A stretch of DNA of 62,352 bases, filler included, from Hausera hauseri (taxonomy: Eukaryota), in NCBI GenBank assembly GCA_046269625.1. It is 9 parts of 9 records of this genome, joined end to end, with 100 filler letters (N's around TTAATTAATTAA, not from the genome) between each part and the next. Parts side by side here need not be neighbours in the genome. Positions count along the whole stretch, not along the records: positions 7,911 to 17,037 come from JBJURY010453245.1; 8 more parts are not named here. The stretch is one strand, 5' to 3'. Below, piece after piece: positions 1 to 62,352 of the stretch (positions are counted from its first letter, which is position 1; every line of letters begins with the position of its first letter). Both the position numbers and the translations under genes were made by a program. The notes below the pieces were generated by a model. The model had not been told where the DNA came from and made no database searches. It worked only from the letters and a program-made list of their open reading frames with translations.

Positions 1-1557
1 AGTGATACGGATTATGCGGAAGCACAGCTGGTTTGGTCTAAATACAGTTGCAGTTGTCTTTTGGATTATATGTTGCTATATATAAAGCTCGACGTATACT
101 GGTTAGGCGATATTTTTGAGTGGTTTAAAAAAGAAGTTAGGTTGCAGGATGGATTAGAGGCTAATAATTTCCTTTCAATTCCAGGTTTAAGTTGGGCGAC
201 AGCATTAAAATCAAGTCCTTGTAAGATTGAGCTTATCCAGGATCCTGAGATGTATCACTTCTTTCAATCGGGTATTCGCGGTGGCATGACTTTTGTAAAT
301 AAGCATAGGGTTGTCTCTGATCAAAGCACCAGTCTCCTGTATATAGATATAAATAATTTATACGGCTGGGCTTTATCACAACCACTGCCATTTGCGAATT
401 TTGTATGGATATATGATGAGAATAAGTTAATCTGTCTAACTGAACAATTGCCCTATATTAACTGTGTCACAGAAAAACGGGGTTTAGTATTTAAAGTTGA
501 CTTAAGCATTCCTGCTGACAAACATGATGAGTTGGACCAACTGCCTTTAGCCCCAATTAATAAATGTCCTCCTGGTTGAAAAGTTAAGAAATTGCTGCTG
601 ACGCATAAGCGTAATTCCAACTATGTTGTTCACTATCGTCTCTTACAGTTGTACATCGAGTTAGACGCTGTAGTTGAAAAGGTACATCGGGCTGAGTTTA
701 ATCAGAGTGATGTTTTTAAGGATTATATCAATCTAAATACTGCAAAAGGGCTGCAGCAAATAATCCTTTTGAAAAGGACTTTTTAAGCTTAGAAACAATA
801 GCTTTTACGGTAAAACAGTCGAAAATTTGATTAATAGGTCAAATCTGAAACTGTGTAATAATGCTAAAAAACTAGTTACATATGCTAGTAAAGCCCAGTT
901 TAAAGAGAGTATTATAATAGCCGATGATCTGGTTGCCGTTCTCCTCGATAAAGATATGGTTACGTTACATAGACCCTCATACATCGGTCAGGCCGTACTT
1001 CATCTATCTACGTTACGGATGTATGAGCTGAATTATACCGACTTGGAGACATATAGGCATCAGTTTAATTGCAAGTTAAATATTGTTGCCTGTGACACAG
1101 ACAGTTTTTTTATCAAATGCCATGGTGTGGACTTAAAATCACAACTCTTACCGGCAATGATAGCAAACGAGCAGTTAGATACATCGAACTATAATAAGAC
1201 TGATCCACTGTACTCGACTCGTTTCACAGCTGTAATTGGCAAATTTAAAGACGACAGCAAGGGCCGCGTCCAGTATCAGGAAGCGATTTTTCTACGACCG
1301 AAATCCTATGCACTCAAAACCCAAACCAAACCAGTGTTCAAGTGCAAAGGAATCAACCTCAAGCAGACAGAGCTACAGTTTGACAGCTACCGACAGGCTT
1401 ATGAATCCGGTTGCAGCACCATGGTGGACCAGGAACGAATTGGCAGTAAAAACCATCAACTAATGACAATCAGGTCGAAAGAAAAGCATTGGACCCGTTT
1501 GACGACAAACGCCAATGGATTGAGAAAAACCGGAGTGTAGCATACAAACATTATTGA
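1..1557 (+). pseudogene. Protein-primed family B DNA polymerase (Polinton/Maverick/adintovirus-like), C-terminal part, frameshifted
   Basis: Motifs SIPGLSW..ALK, GIRGG, YIDINNLYGWALSQPLP, NNSFYGK (789-815, other frame), ACDTDSF, IGKFKD, LRPKSY, CKG and a terminal DDKR; several frameshifts and stops; AATAAA at about 1588. Confidence 0.9.
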
Positions 1558-1617
1558 ATGTGATAATTTCCTATGTGCATATTTTGAATAAAAGTTTTAA
1601 ATCTCTTAGCTTTGTTC

Positions 1618-1694
1618 TAGGGGTGGGAATAGTGAAACCACGACCAAATCACTTTTTTGTAGGGGTGGCAATAGTGAAACCACGACCAGATCAC
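1618..1694. repeat. Tandem duplication, period about 42 bp, just after the polB gene
   Basis: taggggtgg(g/c)aatagtgaaaccacgacca(a/g)atcac at 1618 and 1660. Confidence 0.8.
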
Positions 1695-1849
1695 ATAACG
1701 ATTTGTTCTACCGAATACTGCTCTCCAACTGGTCAGTTTTCCTAACCCCCAGATGACGTGTTCTGTTCTCATTGACTTCCTTCCTTCCCTGTGGGAGGTA
1801 ATAGTCTCATCTCATGCACTCCTTTCTACCTACTTCGAGCCGCTTAAAT

Positions 1850-3830
1850 CTGACTTCAAGAGAAACATAGGACTATTTATATTAGTCTTAATAAGGCTTT
1901 TAGTCACAATGGTTGATGGATCTTTTAATATTGATTTTATAGTCGAGATAGGTTGCATGATCGGTTGGTTATTTGTAGAGGTCGGTTTTGTTGAACTGCT
2001 TTTGATGATCTGACGTTGTCTACAATCTACAAGGAGGTTGTAGAAAGATAAGAAATCAGATCCAAGTATTGGAGATTGTGTGTCGGCAACGATGAATGTC
2101 CATTTGAAAATGTCAGAGAATGATGGTAAAGTAAATGAAACTTTAGACGTGTCGGAAATGCGTAAAGCTTGGCCGTTAGCTTTGAATAATTTAGTGTTAA
2201 ATGGCGAGATTGATGGTGTTTTGATGGATAGTGGTAACAAAGAAACAGCAGCCCCTGAGTCAATGAGGAAGTTGATTGGTTGATTGGGTTTAGATGTCAA
2301 GAAGGCTTTTAATGTGAAAACAGCGTATGTATGGCTATTAGATTGAAGACGTGTTCCTCTGCCAGTATGTGCGGAAACATCTGGCGACTTTGTTAGTTTT
2401 TTTGGATAGTCGGATTTGGGGAGTCGGGAGAATTACGATGGAATTGGTTAAGTCGACTGGGAAACGTGCAACCGTTGATGTACTTTCGGGCTTTATTGGT
2501 AAACCTATTATGGTAAATACAAACGATGTCGGATTTTTGAAAAGCTGGTGTAAAGAATTTACACCCCAAGCAAAATTTGTTGGATTGGTCCTTGAATTTA
2601 GTGTGATAATAGCACACCATAGGTCGAGTAGGAGACCTAGCGGATCTCGAATTTTGCGATGAAGCACGGCTAGGACTGGGTGTTAATCGATATCGTCGCG
2701 GCATGGATAAATTGTCCAATTTAAAAAATAAAACAGAAATGGCTTGGTGTACTGCCATATTTTTACCCATAAAGAATTTATCTGTGAGTTCAGATTAGCT
2801 ATGTCGCTAGCTTGTTGAGTTGTTGGTGCTTGTAGTGTAGCGGCTACTAATGAAGTTGTATGTGCATGTAGTATCTCGTAGCTTTTGTCAGCCAGTTGTG
2901 CTAGTTTTTGTAGTGGTGATGTGTCCTCTACTATGGTCAGCAGCGCACGTATATCTCTGGGTAAAGACTAAAGAAAATACATGAGTAGTAAATCGACTTT
3001 ATTTGCTTGATTAACGCCAAGAGTACTCAATTGAGTTAGTAAGGTTTGGAGAAATTCTGAGGGTTTCAATGTGCCTATGGTGTTGTCGTTAAAATATTTA
3101 TGGATGATGGTATCCAGAGATAATTCCGTGATTTTCAAAATTGAGCTAAAAGTGTTTTATATGGGTCACAGCTTTGGAAAATTTCCGACAAGTTGGGAAG
3201 CTGCGAATTAATGTTGGAAGGCAGAAGTATCAGCAAGCTGTTTGCTTTAAGAAACGAGTCAACAATATTATTTGACTTCATCCAAGCCGCATGAAAGTCC
3301 AATCACTTCCTGCTGGAGTGTTGCTTGTCGACGAAGTATTCTACGCAAGGTAGATTTACAGTAGACGACGGAGGTAGAGGTATTTAACGGTCCACTTATA
3401 GTAGGAATGTTGACAAAATCTTGTTGGTCCTTAGATGTTTTTGGATCAGATCCACCTAGCAAACGGCAGTGTACGGTGAGTATAGGTGTTGACGATGAGT
3501 GGGTGTAACGTGTTATGATGTCGGATTGTCGGAAAAGAAATCCATTAAAACTAAAGCGAAAACTAGCAAGAGCTGTTTGTCGTTGTAGCACGCCACACAA
3601 ATTAGCAATAGTTGCAGTTTGATGTATGTAGTATGTATGTGTATGTCTGTTTTCAAGCAAAAGTAAGGAAAATAAAGTTTTCAGCTGTTAGGTGTATAAT
3701 GCGGTGCGTAGGACACGGGTGCATCCAAAATACCCGAGTTGTAATGGCTGATCTTTCTGAGAGGGGCGATCATTAATTTGTATTGCAATGGTTCATTACT
3801 GGCATTGCGGCAAAGCTGGAGAAATTTCGG
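1850..3830 (-). mobile_element. Truncated Ty3/Gypsy retrotransposon (CsRn1/Boudicca-like): leader, gag with double CHCC knuckle, aspartic protease; boundaries approximate
   Basis: Protease FLIDSGAAVS...ILGSDFL (1830-2300); gag CYYH-x9-C-x3-C followed by a degenerate CIYH copy (2393-2770); homologous to copies at 35-40 kb and 59.6-62.3 kb. Confidence 0.85.
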
Positions 3831-3849
3831 ACCATTGTTAAAATATGAG

Positions 3850-5250
3850 GTAACAAATTCGTCGGGTAAAATTTTATGTTAACAATTTAATAGATTCACT
3901 AATATATGCATAACAGAAGTATGACAAATTGACTGACCTTTTTTGACGCTATTCTTTAAATTTCCGATGATTTCTTTTTGTTTCAATGATTGCTGTTGTC
4001 GATAACTGATAAAGTAAAATTTGACATAATAACGCATGGTAAATGATGTGCAATTCTGGGGAATCGCTGGTACCTTTGTAGACAATTTGAACAGGTTTTG
4101 TTAGGTGTAGATTCTCGAGATATGGATGTATCAATGAGAATATATCACAAAATAATTGAATGTTCAAAATGTTCAATGTCACTAATTGTTCATAAATAAG
4201 GAATCTCGTGTAAAAGTGACTGTTGCAAACTGTGTCCACCATACTGTTCTCGCATGGTACGAAACTCTGGAACAACAGTTGGAATAAAGTATTTAGCTGA
4301 CTCATTGTTAGGCAGTTTTCACTAGCGAATTGAAATAATTTGCTGGCGACCTGTTATTTGACATCGGTGTCGGACATGAGTAACAGCGAACACGTCAAAC
4401 TGATTTCTTCGTCAGATAAACTCTTAACATCTTCCGCAGATGAGTCTTAGATACTGTTGCCGAGTATCGAGTCTTGATCCATGGACATGGATAAATCTCC
4501 GTTATGGGTATTGTCTAATTTAAGGATAGCCTTAATAAAGTCCGTGCAGAACACAATTGGATTGATGCTGGTTATGGCCATGATTTTAAATACTGCATTG
4601 AATACATTACCGAATCTATCGCTAGGTAACTCATTCGACTGTTCGATAATCATTTTCAGAATCAATGGAGGATGACTAATCATGCATGTGTCATCATATT
4701 CTTCTAAAAATTGTTCTTGTACGACACTTCCAATACCCGCAATCGCTGTAAATACATGTCCAATTCATCTTGCCATGCGATTAACTTCGCTGGAGAATTG
4801 CAATGCTCATCGGCTGTAACCTTCGCAATCCATTGCTTTATTACCTGGATTGTGTAAATCTTCTGTTGGGCTATTACAATATTTTGAGGAATGCTTTCAT
4901 AATATCAATGAACGTATTTATTACGACGATCTGATCAAGAATAGTCATGACAGACTGTGCAGTACTCTTAAACCACGTTAAACAATAATTGTACATATAC
5001 CCGTAGAAAATCAATTGTTTGGACTTATTTGGGAAGTCACAGTCATAGATATAATAGGAAATTAGACTTCTGACTGTTTTTCCTCTAATTATATCCTTAG
5101 TAAGTACGTTCTTTTGAACGTATTTTAGCTTATTCAGCAAGTTGTATATATTGAACCATGTTAAGACATTCGACGGAGTCATTTCTTGGATTAAAATGGG
5201 GATTGAATCGTCGATTAATAGAGATTGAAACGGCAAACGCTTTGAAACCA
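3850..5250 (-). pseudogene. Degraded fragments of unidentified helical (possibly HEAT-like) host protein gene(s)
   Basis: Consecutive co-oriented minus-strand ORF pieces (3949-4305, 4447-4683, 4874-5251) with protein-like composition, broken by stops; family not recognised. Confidence 0.35.
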
Positions 5251-6471
5251 AACAGCGCTTATCAAATGTATTTTCTCCCGAGTTGAAAAATTGCCCGATT
5301 TGCGAACTTGTTCTAAATCTTTACTGCTCAACTGTTTACCGCACTCTAAACACATAAAATATTTAATTACTTCCCAAAATACAAGATTAAATAGATCTTT
5401 TACTCGAGCCGGTTCCGGTGCACTCATTCGTTTAGCTTGTGGACCAGCATTTACCAAAGGCTCATCCTGACCATCATTTCTCAAATCCAAATGGGAAACA
5501 TGTGACGACGACTTAAATCCTGGATATGAATCATGTTCAATGACCTGAGTTTTATGATCTAATTTTCGATGGAGTTCAAAATCCGTTATATTGATAAATT
5601 GCAATATACAGCCGGTACAATGTTTGAACACGAGTTCTTTGTGAGTCTTCAAATGCTGGAAAAACAATCCGGTCTGACCGGCATTCGACATGGAACCCGG
5701 TGCATCAAGAACGTTCATTGGCAGAGCATCATTAATCGTATAGAGCCGTAAACAATACGGACAAATCAGTTCGTTCGTGTCACTATGGACTTTTTTGAAA
5801 TGTCCGATAACATCCTGGTAAAGTGACGTGTGGAAATTGCATATTGCACAACGGTACGGCATTTCATGTTCTCGATGAGAATTTTGCAAATGATACGCCA
5901 GTGCAAAATTACTGTCGCACTGTTTCTCACAAATCCGACAAGAAATCGTACAGATTATATTGCCGTTGTTTGTGTCGATATACACACGCTGTTCTCCATC
6001 GGGACCCATAACGGACATGTGTTCGGCTTCCATGTGATTGCGCAATTCGAATGCGTTATCTAACATTTTGCCGCACGTTTGACATTGGATAATGTCACAG
6101 ATTTTGAACATTTTCATGGATCTGTCGTCGATGTGCTGCAAAATGTGTTCAATTGTCGACACATTCGAGTAGCAAATCGTTTGACATGCGGCGCAACTAA
6201 ATCGATATTCGCCTTTGTTTTGTTGGGTCATGTAACGACCTTCAATTCGACCGTAATAGAAGTCATATAACGGTGTTAATTGGGTTGTCAGTATAAAACA
6301 ATTTGAATCATCCTCTTTTCCATCTTTAGCACATTTTTGAACCATTATTCCTTGTTCAGTGGATATGATTTCAAAACCCCACTTCTGACACCAATTCATA
6401 TTGACGAGATAAATCCAACACGAATTTTGCATTAAATCGTGATTAAACGAGAGTAAATGACTGTTACACAA
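5215..6471 (-). CDS. POGZ/ZNF280-family C2H2 zinc-finger protein fragment (intronless, ends probably chimeric)
   Basis: DFYYG...FSCAAC...HILQH, CRICE...HLQNSH..HEMPYRCAICNF.TS.YQDVIGHFKKVH..TNELICPYCL, matching the POGZ/ZNF280 finger cluster. Confidence 0.75.
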   Translation of the reverse strand: MCNSHLLSFNHDLMQNSCWIYLVNMNWCQKWGFEIISTEQGIMVQKCAKDGKEDDSNCFILTTQLTPLYDFYYGRIEGRYMTQQNKGEYRFSCAACQTICYSNVSTIEHILQHIDDRSMKMFKICDIIQCQTCGKMLDNAFELRNHMEAEHMSVMGPDGEQRVYIDTNNGNIICTISCRICEKQCDSNFALAYHLQNSHREHEMPYRCAICNFHTSLYQDVIGHFKKVHSDTNELICPYCLRLYTINDALPMNVLDAPGSMSNAGQTGLFFQHLKTHKELVFKHCTGCILQFINITDFELHRKLDHKTQVIEHDSYPGFKSSSHVSHLDLRNDGQDEPLVNAGPQAKRMSAPEPARVKDLFNLVFWEVIKYFMCLECGKQLSSKDLEQVRKSGNFSTREKIHLISAVWFQSVCRFNLY

Positions 6472-7810
6472 ATATGATTTAATCCACGTAACAAAGAAAA
6501 AACAGAAAACTTTAATTCCCTTTTATAAACAAACCGATCAATTAATTATTGGTAACTACAAACCACAGAAATCTACAACATTAATACACACAATATCTCC
6601 AAAAATGTCCTCATAGAAAGTCGATTAACTTCATATTTGCCGAATTAGTTCACCAGTACCACTATACTCATCGGACATAATTGTGTACTCAAACCGAACA
6701 TTATTATTCCTTCGTGTAACTGTGTCGATGATATCGGTGAAATCGCGTTTTGTCAGCCAAAACATCGTCATTGTTACCTGAACAAAATTTGCAGGTTTCG
6801 CTGACTGACTTCTGATACCGTTTCTTAGCATCAACATATGTCTGTGAACTGGTAGTATTTATCAAACGTGGAATAAAACTGATTTCGATTTTCTTTAACA
6901 AAAATGAGATTTCACATTCAGCATTCCGTTTGTTGGATGTCCGTAGTTATTCCGGGTTGTTGGACTGTGGTGGCATCCGAGTCCCTGGCACCACACCCAC
7001 CATTACCGCTACTTGCAAATTATTGTTATCGAAGGCGGCAAAATTAACCAAATAATAAGTAAATAAAATCCACTGTTGTATAAAATAAACCAATATTACA
7101 AAATAAAGTCAACTATGTCAACCAGACCAATTACGCAATTACCTATCACATTATCAAAGTTAATTAAAATAGGTTTGTGTAACACATTTCGAGTTTAAAT
7201 TATTCAGAATCATACAACGGTGAATTACAGATTACTGAACTTTATAAAATAGCCAAGTTTAAATTCCTTTAAAACTTCATTTTGAAACTGGAGTTTATTG
7301 ATCAAACTCTTAAAATGTCCTACAGCATCAATTCACTTAAATATTTTACCTTAAAGGTACAAAAAATATCCGTACAGTGAAACCTGCCTAAGTTTTACAT
7401 GGATTGTTCCATAAATTTTCTAAAGGTTAGGTAGGTGTAAAACTTATAAAGTTTCATGGGTAATTATGTATGAACAGGACTCCATGACATTTTACAATTC
7501 TATTGTAGGTGTGCGGTACAAAAATAGCAAAATATGCCCATATATGTAGCCATTAGGCCATTTTTCAACATTAACAAATTAACACCGTGTCCTCAGTTGC
7601 CCATTTTATTATGCCATAATTGACAATTTTTCTGCTACATACATAGGTTGGTTATTGAGAGACATCTTTAAATTTCCCCACCTGCTGTCCGCTTTGTGCT
7701 CTCCGCATTCGTTTAAATTTAAATTTACTTTAAAAATCCATATTTGATTAGACAACTGATATTCACATACAATTTGTTTGTTGGATTTATTGATTAGGTT
7801 TATTAGCTGT

Positions 7811-7910
7811 NNNNNNNNNNNNNNNNNNNNNNNNNNNNNNNNNNNNNNNNNNNNTTAATTAATTAANNNNNNNNNNNNNNNNNNNNNNNNNNNNNNNNNN
7901 NNNNNNNNNN
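7811..7910. other. Artificial contig linker (N44-TTAATTAATTAA-N44)
   Basis: Identical 100-bp spacer with stops in all six frames, repeated 8 times in the window. Confidence 0.99.
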
Positions 7911-8396
7911 GGTATCATTTCCGCTCCAAATAAATTGACAGGAACAAATCTCGCAAATGGAATTACAGACAATAAATTTCAAAACACCTCATCGAAGGGT
8001 ATATGCAGGCCAAAGGAAATTGAGGCTTTTAGACAATTCCTTGCCTTTCGACGACAACGAACAAATGAGCTAAATCGAGCTATGGCTTCTGTAGTAGATG
8101 ATACGCGATAAAAGGCTCAACGGGAATCTTTACTCGGCGTAAACCATTATCAACAAGTAACAACCCAAATATTTTACAAAATTTGGGGAAGATTTCTGAT
8201 ATTCGGACAATCTGCATCCGGATTCTTAGCGATATATTTCCTGATACAGATGATTAAAGCAGTCATCCAAGCAGTAATTAATGAATACAAAATATTTACA
8301 TTAACTGGATTTTCTAGCAAGATACTGACTGCGATTATAACGCCTTTTGGAAAATTCTTAAGGCATACGAAGAGAATAGATGGAAATCAGACGTAG
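7911..8396 (+). pseudogene. Chuvirus-like (class III, gB-type) envelope glycoprotein, C-terminal membrane-proximal and TM region
   Basis: Manual translation from 7911: ...KGICRPKEIEAFRQFLAF...KIWGRFLIFGQSASGFLAIYFLIQMIKAVIQAVINEYKIFTLTGFSSKILTAII; fits the GIY...W..F..FG..SAG...K....I.GY.L....G.S..L.A pattern of chuviral G; one internal stop. Confidence 0.7.
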
Positions 8397-9029
8397 AACG
8401 TCACGTCGGATATCATAACCGTAAACGAAGAAGAATACCTATATTTTTGCGTAAGCGGAAATCTATAAAGCATATTACACGAAGAAATAATTCGGATGAT
8501 AACGAGCCTAAGGGAGGAGAAGTACCTACAGTAATAAATAGATATAAGGCGTATTCTGTTATTAAAGCACTACTGCCTATGTTACTTCCTACCGCTCCAA
8601 GTTATGAAGATTGTAACAAACGATCAATAAGTTCGTATCAAACGGAAATCTATAAAAGAACAATTAATGTAGAAGATTCTTATGAAGGAACGAAACGTTA
8701 CGGGATCCGACGGAAAATGTGTTATCGACAATCCACAGATGGTCCAAAGATGTTGTATTCTCCCAGAGAACCTTGGAACATAGAAACTAGATCAACGGTT
8801 TGGGATAATCCAAGGTTAAAAACTTTCCAGAATAATGAATTACACACTAATAATTGAGAACCATTAATTAGTACACACGAAGCGGAAGAGTTGCACATAG
8901 AAAATAACGAATTATATCCAAACGAAGAACTAAGACAGCTATCGGCGAATATAGTATCCTTCCTCGTAATCCGAATCAATGGACTCAAAATATCGGCGAT
9001 AAAACGCTTGAAGGATACATCAAACTGTT

Positions 9030-12000
9030 TTGGAACAGTAATAGAAGGACGACCCTTTACCAAAATCATTATTGAGGATCGGGAAGTTTATGCTTAATTG
9101 ACACAGGATCGGAAATGTCTTACATTAAAAATGATTCAATACCTCAAACGCTGCGAGGACACTTATGCCCACCATCCGCGAAAGACCGACGAAGTACGGG
9201 AGCTTTTGTTCAAATGTCAAAACCAATGTTTAAGTGGAACCCAGAAGTTCAGAAATTGGACAATTTTTCCATAATGAGTTTGCAGTTATGGAGCAATTAA
9301 CCGACGACGCACTTCTAGGAAGGGATCTACTAAAAAGACTGTTAAACATAGCAATTGACTTACAAACACGGAGGCTAATAGAAATCAGGTTAAACGTAGA
9401 CGTGAAAAGCGCTAAGGATAGAAAATTTGGAGAAGTGCTAATACCAGTTGACGAAAACATTCCACCAAGAACAGAAATGATAATTTATGCCCAAATACAG
9501 CAAGATGACGATCAACCAGTATATTTTGAACCGAGAGATACGTTAGATCCGAATATATTACTCAGCGATGTATTAACGAGAGTACACTCCTGCTGAGTAC
9601 CAATCAGAATAGCTAATAACGCGCAAACTCCTGTCAAGCTCCATGCTTATACTACTTTAGTACACACGTATAAAGTATCGTCAATAACTATCGAAGAAAA
9701 ACCTTACAAGTATGCTGAATTTTTATCTCATGTCGAAACTAAATTTTCCACTGAGTCCTACTATCGATTTTACGAATTATTATGCCGATATAAATCGATT
9801 ATCGCCAAGAACGAAGAAGATATTGATAGAGTGAAAGCATTAAAACTGACTATTCCGCTCAATAAAAAGCCCTGTTCGAATGAAGAAATAGACTTGGAAG
9901 ACCAAAAGATGCCAAAATGGTATCCGCCGCCGCATTCATTAAGGTCAGAGATAACGAAAGAAATCGAACGAATGCTTAAGGCCGATGTAATTAGGCCCAG
10001 CTATAGATCCTGGTACTCACCAATCCTTATGGTTGAAAACAAAGGTACTACAAAACATCGATTTTGTATTGACTACAGAGCCTTATATAATCTTATTATG
10101 AAAGATTCCTTTCCACTACCGTCAGTGAAAGAGGCTTTAGACCGATTATCAGGAGCAAAATGGTTTACCACTCTGGACTTACAATCCGGATACTGGAAAG
10201 TGGAGATAGAGGACGAAGACCGCTATAAGACAGCATTTAAAACACGCGATGGTGTTTATGAGTTTAATGTCATGCCATTGGGTATTACTACCGGGCCAAC
10301 CATATTTACGAGAATGATGAACAAAATGTTAATTGGACTGGATCATGCTTTTGCTTATTTAGATGACGTGATGATAGCGTCATAAACCGGTGAGAAACAC
10401 TTAAAGGATATTGGACATACACTGATGAGGCTAGAACAAACCGGCTTGAAATTAAATCCAAAGAAATGCAAAAGGGCTTAAAATGCAGTATCCTACCTTG
10501 GCCATATAGTTGGAGAAGGAGGATCGATACCGGAAAAATTATTATTAAATAAAATATCAGATTGTATGGAACTACAAAACCAAAAAGAATTAAGGCGCTG
10601 GCTAGGATTATGCGGTTATTATGCAACCTATATGCCAGATAATTCAAGGATAAACGCATTTTTATATCGTCTACTTAAAAAAGGAATTAAATGGAAATGG
10701 ACAGACGTCAAACAGAAAGCTTTTGATGAGATGAAGCAGATATTAACAAGTGAACCTCTTTTATGATATCCAGATTTTAACTTACCTTTCATAATTAAGA
10801 CAGACGCCAGTAAAGAAGGCATAGGTTCTGAACTAGCATAGAAAAGAGAGGATGAAGAATTAGAGCATCCGATTGCTTATGGAGGACGTTCCTTGAAAAA
10901 GACCGAGAAGAACTATTCTGTTACCGAATTAGAAACTCTAGCCGTAAAAGAGGCACTTCGACACTTCAATGTTTATGCATATGGACAGAAAATTATAATT
11001 GTAACTGACCACAAGGCCGTTACGACCCTAAACGGCAGGGCAAATAACTCAACATGTAGACTTAACAGGTGGATTGAAGAAATCACCAGATATGATATTG
11101 AATTCCAGTATAAGCCAGGGAATAAACATGTAGACGATGATGCATTATCGAGATTAAAGACCAAAACCAGTGCAATTACTGTAATGAAGAGAAGCCAACT
11201 GGAAGAGATAATAGATCATCAACGCGCTTTGACAATGGATAAAGCAATTAAAATTTCGACAGAACAGAGAAGGGATAAAGTCATCCAATAGATTATAGAA
11301 TTTGTTAAAAAGGATGTCATACCAAAAGGACGACAGTTAAAGAAACATTTACACAGACACGGACATAAATATTGCATCTTAAATGACAAGAGCAGTGAAG
11401 ATATTTTATATTACGAATGGAAAGGAAAGAAACTGATAGTTATTCCAAAAGGTTTACGAACCGAAGTACTGATGTACGAACATGATTCATATTTGGCCGG
11501 ACACATGTCTTGGAAGAAAACGCTGGAAAGAATAATGAATAAATACTCTTGGCCTAGTATCTATATTGATTTGAAAAATTGGGTGAATGCTTGTGAAGTA
11601 TGTGCAACTAAACAAAAGAAGACGAAAAATTACATGGCCAAACTAAAACCAATTGATGTACCCGACAGGCCCATGCAAGCCATTTTGATGGACATCGTAG
11701 GACCTCTTCCTACGACTCACAAGAACAATAAATATATTTTGACGTGTATTGATCGACTAACTCATTTTGTCGAGTTGATAGCATTAATTGATCAAAAGGC
11801 AGAAACCCTGGCAGAAACCGTAGTAAGGAGAATTATTTGCCGATACGGACTTCTGACCAGATACTCACGACCGAGGAAGGAATTTCACAGGCGAACTATT
11901 CGAGAAGATCACTAAGATATTCGAAATTGAGCGGTTGACAACTACCGCATGTCGCCCTCAGTACAATAAAATGGTCGAACGGATGAATGCGACCGTTATA

Positions 12001-12530
12001 CGCATATTATCAACAGTAGTAGCAAAGGATCAAAAATATTAAAACTAATTTTCAGAAGGAACTCAGTTTGCTATTAATACCACTCCACACCCGGCAACAG
12101 GATACATACCATTTTTATAATGTATGGACGTGAAGCCGTGTTACCTACGGACTAAGGAATGACGCCATACACGGTCAATCCCAAAGATTTAGAACGAAAT
12201 TTTGCAGAAGTACTACAGATGCGACTGCAAAAGTGTTAGGAAATAGCCAAGGAATTATCCCAAGACTATCAAAAACAGTTTAAAAAACAGTATGACAAGA
12301 AAGCAAAACCGCATGATTTAGAACAATGCAATAGGGTTTATGTACATTACCCAGTAGCCAGAAAAGGCACCTCATTAATATTAACGCGTACAGGCAGAGC
12401 ACCGTACGAAGTTACCACAGTTACGCCAACCACAGTATATATCAGTAAAAATGGAAATGAAGAAGTCATACCGGTACAAAGAGTTGTTAGGACAGAGATA
12501 CGGTCCAATAAACGTTACAGCCTACGACAA
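9030..12530 (+). pseudogene. Ty3/Gypsy pol (aspartic protease, RT, RNase H, integrase), with multiple stops and frameshifts
   Basis: (L)IDTGSEMS and LLGRD; RFCIDYRAL, LDLQSGYW, MPLG, YLDD; KTDAS, NYSVTELE, TDHK; H-x6-H...C-x2-C, MDIVGPLP, IDRLT; C-terminal GRAPY and RYSLRQR. Confidence 0.95.
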
Positions 12531-12559
12531 CGCGAGGTAAAAACGTCCTCAATAGTTGC

Positions 12560-13974
12560 CAGACCAATATCGTACATTCAGATAGTTTTAGCATTATCAT
12601 TAATTGCTTTTTATATTTCGAGAACACAAACTCAATGGTGGTACGATGAATTTACGCTAGGAGATATATACGGAATTCGGAAAAGTGGAATAAAAACGAG
12701 GAACAAACCAGAAAAGGAGGATTAACCCCGAATTAAATTCAAAAACAGGAAGACAATAGGAAGACTACTACAATCTATGGCATTCCATTACTACTCACCA
12801 AACTCCATATGTGTTGAATTTAAGGTCTGGAAACCATTCCGTGATTTCGGGAGATTTCAAATTGTCTTAGACGATGTAACAACAAAAGAAGCAAAGAATT
12901 ATGATTTTGAACCTGGAGGTTACACGCAATGCTGCGACATAGATTTTCGACACACTTATAACGTCACCTATCGCCTGTACTTACCGGACTCATCCGACGT
13001 TTATATTGAAACAAAACCGCAATTTCAGTTGTTTATTCCTGCATGGAACAGACATCATGGGATAAAACCCGACGAAATTCTGCGATCCACCGACCCATAT
13101 ATCCAGCTATTAGACGAAAATATCCAGAAAATTTCTGTAAACAAGGCAAAACAATGCATTCAAGTAGACGCCCGAACAGAGCTAACTGTTAGCCGAGAAA
13201 TTAGTATCACCTTCGAAGCGACAATTGGACCAACTCCGAAGATAGAATATTGTTCTATACGCGTAGATGTACAGCACCCCTATTGCAAACTGCCCGTGAA
13301 CCAAAAGTTCAAAATAAAATTTGACTTATACGAAGTACGACTTAACAAACCAAGTATACAGCTACGAACTTACTATCCAGAAAATAGAATAATGGAAATT
13401 TCAGCGGGAACCACGACCAGAGTCGACCATTAAAGTTAATTTAACTACCCTAACCGTTACAGCGAGCAACATACATATAGCAGAGTTGGAAAGCACACCT
13501 ATCAAATATTCGGCGCACCGGTATAAAATCGTGTTCTTTGTGGAAAAGAAACAAAATTACGATATACACATAAGTTATCGAACAACATATAATAATCAAA
13601 TTGTAACACTATTTAAAAATACTTATCAAACAGAATGAAACTTACTAAAACCACAATCTGAATACATAGTACAAGTGCATGCAGAGAACAAGCAAAAAAG
13701 AAAAATTACATTACGCACCTTAGACGAAATTCATACAGAACCGCACTTATATGCAGATGAAAACAACGAAAACACAATTTTATCTACTACCCAAGCACCG
13801 TTAGAATTAACCGTCTTACCGATTGTATCTATTGTTGCACTATCAACATTTCTTCTCATTATGTTAATTGCGATTTTTCGATTAGCTGCCCAAAACCATT
13901 ATTCCAAGCGTCCTAAAAATTCAGAATGGGAATTAAGGGAATTGGAAAATCCTATAGACCCTATGATAAAATAA
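12560..13974 (+). pseudogene. Type I membrane protein with fibronectin type III-like ectodomain, in frame with integrase
   Basis: Hydrophobic signal YIQIVLALSLIAFYISRTQT right after IN; SPNSICVEF...DIDFRHTYNVTY; canonical FN3 motif LKPQSEYIVQVHAEN (about 13642-13690); TM LPIVSIVALSTFLLIMLIAIF and a short tail. Confidence 0.7.
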
Positions 13975-14019
13975 CCTGACAGTTACAGATCAGGTTATTC
14001 TGTCATCAAACAAAGAATT

Positions 14020-14077
14020 TGTTTTGGTTTAAAACCATCCTTTGTTTTAAGATTAACCTTCATGTTTTTTTGTTCAG
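14020..14077 (+). promoter_or_regulatory. Putative splice acceptor (branch point + polypyrimidine tract + CAG) ahead of the accessory ORF
   Basis: gattaacc...catgtttttttgttcag: a T-rich island in an otherwise A-rich sense strand, followed by a long coding-like frame. Confidence 0.5.
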
Positions 14078-14729
14078 ATTGGTAAGTAATCAAACCCAGT
14101 TGAACCCAAGCCGACTTAAAATCGACACCGAAGAAACTACGAGCTGATTTAGAATCGACACCGAAAACGCTACAAGTCGACTTAGCATCGACGAATTTTT
14201 ACAGAAATATGTGACAGTACGGATCCCAAATTCAAAAGCCGCCTATAGGCAAATCAATACTGAATTACAAGGGAAGAACTTTGTTCAATACGGAAAAGTT
14301 AATGAAATCGCAAACGGTTTGAAAGGAATGAGCGAGGAGGCCAGAGCAGTATACTAGTATGCATGGATGTAGGACAAAGATGCTAGGGCATACCCTTTCA
14401 AACAAATCACTCAATATCAAACGGATAAAGAACAAAAAATATACCTACACGTGGCCGACGGAGAAATTTATTATAGACTAAAAGATCAGAAATGATACTG
14501 TTCACAAGAAAGGCAAAGCCGGTTTAGCACCTTCGTATTTGGCAGTAGGAGCTTCCACGATTACGAGCTAAAATTTCGCGTAGCCGCCTTACCAGTAAAA
14601 TTGATGATCGAAACAACGGAAGAAGAAGTAATACCTACCTCATTGCTACCCTTAGAGTTTAGACAAAGGCCCACGAAAGACGAATATGGCACACATCTAC
14701 ATTCGTTTAGATTGGTAGCCGATGAAAGA

Positions 14730-15250
14730 AACTTCAGGATTGTTGCAAAAACTATGGAGAAGGAGAAGAAAGAAATTATATTCCGATCGAAATATCCATT
14801 CAAGAAGAAAATGTGGCCGAGGTCTATTCGAAAATCATTAACCCGTAAAAGAAAGTGCTAGAAACTTATGCGGAAGTTACCGGGATTAAAAGTGAACAAT
14901 TGAATCATGGAAAGGATTCCAAGTTAGTACAACAAGAAGTAGCACAATGCTTCTATGGATACATCTTAGTGGGATATCAGATAGAGAGGATTATGAAGAA
15001 ATTAGCCATACCGGTAACGTATATAGCCGGAGTGAAAGAGAGATAGAAACCCACCCGACTATTATTAAACAAATGGGAATTAAGGCTAAAGAAAAATGGG
15101 CCATCTACCACTGTCCGTGGAAGGCCGTTTTAAGTTAATGGTAGAGGCCATGACCGGTGGAAATATAAAAATAAGCAGATTGCTCACTGCAAATCAAAGA
15201 TCCCAATATCTAAATGATATAAATGCTGGAATAAAGTGGGAACATGAATG
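14730..15250 (+). pseudogene. REX4/ISG20-like DEDDh 3'-5' exonuclease domain, catalytic residues apparently substituted
   Basis: IEISIQEENVAEVYSKIINP*KKVLETYAEVTGIKSEQLNHGKDSKLVQQEVAQCFYGYILVGYQIERIMKKL aligns by eye to REXO4-type ARVSIVN...VYDKYVKP...T.VSGI.PE.L..G.....VQKEVA..LKG.ILVGH.L.NDL..L. Confidence 0.75.
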
Positions 15251-16199
15251 GATTTCCAGCAACCCCGGGAAAAACCTACGAAATTTCCCCAAACCCGAAG
15301 GACTCAGCACACGATATCGTAAACATTTCGGACCATAATCTCCACCCAGGAATGTCGAAATTAAACCAATATGAAACTAGCAAATAATTATACAAGGATT
15401 GAAAACGGAGAAAATGGAGAATAAAACACGTACAGATAAAAACCCAGCATAAGTTATGGCGCCACCGCAGATAATAATCTATTTAAGATACCAGAAATTC
15501 CTCGGAAATACATAGAAGAAAAACATAGAAATTCAGAGACCGAAACCGGAAAAACAACTAAAAGGAAAACCTCCTTTTTCGATTACCTATTCAAGAAAAG
15601 AAGTAAAGAAGGAGAGAAAAGATTAAAGGAAGGACACAGGCTAGACAGAAAAGATTCAAAACCAACACGACTAGATAAACCAAGACAACCCGCGGAAAAA
15701 CTCTCAAAAATAGACATACAATCCCGCGTTGAAAAGTTCACGAGAAACCCAAGAAACCGGAAGAACAGATAACAGAAATAAACGTTCTACGGAAGAAGAC
15801 ATCCACAGAAGATGTGCACTACGCCACTACGGCAGACTACCCCAGGATGCTATTAGCCACAGAATATTACAGCAAACAGAAGATTAAAGAGGCAATGTTT
15901 TTTGTCAAACTAATGCCTGCCAGACAAGTTTACAAGAACACTTATGTCTGGGAAAATCCTAAGATTGGAAAATACGTTGCTCCGATATTTCAGTCCATGT
16001 GGATAAATCAGTTAAGCTACTACTAAAGAAACAGTACCAAAAATGCCGGTCGACTGGTAAAGTTCCCTATTTAGATCCAGATACTATCAGCAATTAGACC
16101 CTAATAGCCGTTGGATGCGACCCTAAAAAAAGCTCGATAAAGCGAAAGCAAAAAAGAATCTATGCCTACCTATACCAAGATGAGGAAGGCTTGATAGTA

Positions 16200-16526
16200 G
16201 AGCCTATTGAGATTATGTTAAGAGTGGATCTAGATGACGAAAATTGGGTGAGAGAGGAGAACGAATGTCCCGTATGTGAGGCAAATCTGAAACAAGGATA
16301 TGTAGTGTTAAATAACCCAGACTGCCGACATAAATATTGCAGAGACTGCCTAGAGAAATAAACGTTGGATAATGGAAAGACCACATGTCTAGAGTGCCGA
16401 GCTGAAGCTGCCGACCTAAAGTACTACTCAAACGGTAGCTATACCAGAATAGTTAAAATTAAGCCGTACCACAGTTTTAAATTAGAGACGAATACCAGAG
16501 AAAGCCAGCCTAGTACCAGTTCTTGA
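16200..16526 (+). pseudogene. C3HC4 RING-finger domain at the end of the accessory ORF
   Basis: CPVC-x14-CRHKYCRDCLEK*-x7-CLECR (16266-16400); the conserved Trp codon is replaced by TAA, so the ORF track misses it. Confidence 0.85.
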
Positions 16527-16617
16527 CCCAGTCTGAGAACACGCATGGACATGTTGCGTTTGCCTCGCCCTCGCGGCACCTCTCCTGACGCAATGGGGAC
16601 ATCCGAAGATGCCGTTC

Positions 16618-16629
16618 AGGGAGGAGAAG
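16618..16629 (+). other. Polypurine tract (PPT)
   Basis: agggaggagaag immediately before the TGTTACA LTR start. Confidence 0.85.
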
Positions 16630-16999
16630 TGTTACAAATGGTAGATACAATTGATAACGCCGTGAATAAGAAACGCGAACATTGTAAATAATTTATTAGA
16701 ATACCAACATTATAAATAATTTAGTGGAATAGAACTGTATCGTACCACTAGGATATATATATTATTTATGAATGAATAGACTAAAATTTTATTTGTATAG
16801 AATAGTGATAGAAAGAAACGAATGGCGTATAGTTGAAAATAAGAATTAATAATAAATAATGTATAGAATGGAGAAAATAATAGAGTGCGAATTAATAGTT
16901 TATGACGTACCAGACTATATAAAGAAGGCAGTTTGAAAATGAAGACAGAACTTACAACAGCGATTTGGTCGAGTTGAAGGATCAATTTGAATTGTTACA
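16630..16999 (+). repeat. 3' LTR (about 370 bp)
   Basis: Starts TGTTACAAAT after the PPT and ends ATTGTTACA (imperfect inverted termini); TATATAAA at about 16916. Confidence 0.75.
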
Positions 17000-17037
17000 G
17001 ACAGATATTGACTCATTGTGTTATTCTTGGAAACTGT

Positions 17038-17137
17038 NNNNNNNNNNNNNNNNNNNNNNNNNNNNNNNNNNNNNNNNNNNNTTAATTAATTAANNNNNNN
17101 NNNNNNNNNNNNNNNNNNNNNNNNNNNNNNNNNNNNN
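17038..17137. other. Artificial contig linker
   Basis: N44-TTAATTAATTAA-N44. Confidence 0.99.
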
Positions 17138-17529
17138 CAAATAATAATGAATACTTCTTAAGTATTTATTCAATATATGTTTTCACTAAATGATATGTTA
17201 AATATTTTCCCATATATTTTGCCATCATTCGACCTGTAATGTATGGCTCATAACTTGTTTATGTAAAGCGTTTCGCGTAAAGAAAATCAAATTCGGCCCC
17301 ATTCCCTTGTTCAATTAAATTACTATATAAAACAAAACACAAAAGACAGTGAGCAAAAAACGTTATTGATACATAAAAGAAAAATTATATACAATAGATA
17401 ATTGTCAAAATACTACCAAAGAAGTGTCTGTAAATAACAGATGATTTTTGCAGTAACTAGATCATTGCACTGCATCACATTGATGTGGTTGAATTGCGTT
17501 GTCAGAGCACCGAGTGTATGTACGTGTGT

Positions 17530-20500
17530 TTATTTCAACTGCAAATGTCCGTACGCCTAACTCTTATTCCGCTCCACCCACTTACGCTTATCATCATTAC
17601 ATGATAAATCGATTTTTGTATTAGTTACAGTATACAGCTGGTGTTCAATTGATCGGATAATCGTTTGAGACACAACCATTGATTGCCCTCCTTGTCGTTA
17701 TCCATATTCTTCTGCTCCTCCATCATAGCATGTAATAATCACCCTGGTTTATTTCCATCTGGGTCAGCTGAACTTCTTTCGCGCACATTTTTGGTCCACA
17801 GTCCGTCAGAAGACTGTAACACTGGACGCAGAAATATGCATTCCCGATACTGAACCCGACCTTTGCTTTCATCCTTGATTCAGCCAATTGTGTTTGTGAT
17901 AACGTTGCTGTACAACGGATGATTCTGTGATTAGTTGGACGTGTCCAGTAATCCGTCTTCCATTATTTGCCGCAGTAGTTTCTCGCAATTGACGTTTTAA
18001 GTTTGAGGAAGAAACTGTCACTGTCACCGGCAGTTATATTGATCATGCAGCCGTCAAACATTTGCCGCTATCGTGCCAAGTAACAATACTGCAGCTCACA
18101 TCCGTAGTTTGCTCAGATCCAATAGTACCTGTCCTATATAACTTGGCCAGTCCAGTACGACATCTTTTTTGTTTAAAAGTACGGCAACCAATCTATCGGG
18201 AATGTGCGTTGATCGCCTGAACTGAGCCTTGCTGGTGTACGTAACCAGCCGCTTTTTACTTTTTCATAGGCGCATATTGAGCCACTTTTTGAGATTCGCT
18301 ACTGTTTTTCCTTAGAGAGAATTGTTTTTCAGCTTGTAGTAGTCCTTTTCAAACTTGTTGCAAGCTGCAGCTCGTTTTGCCGAATTTCGAATGATGTATT
18401 ATTTGAATATCTGAGCCTGTGAGAATAGAATTGCGCGATGCAATTGTGTGACATGTACACCAAGCTGCATGTAAATTCATAATAGACGCCAACGAATAAT
18501 GTAATTTTTCTTCGGTTCATGCGTCATAAGCAGCTTCTTCACCTTTGACCCGGGTGGACATTGGTAGTTCATCTATGACTGAAAGTTCATCCAGAAAGTC
18601 AAGCAACTCATCTGGTATCATGAGGTCGACTTCCATTAGGTATCCAACTGAGCTGTTTTCTGCCGTGTCTGCTCTCGGCAGATCTTCCAGTATTTAGTCC
18701 AGATCTTCCTTGTAAAATATCCATTCTAATGAACCATACGGCAAGGGTTGCGAAAGCGTCCTGCCCTACAGGTTATTAATGCCGATATACAGCAGTGATG
18801 TAGTATTATAATTGGCAGCAGCAGCAGCACTAACATGATGCATTTTGACAAACGTCATGCCGCCACGAATACCTTCATCAAACAGTAAGTACATTTCTCG
18901 ATTTTGCAACAGCTCAATATCACGATACAATGTCATCAGGGCTGACGCCCAACTCATTTTCGGTATGAAATAAAAGTTGAGTGGCTCCAATCTATCTTCT
19001 TGTAGCGCTTTTATCCGAAATGACTGAAACACATCGGCTAATAAGTATACGCCCGGTTTTAAATACTGAAGCATGTACTTTTAAGCATATGCTTCCAGTT
19101 TTAAGTACTGAAACAGGTTTCTACATCCGAACTATGACAAAAATCCATGTGTTTTCTGCCATTCATTTTCTGTTATACCGGACAAACGCGGTGGTAATTC
19201 TTCTGTCGTTTGAAGCTGCTCATATGATATCAAAAAGTCGTATGGAAATATGCCTTTGCTACGTGCAATATGTACAGGGAACTGTGTTCATGTTAAGGCA
19301 CATCCGGCAAAGCATTTACCAGCTTAGCCAATGATTCATTTAGAAATTGCAATGAATTAAGGAATCGTACCTGGAACCGATTAATACGTACATACAGTGA
19401 TAAGTATTTTTCCATCATAGTCGGAATTACGGATAGTTCCCAGTGCGCAAATCCGCTTATTGCCGATTTAAAAATATGATGACAATCATAACCCCTGAAT
19501 TTATGAAATACCACCGATAGGAAGGGCCGCACACGCCTTGTTAAAATGCATGAATTACATACGGCTCCGAGATATCGACTGGTAAAATGATCGTGATCCG
19601 GTACGAGCTGTTCCTGTGCATCGAACGGTAATATTTTGTGACACAGATAACATTTATTGATAGCTAAAAAAATCAGCTGTTCGCCTTCGTCTGTCCAGAC
19701 CTAGGGTATAGTACAATTATTGCGATACCACGGTGCGATTTTCGCTTCTACTATTGTTTCCAACTGCTGCAGAAAATCGTGAATACAGTTCCAACCATGA
19801 AACACGTAATACTGTGGTTGATCAGTGGCTTTTATTGGAACAACCAACATATCGACAGCGACTGGAACATGTTTTTGGTCATATGCATTGTGCCGTGGTA
19901 GAATAGCTTTGATATTTGCATATACCACATATGCCGGACTGTTTGTTTTTGACCAGTCACGGAATGTGAGTTCCTTTTTGACGGGCATGACGTACATTAT
20001 TGTTCCTGACGAGTTTTGTTTGCGCAACGTCACATATTTTCCCCTGCTGTGTCTGAACTCAAACCATGCAGACATATAGGACACTATTTACACTGTATAC
20101 GCTTTTTTATGAACAAGTCATGGCCCACGTTCAACAGTCTGTCTAAATTTGTCACGGCCACGTAATGGAATTTTTCCCCATCCTTTATCTCTAACAGTAT
20201 AAAATTTAATGAGCGTCCATTCGAGTTCTGACTTCTATAGATTACGTCCACATGAGGATTCTTTTAAATCTCTTCACCTGCCGGTATTTCTACGACTGTG
20301 TTGTACCGGAACACGTTAATTGACAGTGTCCGATTACGCCGTTCAAAAGTCGGAATGGTTTTCAATTTCATCGGCATCCAACATTCATCAACGTACAATT
20401 CGGAAAAATACTGCCGATACTGATTTGGACGATATGCACTATGCCTATCCACTTGGTCATATTTTAACACGGCCAGAATACTGTAAATGAAACAGTATTC

Positions 20501-21270
20501 GTCGTCAGTATTTCTTACATTCACTACCGCCAGAGACTGCTTCAGAGTTGCAGGTGTCGGTATGAATGATCGCCCACACAAGTAAATTTTATCACTGGAC
20601 TTTGTTACAATAAAGCCGAGAGTGACAATTTGTATAATTCGCTAGCCACTAACTTTTTCGGTATATTTGGCCATTTTCTCATCCAGTCTTTCTTCTACAT
20701 CGGCAAAAAAATCTTCAGAATGTGGTACAGCTCGATGTGAGAGGTACCATTGTTTTCTGTCACCTTGCAAATTTTCTAATTCTGAAAGTGCATAATACTG
20801 CATTTTGCAGTAGTGTTGAAATTTTTTTACTTCCGATTCCAACCGGTTGCGCACACTGGAGGGTACATGCTTTAGTTGCGTTGTTGTTTTCGTTGGCATG
20901 TTTACTTTAATGTCCACGTACGATCTGTTTAGATCGTACATGACAGTAATGCCTCATTTCTGCTGCTGCTTCTGCTCTTTCTGCTGTTGTCGCTGCTGCT
21001 GATGCTGTTGTTGCTGCTACTGTTTGCTGATTTTTATGTATTCGTCAAGACTTGTGAATGCTTGACGTTTCCCGCCTGTTGAGGGAATGTTGTTGTTGTT
21101 TGTTGCGTCCATCATTATTTGCTTTTGGAGTGCTTAAACTGGTCCAAGTGGTCCTTGCGCTGGCTATAAAATTGTTCATAATTGATTTGTGCTGCGACTA
21201 TCGAAGAAAACCGGGTCCGTTTACCATGCACTGTTGTGGTGCCATAATATGACTATGACATCCATCCATG
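17530..21270 (-). pseudogene. Near full-length protein-primed DNA polymerase B gene (Polinton/adintovirus-like) with N-terminal domain, Endo VII-like zinc module, exonuclease and polymerase domains; heavily degraded; start approximate
   Basis: SFIPTP..L....AVVNVRNTDDEYCFIYSIL; VVYAN.(E)A; DHDHFT.RYLGAVCNSC; VVFHKFRGYDCH; GIRGG; INNL.G; DSF; LRP; DDKRKW; poly-Q near the N-terminus. Confidence 0.88.
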
Positions 21271-21323
21271 TTATGCACTTTACTATTACAGTATCGTGGG
21301 TGTGCGGATATAATCGAGAACGG

Positions 21324-21413
21324 AAATTCTAAATTTAAATTAGAAACATTTTTAAATTCTAAAAATTTAATTTAAGAGTGTCATATTAAAAGTATAATTT
21401 AAATTTAGAATTT
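21324..21413. repeat. Perfect 19-bp AT-rich inverted repeat between divergent ORFs
   Basis: aaattctaaatttaaatta (21324-21342) / taatttaaatttagaattt (21395-21413). Confidence 0.8.
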
Positions 21414-21476
21414 TTGTTTCCAAATAAGTATTTTGGATTACAGTAAAATTTTTCTACAACTGGTGTTTACTTTTCA

Positions 21477-21987
21477 ATGAGTAATTTCAAACGATCCCAT
21501 TCTGATTTAGCAGACATACCAGAGGGCGGGTATTTTCCAACCCTTCCCAAACTGGGCAATGACGTGGACGGCGTGGATGCGCACGCTGCCAGCATGGTGA
21601 CTTACGGCACAATGGACATCTTCTCGAACCAATTGTTGTCCAACAAATTCAGGAAAGGCGACGACGTGGAGAAGTTCATTAAAGCATGTGAAAAATTCTT
21701 TAAATATATGAACACTCCGACGGCGACACGGGAAATCATGTTTGAATGCCTCTTGGAGGAAGATGCACTAGAAAGATACGAGGCAGTAGATGCAAGAATA
21801 ACGGAATACCAAAACCGACTACGGAATGCTTTCTCACGACCCTCAACGCTATTCGAAGATCTAAAAGAAGCGCTTGAGTATAGAATGAACGGAGCTGAAT
21901 TTGAGGCTTACTTCGAGGCAATCGAGAAACTTCTGGATAAAGTTATGAAGCACAATCTTTCACACGAGGCTCTGAAAGAGGAACCAT
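21477..21987 (+). CDS. Gag-like (retrotransposon capsid) ORF, truncated at contig end; N-terminal part may belong to another gene
   Basis: KFRKGDDVEKFI..CE.FF...LL..DAL..Y...Y..RL..AF...YF..IE.L resembles a Ty3/Gypsy gag. Confidence 0.5.
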
Positions 21988-22087
21988 NNNNNNNNNNNNN
22001 NNNNNNNNNNNNNNNNNNNNNNNNNNNNNNNTTAATTAATTAANNNNNNNNNNNNNNNNNNNNNNNNNNNNNNNNNNNNNNNNNNNN
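21988..22087. other. Artificial contig linker
   Basis: N44-TTAATTAATTAA-N44. Confidence 0.99.
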
Positions 22088-22492
22088 ATATAACGAGGAT
22101 GCTAATGACGAAATCAAGAAAATAAGATATAAATGGCTGTGTCATATAACGAGGATGCTAATGACGAAATCAAGAAAATAAGATATAAATGGCTGTGTCA
22201 TATAACGAGGATGCTAATGAATAATGAAGAAAAGAAGATGGCTTTGTCTTAAAGCGAGGAAGCATTAACTGATACGCTGCACTGTCGCACCTAGAATCCA
22301 GTAGGAAACGAGAAAGGGACGAGCTAGAGAGAAGTGGAGTTGAAAAACAGAGGGAATGTAAATAGACACCGACAAGATCTGAAGTGAACTTTGCACGCAA
22401 CATAGGCCTAACTATCAGCTTCACACACATCATTATACTACGATAGTATGAATGTAATAAGCGAGAATAATATTATAAAACAATACGTGACA
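22088..22492 (+). repeat. Probable LTR remnant with a 56-bp tandem repeat (about 2.4 copies, 22088-22220)
   Basis: atataacgaggatgctaatgacgaaatcaagaaaataagatataaatggctgtgtc repeated; region ends in ...TACGTGACA, a typical LTR end. Confidence 0.5.
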
Positions 22493-23553
22493 ATGTTTAT
22501 CTGCATCGCCACGCTTAAGAACTGTAAACCTGCATAGGCATTTCAAACACTGTGCATTAAGATAGGAAATGGAACCTTTGTTTTTATTTTTATTGTATGT
22601 TACAGGTTAGGGGCAATTTTCTCGCCAATAGAATATCCAGTATTTTTTGCTGTCTAACTTTTTAAATTAGGGAGACGCCAAAAAGTTGTGTTCATGGTGA
22701 CTGGAGAGTGGAAGCTTTGAATCCTATTTAAAAAACTGAATGACTGCTAGGACTTTTAAGGGAGACCCATCAGTCACGTCACAGAAACACTTACAAGCAT
22801 GTCCTGTTGTTACCTACTGTTGAAACGGCTGTTTAGACTGTCTTAAAAATTGTCATGAATGTATGTTTCAATACATTATTGTTAATAAGCAAATAGAACT
22901 ATATCTTTCAAGCATGAATAGCGATAAGTGTAATGATTTTTTTTTTCGACAAAACTTTACGGTACTTATTATTTATAATTTATTTTATAACTTAATTTAT
23001 AAGCGCTACAGGTCAGTAAATAACAGTCCACGAGTAGACAAAATAACTATCTGGTGGTAAATTCATTGAAAGAATAATTTGGATAACGAAATAAACATTG
23101 ATTTGTTATTAACTAGGCTACTGTCAAATGTAAGTAACATTTTGATTTGTTCCCGTTCGATTCCAACGATGTCGATTACAGCGTTTCTTTCAGCCGATTT
23201 TCTCCGGGGGGGCATTTTGGTTTTTCGGGAGGGCTCGGGGGGGGGGGTGACAATGCGGTCTCATGTGTAGGCCTACATATTCTTCGCGTTAAGATAAAGT
23301 GTAGCTTATTTAACAGAATATTTTAGACCTGCATATTAGGGTACATCGTCATCTAAAAAATTTTCTAAGATAAGGTGACCATACGTCTCCGTTTTCATAG
23401 GACAGTCCCTGTTTTCGGACAGCAGTCTCCGCTCAGAAACATGTCCACGTTTTGACCCCGGTTTCAGATGTCGTTCCCTGTTTCAGATGATTTTCTTTTC
23501 TATATGTATCTTATCAGAGCTACTAGGTCTACATGAGCAGTTGAATGTAGACC

Positions 23554-24724
23554 CAGAGCCGGACCGAGGATCTTTTTTACCTGAGGCAGAATGGTCAATT
23601 GGCGCCCCCCCCCTTACAACCGCCGATGCAGACTGTACAGTTTTTTTTAGTTATATCTTCAACAAATTTGTTCATAAAGCGTTGAATAAACACTTCACAG
23701 GATTTAATAAGGATATAATTCAAGTAAAAAAATTAGTCAAGTATAAAATAGCCCAAATTTAACACAATCGTAATTAAAATACCTTACAGAGCCTAATTAT
23801 GCAAAAATTAAACACCATGTAGAAATTACAAATCGCCTTTAATAAGTTAGTCATTTGTTCGCGCAACTTCCATTGTTAACATTCGGTAACATATTTTAAG
23901 TGTTCTTCAGACTGTGTTCAGCGGAATCCCAGGGTTCCACGAGGGACTCCAAGGGGATCACGAGCCGAAGCAAAATAATAAAATAAATATCTGCAAACTT
24001 TAAAATATTTATGATTTAATAAAATTTACAATGTGAACTAGACTTACCAAGAAAAAAGAATAAATTCATTAATATTAATAAAACATGTTCATCACAAAGG
24101 CAGATGGGATTACGCAAATTTTTTTTCACATTTAAGGATTCCGCGGATCAACAAAGTTTGAAGACCACTGATCTACACTGTGGCTAACGTGTCAGAATAA
24201 TGTGTACAAATCTATTTTAAGTGTTTAAAGTTTAATTTTGCTTGCTATAATCTAGAATCTAGAGGAAGTAGGCATATGAAATTCTTTGATTCAGGTCCGT
24301 ATAGGAGTGAAAGGAAAGGGGTCTTAAAATGCATTGTAGCCTACACAAATGGTTCTCATCAGCACCTCCTGATGAGGTGCAGAAATTTTTAGTACATAAA
24401 TGGAACATTCATTCTACCCCAAGGGGCGATGGCTTTGCTACAGTGCACCTTTTTTTAATTCTGAACCTTCAGCGCCCCCATTGAGAATCACTCCTCTAGA
24501 CAGAGTAAATGTAGTGTAGAATGTGTTGTAGATGACAGCTCGTGCATATGCATGAGTATGATTTATATTTTTCCGCTCACTACCTATAATCACAAACTAT
24601 ATGAAAAAGATAGTAATATTTTTTATAAATATTGAGATTAACAATTTTACTTTTATTGGGCATTTTTATTTTTTACATCGATTTTGGCGCCTCTTACCGT
24701 GGCCTCACTCTCGGGCCGGCTCTG
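23554..24724. mobile_element. hAT-like non-autonomous DNA transposon with nested insertions
   Basis: TIRs CAGAGCCGGACCGAG / CTCGGGCCGGCTCTG; near-duplicated flanks gtagac(a)c; same TIR family as 25480-25654. Confidence 0.6.
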
Positions 24725-25479
24725 GTAGACACTTTTATAAATGGTATGTTTCTGTCTCAGCACCAGTCTGACTCAGTAATACGACTATTCTTTTTACCCT
24801 GTCCCATTCTGCACGGATGGTGAGAGGACAAAAACATAGATAAGTGACATCGGTCTTACCTTTCCTCTCCCATTTCCTTTACTTTTACTTTTCAGTGTTA
24901 GATTTGCATTTCTTGTACACTAGGATATCTCTCACCCCAATGGTTTTTCTTTAATTACCGGGCTCTGTTCTCCAACTACCCTTTTTTGCATTTTCACAAT
25001 CAGGCTTATTTATCAACGGTGTAATAGACCCTCCCTTTTTTAACCTCTGCCCCCTCCCGTCCCCAGACTGGCCAAAAATTTTCTGGTCACCTTAACTTAC
25101 ATCAACAAGCACATTTGAGATTTTTTACAATTTAATATGCTGAGTAAAAAAATGCAATGCGAAAAATTCATCGATGAGTGGAACACCCGCATTTTTTGGG
25201 CGCAATAAAACGAAAATCGTATTGTTGTTCTTTTTTTTTTTTAATAAAATTCAACTGTAAAACTACTGGGCCAAATTTGGAAAAAAAGCCAAATATCGCT
25301 CTCAGGGTGGTAATGACCAAAAATTAAACCTATAACTTTAACCACTTTAGAGTTATTGCAAAAAAAAAATTGCTTTTTTTAAGCTATTCAGACCTCATTT
25401 AAAGTTATTGAATGCGTGGATAAAAGTGAAAACGCAGAACACGAAACCGATGTTTGTTTTAATCAAATTAAATTGCTTG

Positions 25480-25654
25480 CAGAGCCGGATCGAGGGTGAG
25501 GCAGGTGAGGCACTTGCCTCAGGGCGCCACGATACGGGGGCGCCAAAATCGATGGAAAAAATACGAATTCTCAATAAACTTTAACTATTTAACTATTTAG
25601 GGGCGCCAATTTAACCTTCTGCCTCAGGTGAAAAAATACCTCGATCCGGATCTG
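25480..25654. mobile_element. hAT-family MITE
   Basis: TIRs CAGAGCCGGATCGAGG / CCTCGATCCGGATCTG with a perfect 8-bp TSD ATTGCTTG (25472-25479, 25655-25662). Confidence 0.9.
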
Positions 25655-26645
25655 ATTGCTTGATAAGGTTTGAGAATGCAAAGGAAAGAGCGGTAGTCGG
25701 AGCAGTAAACAAGCAGTAACCAAGACTGGCTATATGATACTGATGGCCCTGTGCCCAGAAAAAAATTGCGGCCCCTATTTATATCAATCCCCCATCTCTA
25801 CAAATTTGGTGGCCCTTGTCATTTATGACACCTTGGAATATGCAGCCCCTAAAATTTGGTAGTTTTATGTACTTAACAACACATGCCTAAATCTGCCCAT
25901 ATCGAGATTTGGGGGGGGGGCTATAAAAGGTAAAGGCCGCGGACATCGGGCAGAAGCCTACAGTGGCACCAGTAACAATGTTTCCTCTATTGTTTTTTTT
26001 ACCAGTCTGCTTTTTTTTTTTTTTTGTTAGTTACACAAATTAAAGAAAGAGGTGGCAGGTGATGTAAGCTTTTAGGGGCACATGTCTTGGGTTTGGAGCT
26101 AGAGGAGCCCCCAGACAGAATGCTTCATCAATAGAGCGCATTTTAACAAGTTAAAAGAATTACAGCTAAAACAATCGAAATCCCCTTTTTACTCTTCAGT
26201 GTAATGCAGTATTTCGCAAACTAGGGGCGGTCGGCTAGGAGGCTTTATGTGGCCGGTCTAAAGCCTCTTGGATGTGATATTTAAAGAAATAATAAATAGC
26301 TTATCTTCCTTATTTTAGTTATCATGTCCTTAAAACCTAAATAGATGCAACCAGTTGTGCCTAAATCGTTCCCAGTTCCCTATTGTAGTCTTTCAAGAAC
26401 TGATGTTTGCGGAACACAGGTCTAATAGGTAGATCTGAGTGATTAATTCATTTAAACTAAAATCAATAAATAGCTTTTAAATGGTTTAAAAATGAAAGGA
26501 AAAGTAGACTATAACATATTATTACTTTTCTGGAATAGTGGTGTATACACGCAAAAATCACAAATTTTTCTCGGGGGGGGGGTCGTTTTTCTCCGGGGGG
26601 GCACTGGAATTTCTCCGGGGGGGGGGGGGGGGTTTTCCCCCCCCA

Positions 26646-26745
26646 NNNNNNNNNNNNNNNNNNNNNNNNNNNNNNNNNNNNNNNNNNNNTTAATTAATTA
26701 ANNNNNNNNNNNNNNNNNNNNNNNNNNNNNNNNNNNNNNNNNNNN
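26646..26745. other. Artificial contig linker
   Basis: N44-TTAATTAATTAA-N44. Confidence 0.99.
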
Positions 26746-29700
26746 CTTTGGATCACTGTACTTTTTCCATTTTTGGAATGCTGCTCTTAAATTCCTGCTA
26801 ACTCTTACTGCTATTTCATGTAATTTTTGTAATAAATACTGGTGGAATTCTTCACCTTGGTATCGGAGTCTTGGTTTCAATAGGTTGTCTATAGGCAGTT
26901 TTGGTTCTCTCCCAAACATCATTTCGTAAGGGGAAAATTTTCTGCTGCCGTTCTCCATGACTCTTATCACCATTGCAGCTTGACTCAGATACAGATCCCA
27001 TTCTTTCGGCTGGTCTTGTGTATACTTAGCGATAACATCATATATCGTTGAGTGTTGCCTTTCGTTAATCCCGTTTGCTCCCGGATTGTATACTGCTGTT
27101 CTTACATGTTTAAATTTCTTTCAACGTGTCCCGCATAGCTTTGTTGACAAATTCACGTCCATTGTCGGTAACGATTATTTTCGGGCATCCATATCGAGGG
27201 ATGAACTTTTTTAGCAAGATGTCTACTGTGTTCTCTGTGGACTTATCTGGGACAGCATATAGTTCAGGCCATCCGCTGTACACGTCTACTATGTGCAGCA
27301 TGTGTTTGTTTCCTGATGCAGTTAGGGGGTGCGGTCCGGAAAGATCCAAACTTATCTTCTCGATAGGGTAATTCACGTATCCGGTTCTTGTATCGGGTGT
27401 TTTAGCACCTCCATATTCCGTAGTTTGCACATTTCACATTTCTTTACATAGTTCCCAATTTCCAGCAACATATTTTTCCAGTAATACTTTCTACTTATCA
27501 GTTCTGTAGTCCTGTCTCTGCCAAGATGTCCTAATTGGTCGTGATATTTCTGCAATACCATTTGCTTCATGCTTTGGGGTACACACAGCTGAAAATTTCT
27601 CTTCTCTTCTCCACCTACTCGATATAGTTCTCCATCATCTAATATGAATTTTTTCAACTTTTTCTGTGTTTCGGGTATTTCTGATTGTTAGCCTTCAATA
27701 ATGTGCTTTAATTCTTTGTCTTGCTGCTGTTCTGCCTTCATATCTATCTTGTTTTCTTCGGTCTCACTGTTGTCTGTTTCTAATTCTTGGGTTTCGTCGT
27801 GTTTCGTTTTTGCTGGATCAACCACTATTTGTAGCGTGTGATCATCTATTTCCGCTGTGCCTTCTTCTGTCTCTTCTCTCTGGTTGTCTTCCTCATTGTG
27901 TTTGTCTGGTATTCATGACAACAAATCGGCAATTGTGTTCTCAGGGCCTGGAATATATTCAATATTCATATTGTACCCTTGCAAATGTATGATCCACGGC
28001 TGTATCCTTTTGTTCTGAATATCTGCTCGTATCATCGCCTTCAGTGGCATATGATCGGTTTTGATTGTAAATTTGCTATTATGTAAATAGAAATTCAATT
28101 TTTGTAATGCATAATGGATTGCATAGGCTTCTTTTTCAGTCACTGACCATTTCCTTTGCGATTTAGTCAGCCTATGGGATAAAAAGTAGATCGGCTTCTC
28201 CTTGGATATTTCTTTGCCTTTAACGATCTCCTTGCCATCTTCTTGAGCTAATACCGCTCCTATCGCATATTCCGACGCATCCATATATAGCACGTATTCT
28301 TTGTTGACTTTTGGGTACGTTAGTAATGGTACTACAGTTAGACTCTCCTTCAGGTATTCAAATGCCTTTTGACAGCTTTCGTCCCACCGAAATCTTGCGA
28401 ATTTTCTCGTTAGTGCAACTAACGGTTCCGCTATTACTGAGAAATTTGGTATAAACCTTCGGTAATAATCGCATGTTCCTAAGAATCCTCGGACCTCTTT
28501 TGTGGTTTTTGGGGCTGTCATCGATCTTATCGCTACTACTTTTTCCTTGTCTGGCTGTATGCTCTGTCTAGTGATCATAAATCCAAGGTATTTAGTTTCT
28601 TCCTTTAGAAATTCAAACTTGCTTAATTTCAATTTCACTTTATGTTCATGCAACCTGTCAAACACTTTCTCCACATGTTCGAGATGGTTCTCAATGTCTC
28701 CTTTCATGAAGATCAGGATATCGTCGATGTATGTGAGTGCATATTGTTGCATGCCTTCTAATACTATGTTCATTAAAGACATGTAGGTAGCCGGGGATCC
28801 TTTTAATCCAAATGGCATAACATTCCATGCATACAATCCAGTATGCGTGCAGAACGCTCTCTTTGCCTTCGCATCTGGCGACATTTGGATACACCAGAAT
28901 CCTGATCTCGCGTCTAGCGTTGTAAAATAGGTGGTCCCGTCTAGCACTCCTAGAATATCGTCGATTAGTGGCATGGGGTAGCTCACGTTTGCCGTAATAG
29001 CGTTCAGTGCCCTGTAGTCGACGCAGAACCTATGACTTCCGTTTTTCTTCGAAACTATTACTATTAGAGATGACCATTCCGACCGGGTTCTTTCAATTAT
29101 TCCAGCTTGTAACATGTCCTCTATCGCTTTTTCTACAATTTCCCAGTTCCCGAGTGGTGTTCGGTACGGTTTCAAACTAATCGACGGGTGGTCGCCCGTC
29201 TCGATTTTCATTGTAACTGTCTGAGTTCGTCCTAGTTCCATGTCGGACAGCGCAAATACATCGGGGTGTTTGCTGACAAATTTCTCTATTCTTTCTTTGT
29301 ATGCTGGGTCTACTTTTATCGTCTCAAGTAATTTCCTTGTTCTTTCGTTGTCCTGTGTCACTTCTGCTATTACCTTGCCTTGTTTATTTCTCCAAAGTCC
29401 CTCTCGTATTTCTTTTAGTACATTGTCTCTATGTAGTCTTGTCTGCTGTCTCTCTTCCGCTTCTATACTTAATCGTATTTCTGGTTTCCTTTCTCTTTGG
29501 TTTTTTCTCTCACTGTTGAAGATTGCTTCACATTTCATTACTTGTGGTTTTTCTACTTTCGCTACACTGCAGCCTTTTTGTAATGTAATCGTTTTTCCTG
29601 TGTGGTTCGCCACTATCACCGGTATTTCTCGTCTAGTGCTGTTATTGTTATGCTCTCCCCTTCTTGCCAGTATTGGTTCTTCTTCATTACAGCTATCACT

Positions 29701-31358
29701 ATGTTGATCGAGTTCGGTCTCATGGTGATCTTTTGTTTCACCCGTATAATTGAGGCGATGTGGATATCATCTTCTAAGTCCACATATTCGTCTTCTGCCC
29801 TTATTTTCTTTAAGTCGAAGTAGATGCGGGCCTTGTTTTTTCTCAAAAAATCCCTTCCTATGATAGCACTTCTGCACATATTTCTGATCACTGGGAAGTT
29901 GTGTTTCATCGTTTTATTTCCGATCTTAAATTCTAGCTGGGTTTTTCCTAACACCTTTAACGCACTCCCCGATACTGATCTCAGGTCGATATCTTGTCTC
30001 ACCAATCTGCTTGGTCTTTTCAGCATTTTGTAGACCCTTTTGCTGATGATACTTACTTGGGCTCCTGTGTCAATTAGGCATCTTACCCTGACTTTCCCGA
30101 AGTAGATTATGCATGAGCTCGGATCTTCTGTATAATTTATTTCATATCTTCTTTTCAGTTTTTCTCTTCCTTGGTTGTTTCTACAGTCTCTGCTTTTGTT
30201 CGTTGCTTCGGTCTGTGTTCGTAGTTGTTTCCTTTCATTCGTTGTTGTTCCATTCGTTGTTTGGGCCAGGGTCGTTGTTCTTTGGGTTTTGGTGTATGGT
30301 TGTTAATTTCCTTCTTATAATTGGGAATGGGTGGGACTTGACTTTGGAGTTTGTTTTCTGTTTCTTCCTTGGTGTGTTTCCTGTTTCTGGTTTCATCAAT
30401 TTCCATTGGTTCTAGTTCTTGTCTTTTGCGTTCGTCGTTGCTTCTGTTTCTATGATATTGTATATTTTTGTTTGTTGTTCCCCTTCTGTTTTGACAGCGT
30501 CGTTGCCTCGTACTTACTGATATTTGCTTTCTCTTTTCATCCTCGCAGTATCTTTGTCTCGGTTCTCTAGGTACTTGGTAGGGACATGTTGCTTCTTGGA
30601 TTCAAGTTTCTTTTCGTCCTTTCATATTTTCTACTGTTCGTTTCTTGGTATGTTCTGTACTTATCTCTGTTCATAAATTCTCTCTTGTTATCTCTTCTCG
30701 GGGTTGCCATTCTATAATTTCCTTCTTTTGGTTCTCTTCGTCTCATAATTCTGGTTTCGTATCTGTCTGTTTTCATCTGTGTTGGTCTAATAGCTTCGTT
30801 TCTGATTCCCCTTGGCTTTTTCCTTTGACTATAGTACTCTGTGTTATGCTGACGAGCCCTTTCTCTTTGCCTATTCTGTATGGGGTTTGCTCTACTTCGA
30901 ACTTCTTGCTTCGCTCTCTTATTTATACCGTTGATTGCTTCCTTCGGCTCCCTACTTCGCCAGAAGCTCAGATCAAAGTGGGGTTGCCGTTTCCCTGCTG
31001 TGTCTGATTTCTAACTTCTCTTGTCTCATTTGTGTTGCTCGGCCTGCAAACTCTCGCAAGGTGACCTTCTTTGCCAAATTTGTAACAATTTTTATTATTT
31101 CCCGTCTTCGGTCCAGTATTATTCGACTTTGCTGTTTTGCTTCTGCATTCTCTTGCTATGTGCCCTATTTTCCCACAACTGAAACACTGTGTTCTCTTCT
31201 CAACTTCTTGAACTAACTTTCTGTCTTCAGATCTCTTTTCTCTGTGTCATTCATGTTCTAGTGTTCTTCTGTGCCATCTCAGACGGTACTGATCCACTTC
31301 CATCTGTTCTTCACTTCTGTCGTCGTACTTTTCTTTACCTAGTCTCATATTTACTCTT
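26746..31358 (-). mobile_element. Ty3/Gypsy retrotransposon internal region (low-complexity gag-side region, PR, RT, RNase H, IN), mildly degraded
   Basis: CLIDTGAQVS (about 30052-30084), RFCVDYRAL, MPFGL, YIDD, DASEYAIG, TEKEAYA, TDH, HDQLGH...CEMC, DLSGP, TDNGREF. Confidence 0.95.
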
Positions 31359-31458
31359 NNNNNNNNNNNNNNNNNNNNNNNNNNNNNNNNNNNNNNNNNN
31401 NNTTAATTAATTAANNNNNNNNNNNNNNNNNNNNNNNNNNNNNNNNNNNNNNNNNNNN
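31359..31458. other. Artificial contig linker
   Basis: N44-TTAATTAATTAA-N44. Confidence 0.99.
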
Positions 31459-32930
31459 AATATCGTTATGTATAATAGTAGTAGTATATCAAACAATATA
31501 GACGGATCAAGAAGAAGGGGACACGGAGATATAGTAATGGATAAAAGGACAGGAAAAAGTACGAACATTTATGAAAACGGAAAATTTCCAGGAAGTATCC
31601 TTTAATGGAATGGCGTAAAGTGGGAACGATACGCAGTTCTTCACGCTGGATGAATTGTATGTCGAACAGATATCATACAGGAAGTTTAATGGATGGCCAG
31701 GAATGAAATGAAGGATACAAGACAGATGGAAAGATTGCTTTTTGGAAACGGGGCCTGGGTACATGTCATAAGCAAGAAGACCGTGGATAAACCTGCAAAC
31801 ACACATAAAGAGAAATTAGATACCACACTACGATATGCGAACAATGGCCCCTTAGATTGCCCGGCACACCGACAACAGACGTAGAAATCAAAGGTCTAAG
31901 GAGACGTGTAACATTCCCAGTAGTGTTGGAATTAGGCCCAGAAATAATAGGTGGTGTGAACCTGCAAAATGCATTCGGAATAGAACTGGGATAGAAACGC
32001 TCGGAAACGGAAATATTACAGTAAGATATGTAACTTGGACTCCAATTTCGGCCGTAAGGTGACTAACCAAGAACGAGTCAACAGGCTTAAGGAAGCTCTT
32101 CAGGTGAGTGACAACAAAAAGCTACTGAACATTATACATAAATACCCAGAGGTATTCATGGCCGACAAGTGGGACATAGGGTACACATCTTTCGTCAAAC
32201 ACCGAATAGACTCGACAGGAGCGCTTATTAATATCAAACTTCACAGGCAACCAGTAAACCTAGAAAAAAAGATCTACGAGACCATCCAAAACCTATGGGA
32301 AAACGGCATTATCAAGCCATGTAACTCAGCATGGAATACACCAATGATATGCTTATGGAAGAAAGACAAAAACGATATCAGAATATGCATGGACTTCATA
32401 CAGCTGGATATTATAATGGAACGGCAGGCCTTCCCCATGCCTAACGTGGTAGAGATATTGGACAGGTTATACGGGACTAAGTTTTCACGTCAATCGACCT
32501 ATGGAATGCATACTACCAAGTGAAGCTAGAAGAAAACTCCAAATTGAAGACGGCATTTTCAACCAAATTAGGGCAATTCTGTTTCAGGAGGATACCATTC
32601 GGTATAGCAGCAGCCCGAGGAACCTTTCAAGAACTAATGAATAAAGTACTAGGTGAAATTGAACAAACAGTGGTATACCTAGATGATATACTAATCTTCT
32701 TTATCTAGAAGAGCACTATAGGATACTAGAAGAGGTATTGCAGCGGATCAGGTAAGTAGGTCTCAGAGTAAACCCAGAGAAAAGTCACATCCTCATGAAA
32801 GAACTAAAATTTTAGGGCACATACTGAATGACAAGGGAATACAGACAGACCCATCAAAACTGGAAGCAATTAAGTCCTTTGAGAAACCAAAATGTGTCAA
32901 GAATTTGAGAAGCTTCTTAGGGATCTGCTG
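31459..32930 (+). pseudogene. Ty3/Gypsy pol fragment (RT), truncated
   Basis: SAWNTP, IRICMDF, FPMP, KTAF, PFGI, YLDD, LGH, LRSFLG; ends abruptly at about 32930. Confidence 0.9.
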
Positions 32931-33200
32931 AAAATTGTTGAAAATATCAGTCAGTAACGCACGAGAATGATCAGAGACCACGTAATATGCAAATATAAAT
33001 CCAAAGCAAAATCTGATACCGTAAAATCCAAAACTAAAATTCAAAAATCAAGATGGCAAGAATCCATTTTTTATTCAAGTTTACAACTTGAAGAAAATAA
33101 CTTTACATTATTTAAACAAATTTGTTTTTATCAAAAAAGATTTATACACGCAAAGTAACGTACAAATATGTGTGGTGTCTCGATTTGAAAATAATTGACT

Positions 33201-34830
33201 TCAGCCGTTTAAGACACTGGGATTAGAGGCAACTATACCTGGGACGACTTTTGACTGAAAGGATTTGTTTTCATCGATGGGTTTAATTGCATGAAGTGAA
33301 CCTTTACCAGAAATCGGGATTATTTTGATATCTTTTGAAACGATTTGCGTTCGGATATTGCTACTCGATGGAATTGTAATGACAATCGACGACTGATGGT
33401 CGTTTTGTGAATCAATTTCTGTATTCAACAAAGTCGGCATACCACTAACACCGTTAGGACACAATTACTGTTCAAGTTTAGAAGTTCTAAAAGTAGAGAA
33501 TTGGAATTTAAAAAGGAGTCAGATCTTTATTCAACAGCATTTCTTTAACAGAATTTGACGCTCGTCGGATTTCCGGAATGCACGTGCTAAGGTCGTAAAA
33601 TTTATTGGGAAGTACGTTTTCATAATTTTGAGTCGTATAATCGAGTAGCAATTTACTAACGTTTTCTTGAAACCTTCTAACTCGTCCTTCTGCTTTTAAG
33701 TTCTTTAGATCCGGTTGCATTAGTAACAAAACTTTCAAACACGAGAATTCTCGAATATCAAATTTCAGCCGTTTTAACTTCTGAGTCATGCTAAGAATAA
33801 ATGCAACGATATCTTTAGTACCTAATTCACAGGCTGCATCGAGATTAATGCATTTTCCAGATGTCAAATGGATTTCTTTGGGATCACCCAAACTGCGGTA
33901 ACAGAAGTCCAAAATAAGAAGATCCGACCAGCAATTTTGCACGAGAAGAATCTAATCGTCTGTATCGACAGCCGAAAACTCTGGTAATGATCGCTATTAT
34001 CGTACCATTCGATGTAATCGTTGCTCGGCCAGTTTTAGTAGAACTCTATAAACAGTCAAATCATCATCTTCAATGACTGGCCCGAGAACGTCTTCTTTTT
34101 GAGATGACGTTTCTTCAATAGCAACAATATTTTCAAGAATCGGCATCATGCTTGTCCGGCCTCTAGAACTTAATGCTCTATGTAAGCTGCCATTAGACGT
34201 TCGAGTAAAATCAAAAGAATTAGTAGTGGGCTGAGGAGCACTAGGCGCTGTGAGAGTATTACTACATGTATTTGAACTGATCTGAAGAATATAATTAACG
34301 TATCTCTGAGATTCGATGGAATCTGCTGTAAACTTCTGAGAAATTTCATCACTAGATGATTCGGGAAAATTATATCGATTAATTCTATTTCGTGCACTAG
34401 GATAAAGACTACGACCACCGCGTGATCAATCATTTCTAACTGCCTCTATTCTCATCCCTTTTTCCAAGCACCTTTGAAATCGACAAGATGGACATTTTTT
34501 TCTAGTGTGCTTATTGATAGCACATGTTTCACTACCAGACTGCTGAACATGACAAACATAATCCATATGGTTTTGAACACTTTTCTTGAAAAATCCCTTA
34601 CATGATTCGCAACAAAAGATTCCATAATAGTAACCGCTTATAGAATCCTCACAAATAGGACAATGGCCCATGTGGGCATATTGACGAACATATTGCTGGT
34701 CAGACAACATTTCTCTATTCTGAAAGTAATGTGCTTTTGCAACTTTTAAGCGTTTCGCACAGAGTAGGCACGAACTCCATAACGTGTTTAGTTTAATAAC
34801 TTGTGTAATTGTAGTCTCTGCACTCTTCAC
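33201..34830 (-). pseudogene. Hr39: NR5-family nuclear receptor (HR39/FTZ-F1-beta-like), intronless, with nonsense codons and a frameshift
   Basis: [29 protein letters not shown]...[26 protein letters not shown] (FTZ-F1 box); LBD QNCWSDLL; AF-2 SLLLELL after a frameshift. Confidence 0.8.
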
Positions 34831-34849
34831 AGTTTGTTGCCTCGGTAAT

Positions 34850-37800
34850 TGAACACAGATAGATCATGGATGATCTAACGATAAGAAGTGCTGAAGTTGG
34901 GAATGAAGAGAAAAGAGAAGATTGTTATCCTTGATCAATTCTTCCACACAATCTTGGCGGGAGATCGGGGCCCGCCTATGGACCCGACGCGTCGGCAGCG
35001 GAAACCCGGCTGTGCCCAACCAAATGGACCAGAGGGCGGTGGTCGATCTGGGAACATCATCATCCCCCCGTGGCAAAGTTAAAACTATGAAGAGTAAAAG
35101 AACAGAGAGAAAAAATCGCAAAACGAAAAGTGTCTGTGTCAGCTGATCTTAGTGTGAACAAGACGTTGGGTATCTTCTATTGATTTTACCCTGCTATACT
35201 TGCTGAATGTGACTCTGCGTGTTTTGTCTTTATGCGATGTGTTTGTTTGCGGAGATTAAAGTTGGGGAAAATTTGTGAGATTTTTGTGTAGGTTTTGTGT
35301 CGTGCGAAGGTAAATCGGAATAAAGAGAAGAGGAGGGCGGAGAAGGAAGAGGGACTGTTGAAAAAGGATGGTTAAAGGCATTGAAAATAGTGTTAGAAGA
35401 CGAAATAGTGATAAAAGGTGTAGTGGCGGATAATGGAACAGAGGAAAAAGTTGGAGTAGAGATTGGAATTGAATTGAATGAAAGAGTGGAAGAGGAAGAT
35501 GATACAGAGGGAGTGGTAGGAATAGAAGTAGATAGTGTAGAAAATGATGGAGCAGGACTAGGAGCAAAAGAGGAAGGTGGAACTGATATAGCAATAGATA
35601 TAGGGATAGCAGGTAGTGGAGGAGTGAGAAAAGAGGTTGACGTGTCGGTTGGTAAGGTGTCGTCGACAAAGAAAGCGGGCTTTAAGTTGGTAATGTGTAC
35701 TCTAAGTTCTTTGCCGTCTTTAGAGATAATGGCGTTGTGTGAGTATAGCTGTATCATTTTATAGGGCCCCAAGTACCGTGGGTGGAAACCCCAAGGCGCC
35801 TGATTCTTTAGCCATACGAATTTTGCCGTGTACAAATCTTCGTGTAAGTATGTTTTATCTTTGTGAAATATCCTAAAGAACGAATCTTTACTCACCTCGA
35901 CGAAGTGATTTTGCGCTGCCCGTATCGTCTCATCTGTGGGCGTGTCGTCCATGGCGGTTAGTTCAAATAATGATTGGACAGGAGCTCCGAATAAGACTTC
36001 AGTAGGTGAGCATCCTGTAAAAGTGAACGAAGTGTTCCGCCAACCAAGCAGAACGAACGGAATAAGATTCGTCCAACTACTGTTGAACTCTGCGAGAATT
36101 CGTAGTGACGTTTTCGATGTTTGGTGGAAACGTTCTAGAATGCCATTCAATTGGGAGTGATAAGGCGTAGTATGTATATGATGGGTCCCCAATTGGTTAA
36201 CAATAGATTTGAACAGGTTGGATTCAAACTGTGGACCCTGATCCGTGAAGGTAAAACGAGGTGATCCAAACCTGTTAATCCATTTATGAATGAAGACGTC
36301 AACTATAGTGTCGGTGTTTGTGCTCCGCAGAGGGATGGCTTCTGGACATCGCGAGGAACGGTTTATCATGGTAAGGATGAATTGATATCCGTTGTCTGGA
36401 GGAAGAGGGCCGACGATGTTGATATGCACGGATTCGAAACGCGATGTGCAGGGAAAGTGGAATAGTGGTGGCTTTAAATGATTAGCTGTTTTGTATTTTT
36501 GGCAAGCCACATACAACTTAACCCACGCCTGCATATGAGAACGCATTGACGGCGAAATTACTTGTCGATGGAGTAAACGAAAGGTGGCTTTAGCACCAGA
36601 ATTGTTTAGTGCATGCATTCTGTGAAATGCTTGCCTTTGCAATGATGGTGCTAGAATTATTACGGAATGGCCTGGTTTGGAAGTGTCTAAAGCCACGCCG
36701 TCAACGAATGTGCAAGACTTAAAAGAATTAAGCATTTCCTGAGATGACTGGTTCTGTTGAAGTTGATCTTGCGTAAAATCGGTGAAAAATTAATCGAACT
36801 AACCGACCTAGATAAAAAATCGGCAATTAAATTGTTAACCCCGTTAATGTGTTCAATATCGAAGTTAAATATCTATCAGTATGATATTTGTCGTTCTTGG
36901 CGTGTGGAAGGGTATTTCATAGCCATGATGTTAAGTAAGGACTTGTGGTCGGTTTGTATAGTAAAATGACGAGCGACAAGTAGGTGGGAGAAATGCTTTA
37001 AAGCGAGAACGGTGGCCAATAGTTCTCAATCGAACGTTGAATATCTGGTTTCAGGGGATATTAGCTTACGAGCAAACAATTCTAGTGGTTGATTTTCTCC
37101 CTTATAGATCTGGTGGAGTACAGCGCCTGCTGCAGTGGTTGACGCGTCTGTCGTAAGGTTAAGTTCTGCATCAGGCTTGGGAAAAGCGAGAATATCAACG
37201 GTCTTAATTTCTTCGCGTAACTTATCAAAGTTTTCAACCAATTCAAGTGTCCACTGGATTGGCTGATGTTTTTTTGCCGCCGCTTAGGTGTGCGAATGAT
37301 TCTGTCAATTCGGAGCAATATGGTACATATTTATGTACAAAGTGTAGTGTACCAAGGAAGCTGTGCATTTCGGTGGTTGTAAGTGGCAACTGGATATTTT
37401 TAAGAGCTTCGACTCGGTATGGTTGGAGGGGAATGCCCGTCTGGTGTAATAACGTGGCTTAAAAAGTTAATGCGCTTTTTGGAGAAATGGAATTTATCAA
37501 AACTGATTTGGAGATTATGGTGGTTAAGGCGTTGGAATATTGCGCGAAGGTGTTCCTCGTGTTGTTTGGCCAAAGATGAAACGACTAGAATATCATCGAT
37601 ATAAGGGTGTGCAAACAGGAAATCTAAAAGAATTGAATCAATGTGCCGCTGAAAAGTTTGTGCGGCATTCCTCAAACCGAATGGCATAAACAGGTATTCG
37701 TAGAGACCAAAAGGAGTAGTGACAGCAGTTTTTCTATGTCTTCTGGTGCCACCGGTATTTGATGGTGTGCTTTAGCTAAATCAATGGTCAAATAGATGGT

Positions 37801-40345
37801 GGTTGAATTAAAATGATACAAGATATCCTTGATGAGTGGTAAAGGGTACGCATCTATGATTGTCAAGTTATTCAGCTGTCGGTAGTCACTGAATGGTCTA
37901 AAAGTACCGTCCTTCTTTGTACAACGTGTAGAGGTGATGACCAAGGAGATTTGGAACGACGTACTCTGTCGGCACGTTCTAATTCAAGAAATTCAGCTTC
38001 TACGGCCTGTTTACGACGAGGTGACAGAGGTCGTACCTTTTGGCCTATTGGACGTTGATGCTGTGTAACTATGTGGTGTAAAGTACTGTTTGCTGGAGTA
38101 AACGTACGATCTTTTTAAGTACGCGTGTACATAATGTGTTGACGAATTGCTGTAAAGTTGTAGGTAACTGTAAGAGATTTGGTGGAAGTGGTGAAACGGC
38201 TTGAGTAGTAGCAGATGCAATTTGTGAATTGTTGGCTATGTGCAATAAAGTGGTATTTGGTGTAAGATGGTCGAATTGAAAATGGTGTTGAATGAAGTGA
38301 TTTTGTCGAATGAATTAACGTTGGTGGCAATACCACAATTATCGACATCGAACCTCAGTCGAATATCTGTATTAGTATTTAAAAAATTACGAATTGAATT
38401 ATTGTTATGAAAATTTGAATTATTCATTGATTTTGCCAAGATTGACCTCCGCGTCCCGGTCGACTGCGCGGTAGTCGAAATGCTATTGACATGCTCAGCA
38501 ATGTCGCTATTGGTGCCATTCCTCAAACATCGCTGACTGCAGTCAACCAATAGGTTATAATGTGATAGAAAATCGGAACCAAGAATTGCCGTCTGGACGT
38601 TAGCGAATGTGAACGTCCAGTAGAAAGGTGAAGGAAATTTTAGTAAAGTGAAAGATAATTTAGCCATGCCAGAAATGTGCAGCGGTTGACCTGAAGCGGT
38701 GTATAAAGACTTAATTCTAAATGGAGAATTTTGTACAGGAAAGGTTCGTGGTATTAAAGAAATCGCTGCACCTGTAGCGGTGAGGAAATCAACATATTGC
38801 GTTGTAAGAGCGGTGATTGCAGCCTTTAGAGTAAATACAGCAAAAGAGACGTGTCGGCGTTCAGAAAGTGAAGTAGTGCCTTTTCCAGAGTTTGCCGTGA
38901 CTTCTGGCAGCGAACTTAGGTTTTTTGAGCGGGTGAACTAGGACGAATATTAGAAGGAAAAGTAGTACGTCCATCATTCGTATTTAATTTGAAAGTGCAA
39001 CCTGGAATGCATTTACGAGCTTGGTTTTTGAACCGTGCATGGTAGATGCAAACAACGGTTTCCGAAGAAAAACTCTTGTTATAAAATTTGCACCCTAGGC
39101 AGCACTTCTGCGCACTCGCGTTAAATCTGCTGTGATAATAGCAGATCGACGAACGCACAGGCGATGGTGAGCGGTTTCTAGACGCACAACGAACGCGGTC
39201 AGCGAAAAATCCCCTCGGCGGGACAGAAAAAGTTCGTTTAATTTATTATTAATATTGTTGATTGTTGCGTGTACTGCAATATTTTCAGCACGTAGCTGAT
39301 TAAGCTGTTGTTCTACTGATGTGTTATTGGCTTGAATATCGTTAGTGGCAACTGCTGCCGAAACAACTGATGGGGAATTTACGTGTCGAACGTCGTGTGT
39401 CCTATGGGCTAATTCGGCCAATTTCTTCAAAGACGTGGAGTCCTCCACCACGGTAAGTAGAGCCCGGATTTGGATAGGTAGCGCATTGAGGAAATAGTGG
39501 CGCAGTAGATCTGTATTGTGTTCTGTAGTGACGCCGAGGGTATGTAGATGTGCTAAAGAGGTGCGTAAGAATTCTGATTATCATTGGGTGCCTATAACGT
39601 TGTCGTGGAAGAAACGTTGTATGATCGTGTCCATGGAAGGTTCTGTGATCTTAAGAACTGCGTTGAAAAGCTGGGGATATGGGTCAGGAAGTTCAAAGAT
39701 TTTGATGATGTTGTGAATGCGTGTTTTGATGTTATTAGGGAGTAAGAAGAGGAGATTATGTGCTTTAGTTAAAGAGTCAGTAATGTTATTTGCCTCTAGC
39801 CATAGTTGATGAAATTGCAACCAAGTTTTTCTGGAGCCTTGGTTGTCAATAAAGAATACGGTGCAGTGGGGAAAAGGAGCGGAAGAGGTAATAGGTGAGA
39901 GGTTGCTAGCAGGGGTAAGAATGGGATTTGGAGAAATATGACAGGTTTTGATTTTGTGGTAATTTTATCCGTGGTGTATATGTTTGGCGATGAGTTCATG
40001 CCACCACGGGTACGGATATGTATGTGGAGACAAGTATGGGTTGAGAAAGATGGTAGGGTTCCGGTGAGGGGTATTATAGAACCGTTATATTTAAGATAGA
40101 AATCGGAAGATTTGAGTAAGAAATAAATGAAGGTACGAAGGGTTGCAATATGTAAATGTGATGTAATAAGTGTGTATATGTGCTTATTATTTATGAAAAG
40201 GAAAATAGAGAATTGGAAGGTAGTCTACCTGGGGACGCGCTGTGGGGCCGACGCGAAAGACGCCGTCTGACCGACCCGTGCAGGGTTGACGGCCGGGACC
40301 TCAGCCTAGTCGCGACGGGCCACAAATTGCGAAGTGGCCGAATTT
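34850..40345 (-). mobile_element. Near full-length CsRn1/Boudicca-like Ty3/Gypsy retrotransposon (gag with double CHCC, PR, RT, RH, IN with Ser/Pro/Thr-rich tail), degraded
   Basis: CYYH...C...C and CIYH...C...C; ILGSDFL; MPFGLRNAAQTFQR, YIDD; TTDAS; TDQGPQFES, ERFH, YLGPY; PPT-like ggggggatgatga before TGTTCC at 35056. Confidence 0.92.
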
Positions 40346-40369
40346 CCCCTCAAAAGTGCGGCCTTTGTT

Positions 40370-41140
40370 ACTCGGAATTTCTGGATTGCTATCATGACAT
40401 CTCTAGGCTTAATTTCACCGCGATAGTTCATGACAATCGATATGAATTTCCCTTTATTTGAGCCGGTTTTAGTCATTTGGTGATCTTTCGAGGAGACACC
40501 TTTTATAATCTCTTCGATCGATGGACTGGCATACTTAAATCGTGTTTGGTGCAGAATTGGAGAATGACTCATTATTTTGTGGTGTATCTTTGGGTACGAT
40601 ATTGAATTTTTATGTATTTCTTTCAAACCAGTATTCATCGTTGTTTCAAATTGCGCTGATGTTGTAGATGAGCTAATCGTTATAGATGTTATTCGATTGA
40701 GATTAGGATAATATGGTGAATTCATGAACAATAGATATTTACAAACATCATAAAGAGCTTCATTATCAAAAAGTATAGACAAATCACACGTATCTAGTGT
40801 TGTATGACTATGGAATACGCTATTCTATAGCTCAACAATCGCAGTAGACATTATCAGGCTGGGAAATAATTCCAATTGTATTCGGTTTGTTTTGGGGTAA
40901 TCAATGGCTAATTGCTGCATTATCAACGCAGCAACTCTAGACCCGTACCACCACCCATACTGTTAATGACGATAAATGCATCCAAATTATTCGTCATTTC
41001 AGCTAGTTTAAATAGTCGCGGTCGAAACAATCTTACCAGTCGTACACCAGGATTGAGGCTTCCTCGCGCAAAATTGTTACCTGGATCTTCACAGTTAGTA
41101 ATCATTGATTCTCTGCTAAAAATATTTCGATATGCTCCAG
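40370..41140 (-). pseudogene. tuba: Divergent alpha-tubulin fragment, frameshifted
   Basis: EDPGNNFARG, SMGGGTG, FDNEALYDVC, YPNLNR, YPKIH, YRGEI.P.DV. Confidence 0.85.
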
Positions 41141-41142
41141 AG

Positions 41143-41261
41143 TAGTTGGTAATACCAGGAAATAAAAAACTTCCATTTTTTTCATTTTTTCTCGCTCCCT
41201 ACCGGTCGTTCAAAGAAAATGAAAAAATGGAAGAGTTTTCATTTACTGGTATTACTAACTA
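41143..41261. repeat. Fold-back hairpin of about 120 bp (MITE-like)
   Basis: tagttggtaataccaggaaat...cttccatttttttcatttt and its imperfect reverse complement, around a short GC-richer loop. Confidence 0.7.
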
Positions 41262-41556
41262 ATAATGAAAAATAAATTTTAAATATATCTTAATCAGAAA
41301 ATCACATTTTTTTTGAAGCAACCCAATTTAAAAAAAACAAATTTTTAAAGACACAATTTTTTAAAAAACATTTAAAAAACCCAATTTTTAAAAAAACGGC
41401 TTTTTTAAAAAACACAAAATGCAATTTTCAAGGGGTTAAGAAAAATGGGTTAAAATGGAAACAAATCAATTATAAAAAATGAGTTCAAATAATTCTGATT
41501 GTAAATTTTGTGAAACAGGACACAATAATAAAATCAGATAATAAATACATCTGGAG

Positions 41557-41656
41557 NNNNNNNNNNNNNNNNNNNNNNNNNNNNNNNNNNNNNNNNNNNN
41601 TTAATTAATTAANNNNNNNNNNNNNNNNNNNNNNNNNNNNNNNNNNNNNNNNNNNN
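41557..41656. other. Artificial contig linker
   Basis: N44-TTAATTAATTAA-N44. Confidence 0.99.
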
Positions 41657-41703
41657 GAATCCTCCACCTCATGCGTGGTCATGTTTGCCAGGACCCCCGT
41701 GCA

Positions 41704-42715
41704 GAAGCCTTACTAGAAGAGGACAGGTATTTTTTTTCCTAGCATTGGAAACTTTTATTTACTTATCTATTCATATCGCCGGTTCCTCTTCTGGGTTATT
41801 AGGCCTATGTACAACATCCTCTGACACTGTCTGGCATGACAACCCATCCCTCAAACCAAATTCTAAAATTAACCACTTTAATTCGACCCCCATATTAACC
41901 ATTAGGCCCTATTAACCACTAAATTTTAATTGAAACCTTGTAAATTTTTAATTGGATAGTTACCTTGTAAATTTTGTTGTTTTGTTTGGGTTTTCAGATA
42001 CGGCCCAAGGCCTTAAGCTGAGGCCTGTGCTGAATGTTGTGCTAAATGTTGACACAGACTTCCCTGTCCGCATAGCCGCCAGCGACAAGGGCTGTCTTTG
42101 GTACAAGAAGGACAACAAATTCAAAATCCCCAAAGGTGTGTGTGTTTCCTGCAACAACATGTTTCCATAAAGATAATTAGTCCGAACAGAGAAGGGCTGA
42201 AACCTGTTTGCTCTTCTTATTTTGCTGTTGCAGCCTACATCAGATTCCACCTAATCTCTCCAGTAATTCAACAATCTGCTAAGAAGTAAGTTCAGGTTTT
42301 AAATGTGAGCTGATAAAATATCCAGTTATGTTTTCTGTTTTCTGTACCGGAGTGTACCTGTTGATTTAAAGGGAGAATAACCGTAGGGCTGTTCAATTGA
42401 AAAGGGTTCTAAATTTGACAGTGGGAGGAGCCACTGCAGGTATATAAGGCCGAGCCCTAGTGAGCCGGCATTCACTTACATGCACTCAGACCTGATGAAG
42501 GCTCTGGAAGCCGAAACATTGTCAACAAAGTGCATGAATTACACAAATTGGGAATAATTAGTAGTGTGAGGGAGGTTGTTTGTGTTTAGGGCAGTTGATG
42601 GGGATGGGTGGACTGGGACAGAGCTTTAGCTCTTCCATGTGGTCCACACCGGGAAGCCTTACTAGAAGAGGACAGGTTTTTGTTCCTAGTATTGGAAACT
42701 TTATTCACTTATCTA
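41704..42715 (+). repeat. Pair of about 65-bp direct repeats (41704-41769, 42653-42715), possibly remnants of Penelope-like element termini
   Basis: gaagccttactagaagaggacagg...cctag.attggaaact(t)ttatt.acttatcta twice; hammerhead motif lies between them. Confidence 0.55.
42479..42536 (+). ncRNA. Minimal type I hammerhead ribozyme motif (Penelope-like element type)
   Basis: CTGATGA (42492), stem GGC/GCC, GAAAC, ATTGTC cleavage triplet, closed by catgcact/agtgcatg. Confidence 0.7.
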
Positions 42716-43020
42716 GTCTAGTGCAGTGCCTGTTTTTATTGTTTATAAAGAGCCTTAAGGTTGTGTGTGTATTTATGTGTGTATGTTAAACTCTCCTCTC
42801 TCTGTTGTTGGGAGCTGTGAGCTGCTTTTCATATTCTGAGCTGAATCTGGCTTCCTACACGACTCACTTTTCAGTCTGGAGCGTATTAATTATTCCCAGG
42901 ATCTTCTGTATTGTTTCTGAGTTTTTGGTTTGGTCTCATCCTCTGTTGGAGGCGGGGAACAAGGGGTTTTGTGCGTTCATCTCAGCGTTTCGCAGGAACT
43001 CCTCATAACTCAGACTCTCC

Positions 43021-44556
43021 TCAGCCGCTTTTAGCTCTCTCTTCAGTTTCCTTCTCTGTCGTCAGTTTCAGAATTTTCTGCTGGAATCGTTGAATTGTAT
43101 TTTCTAATTCTAATTCTTTATTTTCTAATTCAGTCTGATGAATGGACAGATCGTCCTCCAGATATTGGTTGTCAATTCGTAGGCTCCTGATTTCTTCCTG
43201 CATGTTTTGAATGTTCTTTTTCCAAGAAGCTCTTTGCTTTTTGAAGTTTGTCTCCTTCTGTTGGGCCTCCTGAACGCTGGCCTCATATTTGGATTGTAGC
43301 TCATCGAAAGAGCATCTCAGGAGATCCAGACTCTCTTGCAGTCGTTTGGAGGATTTTGAATGGAAGCCCAACTGTGACCTGATTTGTTCTTGAAGATTTT
43401 CATAAGAAAGTGTCACCTCCTGCAGGTTCAGTTCATTCTCTTCAGATTGCATTTTCAAAGCGGTGACTTCCGCCTTCAGAGTTTTCTTTGCAGAAATCAG
43501 TTTGAGATTTTTCTCCTGAAATTTTTGAATCTGATTTTCTAAATCTATTTGTTTCTTTGCTGCTTCAGTCCGTTCCATGGTGAGATATTCCTTCAGAGTT
43601 TGGTTAACATCCTGTAGGCTCTGTATTTCGTCCTCCATATTTGCTATTTTCTTTTTCAAAAGAACTCTCTTCTTTTGGAAGTTTTGTTTCTGCTGTTGGG
43701 CGTCCAGAACGGTGGCCTCATGTTTGGATTTTAGCTCGTTGTAAGAACCTGTCAGGTGTTTCAGACTCTCCTGCAGCTGTTGGTATTCAGGAAAGTCCTG
43801 GATATTCTGACTTTTCTTCCCCGATCGTTTTCTGAAAATGCAGAGTCTTTCCAGTATATTTTTCTTCTTAGGCCTGTCCTCTGCCTCAATCTGTGAACTC
43901 TCTTTGAGTTGTTTTTGAAGCTCTTCGTAAGAACGTTTCAGATCATATAGCCTCTCGTGAAGATTCAGTTCCTTGTCTTCAGATTGGCTTTTCAAAGCAG
44001 CGAGCTCTTTTTTCAGAGTTTTCTTTGCAGAAACTAGTTTTTTATTCTTCTTTTGAAGTCTTTTGATCTTGTCGTTTAGTTGTGACACCTCGTCGTCAGA
44101 TTCTCTATGCAGCTCAGCTTCCAAACCCTGTATAACTTCCTGCTGACTCTGTAAATTCTCTTCATAAGAATACTTTTGTTCTAGGAGTTTTTCTTTGTAT
44201 CTCTGCCGCTGCTGTTCATATTTGACCATCAGTTCTTCATACAATACTCTAGAATCACCAAGACTCTCCTGAAGAGACATTTCTCTGTCTTTTGATGTTT
44301 GCTGTAAGTCCTGCAGATCTTTTGTTTTTGCTTGTAGGCTTTCAGTGACCTCCCGAAGTCTCTCCTTAAGTTTTTGGATTTTTGCTCGCTGTTTTTCAAT
44401 CTTCTCAGAGTCTGGAAGGTTGTATCCCTTCTTTGAATCTGGCTGATCTGATGACTGACTGCCAGCGTTCTGCAGACAAGCATCCATGGCTTCCGAGTTC
44501 TGATGTTCTGAGGGACCTGTGGCCTGTTCAGAAAGGTCCTCGCTCTCAGCCAACAT
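43021..44556 (-). CDS. Intronless coiled-coil protein with internal repeats (511 aa)
   Basis: Long open ORF rich in K/E/Q/L heptads; repeated segments (KL.SAKKTLK.E..ALK.QSE..ELNL; LQESL..L..S..EL.SK.EA.V..AQQ). Confidence 0.7.
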   Translation of the reverse strand: MLAESEDLSEQATGPSEHQNSEAMDACLQNAGSQSSDQPDSKKGYNLPDSEKIEKQRAKIQKLKERLREVTESLQAKTKDLQDLQQTSKDREMSLQESLGDSRVLYEELMVKYEQQRQRYKEKLLEQKYSYEENLQSQQEVIQGLEAELHRESDDEVSQLNDKIKRLQKKNKKLVSAKKTLKKELAALKSQSEDKELNLHERLYDLKRSYEELQKQLKESSQIEAEDRPKKKNILERLCIFRKRSGKKSQNIQDFPEYQQLQESLKHLTGSYNELKSKHEATVLDAQQQKQNFQKKRVLLKKKIANMEDEIQSLQDVNQTLKEYLTMERTEAAKKQIDLENQIQKFQEKNLKLISAKKTLKAEVTALKMQSEENELNLQEVTLSYENLQEQIRSQLGFHSKSSKRLQESLDLLRCSFDELQSKYEASVQEAQQKETNFKKQRASWKKNIQNMQEEIRSLRIDNQYLEDDLSIHQTELENKELELENTIQRFQQKILKLTTEKETEERAKSG

Positions 44557-44637
44557 ATTTCCTCAGAATAAATCTGTGAGAAAAACTTCAAACATTACCT
44601 AGTGCTTACGTTCTGACTGAAAACTTATCTGAATACA

Positions 44638-44785
44638 GGGTTGGAGCTGTGATGTCATAGTGATGTCACGGAAAAAATTCCTTTAAGTGGGGGGGGGGGG
44701 GGCTCAAAGTGGGCTGGAGCTGTGATGTCATAGTAATGTCACGGAAAAATTCCTTTAAGTGGGGGGGGGGCTCAAAGTGGGCGGA
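44638..44785. repeat. Tandem duplication of about 73 bp with G-runs, upstream of the coiled-coil ORF
   Basis: ggagctgtgatgtcatagt.atgtcacggaaaaattcctttaagt(G)n ctcaaagtgggc twice. Confidence 0.75.
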
Positions 44786-45801
44786 GTTACAGACAGGACA
44801 ATACCATTTGTTCTTATTTATGCTATTTTGTTTGTTTTGATTGTTCCTTGTGTTCTTTGTTTTCTTTTCCAAAAACATGTACAAGTTTCCCTTCATTGAC
44901 AGGCCTACCTTGGAAAAGAGATCTGTGATCTCAACGGGACTTGCCTGGTTAAATAATAACAAATAAAATAATAAAAACAATTCTACCTGATTAAACTGAG
45001 ATTGTTTAACTTTATAATAGAAACGTTCCTTTTGGGGAAAAGACAGAACTGCTGAAAACTACACTTTAACAGTTTATATGAAGCACTGCTCTGCCTCCAT
45101 TCATTTGAATAAAATAAATTAAAATACACCAGAAACTTTTACTATCTTAAAAAGAAGGCTTTAGAATCATTAATTTCATTGTGATTTTTTTTTCAAAAAA
45201 AAATATTTACAGTAGAACAAAAGTGAGACATTTCAAATCCCTATTTTCCCCCTGTTTGATTTTGAAATCTGCAGTAACCTGTATCAAATACAATCAAATG
45301 ACAAAACACAGAAAGGAAGAATGATTTACAATAACTTTACAATAAAGAAATAAACTTATAATAATTATCAAAGCAGGGAAACTGTTTCAAGTTGACCACT
45401 AGGGGGGAACCGTTTCTTTAAAGAAAAATACGTTTTCAATTTCCGGTTTTACCTTCAAAGTAAATTCACTGTTGGTTTGTGTGTGAATACATTTGTCTGC
45501 TTCAGGACTTAAAATTATGTTTAACAGATAAAATCAAGCGATAAAGTCTGGGGTGATTATTCTGTAACGATTTTACCTTTTGCCGCGTCGACTCGTTTAA
45601 ATCTCTCCACTCGGCTAAAGTGAGCGCTTTTATTTTGAAAGGCCCATTGGCGGTATCCTGTACCCGTTCTTCCGGGTGTTGTATTTAATTTCGTTTATGC
45701 GCGCTGTGGAGCTTGGTTGCCCCCGTTGTTGGGCTGTGATTGTAGCTGACGGGATGCTGACTTTAAGACTCCGGTTTTAGGTCCGAGCCGGTGCCGCAGC
45801 C

Positions 45802-47271
45802 ATGTCCTCCCAGAGCGGCAGCACCGCTTCGGGGATCCAGGGACTTCTTCTGAAACTTCACGAGTTTCTTTCAGACGAAGACTCCCGCTCTGCAGCTTTG
45901 AAATGTCACGATATTATCGGGGATTTGGGTCAGGAGTGCATGCTAACGACCACCGAGACTGAACTCGGTAAGACATAAACAGATATACCCTGGCTGGAGT
46001 GCGTTTATCACACGCGCCAAACTCCATTTAAAAAGGGGCGATTTTAACACAAAAACGATTCTTTTGGTAATTTCCAATAAATAAACAAGAAAGAAAAAAA
46101 TACTATCTGGATTAGAATGTTATGCTCATCAATTCGTCTTACAGGAAACACTTCATCATCATCAGCCTTCCACCACCGAGCTTGACAGTTATGTTGTGTT
46201 TGCTGCAGTGCATTGTGGGTAAACCACTTGTACATTGGCCTGGCTTTGTGGTTCCTTCACATGAAACTTTTCCAGTCACGTATTCCTGTCGTGACCTTTG
46301 ACCCTATACTTATTGAGGGGTAATAGCTGAGATCTTTCAGGGGCGTTGCAGGGGGGCTCTGATTGATTGTTGAACCCCCTGAAGATAGCTTATGACCATG
46401 TTCCCTGCATGTATGGGCCACAAAGGAAATAATTCTGATTAATTATATCTTCTGATCAAGCTTTGCAGATGTCGCTGCTGTTCTCCAAAGAGCACGGACT
46501 GCTCTGCTTCCTCAGGAAGTCCCTGTCATTGGATGAGGTACCGTTAAATAATTATCCTGTCATCACATACAAAGTTTGAACATCTAAAGTACAAAGTGTG
46601 TTTTCCAGCTGCGGGACACCCGTGTGGAAGTTTTAGTGTTTCTGGAGAAGTTTCTGGACAAAGTGTCACCGAGAGTCAAAGGCTGGGAGAAAACCTACGC
46701 CACCGACTTGAGAGTAAGCTGCACATTTAACAAAACGAGTCTCTGCTCTTTATTACCCCACACTCCCTTTGTTTATCCTTTGTTTTTCTGCAGGACGTGT
46801 GTTTGGTTGTGTACACCAAGGAGAAAGGCGCCAAATGTCGAACTCCTGCGCTGGAGCTGCTTATAAAGGTGAGGAACCCTGTAACCTGAATTTTCAGTCG
46901 TTGCACTTTCGTTGCTCCTGACGACACGTGCTGTCGACGTCTCCGCAGGTCCTGCAGACCACCAGGTCTTCCAGCATCGCTGCAGACTTCAGAATCTGCG
47001 ATGTGTTCAACAAGTTCTACAGCGAGCTCTGCCAGAAGAGCAAGTTAGCGGACTCAGGTGGGTCCGCTCTCCGGCCCAAAGCTCAAATTTAAGCCCAAAT
47101 GTTTTTATTTTGTCTGTAACATTTTGAATTATGCACCATTTTGTTTGTTTTGTGACAGTTCTGGGGAAGATCTACGAGTTGCTGGGAGTTCTTGCAGAAA
47201 TTCACCCGAGCGAGATGGTCAACAACTCAGACAAGCTGTTCAAGGCTTACCTGGGGGAGCTGAAAGACCAG
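45802..47271 (+). CDS. prkdc: DNA-PK catalytic subunit, coding exons 1-6 (45802-45967, 46461-46537, 46609-46713, 46794-46868, 46949-47057, 47159-47271), teleost-like
   Basis: GT-AG exons splice to MSSQ...LGQECML...[21 protein letters not shown]...[19 protein letters not shown]...KIYELLG.L.E.HPSEM.NN...LFKA.LGELK.Q. Confidence 0.93.
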
Positions 47272-47310
47272 GTGGGCTTTACACCCGCATGTTTCTGCTC
47301 CTAACTTTAA

Positions 47311-47773
47311 AGTACCTGTGACATAAAATTTTAGTGCATATTTGAGCGCATATTCGGAAAGATAAAATTAATAATGCATTGAAAACTAAAATTCACGACA
47401 CAGAAATGAACAGTTGTTGAGATATTTGCATGAGCAGAAACAGGAAGTGATGTCAAAGGGGAATACCTGAATGAGATGCTACAACGGCTAACAACAGACT
47501 GCAAAGAATCAGATGTTTCTGTAGATTATTTTCAGTCACTATCACATAGATAAAGAAGAGTCAGATTTATAAAGACCAGGAAGTTACCCTTTTTTAAAGA
47601 GTTCCCCTTTGACATCACTTCCTGTTTCACTTGGACTGCACCAAATTCAGCAAAAAACATGCACGTTTTGTGACAAACTGGGTGAAAATCATGTGAATGA
47701 TGCCAATTTTCTTAAATATTAGGATATTTTCTTTCATTTTTTGTAAGTGAAGAAAAAGCATGTCACAGGCACT
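47311..47773. mobile_element. TTAA-targeting (Kolobok-like) MITE
   Basis: TTAA|AGTACCTGTGACAT ... ATGTCACAGGCACT|TTAA; internal perfect 27-bp inverted repeat (47437-47463 / 47602-47628). Confidence 0.8.
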
Positions 47774-47926
47774 TTAATATTTGGGTCAATGAAAGTGCAG
47801 AAAAAAATTATTTCTTTTGTGTGTTCCCTATATGGGTTAAGTGTGAGGGATTTCAATAATGTTGAGTGATGCATGTTCACCAAGGGTGTATTTGAGATTT
47901 GTCTAATTATGAGTTTATGTGTGCAG

Positions 47927-48558
<632 letters not shown>

Positions 48559-48864
48559 TCAGGACACACACAGAGCACCGAGTGTTAATGAGCTGCTGAC
48601 CGTCAGAATCACACAGAGGCAGACAGAGGGTGTCTACTGTAAGTCCTGACTTAGGGTTTTTTTGTGACAGGGCCTTACATGTGCCCATGTATTGGTTTGT
48701 CAAACTAATCAGGATGTACCCCTGTTCCTTCTTGGTCCCTGCTAGGTCACAAGGAGCCCAAACAAAAGCAGGTACAAAGAATGAGTCATTTAAATCCTTA
48801 GCTGAGCCCAATACTAAAATTTTCTCTTAGAGCCTTTTGGCCAAATCAAGAAACCCAGACCAAA

Positions 48865-48964
48865 NNNNNNNNNNNNNNNNNNNNNNNNNNNNNNNNNNNN
48901 NNNNNNNNTTAATTAATTAANNNNNNNNNNNNNNNNNNNNNNNNNNNNNNNNNNNNNNNNNNNN
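48865..48964. other. Artificial contig linker
   Basis: N44-TTAATTAATTAA-N44. Confidence 0.99.
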
Positions 48965-49984
48965 TCTAACAGGCATGTGGTTTCTCAGAAGAATGTTGAA
49001 AATCGCATGAGGCATTGGCCACATGAAACACTATTAAACTATGTCGCTGGTTGTCGCTGGTTGTGCAAGCTACAAACAACAGTAGAGATCTAATAAGTCA
49101 CAGCTTTACAGACATGGAGTTTTTTAATTAATAGATACAAGAAGGATAATAATAAGGAGACGAAAAACAATAACAATAGTAAAATAAACAGATGAACCCT
49201 GAGGAGGGCTGTTGCAGCCCAAAGAAGGACTGTTGAAGAGGGTGGCACAGCTTTTCTGCTTTCTCAGTGTTGTCGAGGAGGTGGACCGTGATCCTCCAGG
49301 CTTTAGTGCAATGCTTGGTCTCTTAGAAGAGACCCACCAATCAACTTGGGGACCACCCCGAGCCTCCGCCCGTTAGCTGGCAGGATTACTACCGTTGCGC
49401 GAAGAGGAGACAAGGCTTGGATGTGGTGAGAAGATCTTCGCTGACAATGATACGTTAGTACTGACAGCGTGTATCATGGCCGGATATGAGAAGCAAGGGC
49501 TGACAGCTTCTAGGTGAGTCAGGCAATGCAACCTTACCTTCACGGAGTCCGCCAGGACTCATGGTGCTCTTTGTTAGAAACCGACAGGGCTCTGCGTACG
49601 GACAGGTCCTCTTCCTGCATTCGGGCAGGGGGAGGTGTCCCCGGCCGTTTCACTGGCTGATCCCATCCCTGAAAGCCAAGGCTCAGGCGATGGCTCAGAC
49701 AGCAAAGCCTGGACTGTGCCGATGACGGCTGCACGGGACCTTAGACACTAAGGGAGAAGTAGAACATGTGGAACCTCAGTCGAAAGGTGCACACAAAACG
49801 GCTGTGCAACGCATGGGATCGGACCCCATTAGGATAAGCCTCGTGACTTGCCTAGTACCTGTGCTTCGGGAAGGGAACCGCAACTCGCGAGGTGGACCTG
49901 TCCGTACGCCAAACAAACAAACAAAATGGCCGGATATGCGTCGCCGAAACTGTCACTCAGCACCTTCCTAAGCCACTCACGCAT

Positions 49985-50215
49985 AGCTTAAAAGCGTAAA
50001 AGGGAACACGTAGTTAGTATCCACGCCTTTATTGAGCATATGCACGTAATTGAGTATGGTCAGCGTAACGCTTTTACTTTCTCAGAGAATTTCTCCGGTA
50101 CCCTTTTTTAAAGCTGGATGGACTCCCGGAGCCGTTTATAGTCCCACAGTTGGAATTGAACCACCGACAATACGATCGAAAGCAAGCGCACTAACCACTA
50201 CGTCATCGCGGCTCC
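49985..50215 (-). mobile_element. tRNA-derived SINE with a Nin/Deu-like core
   Basis: Minus strand: A box TGACGTAGTGG, B box GGTTCAATTCC, then GTCCATCCAGCT...GGGTACC. Confidence 0.6.
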
Positions 50216-50549
50216 ACTACACAATTTGGCATACCTCATCACATTTGTTTCCTCACATACCGTTCTTTTCACTTTAAATTCAGCTAGTTTCACTAGCCTT
50301 TGTGCCCCATTTTTTTTTTTTTTTTATTATTTTTCCATTGATCAGTTTATTGTTTTTGCAACATGTCATGTGAGTAAGGTTACTAGAGCTTAAGCATTGA
50401 ATGACAATTAAGTTACATTGGTAAAAGCTGTCACTAGGCGTATTGCAAATTTGAAAGCATAAAACTTTGAGATGAGGCGAGTTGTGTACATATTTTAGAG
50501 ATACCAGGTGACATGCATATGAAATAAGCAGTGCTATATACATACATTT

Positions 50550-50820
50550 AGAAATGACATCTACTCAATTTCCATGCATTCTTCGGTCTTTCTGGCAAAC
50601 TGGCGCATAGAGTTGTGAGTTAAGTAAGATTTTTATGCATGAACTTGGCCTGACATTTACTCAAATCCATACATCCTTCAGTCTCTCAAAACACGGGGCT
50701 ATATACATTATTTGGCATAACATCTACTCCAAATCCATACATTCTTCCATCTTTCACACGAAATGGCATGCATACACATGACATGACGTATACCCGAGTT
50801 CATAACATTCTTGGTCTTTC
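50550..50820. repeat. Four diverged tandem repeats of about 65-95 bp in the presumed LINE 3' region
   Basis: gacat.tactc.a.tccat.cattctt..gtctttc recurring at about 50556, 50652, 50719 and 50785. Confidence 0.65.
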
Positions 50821-51025
50821 GCACCCGCTCTCTTGTATGAATAGTTCAGATAGGAGTTTAATCGCTGGGAGTGTATCTCTTCAAGTTCCAGCCCCCATCA
50901 ATTGGTTCGAATAAGAGTTCAGTCACTAGGAGTATTGGTGTTTGCTTGTTTGTCTTGTGTGATGGGGGGAGGGGTGATACCATGGGGGGTGTTGTTCTCT
51001 GAGTGTGTGTGTGTTGCAAGTGGGT

Positions 51026-54000
51026 TCAAGGGATGGCTGAGACCCGTTGAAGAAAGATGGTGAGAAAAGACTGCGGTGTGTATTTACTGTTGTCGAAGGT
51101 CGCCTTGTTCCGGCATGTCCATGCATGGTGGCGAAATTTGGCCAGTAGTGTGAGGATGAAGGCCTGGTGCTCACTAGCGACTTTCGGGATGATGTTGGTT
51201 GTGACTGCCTTGCGCATGTCCATGTCTGGCACGTATTTGTGGAAGGTTCTGCGCAGGTTGTGTACTGTGGGTGCGACCACCGGGCAGAGAAGGAAGAGGT
51301 GCTCCTCCGATTCCTTATTTCCATTGCAGAGTCTGCAGCAGTCGGCAGTCGTGGAGCCAGGATGTTTGCGCTTGATTGGTGTCATGTTGTAGAGTAAGCG
51401 GTAGGTAATTTCTGTGGCTTTCGGGTCGGTTGTTGTGTTGTGTAGATTTGCGAAAGCCTCTGTGTAGTCGAAAATGAAGTAGTTGTATCCGTTCTTTATG
51501 CGGCGAGCAAGTGGTGGTGCTTGTGCCTTGACGAGATGTCTGTAGATTGTCTTGGTGGGTTGGTGTATTAGGCGACTGTTGTGGCGTACGTGATCTGCAC
51601 ATTCGCGGTAGAAGGATGGTAGACGGCCACTGTGGTGTGGCATTGTGTTGTTGTATTTGGTTAGTTGGATCAGTTTTAGGCCGAGGTAGTAGTGTGCCAG
51701 GGGGTAGGCCTTCTTATTTGTGATTATATCACCAACATACTTGATCCGGAGTGATTTTACTTTGGTTTGTACGTCTTGTAGGCCTACGCCTCCCTCTCTT
51801 TTGTCTTGGATGAGCGTTTCGTGTTGGATGCTGCGGATGGTGTGCATGAAGATGAAATTGCGAATGTTGCCGTTGATTTTGCGTATGACCTCTGCCGGGG
51901 GTGTGAATATGTTTGCTTTGTATATCAGCGTTGGGATGACGTAAGTGTTGACCACTTGACTCCTTCCGAAGATTGTTAGTGTTTTGTACTTGTATCGTTG
52001 GAGGAGGTTGTCGATCCTCTTCACTATCTGATCCCACGAGGTTGTGTTGGCGAGGGAGGGATCCGCGAGGAAATCAATGCCGTAGACCTTTATTCTGTGT
52101 GCCTGTGTTAGTGAGAAAGGGAAGTCTGATTTGTTCTTCCACTTGCCGATTCCCATGATGATTGATTTCCTCTGGTTGATTCTGGACCCGCTTGCGGTGC
52201 CATAGTCGTCGAAAATGCGCAGTATGTTTCTGATAGAGTCCGCGTTGCTTGGAAATAAGGTGGTGTCATCGGCATATGCAATTAGCTTGCATTCTCCGCG
52301 TCCTGGGATTGTTGTCCCGTTGATGTTTGGGTCGCACCTCACAGCTTCCAGGACAGTTTCCAGTACTAGCACGTAGAGTGAGGGTGAGAGCGGGCAGCCT
52401 TGCCTGACAGAGCGCGTAAGGGCAATGGGGTCGCTGGCTGTGTGGTTTATTATGAGCCTGCTTTCCGGTCGCTTGTACAGGATCTTCACCCATGTTTTGA
52501 AGTATTCACCGAAGTTGCACTGGTGTAGTACTTTGTGCAGGTATTCGTGTGAGACTCTGTCGAACGCCTTCTCTTGGTCGAGGGAGAGGATTGCCGCCTG
52601 CGTGTTTTTGTCGTGCGTGAGCTCTATTAGATCACGTATGAAGTGGGTGTGTTGGCTTATGTTCCGTTGTGGTATGCAGGATGTTTGATCTTCGTGTATT
52701 AGAGTGTGCATGATGGGTTTTAATCTGTTGGTTAGTACTTTGGTGAGTATCTTGTAGTCGGTGTTGAGGAGTGAGATTGGTCTGTAGTTCTTCACATCCG
52801 CCCTGTCCGCGTCTTTTTTGGGGATTAGGGTGATGTATGCCTGCGTTATGGTCGGCGGTAGTTCTTCCCTCCTCATTGTCTCCTCTGTCACCTTTAGAAG
52901 CAGAGGCCCTATTAGCGGGAAGAAGTGTTGATAGAATTCTGCCGTGAGGCCATCTGGTCCAGGTGTTTTGTTCTTGTCAAAGGAGTTGACCGTTGTGCCG
53001 AGTTCTTCTAGTGTTATGGGCTTGTCTAATGCCTGCTTGTTGTGGGTGTCGAGTTGTTTGGCGTGTGCGAGGAAACGTTGTTGTGCGAGGTCATTGGTTG
53101 GCTCTGCCGTGTACAGCTGAGTATAAAATTCGTGGAATGCAGTGCATATGTTATGTCCAGTCTGTATTTGGTTGTTTCCGTCTGTTATTTGGTGGATGTA
53201 TCTGTTCCGTTGAATGTTTTGTTCGATGCGTAGGCAGTGCTCATTCGGGGTCTCTTGTGTGACGTTGGGCGTTTTAGCTCGGATCATGGCGCCTTGGTAC
53301 CTGTGTGCCTGGTACTTGTCGAGCTCCTCTTGTAAGGCGTGCATGTGTGGCGAGTGTTTGTCCGGAGTCAGTTTGATAGCTTCTTGCAGCATCTGTGCTT
53401 TGCGCTTGTTTTCTCGGTGGAGGCGGGTTGCTATTGTTTGCGTCCTGTCTCTGATGGTGGACTTCAGCAGTTCCCAGTGTTCCAATACGTTTTCCGTGGG
53501 TGTATCGTGGGCGTATGATTTTATTAGGTGGTGTATCTGCTTGTTGAAGTGTTGGTTTTGTAGCAAGGAATTGTTGAATTTCCAGTGTGGTGACTTCTTG
53601 TGGGTGTGCGATGTGGGGGCGGCCGTGATATGAACGAGGACGCCTTTGTGGTCTGTGAAGTTTAGTGTGTGCGCAATGTGCGTGGCCTTGACCTGTTTGG
53701 TGTTTGTGGGGATGTATATCCTGTCTAGCCTGGAGCTGCGTTGCCCGGGTACTGGGTTGGCAAAGGTTGTTTCCACTCCTGTTGGGGCTACGTGTCTGTA
53801 TGCGTCTACTAGTTGGTGGACCTCTAATATGTTGCGCAGGATAGTGGTCTGTGGTGTCCTTTCTGTTGTGTGAGCTCGCGGTTGGTCGAGGGGCCTGTTG
53901 GTGACGTCCAGGATGGACAGTACACAGTTGAAGTCTCCACCCATGATGATGTTGCAATCTCTGTATCTGTCACGTAGGGTCTCCGATAGCCTGTTGTAGA

Positions 54001-54370
54001 AGGACGTTTGTTCGGGTAGTTGTGCTGGTGCATAAACGCTAACCAGTGTGTGCTTGTTGGTTCTGTCCTGGGCCTGCACTATGTTTGCGATTGCAATTCG
54101 CCCTGCATCGTCCCATTCCTTACTGGTGATGGTCCAGTTGTCGGACGTCTGTAGAATTGCCGCTCCTGCGAAAGGGTGGCCTGTGCTGAAAACTGTGACT
54201 CCTATGCCTAGCATCGTTGTGATTTTGTTGGCCTCGTATGTTGAAGTGATATGGGTTTCCTGTAGTAGGATGAAATCCGGCTTGTGGGCGTGTATCAGTG
54301 CGATTACGTGTGCACATTTGCGCCGGAGTCCGCGGACATTGAGGGAGAGGATGGTTAGGTTTTCAGCCAT
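51026..54370 (-). CDS. LINE ORF2: APE endonuclease + reverse transcriptase + C-terminal CCHC
   Basis: LNVRGL, LQETH, VYAP, GGDFN, RLDRIY, TDH; TPGPDG, YRPISLLN.DYK, LDQEKAFD, VRQGCPLSP, YADD; CRLC..E..EHL...C; start taken at MAENL. Confidence 0.95.
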   Translation of the reverse strand: MAENLTILSLNVRGLRRKCAHVIALIHAHKPDFILLQETHITSTYEANKITTMLGIGVTVFSTGHPFAGAAILQTSDNWTITSKEWDDAGRIAIANIVQAQDRTNKHTLVSVYAPAQLPEQTSFYNRLSETLRDRYRDCNIIMGGDFNCVLSILDVTNRPLDQPRAHTTERTPQTTILRNILEVHQLVDAYRHVAPTGVETTFANPVPGQRSSRLDRIYIPTNTKQVKATHIAHTLNFTDHKGVLVHITAAPTSHTHKKSPHWKFNNSLLQNQHFNKQIHHLIKSYAHDTPTENVLEHWELLKSTIRDRTQTIATRLHRENKRKAQMLQEAIKLTPDKHSPHMHALQEELDKYQAHRYQGAMIRAKTPNVTQETPNEHCLRIEQNIQRNRYIHQITDGNNQIQTGHNICTAFHEFYTQLYTAEPTNDLAQQRFLAHAKQLDTHNKQALDKPITLEELGTTVNSFDKNKTPGPDGLTAEFYQHFFPLIGPLLLKVTEETMRREELPPTITQAYITLIPKKDADRADVKNYRPISLLNTDYKILTKVLTNRLKPIMHTLIHEDQTSCIPQRNISQHTHFIRDLIELTHDKNTQAAILSLDQEKAFDRVSHEYLHKVLHQCNFGEYFKTWVKILYKRPESRLIINHTASDPIALTRSVRQGCPLSPSLYVLVLETVLEAVRCDPNINGTTIPGRGECKLIAYADDTTLFPSNADSIRNILRIFDDYGTASGSRINQRKSIIMGIGKWKNKSDFPFSLTQAHRIKVYGIDFLADPSLANTTSWDQIVKRIDNLLQRYKYKTLTIFGRSQVVNTYVIPTLIYKANIFTPPAEVIRKINGNIRNFIFMHTIRSIQHETLIQDKREGGVGLQDVQTKVKSLRIKYVGDIITNKKAYPLAHYYLGLKLIQLTKYNNTMPHHSGRLPSFYRECADHVRHNSRLIHQPTKTIYRHLVKAQAPPLARRIKNGYNYFIFDYTEAFANLHNTTTDPKATEITYRLLYNMTPIKRKHPGSTTADCCRLCNGNKESEEHLFLLCPVVAPTVHNLRRTFHKYVPDMDMRKAVTTNIIPKVASEHQAFILTLLAKFRHHAWTCRNKATFDNSKYTPQSFLTIFLQRVSAIP

Positions 54371-54597
54371 GGGGGTTGAAGGGGGGGTTCGTGTGAGGGT
54401 GTGTCTTGGTGATGTTGGTGCTTGATTAGTGTGCATGGCTTAAGCTCAATTATATTTGCATTTTTAGGTTTAACATCAATTTTATTAGCATTTCTAACTA
54501 TCTGTGTTACTTCTGGGCTCCCGCTAGAGGTGAGGTGGTTCCTGTCCGGTGGTTGTTCATCTTCACGTGTTCCTGGTCTTTTGTTATGGGGCAGTAG

Positions 54598-55755
54598 TCA
54601 TAGGGGTGAAGCGCAATATTCTGTGTCTTCCATCCCTGTTGCCTCATAGTTGGCACCTGGGGTGCGTGGGTTCACATCAAAGTCTATGTTTTCTTCTGTG
54701 TCTGACAAATCTTCATCTGGTAGTGTGTCTCTTGTTGGTGGGAGGTTGTCTGGTGGTTCTTGTTTATTGAGTGTTGTCGTTTCTTGTGTCCTCTTCTCCT
54801 TGCGGGGTGTCTTATTTGGGCTTGCGCTTCGGAATGGGTTGCATCTTTCTTCGTTGTATGGTGAGGTTAGTCTTCTTTTTGCTTTCTTTTTATGTTCCAC
54901 AGTGGTTAGACTTTCAGCGGTCGGGTTGTCTGTGATTGTCAAGGTATTAGTTCCCTTCAGGAGTGGTTCATCCTCTGTTCGTGCCTGGTTGTTGGTGTGT
55001 CTTCTGTCCTTTGTCATGGGTTGCTTGCAGATGGTTTGGTTGGTGTTGTCCTCTTGTTGGGGTTTCTCTCTTGGTACTGGTGGTCTGGGGTCTCTCCTGG
55101 TGCACTGGTTGGCCACATGGTTGCTCTGTCCACACGATCTGCAGGGGGGTCGTCTGTCGCCTACCGTGATCCATACCTTGACTAGGTGTCCCTTGCCACC
55201 TGTCATGTGTACGTGAGTATAGTGGGGGATCGGTTTTTGTGGTTTACATAGGAAAGACCACTTGTCTGCAGCTCCTTGTGTCCGTGTCACCTCTGCTTTA
55301 TCGTCCCCAGTGACGAAGGCTGCAATTTTCTTTGCGCCTTCTGCCTTAAGGTGGGGTGGGAGCCAGTGTAGTGTTCCCTTGGTACGCTCCTTATCTAGGT
55401 GTTCTACACTGATTGTCGCATTTAGGTTGCCGGTTCGAATTGAGGAGCCGTGCAGCTTGTCATACAACCGTAGGTGCGCTGCTTGTGTCAGTGTGGCGAA
55501 CCATCGGGCTGGGTCCTCGTAGCGATACAACGCCGCTACGCTATTTGGGCCGAAGCTGCCCACGAGGTGGCTCATTAGCAGTTGATAGCTGAGTCTTCTT
55601 GCATCTGGTCCTTTGGTGGTAATCACCAGCGTTCCTGGTCTGTGAATCTCATCGATCTCAAGGGCTTCTGATGTATCCAAGTACAAACTCGGTATCTCGT
55701 CAGTCGATTCAAAATCGGTTTTCCTGGCTCCCTGGACCTGAGGTTTTGATGCCAT
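54598..55755 (-). CDS. LINE ORF1 (RRM-like region + CCHC zinc knuckle)
   Basis: 385-aa ORF directly upstream of ORF2 with CRSCGQSNHVANQC. Confidence 0.85.
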   Translation of the reverse strand: MASKPQVQGARKTDFESTDEIPSLYLDTSEALEIDEIHRPGTLVITTKGPDARRLSYQLLMSHLVGSFGPNSVAALYRYEDPARWFATLTQAAHLRLYDKLHGSSIRTGNLNATISVEHLDKERTKGTLHWLPPHLKAEGAKKIAAFVTGDDKAEVTRTQGAADKWSFLCKPQKPIPHYTHVHMTGGKGHLVKVWITVGDRRPPCRSCGQSNHVANQCTRRDPRPPVPREKPQQEDNTNQTICKQPMTKDRRHTNNQARTEDEPLLKGTNTLTITDNPTAESLTTVEHKKKAKRRLTSPYNEERCNPFRSASPNKTPRKEKRTQETTTLNKQEPPDNLPPTRDTLPDEDLSDTEENIDFDVNPRTPGANYEATGMEDTEYCASPL

Positions 55756-56208
55756 GCTTGTATTTGTACTCGAGTTATGAGACAGTGTTGATATTCTAAA
55801 ATAGTCAGTTAGTTAATTGTAATCACGATTTGTGGTCAGTATGATCAGTTATAATGTAGTCTTGAGTGGGTCAGAGAACTTGCAGTTGTTTGGTCAGTTA
55901 CAATAAAAACCTCACATGCGTCTGAGACACAGTTGTCTGGGTTCCTCCTCGAGGAAAATTACACAGTAACACTAAGTATGGTCGGTTACAAAATAAAATT
56001 ATAATAAGTCTGAAACTTACAGTTTGTGTGAGTTCCTCTTCAAGATAACACTTCCCACATGGGACACTTGAATGGTTGCCAGATGGCGTCCGTGGAGGTA
56101 GTAATTATCGGAAATAAGTAGTTAAATTCCAGTTGACTTGCGAGCTGTCTGCTTTGTGCGCGCCATTTCAGTTAGATCACACTACCGAGCAACACGCGTA
56201 TAAATGGG

Positions 56209-56308
56209 NNNNNNNNNNNNNNNNNNNNNNNNNNNNNNNNNNNNNNNNNNNNTTAATTAATTAANNNNNNNNNNNNNNNNNNNNNNNNNNNNNNNNNNNN
56301 NNNNNNNN
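56209..56308. other. Artificial contig linker
   Basis: N44-TTAATTAATTAA-N44. Confidence 0.99.
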
Positions 56309-56650
56309 CGATTTTTGGAGATCTCAGATCAGCGAGCGAAATCCGTCGAGTCGGCAAGAACCCTGTAGGTTGGGTAGATTTGTTTCTATAACTTTTTGTC
56401 CCACTGGGTAGTGATCATTGCGCATACTGTTTTTCGATTTCAATCTGCCGAGGAATTTTTGTCTTGCGTTTAAGTCCGCTCCCACCATGCAGAGACTAAT
56501 GGAACTTTCTGGTGCTTCATACTCCAGCTGCTCCGACTCGACTCCTCGATTCCGACTTCGATGCTCTGACAGAGGATACAACTGTTAATAATCTCTAGCA
56601 CTTCCCCCAGGATGTGAATAACCCCAGACCGAGGCTGGCGTCATACCTCG
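56309..56650 (-). pseudogene. Possible non-LTR retrotransposon endonuclease fragment
   Basis: MVGADLNAR resembles the APE GGDFNAKH motif. Confidence 0.35.
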
Positions 56651-57126
56651 AGATCACCGAGCCCTCACAATTGAATGTTTTATGTTTATACAGCAGGGGT
56701 ATGCAGATTGTTTATGTGTGTGCCTTGTTCTATCTTTCGTCGTCACTGCGACTACTTTCTCTGTCTTACTTGCCCGAGGATCAAGATTTGTGCAGTAGAC
56801 GAAATGATTGTTTTGTCTTCTTTATACAATATATTCGAGGAGATTGTTTTGTTTATGAGATGAAAGAAATTCCTATTGGAAATAAACGCAAAGTAATTCA
56901 AGGAATTCTAAATAAACAAGGAAAGACATTGGCAAATGATAATTATGTCTGTATTAATTGTAGTTGTTACGATTTGTTAGTCATCATTACATAGATGTTG
57001 GATTTCACATTGAAACGAGATTCTGACAAACCCCTTTATCTTCAATTGGCCATCAATCATCTTCTTTTCTACGCATCGTTCAGTAAGGTATACCAGTTAT
57101 GAATTCGGTCATCTGTCATCATTTCC

Positions 57127-59200
57127 ATGTATAGTTATCTCAGATTATTCGAGCTCTACCGAATACCATCGATTTACTCATCGCCCATGCATTGCGTAGT
57201 ATTGAGAAGGAAGTTGGACGACAAATTAATTTGGCATTCTTCTCTTTTGTCCTTCATTCGAAATTCGGTGCGGAGAGAATTTTCATGGAATTTCTTATTA
57301 AACACACATTCAGGTTTACGACTAGAAGATATTCAATATCTCATGAGTTCCAACCTTAAACAATCTGTTGGTAATTCATCTGACTCAGGACAAAAATGTC
57401 CATTGTATTCATTACTTTTCATTAAGAATCTGTGGCACGGCGTATTAGTCAAGGACTATTCTCACAAAGAACAAAACGAAATATGGAAGGAAATTAAAAC
57501 GAGAAAATCATTAAACAATGTCCAAAAGCAAAGTGATAACTCACTGGATCAATTGGATAGCCAGTTGACAAAGAATCAAATGGAACAAATCACACTCGAA
57601 TTGGACAAAGAAAAGAGAATTAGAAGTCATATGAAAGAGCTAGAAGTGGAAGCATGTCTTTTCTGTGATATTATCGAATGTGTGGCACAATTGCGACCCG
57701 ATTGTATCCTACAGCAGTTAAATTCTGTTATTCGGATTACAAACCATATCATATTAAACTCTCCTGCTGTACGTATTCGTGGTTGTTTGTTGTACAGAAA
57801 TTTATGCTTCTTGACTCCGTTAAAACCTCAAGAGTGCATTTTAGCTCTTCGTATTCTGTTCTTGGATAGTTCCATTTTCACTAATGAAGTGAAAGAGAGT
57901 TGGAAAAATAATGTTCATTGGGAGCAGTTAAACGAGATTGCTAAACCATGGTTGTCCGAAAACCTATCCGAATGGTCATCTGAATTCATAAAATTGCTTA
58001 ATGATGATGATTATGTTAATTCATTATCATTCTCAACGTTGCTCTATGTGTTGCCCGTGTTTTGCCGTTTATTTCAAGCAATTGCTGACATGGAAAAGTT
58101 TAATGAAGGCATCAGACAGGATCAATGGTGGCACTATCTTAAATGGATGGATATAGACCTCCTTATGCATTGTTTGGCATTTATCAATTATCAACTTATG
58201 CAGCCAGATATTAAAGGACGTCAGTTATTACAAACTGACATATTGGAAGTTCTCGTTAAAGTAATGCAAAACTGTGACATTCATGACGCCCAGAAGTTCA
58301 TTCACAAAGTCATCGTTTGTCTTATTAATTTAACAAAGCTAGAATATCAGAAGAGCTCAAATTTGGAAGAAATTAATAATTATATTTTCAATAATATCAT
58401 CGCTTGTTATGTGACAAACAACGAAGCTGCTCGAATTCTTGCAATAGAATGCATTCGAATAATCCCCCATATATTTTATGAAGTAGATCGCAATAATCTC
58501 ACGTTATACTTGTGGGTTGCTCGATTTGATACAAGCACTAAAGTTGCAGAAGAAGCTGTCAGATTATGGAATGATTTGCAATTAAATGCCCATGAAAGTG
58601 TTTTATACGGCATTTTAGATCTCGTCGTGTCCGATCACGATACTGTCGTTGAAATTGCCATTCAAAGTATAACTGATTTAGTTACTTTGTTTCCCACGGC
58701 GATTGAATCACTTCTAAATCAATTCATTCAACTTTACGAGAAGCATGCATTTGTCCCTTTACCAATATGCGATGATTTCGCTCGTATTATAAAAGCTTCT
58801 CTTCCAGACGCTTGGCATTGTCGTTTAGGACTGAGCAAAACCATAACATCATTGGCAAAGTTCATGTTCGATAAAAACATCGTACAAATGCTGTTTTCAT
58901 TCTTAATTCCAAACGCTTTGAGTGATTGATGCTTAATAGTTTGTTTACGTATGCTCGAAGCAGGACAAAAAGTCATAGAGCATTACGGGTAAGACCATAT
59001 TTCATTGCTCATACCCATTTTGGAAAATTATTTAAACCGTGCTGACCAGACTACAAACAATATGGTGCGTCAATCAGTTGTAATTATGATGGGCTGTCTT
59101 TCTAAACACATTAGTGTTTCTGATGAAAGATTCGTTCTTATTTTTGGAAATCTAATTGCCGCTTTAAATTTTCCTTCTACAGAAGTTCAAAGGGCTGTTG
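57127..59200 (+). pseudogene. GCN1: GCN1 (eIF2-alpha kinase activator) central fragment, intronless, with nonsense codons
   Basis: YS.KEQ...QLT..Q.E.....LD.E..IR; LWVARFD...AVRLW; D.W..R.GL; F.FLI..AL.D*; ML.AG...I..YG*; VRQSVVI.MG.L.KH; LIAAL..PS..VQ.AV. Confidence 0.85.
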
Positions 59201-59426
59201 GTGAAATCTGCATGCAACTGGGCCTTCAAATCAAGATGTTTGCACCGCTATTCGTCGAAAACATAAAACATCATCAATATGCATGTAACACCCAAAACCT
59301 TTCACGAGAACACCGTAATTACCATTGGTCGATTAGGTTTTGTCTCACCCAATGATATTGCTGCCCATTTGAATTTGTTCATTCACAACTGGCGCATCTT
59401 CTTACGCAATATCCGCGATAACGATG
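59192..59426 (+). pseudogene. TNPO1: Transportin (TNPO1/2) fragment fused to GCN1
   Basis: AVGEICMQLG.....F...TPKT..ENT.ITIGRLG.V.P...A..L..FI..W...LRNIRDN. Confidence 0.85.
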
Positions 59427-59629
59427 TCTTTATTTCTCAGTTCCAACTGACAGACGCATATAAAGGTAATCCAATAACTGTTGCAATATATTAAATGGTA
59501 TATGGATATTTTGACAACATGCGCCTATAGACATTATTTAATTTATTCTCCACTGTTGCAGTCATTTGCAAACATGCCTGGTGAAGCCCAGCAATTTGTC
59601 TTTAGAACGGCAGGCTACGATGAACAGCC

Positions 59630-62352
59630 GGAGGAGTCATCGGTTACCCTGCAATTTGGGGCCCGCCCACCGGGGGGAGGTCCCGACCGTCAACCCTGCG
59701 CCGGTCGGTAGGATGGCGCCCTTCGCGTCGGCCCCACATCGCGCCCCAAAGCGCACCACTCCTTTCCCCTCTATTTTCCTTTTCCTCAATGAAATACACA
59801 TTTACACAACCACTACATCACATCTGCACATTCCAACCCTTTGTACTTTTATTTCTCTTAATCAATTCTTCCGATTTTTATCTCACACATAACGGCGCTA
59901 TCATACCGCTCACCGGAACCCTACCATCTTTCTCAAGCCACATTTGTCTCCACATACATATCCTTATCCGTGGTGGCATGAACTGTTCGCCAACCATTGA
60001 CACCACGGATAAAACCACCACAAAACCAAAATTTGTCATATTACTTCAAAAACCTATTTCTACCCCTGCTAGCAACCTCCCATCCACTATCTCCGCTCGT
60101 TCCCTAACTACACCGAATTCTTCATTGACAACCAAGGCTCCAGCAAAACTTGGTTGCAATTCCATCAGCTATGGCTACAGGCAAATAACATCACTGACTC
60201 CTTAACAAAAGCACAATATCTTCTCTTCCTACTGCCTAATTATATCAAAACACGCATTCACAACATCATCGAAATCTTTAAACTTCCACACCCATATTTC
60301 AAACTTTCCAACGCAGTTCTTAAGATTACAGAACCTTCCATGGACACGATAATACAACATTTCTTCCACGACAACGTTATAGGCATCCAACGGCCATCAG
60401 AATTCTTACGTACCTCCTTAGCACAGCTCCATACCCTCGGCGTCACTAAGGAACACAACCCAGATCTACTGCGCCACTATTTTCTTAATGGGCTACCTAT
60501 CCAAATCCGGGCCCTACTTACCGTGTTGGAGGACTCCACACCGCTTGAGAAATTGGCCGAATTAACCGATAGGACACACGATGTCCTACACGTAAATTCT
60601 CCACCAGTTGTTTCAGCAGCAATTGCCGCTAACGATAATACATCCATAGAACAATAGCTTATTCAGCTACGTGCTGAAAATATTGCATTGCATGCAACAA
60701 TCAATAATATCGATAATAAATTAAACGAATGGTCTCTGTCCCGCCGAGGGGGTTTTGCCGCTGACCGCGCCCATTCTACGTCTAGAAACCGCTCATCATC
60801 GCCTGCGCGTTCGTCAATCTGCTATTACCACAGCAGATTTAACATTAATGCTCAGAAATGCTGTCTAGGGTGCAAATTTTATAACAAGAACTTTTCCTCG
60901 GACACCGTTGTTTGCATCTACCATGCAAGGTTCAAAAATCAAGCTCGTAAATGTATCCCCGGTTGCACCTTCAAATCCAATACGAACGACGAACGTACTA
61001 CCTTTCTTTCTAATAGTCGTCCTAATTCACCCTTTCAAAAAAACTAAGTTCGCCGCCAGACGTCACGGCAAACTCTGGCAAAGACACTACTTCACTCTCT
61101 GAACGCCGACACGCCTCCTTTGCTGTCTTTAAACTAAAGGCTGCTATCACTGCTCCTACAACGCAATCTGTTGACTACCTCATCGATACAGGTGCAGCGA
61201 TTTCTTTATTACCACAAACCTTTCCTGTACAAAATTCTCCATTCAAAATTAAGCCATTATACACTGCTTCAGGCCAAACGCTGTACATTTCTGGCATGGC
61301 TAAATTATCTTTCAATTTACTAAAATTTCTTTCACCTTTCCATTGGACGTTCACAGTCGTTAACATCCAGACGGCAATTCTAGGATCCGACTTTCTTTCA
61401 CATTATAATTTACTGGTTGACTGCAGTCAACGATATTTGAGGAATGGCACCATTGGCGACATTTCTGGATATGTCAATAGCATTTCGACTACCGCAAAGT
61501 CGACCGGAATGCGAAGGTCAATCTTAAAACAGTCAATAAATAATTCCAATTTCCATAATAATAACTTTATTCGTAAATTTTTAAATAATAATATTGATAT
61601 ACAATCGAGGTTTGATGTCTATAGGTGTGGTACTGCCACCAACGTTAACTTATTCGACGAAAATACTTTATTCAACACCATTTTCAATTGGACAATCTTA
61701 CACCAAATACCACTTGACCTCACATCACCTAACAACTCACAAATTGCATCCGCTACTACTCAAGCCGTTCACCACTTTCATCAAATTTCTCACAGTTACC
61801 TACAACTTTACAGCAATTCGTCAACACATCATGTCCACGAGTACTTAAAAAAGACCGTACTTTTACTCCCGCAAACAGTACTTTACACCACAGTCACACA
61901 GCATTAACGTCCAATACGCCAAATAGTACGGCCTCTGTCATCGCGTCGTAGACAGACCGTAGAAGCCGAATTTCTTGAACTAGAACGTTCCGGCATCGTA
62001 CGCCGTTCCAAATCTCCGTGGTCATCACCGTTAAACGTTGTACAAAAAAAAACAGTACTTTTAGACCATGCGGTGACTACCGACAGCTTAACAACTTGAC
62101 TATCGTGGATGCATACCCTTTACCACTTATCAAGGATATCTTGCATCGTCTTAATTCAACCACCATCTATTCAACCATTGATTTAACTAAAGCATACCAT
62201 CAAATACCGGTAGCATCTGAAGACATAGAAAAAACTGCAGTAACTACTCCTTTTGGTCTCTATGAATACTTGTTTATGCCATTCGGTCTGCGGAATGCCG
62301 CACAAACTTTTCAGTGGCACATTGATTCAAATCTTTCCGGTTTTTCATTTGC
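59630..62352 (+). mobile_element. CsRn1/Boudicca-like Ty3/Gypsy retrotransposon, 5' part (leader, gag with double CHCC, PR, start of RT)
   Basis: Collinear and similar to the reverse complement of 37600-40345; YLIDTGAAIS, ILGSDFL, SPWSSP, RPCGDYRQLN, MPFGLRNAAQTFQ. Confidence 0.92.

Follow-up and report, generated by a model that had tools for sequence, protein, structure and literature searches.

A decayed Ty3/gypsy element with a gB-type fusogen before pol and a probable accessory coding block behind it

Errantiviruses are usually seen as three-gene elements, in which a single env both binds and fuses. Herpesvirus gB requires partner glycoproteins, and in herpes- and paramyxoviruses attachment and fusion are divided between glycoproteins. 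HSV/gB-type Ty3/gypsy errantiviruses of GAG-ENV-POL layout are described from Nematoda, Bryozoa, and Platyhelminthes, most of them with three ORFs only (Chary and Hayashi, PMC13524379). For eight of the nine flatworm rows listed there no LTR is given, the search having reached 3 kb beyond pol (PMC13524379). The planarian element Burro, or GYPSM1, is a giant gypsy element of over 30 kb; its env separates gag from pol and continues their reading frame, and MATH, BIR, BCL2, and ankyrin domains stand upstream of env (Arkhipova and Yushenova, 2019, PMC6431247).

The element considered here lies in a window of 62,352 nucleotides, the whole stretch of Hausera hauseri DNA (GCA_046269625.1) that was analysed. 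It makes up a whole contig of 9,127 nt (7911-17037), flanked by two N spacers and truncated by the assembly. A sequence-only reading had presented it as a candidate new class of retrovirus, on the premise that no element was known with this combination and order of parts, the fusogen before pol included. On the fusogen the premise was wrong, and the class is overstated, since env-before-pol Ty3/gypsy elements, namely the GAG-ENV-POL elements and Burro, have already been published (PMC13524379, PMC6431247). The element is a dead genomic copy of a virus-like Ty3/gypsy retrotransposon from an invertebrate. Our main reading, to which we give a probability of about 0.6, is that of a decayed copy with a gB-type env before pol and a 3' block of its own, which would encode an FN3-like attachment protein and a spliced pseudo-nuclease-RING protein acting in counter-defence.

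Fusogen tail, linker, and pol

All parts stand on the + strand of one contig, the single strand that had been claimed, and this strand is A-rich throughout. Their order is gB-type fusogen tail, PR-RT-RH-IN, type I membrane protein, DnaQ/DEDDh-like piece, RING-HC, PPT, and LTR start. The contig begins inside env, and the 5' LTR, the PBS, gag, and the part of the env ectodomain by which cysteine-bridge types are told apart are therefore absent from it. Premature stops and frame switches in env, PR, RT, IN, the membrane protein, and the 3' ORF bear out the earlier view of a decayed copy.

The first part (7911..8396) comes from a class III fusion glycoprotein of gB/chuvirus type, of which it is the C-terminal portion. 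The chuvirus-type assignment is upheld by Pfam PF24664 (Monjiviricetes_fusion; E 5.5e-18, 64.7 bits vs. a cutoff of 27, profile positions 468-614 of 653), and hydropathy places a TM helix at ~8223-8279. The fusogen is truncated by the contig start, contains one in-frame stop, and switches frame near its end. Its PF24664 match lies ~650 nt upstream of the protease, within the distance of about 2 kb upstream of pol by which gB-type errantiviruses are defined (PMC13524379).

Directly after env stands a second PPT (about 8510..8523) that had escaped the earlier reading. It is identical to the 3' PPT, with two exact matches of the 13-mer against 0.01 expected and none in 100 shuffles. RNA folding at either PPT segment was no better than in shuffles (z -0.5 and -0.9). 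An LTR remnant following the internal PPT was ruled out, the sequence there having no similarity to the 3' LTR and an open frame.

The linker from env to protease (8397..9075) has an open-frame cover of 0.99 (shuffle maximum 0.69), with one stop in about 260 codons. It matched zero families in Pfam and NCBIfam and has no zinc knuckle; its words PTAP (8588-8599) and YPxnL-like (8915) are, we presume, late-domain-like. As for a single env-pol frame, the linker is open but this copy shifts frame at both linker ends, and other copies vary in length at the env/linker break. By analogy with Burro, there is a reasonably good case that gag would lie upstream and that env would continue into PR-RT-RH-IN as one polyprotein.

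Pol begins with a frame-switched aspartic protease (9043..9345), whose DTG at ~9100 was read by eye in the translation and for which Pfam returned no family. The spacer from PR to RT (9410..9680) is possibly a degenerate dUTPase-like one; no dUTPase family was found there in Pfam, NCBIfam, or PHROGs. Burro has a dUTPase-like spacer at the same position (PMC6431247). Reverse transcriptase (YLDD) and RNase H follow at 10038..11093, with several premature stops (RVT_1 E 1.9e-31; RT_RNaseH_2 E 1.2e-31), and have Ty3 as best PDB relative (E 5e-75; CaMV 1e-55, MLV-type 1e-28). The integrase (11442..12545), comprising H2C2, core, and C-terminal part with stops and frame switches, is recognized by Integrase_H2C2 (E 1.3e-16) and rve (E 6e-4); the Pfam families matched in pol include PF17917, PF17919, and PF17921. 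The PR-RT-RH-IN series proposed earlier thus holds, by Pfam for RT, RNase H, H2C2, and rve and by motif only for PR. Judged from its sequence, pol is Ty3/gypsy (Metaviridae): the domains come in PR-RT-RH-IN order, RT-RH is nearer to Ty3 than to retro- or caulimoviruses, and a PPT is followed by a TG LTR. Scans of IMG/VR with RT and env returned nothing, and a JGI scan with RT a single unrelated RT fragment (39%).

At the other end, the 3' PPT (16618..16629) is followed by TG and an AT-rich LTR start (16630..17037) with AATAAA at 16851 and a TATA-like box at 16916. A coding-like stretch of 38 aa in the LTR gave no meaningful match. Of the boundaries proposed earlier, the PPT and the TG start of the LTR stand; the end at 16999 is not confirmed, in view of the TATA-like box at 16916 and of a record in run X1 that extends 171 nt beyond the contig.

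The coding block behind integrase

The sequence-only reading had placed about 4 kb of extra coding sequence between IN and PPT, and the gap indeed measures ~4.1 kb. Its first member (12546..13974), a type I membrane protein, has about 470 aa and consists of a signal peptide, two Cys-bearing beta domains, a Thr-rich linker, a third FN3-like domain, a TM segment (~13810-13890), and a short tail; the ORF has two stops and one frame switch in this copy. A full-length homologue, P0001, is intact over 479 aa and 35-36% identical end to end (tblastn E 2.7e-64); signal peptide and TM are conserved in it, as are overall length and Cys pattern. P0001 is encoded on a 4,939-nt contig and is a candidate only for a retroelement-borne protein. 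An in-frame fusion of IN with the membrane protein, open in this copy at 12240-12722, is doubted because in P0001 a separate Met directly precedes the signal peptide.

The type I topology claimed earlier therefore stands on signal peptide, TM, and P0001, whereas the FN3 label is moderately backed. Pfam fn3 (PF00041) reaches E 0.14 and 12.9 bits vs. a cutoff of 25. With a low-confidence model (pLDDT 46), Foldseek gave E values from 1.8e-3 to 1e-2 and probabilities up to 0.95, the top rows being mostly tandem FN3, and VIA gave Z <= 6.5 with Ig/FN3 sandwiches. FN3-like domains are probable. By BLASTP the two N-terminal beta domains could not be recognized as an internal repeat, and neither the membrane protein nor P0001 had a sequence match in PDB. 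A word-seeded protein search found no ectodomain match among longer proteins and, queried with P0001, returned P0001 alone; ESM Atlas gave no usable ectodomain match and JGI scans nothing for P0001. We suggest, tentatively, that the FN3 protein would be a separate product on particles or producer cells, where binding to a target cell would enable fusion by gB.

A stem-loop (13963..14006; z = -3.26, 2 of 200 shuffles) covers and passes the stop codon of the membrane protein. Beyond it are predicted splice signals (14055..14087), a polypyrimidine tract with a CAG acceptor ending at 14077 and a GTRAGT donor 4 nt on. The acceptor ranks first of the 653 AG sites of the contig by a simple score devised for this analysis, and the donor is the only one in the contig. 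Neither the hairpin nor this best-scoring acceptor before the 3' ORF figured in the earlier reading. We lean slightly towards expression of the 3' ORF from a spliced RNA.

Open-frame cover of 14130-16690 is 0.74 (shuffle maximum 0.53; 0 of 300 shuffles). The 3' accessory ORF starts with a domain of about 190 aa (14178..14750) that has three stops and no meaningful match in Pfam, NCBIfam, PDB, PHROGs, or a word-seeded protein search. A DEDDh/DnaQ-like (SDN1/ISG20-like) domain follows (14726..15338). DnaQ/DEDD families account for eight of nine NCBIfam rows, with a best E of 5.3e-5, and in PDB SDN1 comes first (E 0.005; ISG20 E 1); these matches, all below curated cutoffs, are nevertheless concordant across the four libraries NCBIfam, Pfam, PHROGs, and PDB. 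The concordance carries the DEDDh/DnaQ-like part of the earlier identification; its REX4/ISG20 part is plausible. A SUMO identity was rejected because its matches, two 10-bit fragments, lack the SUMO core while the DEDDh matches agree across four libraries. Whether aligned to SDN1 or to ISG20, the domain has Ile in place of the Exo II Asp, a catalytic residue; motif I falls on a frame break, motif III lies outside the alignment, and the C-terminal half was assigned by eye. The "dead exonuclease" of the earlier reading is therefore retained, for the present copy, as a domain without its Exo II Asp that is likely inactive as a nuclease as far as its sequence can tell.

Behind a Lys/Arg-rich low-complexity stretch and a 97-aa piece without family (15440..16026), with an A3 bias like that of pol, comes the RING-HC (C3HC4) ORF (16020..16526). 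The finger itself (~16263-16397) has one stop inside, and the frame continues through the PPT. PF00097 confirms the RING-HC claim at 22.4 bits vs. a cutoff of 21, as do PDB matches to HOIL-1 RING1 (E 3e-4) and TRIM5 (E 5e-4), and the finger is a putative E3 ligase domain. A second predicted structure model has low confidence (pLDDT 52). That the dead DEDDh fold of the 3' protein would bind RNA ends and its RING ubiquitinate a silencing or restriction factor is a speculative proposal. The "spike" and host-antagonist roles of the earlier reading are likewise hypothetical.

All 3' ORFs have A-ending codons at a frequency of 0.34-0.43, against 0.39 for pol and 0.27-0.30 for a pair of host-like genes. 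By codon LLR, pol is preferred over the host-like genes for five of five 3' pieces, this bias being one that does not set the present pol apart from another gypsy pol. Such adaptation bears on a rival view, in which the block is cargo with no entry role: a captured host-like set of cytokine-receptor-like FN3 protein, exonuclease, and RING, which would influence the host cell as a decoy, by blocking superinfection, or by aiding survival, or would simply ride along. The Foldseek rows from the pLDDT-46 model, which include gp130, IL-4R, IL-2R-gamma, and LAR FN3 modules, count in its favour. Burro (apoptosis/ubiquitin domains) and bdelloid rotifer elements (ORF3s) also carry an assortment of captured ORFs for which no function is demonstrated (PMC6431247, PMC5408684), and most gB-type errantiviruses are described with three ORFs, so that gB needs no partner (PMC13524379). 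Against passive cargo, the 3' ORFs are fully adapted to the codon bias of the element, and a second lineage, at 35% identity, has kept the whole type I topology and the Cys pattern; both remain compatible with a non-entry function. We regard the cargo view as unlikely.

Copies of the family and the probable unity of the element

Evidence on copies comes from short contig pieces of one run (X1) of one study. Altogether 22,296 pieces align to the element, 18,374 of them less than 95% alike, covering 30 of 30 bins; 3,302 fall on 13900-17037. The element is a multi-copy family whose diverged copies cover every ORF. Among the matches listed, the longest record has 640 nt, and none spans the element or two whole genes. 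Past about 16735 in the LTR only one or two records give cover, a weak observation, and one record runs 171 nt past the contig end.

Joints were accepted at 31 nt per side. Two diverged records span the boundary of IN and signal peptide with more than 31 nt on each side, 12322-12641 (64 other letters, no gap) and 12380-12689. Diverged records or joints also link junctions of the 3' block at 14068-14175 (side 40), 14743-14848 (side 35), 15226-15568, 15301-15899 (side 83), and 15480-15905. At 15937-16220 there is a match without a single difference; this junction is accordingly not a misassembly. The joint from membrane protein to 3' ORF has a side of 30 nt, and about 100 contigs are found at 13982, within the stem-loop. 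Among the matches listed, no record joins RING to PPT. Before 16573, 26 contigs carry different sequence; many elements sharing the PPT may therefore lack the 3' block or differ in it. Six of eight places among the indels listed, the env/linker boundary included, are frame-switch sites of this copy, which makes the breaks copy-specific.

Since contigs connect IN with the membrane protein and cross most 3' junctions, and the codon bias of pol is shared, the 3' extras are probably parts of the family. The earlier assignment of the 3' ORFs to one element is thus probably right, the diverged copies being collinear and a nested insertion not being indicated. The collection of other copies that it had called for yielded diverged pieces over all ORFs; among the matches listed, it yielded neither a whole-element span nor env-pol and RING-PPT links. 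It is quite probable that one branch of the family or more has carried the block for a long time.

The 5' side invites another explanation, that of a composite locus in which one element would terminate in env tail and PPT (7911-8522) at its 3' side, and pol to LTR would be a second, env-less one with the FN3 protein as its sole env-like ORF3. A perfect second PPT directly after env is what it would predict, and many contigs share just the stretch ending at the internal PPT (113 contigs at 8501; loose ends at 8479-8480, before which 43 contigs carry different sequence). Env-linker joints have sides of 26-27 nt, under the 31-nt bar, so that there is no firm bridge among the matches listed. However, neither LTR nor gag lies between the internal PPT and the protease, where the frame is open and a zinc knuckle is missing; an ordinary gag-pol element, present on a neighbouring contig, differs in this. 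Moreover, diverged copies cover the linker (record 8593-8917; joints 8515-8618 and 8538-8642), and env-linker-PR is a published order in flatworm elements (PMC13524379, PMC6431247). We hold a composite origin to be quite improbable. Nested insertions or a chimeric contig of unrelated repeats, for which a short-contig assembly and a single run would leave room, are more improbable still: strand and composition are uniform, neither TSDs nor LTR pairs nor inverted ends turned up inside the contig, and diverged copies are collinear across the junctions.

Significance and comparison with described elements

On the main reading, a conserved second surface protein beside gB would be a concrete candidate partner for finding target cells, and the nuclease-like/RING ORF a candidate retroelement-encoded counter-defence in invertebrates. 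Should the attachment and anti-defence roles be true, this would be an unusually complex retrovirus-like element. A bolder version, which we consider improbable, supposes a complex enveloped invertebrate lineage whose entry would be split between a gB fusogen before pol and a triple-FN3 attachment protein after it, whose spliced pseudo-nuclease-RING protein would bind small RNAs or RNA ends and destroy silencing factors, and whose extra PPT would let short gag-env derivatives ride along. A prediction is that the flatworm GAG-ENV-POL elements without an LTR within 3 kb of pol (eight of nine listed rows) hide accessory blocks (PMC13524379).

Single features of the 3' block have counterparts elsewhere. 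In bdelloid Juno/Vesta LTR elements, pol is followed by an ORF of exonuclease fold and by small ORFs with TM segments (Rodriguez et al., 2017, PMC5408684). Their ORF3 is of DEDDy, GDSL, or TM kind, the DEDDy being RNase D-like with intact catalytic residues, and they have no true env as described there, whereas the present domain is DEDDh/DnaQ-like, without the Exo II Asp, and stands alongside a gB env and a RING (PMC5408684). Anakin also carries a chuvirus-type glycoprotein in an LTR element, but with a BEL/Pao pol and in mosquito hosts, a second membrane protein not being reported in that account (Dezordi et al., 10.1101/2020.02.15.950899). In the MDG1 group, sORF2 is likewise an accessory transmembrane protein, for soma-to-germline spread; it is a short FAST-like fusogen of env-less elements, compared with a 470-aa multi-domain ectodomain beside gB here (Voichek et al., PMC11952523). 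Troyka was ruled out as a relative, having CG ends and no env as described (PMC12440569).

No report of a second membrane protein plus a nuclease-like/RING block behind pol was found in the literature searched, most subscription journals and Repbase lying outside the search. Burro resembles the element by description: its env is related to mononegavirus fusion glycoproteins, and it has a dUTPase-like spacer, a RING-type domain (AIR1), and other host-modulating domains (PMC6431247). Its extras (MATH, BIR, BCL2, ankyrin, SUMO-like) lie in ORF1 or an upstream ORF, whereas here they are 3' of pol, and neither a membrane protein with FN3 nor a DEDDh domain is mentioned for Burro (PMC6431247). The gB-type GAG-ENV-POL errantiviruses share with the element a Ty3/gypsy pol, a gB-type env before pol, and multiple copies; they differ in having three ORFs as described, against about 4 kb more coding sequence past IN here, and the words exonuclease, RING, and fibronectin are absent from the main text of that paper (PMC13524379). 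The fusogen-before-pol layout is thus known, and what appears new by sequence, as far as the literature was searched, is the 3' block.

Layout of the focal contig and its surroundings

Nine short contigs, joined through N spacers, make up the window; the assembly they come from is animal-like. One entire contig, at 7911-17037 (+), is occupied by the decayed Ty3/gypsy copy studied here. The sequence-only reading had described one element bounded by a PPT and an LTR, and half of this is shown: the PPT and the LTR start are present, but the contig opens inside the coding region and ends 408 nt past the PPT, and the right end of the LTR is not established. When its frames were translated with X at stop codons, Pfam detected RT, RNase H, integrase, and RING, preceded by a fusion glycoprotein of Monjiviricetes/chuvirus type (env; E 5.5e-18) that is represented by its C-terminal quarter. 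Together with a protease DTG motif located about 700 nt downstream of env, these matches confirm the proposed order, a chuvirus-type glycoprotein C-terminus upstream of PR-RT-RH-IN. The nearest relative of the RT-RH region is Ty3. The linker between env and protease is an open frame (cover 0.99 vs. a shuffle maximum of 0.69) in which no zinc knuckle was found, unlike the plain gag-pol element of a neighboring contig. Presumably, the env tail or the linker contains late-domain-like words. The gag-pol element just mentioned served as layout control. It is a decayed gypsy copy of ordinary type, gag(CCHC)-PR-RT-RH-IN, at 26746-31358 (-), and its RT is 32% identical to the focal one.

Other mobile elements are present in the window. 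A further gypsy family has two copies about 86% alike on different contigs (36807-39874 and 59856-62352), with protease-like ORFs at 38236-38937 and 61026-61907. A LINE at 51026-55812 (-) appears intact, with a 404-aa ORF1 and a 1137-aa endonuclease-RT ORF2. Its labels were assigned by eye, as were those of Polinton/Maverick-like DNA polymerase fragments (773-1540 and 18766-20087) and of a decayed tubulin-like piece (40306-40824, -). Long intron-free host-like frames encode a C2H2 zinc-finger protein (5215-6522, -), a repetitive coiled-coil protein (43021-44562, -), and a HEAT-repeat-like protein (57103-58929, +) with one weak PDB match, which we take to be GCN1-like.

The coding sequence downstream of the integrase

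The next gene after the integrase encodes a type I membrane protein, about 470 aa long. Among 1.84 billion representatives, its ectodomain had exactly one match, P0001 (E 5e-31), an intact protein of 479 aa that aligns from the signal peptide through the tail with 35-36% identity (tblastn E 2.7e-64). The single-sequence model of P0001 is poor (pLDDT 46), with three beta-rich blocks visible. On this model, tandem FN3 modules predominate among the best Foldseek rows (lowest E 1.8e-3, with no row below 0.001) and VIA returns Ig/FN3 sandwiches (Z at most 6.5); a two-row model likewise has two all-beta domains (pLDDT 52). Hence, of the FN3 type I membrane protein initially proposed, the type I topology stands by the full-length alignment, while these folds make an FN3-like nature likely, though not proven.

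The final 2.4 kb contains a 190-aa domain, a DEDDh/DnaQ-like piece, a basic stretch, and a RING-HC finger, the latter scoring above the Pfam cutoff as anticipated. For the 190-aa domain, no family was found in Pfam, NCBIfam, PDB, PHROGs, or the protein search. The nuclease-like piece, previously named REX4/ISG20-like, is assigned to the DnaQ/DEDD families by eight of nine NCBIfam rows; its closest solved match is SDN1 (PDB, E 0.005), a small-RNA-degrading nuclease, and an Ile occupies the Exo II Asp position. In the family, the block may form a single long ORF.

A stable hairpin (z -3.26) covers the stop codon of the membrane protein gene. Downstream is the top-scoring of 653 AG acceptors, by a simple home-made score, and the only GTRAGT donor of the contig follows both. 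Because of this succession, the predicted signals suggest that the 3' ORF is expressed from a spliced RNA. Only 4 nt separate this acceptor from the donor (14075-14087), an arrangement that could represent a micro-exon or, alternatively, trans-splicing to the acceptor followed by an intron that begins at the donor.

The PPT itself is found twice, as an identical 13-mer at 8511 and 16618 (0.01 expected). For the internal copy, three roles are conceivable: it may prime plus strands centrally, it may date from a time when no gene followed env, or short derivatives may terminate there. Neither this internal PPT nor the hairpin and the splice signals had figured in the sequence-only reading.

Diverged copies and the probable unity of the element

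Public sequencing run X1 contains 0.38 of the sequence's words. It may be related to the source of the window; the diverged copies are its informative part. Of 22,296 pieces aligned to the focal contig, 18,374 are less than 95% alike, all 30 bins are covered, and 3,302 pieces fall on 13900-17037. A junction was counted as bridged by a diverged record or by a joint with at least 31 nt on each side. The integrase is thus linked to the signal peptide by two diverged records, and a diverged record or joint bridges each passage from the intergenic acceptor region to the 3' ORF, from the 190-aa domain to the nuclease-like piece, from there to the basic stretch, and on to a 97-aa piece. From the latter to the RING, one record matches with 0 differences. 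Among the matches listed, joints are weak between env and linker (sides of 26-27 nt) and between the membrane-protein tail and the 3' ORF (30 nt); bridging pieces are weak or missing from linker to protease and from RING to PPT, and no piece spans the whole element. The collected diverged copies therefore join most 3' junctions, but leave the bridges env-linker, linker-protease, membrane protein-3' ORF, and RING-PPT weak or missing. Since 26 contigs bear different sequence before 16573, at the RING/PPT junction, some members of the broader family probably have another 3' end.

A-ending codons have a frequency of 0.34-0.43 in the extra ORFs, compared with 0.39 for pol and 0.27-0.30 for two host-like genes. 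This composition fits a single unit that has been resident for long, and it cannot tell one gypsy family from another. Six of the eight indel sites listed fall on frame switches of the focal copy, so that much of its fragmentation is decay, as the sequence-only reading held.

In run X1, summed contig depth, which is not copy number, far exceeds that of neighboring positions at 8480-8522, 13962-14056, and 16573-16629 (about 151,000, 35,000, and 15,000). These segments are short and non-catalytic; two of them have a PPT at their end, and the third is the hairpin. They may be cis-signals common to many diverged relatives or to short non-autonomous derivatives ending at the internal PPT. Immediately 3' of the PPT (16630-17037), copy cover falls, and the LTR body matches one or two records only. 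No match was found for a coiled-coil-like 38-mer at 16923-17036.

Possible working and relationships with known elements

Metaviridae rely on LTR-driven RNA, capsid assembly, PPT-primed reverse transcription, and integration. In the focal element, env would be made within or beside the pol polyprotein, as in the planarian giant gypsy element Burro, and the gB-type protein would fuse membranes. The putative FN3 protein, having its own start codon as in P0001, would sit on particles or producer cells. It might there mediate adhesion to target cells, which we consider possible at somewhat less than even odds, the main rival being a decoy or other host-directed role. The 3' protein would join a likely dead 3'-exonuclease fold to a RING; that it is an RNA-binding E3 acting against host silencing is a more doubtful proposal. 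For putative attachment and putative anti-silencing roles residing separately in one element, we estimate a probability of about one in four.

According to published work, HSV/gB-type GAG-ENV-POL elements occur in nematodes, bryozoans, and flatworms (Chary and Hayashi, PMC13524379), Burro carries env in frame between gag and pol along with RING, BIR, MATH, and BCL2 domains (Arkhipova and Yushenova, PMC6431247), and rotifer elements have active DEDDy ORF3s (Rodriguez et al., PMC5408684). In GAG-ENV-POL errantiviruses and in Burro, env precedes pol, as here. Because of these precedents, neither the 5' layout nor the concept of accessory domains is new, and the earlier observation, largely right overall, overstated its case in speaking of a new class. 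Likewise, its statement that it knew of no element with this combination does not extend to the fusogen-before-pol order, but may hold for the 3' part: in the literature searched, outside which Repbase, most subscription papers (among them Sacco 2022 and Grohme 2018), and figures may matter, no gB element was found to carry behind pol both another multi-domain membrane protein and a pseudo-DEDDh/RING block. Among the flatworm elements, eight of nine are without a listed LTR after a 3-kb search (PMC13524379), and the region beyond is where a similar block would hide. The focal element is best described as a GAG-ENV-POL errantivirus of a new type with greater complexity.

Follow-up and report, generated by a model that had tools for sequence, protein, structure and literature searches.

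A probable decayed Ty3/gypsy element of Hausera hauseri with a gB-type envelope end before the protease, and a Tyr-Pro motif shared by the envelope tails of most of its relatives

The DNA analyzed here (the window, 62,352 nucleotides from Hausera hauseri, filler included) consists of nine short contigs with eight N44-stop-linker-N44 joins between them and is not a single locus. One of these contigs, 7911-17037 (9.1 kb), probably represents a Ty3/gypsy retrotransposon that is present in many copies, this one decayed, and has an envelope protein (env) of the gB type directly before its protease; the identity of the element and its gene order, taken jointly, are highly probable. A (gag)-env-pol order with a class III fusogen is already published, and the gene order itself is nothing new. 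The part worth following is a Tyr-Pro (YPxL) motif in the env tail that is shared by relatives, rather than the PTAP sequence highlighted in an earlier note on this DNA. The end of env, a coding spacer, the order protease-reverse transcriptase-RNase H-integrase (PR-RT-RH-IN) and the decay are all found in the contig, and the same layout is present in a single open frame in each of 14 relatives. When intact, the element probably encoded a single gag-env-pol polyprotein, with the spacer as the cytoplasmic tail of env.

Results

The contig starts inside a gB-type envelope gene

The contig begins at position 7911, and native sequence upstream of it is absent from the window, so that 5' extension beyond the end of the envelope glycoprotein (G) is impossible there. 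The contig starts inside env; gag, the env ectodomain and the LTRs lie outside it. Region 7911-8393 (+) encodes the C-terminal end of an envelope protein of the chuviral-G/herpes-gB type, as shown by PF24664, phmmer and hydrophobicity. It comprises a stem, a transmembrane helix and a second hydrophobic helix, is truncated by the contig start, and contains a stop at 8109-8111. With the stop read through as X, it matched PF24664 (Monjiviricetes_fusion) with E 1.8e-19 over profile positions 468-604 of 653, and the open piece 8112-8393 alone gave E 9.6e-16. The encoded portion is the final quarter of a fusion glycoprotein of the Monjiviricetes type. A G-like transmembrane region in the frame from 7911 had been described in the earlier note, and both the profile match and the hydrophobic peak at 8223-8279, which is the transmembrane helix of G, bear this out. 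A word-seeded search with the G piece found no matches among 440 candidates, whereas phmmer did succeed; searching PDB sequences with the G alignment returned just three weak, unrelated rows.

Relatives carry G and protease in one frame

The phmmer search with the G piece gave 96 matches, the best of which are polyproteins with an in-frame protease after G, often followed by RT-RH-IN. Nine of the best 11 matches have a Pfam protease after G, P0133 has a protease motif and P0124 stops short. Thirteen of the 96 are single proteins that have both the G anchor and a protease motif; with P0225, which was added later, there are 14 intact relatives in which G leads to the protease in a single frame. 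A profile search for further G-tail-PR proteins yielded two matches among 5,683 candidates, one of them new. Upstream of G, gag or CCHC was detected by Pfam in P0128, P0136 and P0225 and by eye in P0123 and P0133.

For P0124 the fold of the full-length G was predicted from a 31-row alignment (pLDDT 77.8). Its best E-values were 1.5e-14 with herpes gB and 1.2e-42 with chuviral G; the TM-scores of 0.3 and 0.5, respectively, go with matches that are significant by E-value. The assignment of env to the HSV/gB type combines PF24664 on the contig piece with fold evidence from relative P0124, the contig ectodomain being absent. Profile searching, proposed in the earlier note as a check for a class III fusogen, was thus positive for the contig, and P0124 matches both gB and chuviral G. 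The order (gag?)-env-pol proposed in the same place is likewise supported by the PF24664 match, the G-PR polyproteins of the relatives and the P0124 fold.

Tandem aspartic protease domains were seen in P0219, P0128, P0131, P0125 and P0127, some of them after the integrase, and P0219 has five catalytic protease motifs. P0123 is listed at NCBI as a protein of a Flavobacteriaceae MAG and is likely a mis-binned animal retroelement.

The spacer between G and protease is coding

A spacer at 8360-9091 (+) leads from G into the protease, with a frame switch near 8350-8360 and a stop at 8855-8857. Its frame is considered coding, with this one stop in 259 codons where the two alternative frames have 17 and 28; about 19 stops were expected (P(<=1) about 5e-8). 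One frameshift and a single-stop frame running to the protease had been claimed: the one stop was found, but the frame reaches only the first protease strands, and switches near 9090 and 9255 as well as the stop within G had been overlooked.

The spacer is about 0.7 kb long (about 245 amino acids), and G lies within 2 kb upstream of pol. It occupies the place of the tails of 57-317 amino acids that connect the env transmembrane helix to the protease in the 14 relatives. Since the intact relatives run G into the protease in-frame and have gag upstream where it is visible, the spacer is read as the env tail, and the earlier description of a spacer instead of gag does not hold. The absence of a capsid or zinc knuckle between G and PR was confirmed: Pfam detected no capsid family, and no CCHC knuckle was found in six frames of 7911-9300. 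Profiles built from the gag, tail and post-integrase parts of the relatives had no significant match in the window, with best E-values of 0.6, 0.64 (in the spacer/PR frame) and 0.16; the gag profile was an insensitive one (positive control E 0.6). The relatives' tails cannot be aligned to the contig spacer (profile E >0.6).

The spacer might instead be a short, unrecognised gag in an env-gag-pol element, comparable to the F-type elements of oribatid mites. ENV-GAG-POL order with a short gag is known, the spacer is longer than most of the relatives' tails, and the gag profile is insensitive. However, the mite elements with this order are F-type in the account of PMC13524379, the spacer contains neither capsid family nor knuckle, relatives with the same G have gag upstream, and a tail as long as 317 amino acids exists in P0125, which makes a gag in this place highly improbable and leaves the env tail as the preferred reading.

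Protease, polymerase and post-integrase region

The aspartic protease at 9029-9350 (+) was read from the translation and is spread over three frames; one switch, near 9090, precedes the catalytic D-T-G (Asp at 9100) and the other, near 9255, lies inside PR. Pfam gave no score for the protease piece 9076-9297, and tblastn alignments of relatives begin at 9255-9306. It is followed at 9351-12550 (+) by a PR-RT connector, reverse transcriptase, RNase H and integrase, interrupted by several stops and frame switches (Pfam: RVT_1 E 3.3e-22, RT_RNaseH E 1.2e-22, Integrase_H2C2 E 1.1e-17, rve E 2.5e-5). This order is that of Ty3/gypsy, and no dUTPase match was found between PR and RT. A quick tree with 106 of 127 candidates placed the RT-RH part of the contig nearest to env-carrying rows on a long branch; in a more careful tree, built from 35 rows selected by hand, it falls outside a 100/99 clade of env-carrying rows. 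One clade for the contig pol and the env-carrying rows was neither rejected nor shown (p-AU 0.127). The most fitting view of the contig element is that of a divergent lineage whose layout is that of its env-carrying relatives.

Downstream of the integrase, hydrophobicity analysis revealed a second membrane module at 12552-13974 (+), consisting of a signal-like stretch, an ectodomain of about 400 amino acids and a transmembrane helix at 13822. The ectodomain shows a weak FN3 resemblance (fn3 E 0.049, below the cut-off). A like hydrophobic pattern follows the integrase in P0123, P0131, P0219 and P0222, and visibly in P0018, with no significant sequence match; an atlas search with the post-integrase ORF gave no usable match. 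Further downstream, a RING finger at 16263-16397 (+) (zf-C3HC4_2 E 1.9e-5, below the curated cut-off) is located in a broken accessory frame that is probably still within the element. It is the sole accessory domain of the planarian Burro type found, as against BIR, BCL2, MATH, ankyrin, SUMO-like and dUTPase-like domains. Further broken accessory frames are present at 14199-16700 (+) at repeat-level cover, and no 3' LTR was recognised before the contig end.

The contig is probably one copy of a repeat family

AT skew along the contig is 0.13, 0.24, 0.21, 0.20 and 0.28, compared to -0.02 and -0.07 in neighbouring contigs. Because this strand bias is continuous in the contig and missing from its neighbours, we regard the contig as a single element. 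In the public run X1, possibly the source sample, 22,296 contigs match 7911-17037, most of them 80-95% alike. Over 30 bins, summed depth, which does not equal copy number, was 711-27,202 in all but the last, where it dropped to 6; repeat-level cover extends to 16755 with almost none beyond, showing that the repeat family takes in G, the spacer, pol and the accessory region.

The env-protease frame, open in the 14 relatives, is interrupted in the contig copy by a switch and a stop. The stop 8855-8857 differs in 77 X1 contigs (3,165 of 3,254 depth, 97%), and length differences at the switch from G to the spacer were seen in 17 X1 contigs (1,905 of 4,680 depth). Since many other copies differ, both look like decay of the present copy. 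As to whether other copies keep G, linker and PR open, many are without the stop and the switch, but no single X1 contig spans the whole stretch.

If the contig were a chimera, G would stem from some other retroelement or from a chuviral endogenous element with no relation to the gypsy pol that it borders. The contig pol is not firmly placed with env-carrying relatives and no X1 contig reaches from G to RT, both of which would fit such a junction. Yet the top G matches are G-PR polyproteins and not free chuviral G, and repeat-level cover runs across the junction. The spacer is coding and has a purine run of 13 bases but neither a repeat of LTR size nor a PBS-like motif, the strand bias is continuous, and the post-integrase membrane module is shared with several of the relatives. 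A chimera is thus very unlikely compared to a single element.

A Tyr-Pro motif is shared by most of the tails, PTAP is not

Motif scans of the tail found PTAP, a TSG101-type motif, at 8588-8599 (+) and LYPNEEL, which fits LYPx3L and is a candidate for either a late domain of the ALIX type or a site of protease cleavage, at 8912-8932 (+), about 62 residues before the catalytic Asp. The P(T/S)AP and LYPxnL matches lie on the cytosolic side of the membrane in a topology inferred from hydrophobicity. PTAP had a chance of 0.003 in shuffles of the spacer for a motif chosen post hoc, and P(T/S)AP occurs six times across six frames of the window; PTAP is mildly unusual only. Conservation among the relatives fails, with P(T/S)AP in one of 14 tails (PPxY also in one of 14). 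Of the late-domain claim made for PTAP, the presence of the motif stands and its recurrence in relatives does not, so a function of PTAP in the element family is doubtful. The claim as put, that the fusogen has a late domain facing the cytoplasm, is still plausible, but for the family as a whole PTAP is a weak candidate; the motif that relatives share is Tyr-Pro/YPx(n)L, which the earlier note had overlooked.

A Tyr-Pro, often YPxL-like, is located 30-63 residues before the first protease Asp in 11 of the 14 relatives versus one of 30 other gypsy polyproteins. Among the 13 relatives of the initial set, 10 tails contain YP (shuffle mean 2.96; 0 of 5,000 shuffles reach 10) and six contain YPx[LI] (shuffle mean 0.52), although the motif was noticed before testing and the relatives share descent. 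In this set YP stands 30-56 residues before the first catalytic Asp, and in a window of 25-65 residues it is present in 10/13 compared to 1/30 of the other gypsy polyproteins; these controls belong to other clades and are the 30, out of 120, whose upstream sequence was long enough. P0225, discovered after the motif had been defined, has IYPEL at 63. Altogether, eight of the 14 relatives fit YPxL or YPx3L and three are without Tyr-Pro. In the contig spacer alone, LYPx3L has a chance of 0.04. None of the 22 majority differences in 8583-8935 (X1) falls into the PTAP or LYPNEEL codons, a weak observation for PTAP, which lies at the thinly covered edge. Because the tails are otherwise unalignable and range from 57 to 317 residues, the retention of the Tyr-Pro motif suggests selection.

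YPDL and LYPXnL motifs bind ALIX, while PTAP binds TSG101 (PMC2958808; PMC2651531). The Tyr-Pro motif may be a late domain of candidate ALIX type, a tentative reading to which we give somewhat less than an even chance. Another function would be that of a cut site which frees the element protease from the env tail; PTAP would then be incidental and the tail would hold no ESCRT motif. Aromatic-Pro bonds are often cut by retroviral proteases, the motif precedes the catalytic Asp by 30-63 residues, and the later Leu/Ile varies (YPxL or YPx3L in 8/14) whereas Tyr is always followed by Pro, all in keeping with cleavage. On the other hand, the distance to Asp varies twofold, one of 30 polyproteins without env has Tyr-Pro, and YP precedes just two of 11 listed later protease copies of the same polyproteins, a count in which P0219 and P0222 share clusters with P0127 and P0132. 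Cleavage is a real possibility, at roughly one chance in three. An improbable third function is that of a tyrosine-based YxxPhi trafficking signal that directs env to the membrane where assembly takes place: signals of this type function in the Env tails of retroviruses (PMC1592117), and YPTI, YPLL, YPDL, YPHL and YPEL all fit, but YPNE of the contig and four relatives fail YxxPhi and nevertheless retain Tyr-Pro.

Discussion

Comparison with known elements

GAG-ENV-POL Ty3/gypsy 'errantiviruses' with an HSV/gB-type ENV have been described in Platyhelminthes, Nematoda and Bryozoa, alongside F-type ENV-GAG-POL elements in mites (Chary and Hayashi, eLife 2026, PMC13524379). The nine flatworm elements in that work, six of them from Schmidtea mediterranea, resemble the contig in having a gB-type env directly upstream of a Ty3/gypsy pol and in being multi-copy; the contig copy is broken and truncated, and the likeness considered here is one of layout and description. 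The main text of that article does not contain the terms 'late domain', 'ESCRT', 'fibronectin', 'polyprotein' or 'Burro'.

In the giant planarian gypsy element Burro / GYPSM1, env lies in frame between gag and pol, just before the protease (PMC6431247). Further likenesses are the accessory RING and the decay of copies by stops and frameshifts in one species; among the relatives, P0124 has Bcl-2 before G and P0219 has ankyrin, both as in Burro. P0219 also has several extra proteases. Likeness to planarian elements fits a host that is probably a flatworm. Burro env has been likened to gypsy Env (F-type) and to mononegavirus glycoproteins, so its class may differ. Burro is >30 kb with long LTRs and upstream domains, whereas the contig is 9.1 kb and starts inside env, and section 7 of PMC6431247 does not describe a post-integrase membrane module. 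In the literature we found neither this module nor late domains in the env tails of gag-env-pol elements described; Grohme 2018 and Sacco 2022 may already cover both.

As in the retroviral late domains (PMC2958808; PMC2651531), both motif types occur in one spacer upstream of the protease. The retroviral motifs are in Gag, while the candidate motifs of the contig are in the env tail. Mosquito BEL/Pao elements with a chuviral glycoprotein go by the name Anakin. In such BEL/Pao elements (PMC7642597) the same glycoprotein family was captured by an LTR element, but of another superfamily and in another host.

A proposed membrane-threaded polyprotein

Intact relatives have hydrophobic segments ahead of G, at its end, downstream of IN and near the C-terminus, and with four such segments the polyprotein would cross the membrane four times. 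An internal signal sequence behind Gag would send the env ectodomain into the ER lumen, and the env transmembrane helix would return the chain to the cytosol, leaving the tail and Pol hanging from the inner membrane face. Gag would thus be cytosolic, G lumenal, the tail and Pol cytosolic and the second ectodomain lumenal. Pol could be packaged via its tether to the spike through the env tail and not by a Gag-Pol frameshift. At the bud neck, a tail motif of the YPx(n)L type might recruit ALIX/ESCRT, PTAP being an optional extra in the element family, and the protease would then free itself and the enzymes. That the fusogen tail, not Gag, serves as conserved ALIX-type late domain and Pol tether, with the FN3-like protein as attachment partner of the fusogen, is a speculative proposal that we rate as rather unlikely as a whole. 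On this last reading, the budding of gag-env-pol elements would resemble that of RNA viruses whose single polyprotein is threaded through the membrane.

The tail motif bears on whether flatworm gag-env-pol elements are true viruses. If it is a late domain, it would provide sequence evidence that selection favoured the exit of these invertebrate elements from cells in enveloped particles, and it would explain how one gag-env-pol polyprotein can both package polymerase and bud.

Other contigs of the window

The remaining contigs contain eukaryotic genes and retroelements according to Pfam. A Polinton-type DNA polymerase piece is located at 1-1540 (+), a C2H2 zinc-finger frame at 5215-6522 (-) and a coiled-coil frame of 513 amino acids with an internal repeat at 43021-44562 (-). 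Two copies of another gypsy element, about 86% alike, lie on opposite strands at 37611-40121 and 59856-62352; the former directly borders a tubulin piece at about 40300-41150 (-) that is decayed and apparently has no introns. A near-intact non-LTR element with an ORF1 knuckle, endonuclease and RT was found at 51026-55812 (-). At 57103-58929 (+) an uninterrupted frame of 608 codons, for which atlas matches to 57103-58926 were of the HEAT/GCN1 type, encodes a HEAT-repeat, GCN1-like protein, possibly a single exon or a retrocopy.

Follow-up and report, generated by a model that had tools for sequence, protein, structure and literature searches.

Behind its integrase, a decayed retroelement of Ty3/gypsy type in the genome of Hausera hauseri carries the gene of a predicted type I, single-pass membrane protein with three predicted domains of the fibronectin type III (FN3) kind, and in this family of elements the protein is likely to be fused in frame to Pol. 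The whole FN3-gene feature is located on one contig (positions 7911-17037), bounded by assembly gaps, within the window, by which we mean the entire stretch of 62,352 nucleotides that was analysed. We lean, with somewhat less than even confidence, towards a complete reading in which the fused three-FN3 type I protein is freed by signal peptidase and acts as the attachment partner of a gB-type fusogen of the same element.

The element, judged from Pfam models and sequence motifs, is a decayed member of Ty3/gypsy (Metaviridae). Its pol (9060..12533, plus strand) matches PF00078, PF17917, PF17919, PF17921 and PF00665 in this order, which is the gypsy-type arrangement PR-RT-RH-IN, with E-values of 3e-22 for RVT_1, 1e-22 for RT_RNaseH, 1e-17 for Integrase_H2C2 and 2.5e-5 for rve; the protease motif was recognised by eye. 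The YLDD motif (10356), the GPY/F-like motif GRAPY in the integrase tail (12393) and the basic stretch RYSLRQR at the integrase end (12513-12533) are all on the plus strand, and in tblastn the element's pol is collinear with intact Pols (E to 1e-129). Its RT was confirmed in none of eight matches among viral contigs. The single copy examined, whose 5' end is lost in a gap, contains 11 stops in 1169 pol codons and several frame changes; a rough model built for this analysis from pol stop density puts the decay at ~0.06 substitutions per site (0.03-0.11). The initial annotation had invoked the in-frame Pol-Env polyproteins of belpaoviruses. This analogy is not borne out, since the Pfam models matched are of gypsy type, no Pao peptidase model was matched (we take such models to be diagnostic of Bel/Pao), and the fusogen is situated upstream of pol.

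This fusogen had been overlooked earlier, together with the RING-containing region downstream. The contig starts inside env, at 7911, and gag would lie beyond the gap in which the 5' end of env is lost. The remaining C-terminal part of a gB/chuvirus-type envelope glycoprotein (7911..8393, plus strand, one stop) matches PF24664 (Monjiviricetes_fusion, E 1.8e-19, profile positions 468-604 of 653) and has a hydrophobic anchor near 8223 (KD19 2.06). The spacer of ~700 bases between env and protease (8318..9097, plus strand) is read as coding from its translation; it gave no Pfam hit and has no LTR-like composition, its A+T content (0.63) being equal to that of pol, against 0.72 in the LTR-like stretch. 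The gB-type env and pol are thus placed in the same element, as there is no LTR-like sequence between env and PR, and the env-pol junction itself is broken in this copy. A PTAP motif occurs at 8588, between the env anchor and the protease; we presume it to be late-domain-like, possibly an ESCRT late domain. The FN3 protein is not the Env but represents extra cargo, with a separate env before pol, and the suggestion that it is not a fusogen gains from this, because the element has its own gB-type env (PF24664) and the FN3 protein matches no fusogen by structure.

After the integrase, the element is arranged as a signal segment, three beta-sandwich domains, a transmembrane (TM) helix, a tail, a splice-acceptor-like site, an exonuclease-like and RING region, a polypurine tract and a likely LTR. 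The polypurine tract (16618-16629) is followed by the TG (16630) of the likely 3' LTR, which extends to the gap at 17037 and includes TATA-like sequences at 16711 and 16916 and AATAAA at 16851, all on the plus strand. The LTR is called from the succession of polypurine tract and TG because the window contains no second copy of it.

Several other sequences share the window with this element. Two copies of a different LTR-type element (37611-40302 and 59677-62352) lie in opposite orientation ~20 kb apart and are about 86-87% identical. An apparently intact non-LTR element (51026-55812, minus strand) encodes, by eye, a 404-aa protein with a zinc knuckle (ORF1) and an endonuclease-RT of 1137 aa (ORF2). 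Decayed stretches at 18766-20900 (minus strand) and 773-1540 (plus strand) resemble, by eye, a protein-primed DNA polymerase B and endonuclease VII, in the manner of Polintons or adintoviruses, and a decayed alpha-tubulin-like fragment, also recognised by eye and possibly a retrocopy, is situated at 40306-40824 (minus strand). Likely host genes are a C2H2 zinc-finger protein (5215-6522, minus strand, Pfam) and a long HEAT-repeat, GCN1-like frame (57103-58929, plus strand, by eye). An open frame for a 513-aa coiled-coil protein (43021-44562, minus strand) contains an internal repeat of 116 nt at 77%.

The membrane protein is best read beside its intact relative, P0003, a natural protein of 479 aa. 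P0003 was the sole match to the first piece of the window protein among 1.84 billion representative proteins (E 1.7e-44, 36% identity) and is collinear with both pieces (tblastn E 2.7e-64; blastp 9e-54 and 1e-23), an agreement that goes beyond coincidence. Its layout matches that of the window protein in the signal segment, stalk, three domains, TM region and tail, and six Cys and the Tyr motif are common to both, which speaks for constraint on the protein. Further relatives were sought among 3335 near-length candidates, where the one match was P0003 itself, and the P0003 locus was confirmed neither in JGI metagenomes (130 pattern matches) nor in viral contigs (two pattern matches). A degenerate pattern of the signal segment gave no matches in either collection, and the protein searches around P0003 yielded no host relative or paralogue from which the module might have been captured, as the initial annotation had proposed.

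All segments of the window protein are encoded on the plus strand. The basic stretch is followed by the signal-peptide-like segment (12558..12632, KD11 2.63), with a putative cleavage site placed by eye. The charged stalk (12633..12773, with a stop at 12723) is helical by prediction in P0003. It leads to predicted FN3-like domains 1 (12774..13043, 26/90 residues identical to P0003) and 2 (13116..13380, 36/91), both with conserved Cys, and to predicted domain 3 (13495..13722, 30/80), which has a stop at 13636 and is in a different frame from domains 1-2. The C-terminal part (13813..13974) consists of the TM helix (about 13813-13878, KD19 2.89), a tail of ~31 residues and the stop. Domains 1 and 2 form an internal repeat (z 10.4 for domain 1 against domain 2 of P0003). 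Domain 3 was also tried as a repeat of domains 1-2, which is not detectable by sequence (z -0.9 to 2.9). The type I topology proposed in the initial annotation is supported, and the LKPQSEYIVQVHAEN stretch at 13645, the TM helix and the short tail to the stop at 13972-13974 were found as it had described them.

The predicted domains probably have an FN3-type fold. The AlphaFold model of P0003, made from a three-row alignment, is of low confidence (pLDDT 53.9, pTM 0.27) and displays three seven-stranded domains and a helix at 429-466 that corresponds to the TM region. Of the 128 Foldseek matches between this model and the PDB (E <= 0.001), the best 43 are all tandem-FN3 proteins, some named as such by their titles and others by our own presumption; the top match is gp130 D4-6 (E 2.5e-8). 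The whole-chain TMq values of the Foldseek matches are only 0.13-0.18. For single domains, VIA aligned P0003 domain 3 (321-400) with fibronectin FN3-6 (Z 9.0, rmsd 2.0, 78 aligned), domain 1 (74-162) with a monobody (Z 7.6, rmsd 2.9, 83 aligned) and domain 2 with a Centyrin (Z 6.9, rmsd 3.6, 96 aligned), and identity in the VIA alignments with FN3 receptors amounts to 5-17%.

The window's own domain 3 was modelled with pLDDT 63.2; its Foldseek rows are FN3, monobody or cytokine-receptor structures with TMq 0.50-0.64, none at E <= 0.001. In a wide structure search the same domain gave leptin receptor at Z 8.5, followed by CD48 (8.0), CD4 (7.9) and CD58 (7.8), with a superoxide reductase also within Z 8.0-7.8. 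Hence, the wide search ties FN3 with the C2-set Ig sandwich, while Foldseek, which also uses sequence, gives FN3-type rows only. The check by AlphaFold and Foldseek thus returned tandem FN3 proteins for P0003, from models of low confidence and with C2-set Ig ties in the wide search. Atlas feature leads, to be read as leads only, include FNDC5, IL11RA and FNDC9 at 0.85-0.87.

The fold is not visible from sequence alone, since Pfam fn3 reaches only E 0.14 on the window protein (12.9 bits against a cut-off of 25) and gives no match on P0003. The modelled domains are therefore FN3-like by predicted fold and not PF00041 members by score. The L-x-P-x-x-x-Y motif, which is the tyrosine-corner motif before strand F in FN3, is present in domain 3 of both proteins (in the window protein as LKPQSEYIVQVHAEN) and is degenerate in domains 1-2. 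The strand-B Trp is not kept, and Trp is found only in P0003 domain 1. Neither RGD nor WSxWS occurs in the FN3 protein. A PDB sequence search gave no hits, and BFVD returned generic FN3/Ig-repeat proteins only (best E 6.6e-6) and no close viral homologue. Weak Pfam matches to Pox_M2, Peptidase_M1_N and CATSPERE were rejected, being below the cut-off and unsupported by the folds.

The initial annotation had described the protein as fused in frame to integrase. At the junction this is correct: no stop occurs from RYSLRQR to 12558, and the integrase tail is open through a linker of eight codons (12534..12557, plus strand), which contains no ATG, into the hydrophobic signal-like segment. It does not extend to the whole gene, whose frame is interrupted by two stops (TAA at 12723, TGA at 13636) and changes near 13420-13435; the FN3 motif at 13645, earlier placed in the integrase frame, is therefore in another one.

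For the family as a whole we infer that the FN3 protein is probably fused in frame to Pol, because the junction has neither an in-frame ATG nor a good splice acceptor, and a stop and a start are seldom lost together through decay. The nearest upstream in-frame ATG (12219) is inside the integrase, 113 codons away. When the 265 YAG sites in 7911-16629 were ranked by a crude pyrimidine score made for this analysis, the acceptor nearest to the FN3 gene ranked 162 of 265, with no acceptor-like tract there. Spliced expression of the FN3 gene was considered and disfavoured, the candidate acceptors ranking 74-209 of 265. At the estimated decay, the loss of both stop and start has P of about 0.03, and all routes from a separate gene, including a well-placed indel, together account for no more than about 0.09, whereas a fused ancestor gives 0.93.

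Conservation of the signal segment points in the same direction. No other part of the protein is as well conserved (20/27 residues identical to P0003 versus 36% overall, shuffle P 0.006), which fits a double duty. A basic stretch before the hydrophobic core is expected of an internal signal sequence, and in the window the 25 residues before the core comprise seven K/R and one D/E.

One can suppose instead that the protein is an accessory ORF of its own (ORF3-like), expressed from its own start or a subgenomic RNA, and that the open junction is a product of decay. We regard this as unlikely. The fusion is deduced from one decayed copy, and its only relative, P0003, has a Met directly before the signal segment. 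Three of its first ten residues are Met and the basic motif is missing, so that by sequence P0003 resembles a gene standing on its own. No fused protein was found among 3916 candidates longer than P0003 (a weak test), and a signal or TM tail was seen in none of 32 Pol matches, which include distant relatives only. Moreover, the extra ORFs of rotifer LTR elements are, in the available text of PMC5408684, typically separate spliced units. On the other hand, the start of P0003 was probably assigned by gene calling, and the edge of a contig or membership of another family could also account for it; moreover, a separate ORF would have to dispense with an acceptor-like tract, yet the next ORF has kept one. 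Free and fused states may both hold in different families because Burro-like elements show both: in Burro/GYPSM1 the accessory ORFs are, in the part of PMC6431247 consulted, either free or within the polyprotein.

The acceptor kept by the next ORF is a T-rich tract ending in CAG (14058..14077, plus strand), which ranks first of the 265 YAG sites; its AG ends at 14077, and the element's only GTRAGT donor-like site is four bases on, at 14082. The broken accessory coding region that follows (14078..16691, plus strand) has its first in-frame ATG only at 14328, and this late ATG together with the acceptor suggests, at the level of sequence, a spliced accessory mRNA. At its start TRF detects a 33-nt tandem repeat of 2.6 copies (14107-14192). 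A weak DEDDh exonuclease-like stretch (about 14800-14990; RNase_T E 0.011, below cut-off) is followed by a C3HC4 RING finger (16266-16400; zf-C3HC4 E 1.3e-4, 22.2 bits, above the cut-off of 21), the exonuclease-like match and the RING together spanning 14786-16400.

Passive capture of a host mRNA as a retrocopy, with no role for the element and with P0003 as a host receptor of another animal, is a further reading, which we consider improbable. The reading frame is kept across the join, which falls exactly at the signal segment and includes no UTR. The base composition of the membrane-protein gene is like that of pol (A 0.37-0.40 versus 0.38), and its two stops in 471 codons are not denser than those of pol. 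P0003 stands alone among the near-length candidates, which would be unusual for a conserved host receptor.

In the preferred reading, the polyprotein would end with the FN3 protein, behind the integrase. The basic RYSLRQR stretch would keep the integrase in the cytosol, and the signal segment would thread the ectodomain into the ER lumen, so that the end of the polyprotein is inserted in the ER membrane. Cleavage by host signal peptidase would then release a protein that spans the membrane once and has three FN3-type domains, and the remaining signal stub may tether the Pol end to the membrane until the element protease releases the integrase. If env and pol are in one frame, as in Burro, Pol would have a membrane anchor on either side, and gB and the FN3 protein would arise in equal numbers in one membrane. 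There the FN3 protein may serve as the attachment partner of the gB fusogen.

Given the rest, attachment, either in the particle or on the producer cell, is the function that we tentatively favour, at a little under an even chance; it is the least certain part of the reading. A cell-attachment partner is preferred to a fusion machine because the element encodes its fusion protein separately. Herpesviruses offer a parallel in that their gB works together with receptor-binding proteins distinct from it. A full two-component entry system of the herpesvirus kind is a more demanding proposal and appears doubtful as a whole. In it, signal peptidase would cut two surface proteins out of one polyprotein, namely a gB-type fusogen located ahead of Pol and an attachment protein with three FN3 domains that follows the integrase, and Pol would be held between the two anchors at the budding site. 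The confidences given to these readings overlap, because the type of junction and the function are separate questions.

Nearly as likely as attachment, though still only a possible outcome, is a host-modulating decoy or an entry blocker on the producer cell, which would bind a host ligand or receptor, or stop re-entry, alongside the exonuclease-like and RING products. Large DNA viruses provide known examples of decoy receptors built on FN3 domains. The gene adjoins this other likely counter-defence cargo and its top fold matches include cytokine receptors; furthermore, the gB-type Env of errantiviruses is described without a partner protein in the available text of PMC13524379. However, the FN3 protein has no cytokine-receptor motif, its short tail is without a conserved signalling motif, and the searches found no host paralogue that it could mimic. 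A structural role would agree with its being made, as is likely, together with the polyprotein.

Elements with a gB-type env before pol, accessory genes after pol and fusions of Pol with a membrane protein are each known. The first order was described in Nematoda, Bryozoa and Platyhelminthes by Chary and Hayashi (eLife, PMC13524379, consulted in part). These GAG-ENV-POL errantiviruses share with our element the Ty3/gypsy pol and the HSV/gB-type Env upstream, and differ in that ~4 kb of extra coding sequence follows the integrase here. The main text of that paper gives no hits for fibronectin, RING, accessory or fused.

The giant planarian gypsy elements Burro/GYPSM1 (PMC6431247, available text) likewise have env between gag and pol, in frame in Burro, and ubiquitination-linked accessory domains. 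Their listed cargo comprises AIR1, Smc, MATH, BIR, ankyrin, BCL2, Ubi/SUMO and dUTPase, with no hits for fibronectin in that text, and their env is described as gypsy/F-like, against gB-type here, a comparison by description only. Neither BIR nor ankyrin was seen by Pfam in the scanned 3' pieces of our element. The ORF3s of bdelloid LTR elements (PMC5408684, available text) resemble the present case in having TM-containing and DEDDy exonuclease ORFs behind pol, but they are separate, 210-230 aa long, without FN3 (no hits in that text) and without a second fusogen upstream.

In the belpaovirus Gag-Pol-Env of, for example, Atlas (bioRxiv 10.1101/2021.11.23.469668, seen in part), a membrane protein also follows Pol in frame; the family is another one, and the appended protein is a class II fusogen in which only domain III (Gc) has FN3 topology. 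Among cellular proteins, gp130 D4-6, Tie2, Dscam and fibronectin repeats share the predicted tandem seven-strand sandwiches in a single-pass protein, whereas the element's protein differs from cell-surface FN3 receptors by its Cys-bridged domains 1-2, its N-terminal helical stalk and the lack of a signalling tail. Searches of the open literature revealed no LTR element, gypsy included, that carries an FN3 protein as cargo.

New here, as far as these searches reach, is a predicted FN3-type membrane protein as LTR-element cargo, recognised from one decayed copy and one relative. Envelope-carrying gypsy elements have been treated as having one surface protein. A receptor-like second one would offer a concrete candidate either for recognising the cells that gB-type fusogens target or for manipulating the host. 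Because P0003 is intact, the protein can be tested without recourse to the broken copy. Surveys limited to gag, env and pol would miss such cargo. This protein and the likely spliced exonuclease-RING gene together give the element an organisation like that of complex viruses that carry accessory genes.

Follow-up and report, generated by a model that had tools for sequence, protein, structure and literature searches.

An extra gene at the end of an enveloped Ty3/gypsy element

The window, meaning the whole 62,352-nucleotide stretch of Hausera hauseri DNA analysed here, contains eight artificial joins (at 7811, 17038, 21988, 26646, 31359, 41557, 48865 and 56209), each made of 44 N, TTAATTAATTAA and another 44 N. 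The joined contigs are unrelated, and adjacency across the linkers is therefore meaningless. We found that most of a single, decayed Ty3/gypsy element lies on the + strand of the contig at 7912-17037. In it, the end of a gB-type envelope (env) gene is followed by a protease-like motif, reverse transcriptase (RT), RNase H, integrase, a membrane-protein-like open reading frame (ORF), an extra gene, and a purine tract with TGT (Table 1). By its order of protease (recognised by eye), RT, RNase H and integrase, the host element is an env-bearing member of Ty3/gypsy. Its gag and 5' LTR fall outside the contig, which begins inside env, and the env fragment covers positions 468-614 of the 653 in Monjiviricetes_fusion. 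A 179-residue open frame without a Pfam family occupies 8318-8857, in the interval between env and protease. Decay of pol amounts to 6 stops in 872 codons across 9234-11850. The ORF directly following integrase gives weak fibronectin-III matches under the Pfam cut-off (Interfer-bind, E 0.019; fn3, E 0.095), and is a second membrane-protein-like frame in an element already bearing a gB-type env. The terminal sequence from TGT to the contig end has no second copy elsewhere in the window (blastn, contig against window).

With Ty3/gypsy pol upstream and the purine tract and TGT downstream, the location inside an LTR element that the earlier note on 14730-15250 had proposed for its exonuclease-like domain is borne out. 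The domain itself is also real, but that note omitted both the breaks in its frame and its membership in a longer gene that ends in a RING finger.

Table 1. Features of the element-bearing contig, with the motif places of the exonuclease-like domain
Feature	Position	Strand	Evidence and remarks
Class III (gB/chuvirus-like) envelope glycoprotein, C-terminal fragment	7971..8408	+	Pfam Monjiviricetes_fusion E 2e-18; upstream of pol; truncated at contig start 7912; 2 stops
Asp-Thr-Gly, likely aspartic protease site	9100..9108	+	By eye in translation; without Pfam match
Ty3/gypsy pol (RT, RNase H, integrase zinc and core), decayed	10038..11852	+	Pfam RVT_1 E 8e-32, RT_RNaseH_2 E 6e-32, Integrase_H2C2 E 5e-17, rve E 2e-4
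Decayed membrane-protein-like ORF directly 3' of integrase	12570..13974	+	Hydrophobic start, beta-rich middle, hydrophobic segment at ~13810-13880
Broken extra gene, 3' end of element	about 14010..16634	+	Homologous end to end to P0004; several frame breaks
N-terminal domain of extra gene	14187..14720	+	39% to P0004; P0004 vs P0010 54%
DEDDh-derived pseudo-exonuclease domain	14730..15251	+	One stop, three frame breaks; mid-gene
ExoI places	14750 (N), 14756 (G)	+
ExoII place	14990 (I)	+
Inferred ExoIII places	15183 (L), 15198 (R)	+
Poorly conserved linker	15260..15760	+	Best local scores 28-43 to P0004
Conserved unnamed region preceding RING	15763..16260	+	45-46% to P0004
C3HC4 RING finger	16266..16397	+	Pfam zf-C3HC4 over cut-off; 62% to P0004; stop at 16359
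Purine tract and TGT	16618..16629; TGT at 16630	+	Sequence; likely polypurine tract and 3' LTR start
Likely 3' LTR or flank	16630..17037	+	Truncated at contig end

The longer gene can be read from an unbroken relative, the 870-residue protein P0004, which tiles 14187-16634 as six pieces in three frames (tblastn, E 1e-60), five of them at 34-45% identity and the sixth, of 13 residues, at 69%. P0004 carries the N-terminal domain, pseudo-exonuclease, basic linker (net charge +12 over residues 421-568), conserved unnamed region and C3HC4 RING in that order and in one open frame, so the pseudo-exonuclease and the RING are fused in a single unbroken protein. All eight zinc ligand positions of the RING are kept, in RING spacing. 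The N-terminal domain has no credible family match in Pfam, PHROGs, NCBIfam or the Atlas, and its comparison with an AlkB profile of seven bacterial sequences only gave 0.07%, that is, no match.

Two relatives of the whole gene were found, each as one record: P0004, from a contig of 16,242 bases, and P0010, a 333-residue fragment from a contig of 12,445 bases. The translated motif at the end of P0004 is that of the window's purine tract, suggesting that the P0004 gene also ends at an LTR; from this one terminal motif we infer that both relatives lie in LTR elements. Their hosts may belong to one and the same group. Word-index searches added no further relatives, with none among 24 longer candidate proteins when the window piece was the query, only P0004 itself among 2655 when its residues 60-440 were used, and only P0004 and P0010 among 6348 with the family alignment. 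No related loci were found in the viral contigs or JGI metagenomes scanned.

The window copy of the extra gene is dead and without remaining function, with 10 stops in 680 codons over five aligned pieces. Within the domain there are a stop at 14846 and frame breaks at 14748-14749, at about 15037-15040 and between 15075 and 15105. The stretch is listed for one public sequencing run and for no RNA data. From that run, 3302 contigs match 13900-16950, including 143 at 99% identity or more, 506 at 95-99%, 1163 at 90-95% and 1490 under 90%; since most (2653) are under 95%, the element is part of a large, diverged repeat family. Other contigs differ from the window copy at the domain's stop codon and at two frame breaks, and these breaks thus look private to the window copy. 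At the five motif codons there are no differences among 40 of the 1358 difference rows, which decides nothing about copy variation there. Immediately beside the extra gene, the summed depth is 12,000-15,000, compared with mostly 400-2,300 over it, or about 10-fold higher at 13900-14100 and 16552-16653 than over the gene, although depth is not copy number, and loose contig ends lie at the gene borders (14056, 14088 and 16573). Possibly, an abundant family variant lacks the extra gene or has other cargo in its place. After 16654 the depth drops to 5-8, so that family coverage ends within ~25 bases of the purine tract and TGT and the remainder is nearly unique in the run. The context, the RING fusion and the copy number rule out an intact host REX4 gene.

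Other mobile elements left traces on the remaining contigs. Fragments of protein-primed-type DNA polymerase B lie at 1-579 and 19293-19700, the second with an endonuclease VII-like match, suggesting Polinton-like relics. Further retroelements include a gypsy protease-RT-RNase H (27913-30302), an integrase (35230-36789) and a LINE that encodes endonuclease, RT and an ORF1 with a zinc knuckle (51026-55812). Pieces of host genes encode a nuclear receptor ligand-binding domain (33508-33951) and a tubulin C-terminal domain (40306-40824, near a retroelement), and one repeat occurs as two copies ~86% alike on separate contigs (37611-40121 and 59856-62352).

Ancestry and catalytic positions of the pseudo-exonuclease

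The scaffold pattern that had been read from the domain, V.GI..E.L..G.D...VQ.EVA....G.ILVG, is indeed kept and lies at 14750-15040. The middle piece of the domain (14792-15046, one stop) gives a sub-threshold match to Pfam RNase_T (E 0.016) and has weak matches to SDN1, PolC and ISG20 among 11 PDB matches at E up to 10. Searched against 1.84 billion protein representatives, it gave 18 matches, 14 with RNase_T, one named an exonuclease by its source, the two whole-gene relatives, and P0006, whose Sushi repeats make it a chance repeat match that we set aside. In the database proteins P0002, P0003 and P0005 (733-804 residues; P0003 is labelled Clastoptera arizonana), the N-terminus is hydrophobic and four REX4-like domains stand in tandem, most of these domains having degenerate motifs.

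Profile-profile comparison matched the family to REX4-like proteins at 96.6% (E 7e-10, 98 columns), a value inflated by the choice of REX4 rows for their similarity to the query; likewise, the 60.6 bits of the window piece against the REX4 profile were given no weight, since that query had chosen the profile rows. Sources that the query had not selected agree, with matches to DnaQ (8h18, E 7e-5), PolC (E 8e-4) and a phage exonuclease family (E 1e-4). Among them too are the ESM Atlas features, by which P0004 residues 235-425 match two RNase_T clusters (0.92 and 0.91) and an arenavirus nucleoprotein (0.90), with 167 shared features, slightly below the 170 usual for same-family matches. When the ExoI-ExoII half of P0004 was aligned with each of three REX4-like proteins, none of 1000 shuffles reached the score. 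The expected ExoIII half is not above chance in the same comparison, as 46-594 of 1000 shuffles score equal or higher for P0004 and 400-918 for the window piece. Judged from these comparisons, the ExoI-ExoII half, about 90 residues, evidently descends from a DEDDh exonuclease; a chance motif is ruled out by the agreement of several independent libraries.

Which DEDDh family is nearest depends on how the question is put. As a single query, the window piece recovers REX4-like proteins, and REX4/ISG20 proteins are the best single-sequence matches, consistent with the REX4/ISG20 label first given to the domain. On the family profile, however, bacterial DnaQ (24 bits) and PolC (21) score equal to or better than SDN1 (16) and ISG20L2 (12), so that the label is narrower than the evidence. 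The structural match that had been suggested as a check was obtained in part. A model guided by ten REX4-like rows has a mean pLDDT of 50, is confident for residues 26-93 of 194 only and mostly falls under 50 after residue 93. Foldseek places ISG20L2, DnaQ, ISG20, PolC and SDN1 at the top, at ~4 A over 81-91 columns, which is partly circular because the model was REX4-guided and does not bear on ExoIII, but at ~14 A or worse over the full length. Sequence and fold homology together support a DnaQ-like beta-sheet core for roughly the first 90 residues. Folded as a single sequence, P0004 reached pLDDT 31, too low for use.

At ExoI, the earlier note had read FRIVAKTM, a string that crosses the frame break at 14748-14749; the homologous frame instead gives N-Y-G-E, and the absence of the catalytic D and E holds nonetheless. 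P0004 has N-T-G-E and P0010 N-L-A-E, compared with D-C-E-M in REX4, so in all three sequences D and E are replaced, by N and by G or A, in the REX4 register. In the DnaQ alignment, whose register is offset by two, A and N occupy these places and are likewise non-acidic. The reading of the ExoII HND place as ERI agrees with ours, with the catalytic D position occupied by I (14990-14992) in the window and by M in P0004, the two sequences that reach the site; P0010 stops short of it. For ExoIII, the proposed L...R corresponds to a plausible register, but it lies in the C-terminal half that is not above chance against REX4. We favour this register by eye, as L-x-A-x-x-R/C-S placed by spacing, since it keeps the H...DA spacing and the small residues. 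A second register reads F...E and puts a conserved E at the Asp place. Thus, of the five catalytic positions that were all said to be replaced, three are demonstrably so and the remaining two, those of ExoIII, likely are. Since the ExoI loss (3/3) and the ExoII loss (2/2) include the unbroken relative, catalytic loss predates the decay of the window copy, and decay of that copy as its cause is ruled out.

We consider it very unlikely that the domain keeps nuclease activity through an active site that was rebuilt or shifted. In favour of this, all three sequences have an E-x-E pair behind the ExoI Asn, a P-I-E motif is invariant, the second ExoIII register offers its Glu at the Asp place, and for Maelstrom a switch of active site has been proposed (PMC2628886). 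However, the first ExoI Asp, whose ISG20 equivalent (Asp11) is described as binding both metals (PMC9157404), is N or A in either register, and the ExoII Asp place is hydrophobic in 2/2.

Conservation of the domain and its possible roles

Between the window copy and P0004, the two halves of the domain are 37% and 41% identical, compared with 39-62% for the N-terminal domain, the region preceding the RING and the RING itself, whereas the linker is barely alignable; between P0004 and P0010, identity in the domain is 57%. That the domain is conserved like its neighbours, and the linker is not, suggests past selection on the domain in this family. Moreover, the three element sequences agree at 23 of 76 shared columns, of which only 7 are likewise constant across three REX4 rows; the family therefore has conserved residues of its own. 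The C-terminal half of the domain, unlike REX4 yet 41% conserved within the family, is as expected if the domain was remodelled and then held. The view that the changes do not reflect random decay therefore stands at the level of the family, in which P0004 lacks the ExoI D/E, the ExoII D and, in the favoured register, the ExoIII H/D, and P0010 shares the ExoI loss, but it does not apply to the window copy.

Alternatively, the domain could be a structural leftover serving as a spacer between a working N-terminal domain and the RING, or the whole gene could be a dispensable passenger, a reading that we consider doubtful. It would account for a domain conserved less than the RING, and for the depth and loose ends that hint at abundant variants without the extra gene; in the account of rotifer elements, extra ORFs show no clear departure from neutrality (PMC5408684). 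Against it, an 870-codon open frame persists in a relative about 60% diverged, and 16 of the family's own invariant positions lie in the first half of the domain.

Because an unbroken distant relative lacks the same catalytic residues, the domain likely binds rather than cuts. The reading we prefer, and to which we give an even chance, is that it would be a non-cutting recognition module that delivers a target for ubiquitin tagging by the RING in the same protein. In such a scheme, an ancestral element would have captured a DEDDh gene whose catalytic function disappeared early and which selection then maintained. The RING, predicted to be an active E3 ligase, would mark for degradation a host defence protein or RNA-protein complex bound by the dead pocket or surface. 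PML also carries a RING. In PML-I, the DEDDh domain is catalytically changed and the C-terminus promotes proteasomal loss of L1 ORF1p, as reported in PMC10123124, and a RING with other ubiquitin-related domains is described in planarian Burro elements (PMC6431247). The higher depth outside the gene, with its hint that many copies do without it, counts against this recognition-module reading. Moreover, domain and RING are about 320 residues apart, so the two could act separately.

An RNA-binding or decoy role had been proposed in the earlier note. Acting without the RING, the domain might shield the 3' end of the element RNA or sequester host decay or piRNA factors, an explanation that we find unlikely while still taking it seriously. 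Nucleic-acid binding by a dead DEDD domain is established for Bombyx Maelstrom (PMC4408791) and PXL (PMC13659232), the most conserved block of the domain here takes in the loop preceding the GI motif, with an invariant Tyr, and a basic linker follows. On the other hand, Met14 and Arg53, which are described as touching the ribose 2'-OH in ISG20 (PMC9157404), correspond in the family to E or a gap and to Y. The net charge of the domain is +1 compared with +5 to +10 in three REX4 domains, while PXL is described as needing a positive surface (PMC13659232), and the RING of the same protein would be left unexplained.

Comparison with known systems and significance

One parallel is ORF3 of the LTR retrotransposons Juno and Vesta of bdelloid rotifers. 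There too, gypsy-like elements have an additional ORF on the 3' side of pol that belongs to the DnaQ superfamily of exonucleases (PMC5408684). However, the rotifer ORF3 is of DEDDy type (RNase D-like) with DEED intact, and no RING is mentioned in its description there (PMC5408684), whereas the domain here matches DEDDh families, not DEDDy, and has been stripped of catalytic residues and joined to a RING. In nematodes, bryozoans and flatworms, GAG-ENV-POL errantiviruses with HSV/gB-type env share the position of env upstream of Ty3/gypsy pol (PMC13524379). In contrast to the ~4 kb of extra ORFs that follow pol here, the main text and supplements searched mention no exonuclease or RING ORF in those elements (PMC13524379). 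The giant planarian gypsy elements Burro/GYPSM1 have env between gag and pol and carry ubiquitination-linked cargo that includes a RING-type motif (PMC6431247), but this cargo (BIR, BCL2, MATH, ankyrin) belongs to one 4,900-residue polyprotein, and a dead DEDDh domain is not part of the description given there (PMC6431247).

Among host proteins, PML-I likewise contains a dead DEDDh domain, the C-terminal PXL, and PML-I is connected with the control of retroelements through the ubiquitin-proteasome system (PMC13659232, PMC10123124). It is described as a host restriction factor with TREX/Plex9 kinship and a basic binding surface (PMC13659232, PMC10123124), while the gene here is on the side of the element, and the likeness holds at the level of the superfamily. 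With REX4, ISG20 and ISG20L2 (PMC9157404), the best single-sequence matches, the domain has the GI..E.L..G.D and ILVG scaffold in common; it differs in its replaced catalytic and ribose-contact residues and a C-terminal half that is not alignable, and DnaQ and PolC match about equally well. A DEDDh domain is also cargo of an invertebrate transposon in KolobokD (PMC9587614), which is, however, a DNA transposon, with a domain like those of Exuperantia, TREX and ERI1 that is presumed active (PMC9587614).

Retrotransposon gene capture, exonuclease cargo and RING-type cargo are thus known already, and the variant added here is a catalytically dead DEDDh-RING fusion. No dead DEDDh-RING gene of an LTR element came up in the literature searched, which contains few subscription papers and does not extend to Repbase entries. 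The extra nuclease ORFs of LTR elements in print are intact enzymes whose role is unproven. Known counter-defence proteins of animal LTR retrotransposons are few. A stably dead DEDDh-RING fusion would show that such cargo was converted to a tool for binding or degradation, an idea that can be put to the test with P0004, the unbroken natural protein. In its most specific and rather unlikely form, the proposal is that this enveloped gypsy lineage may have its own counter-defence E3, in which a captured and disarmed RNA exonuclease would recognise a component of host RNA surveillance or the piRNA pathway and have it destroyed. If true, the extra gene would mirror PML from the side of the transposon and would be the counterpart, in an animal retroelement, of Vif-like accessory proteins.
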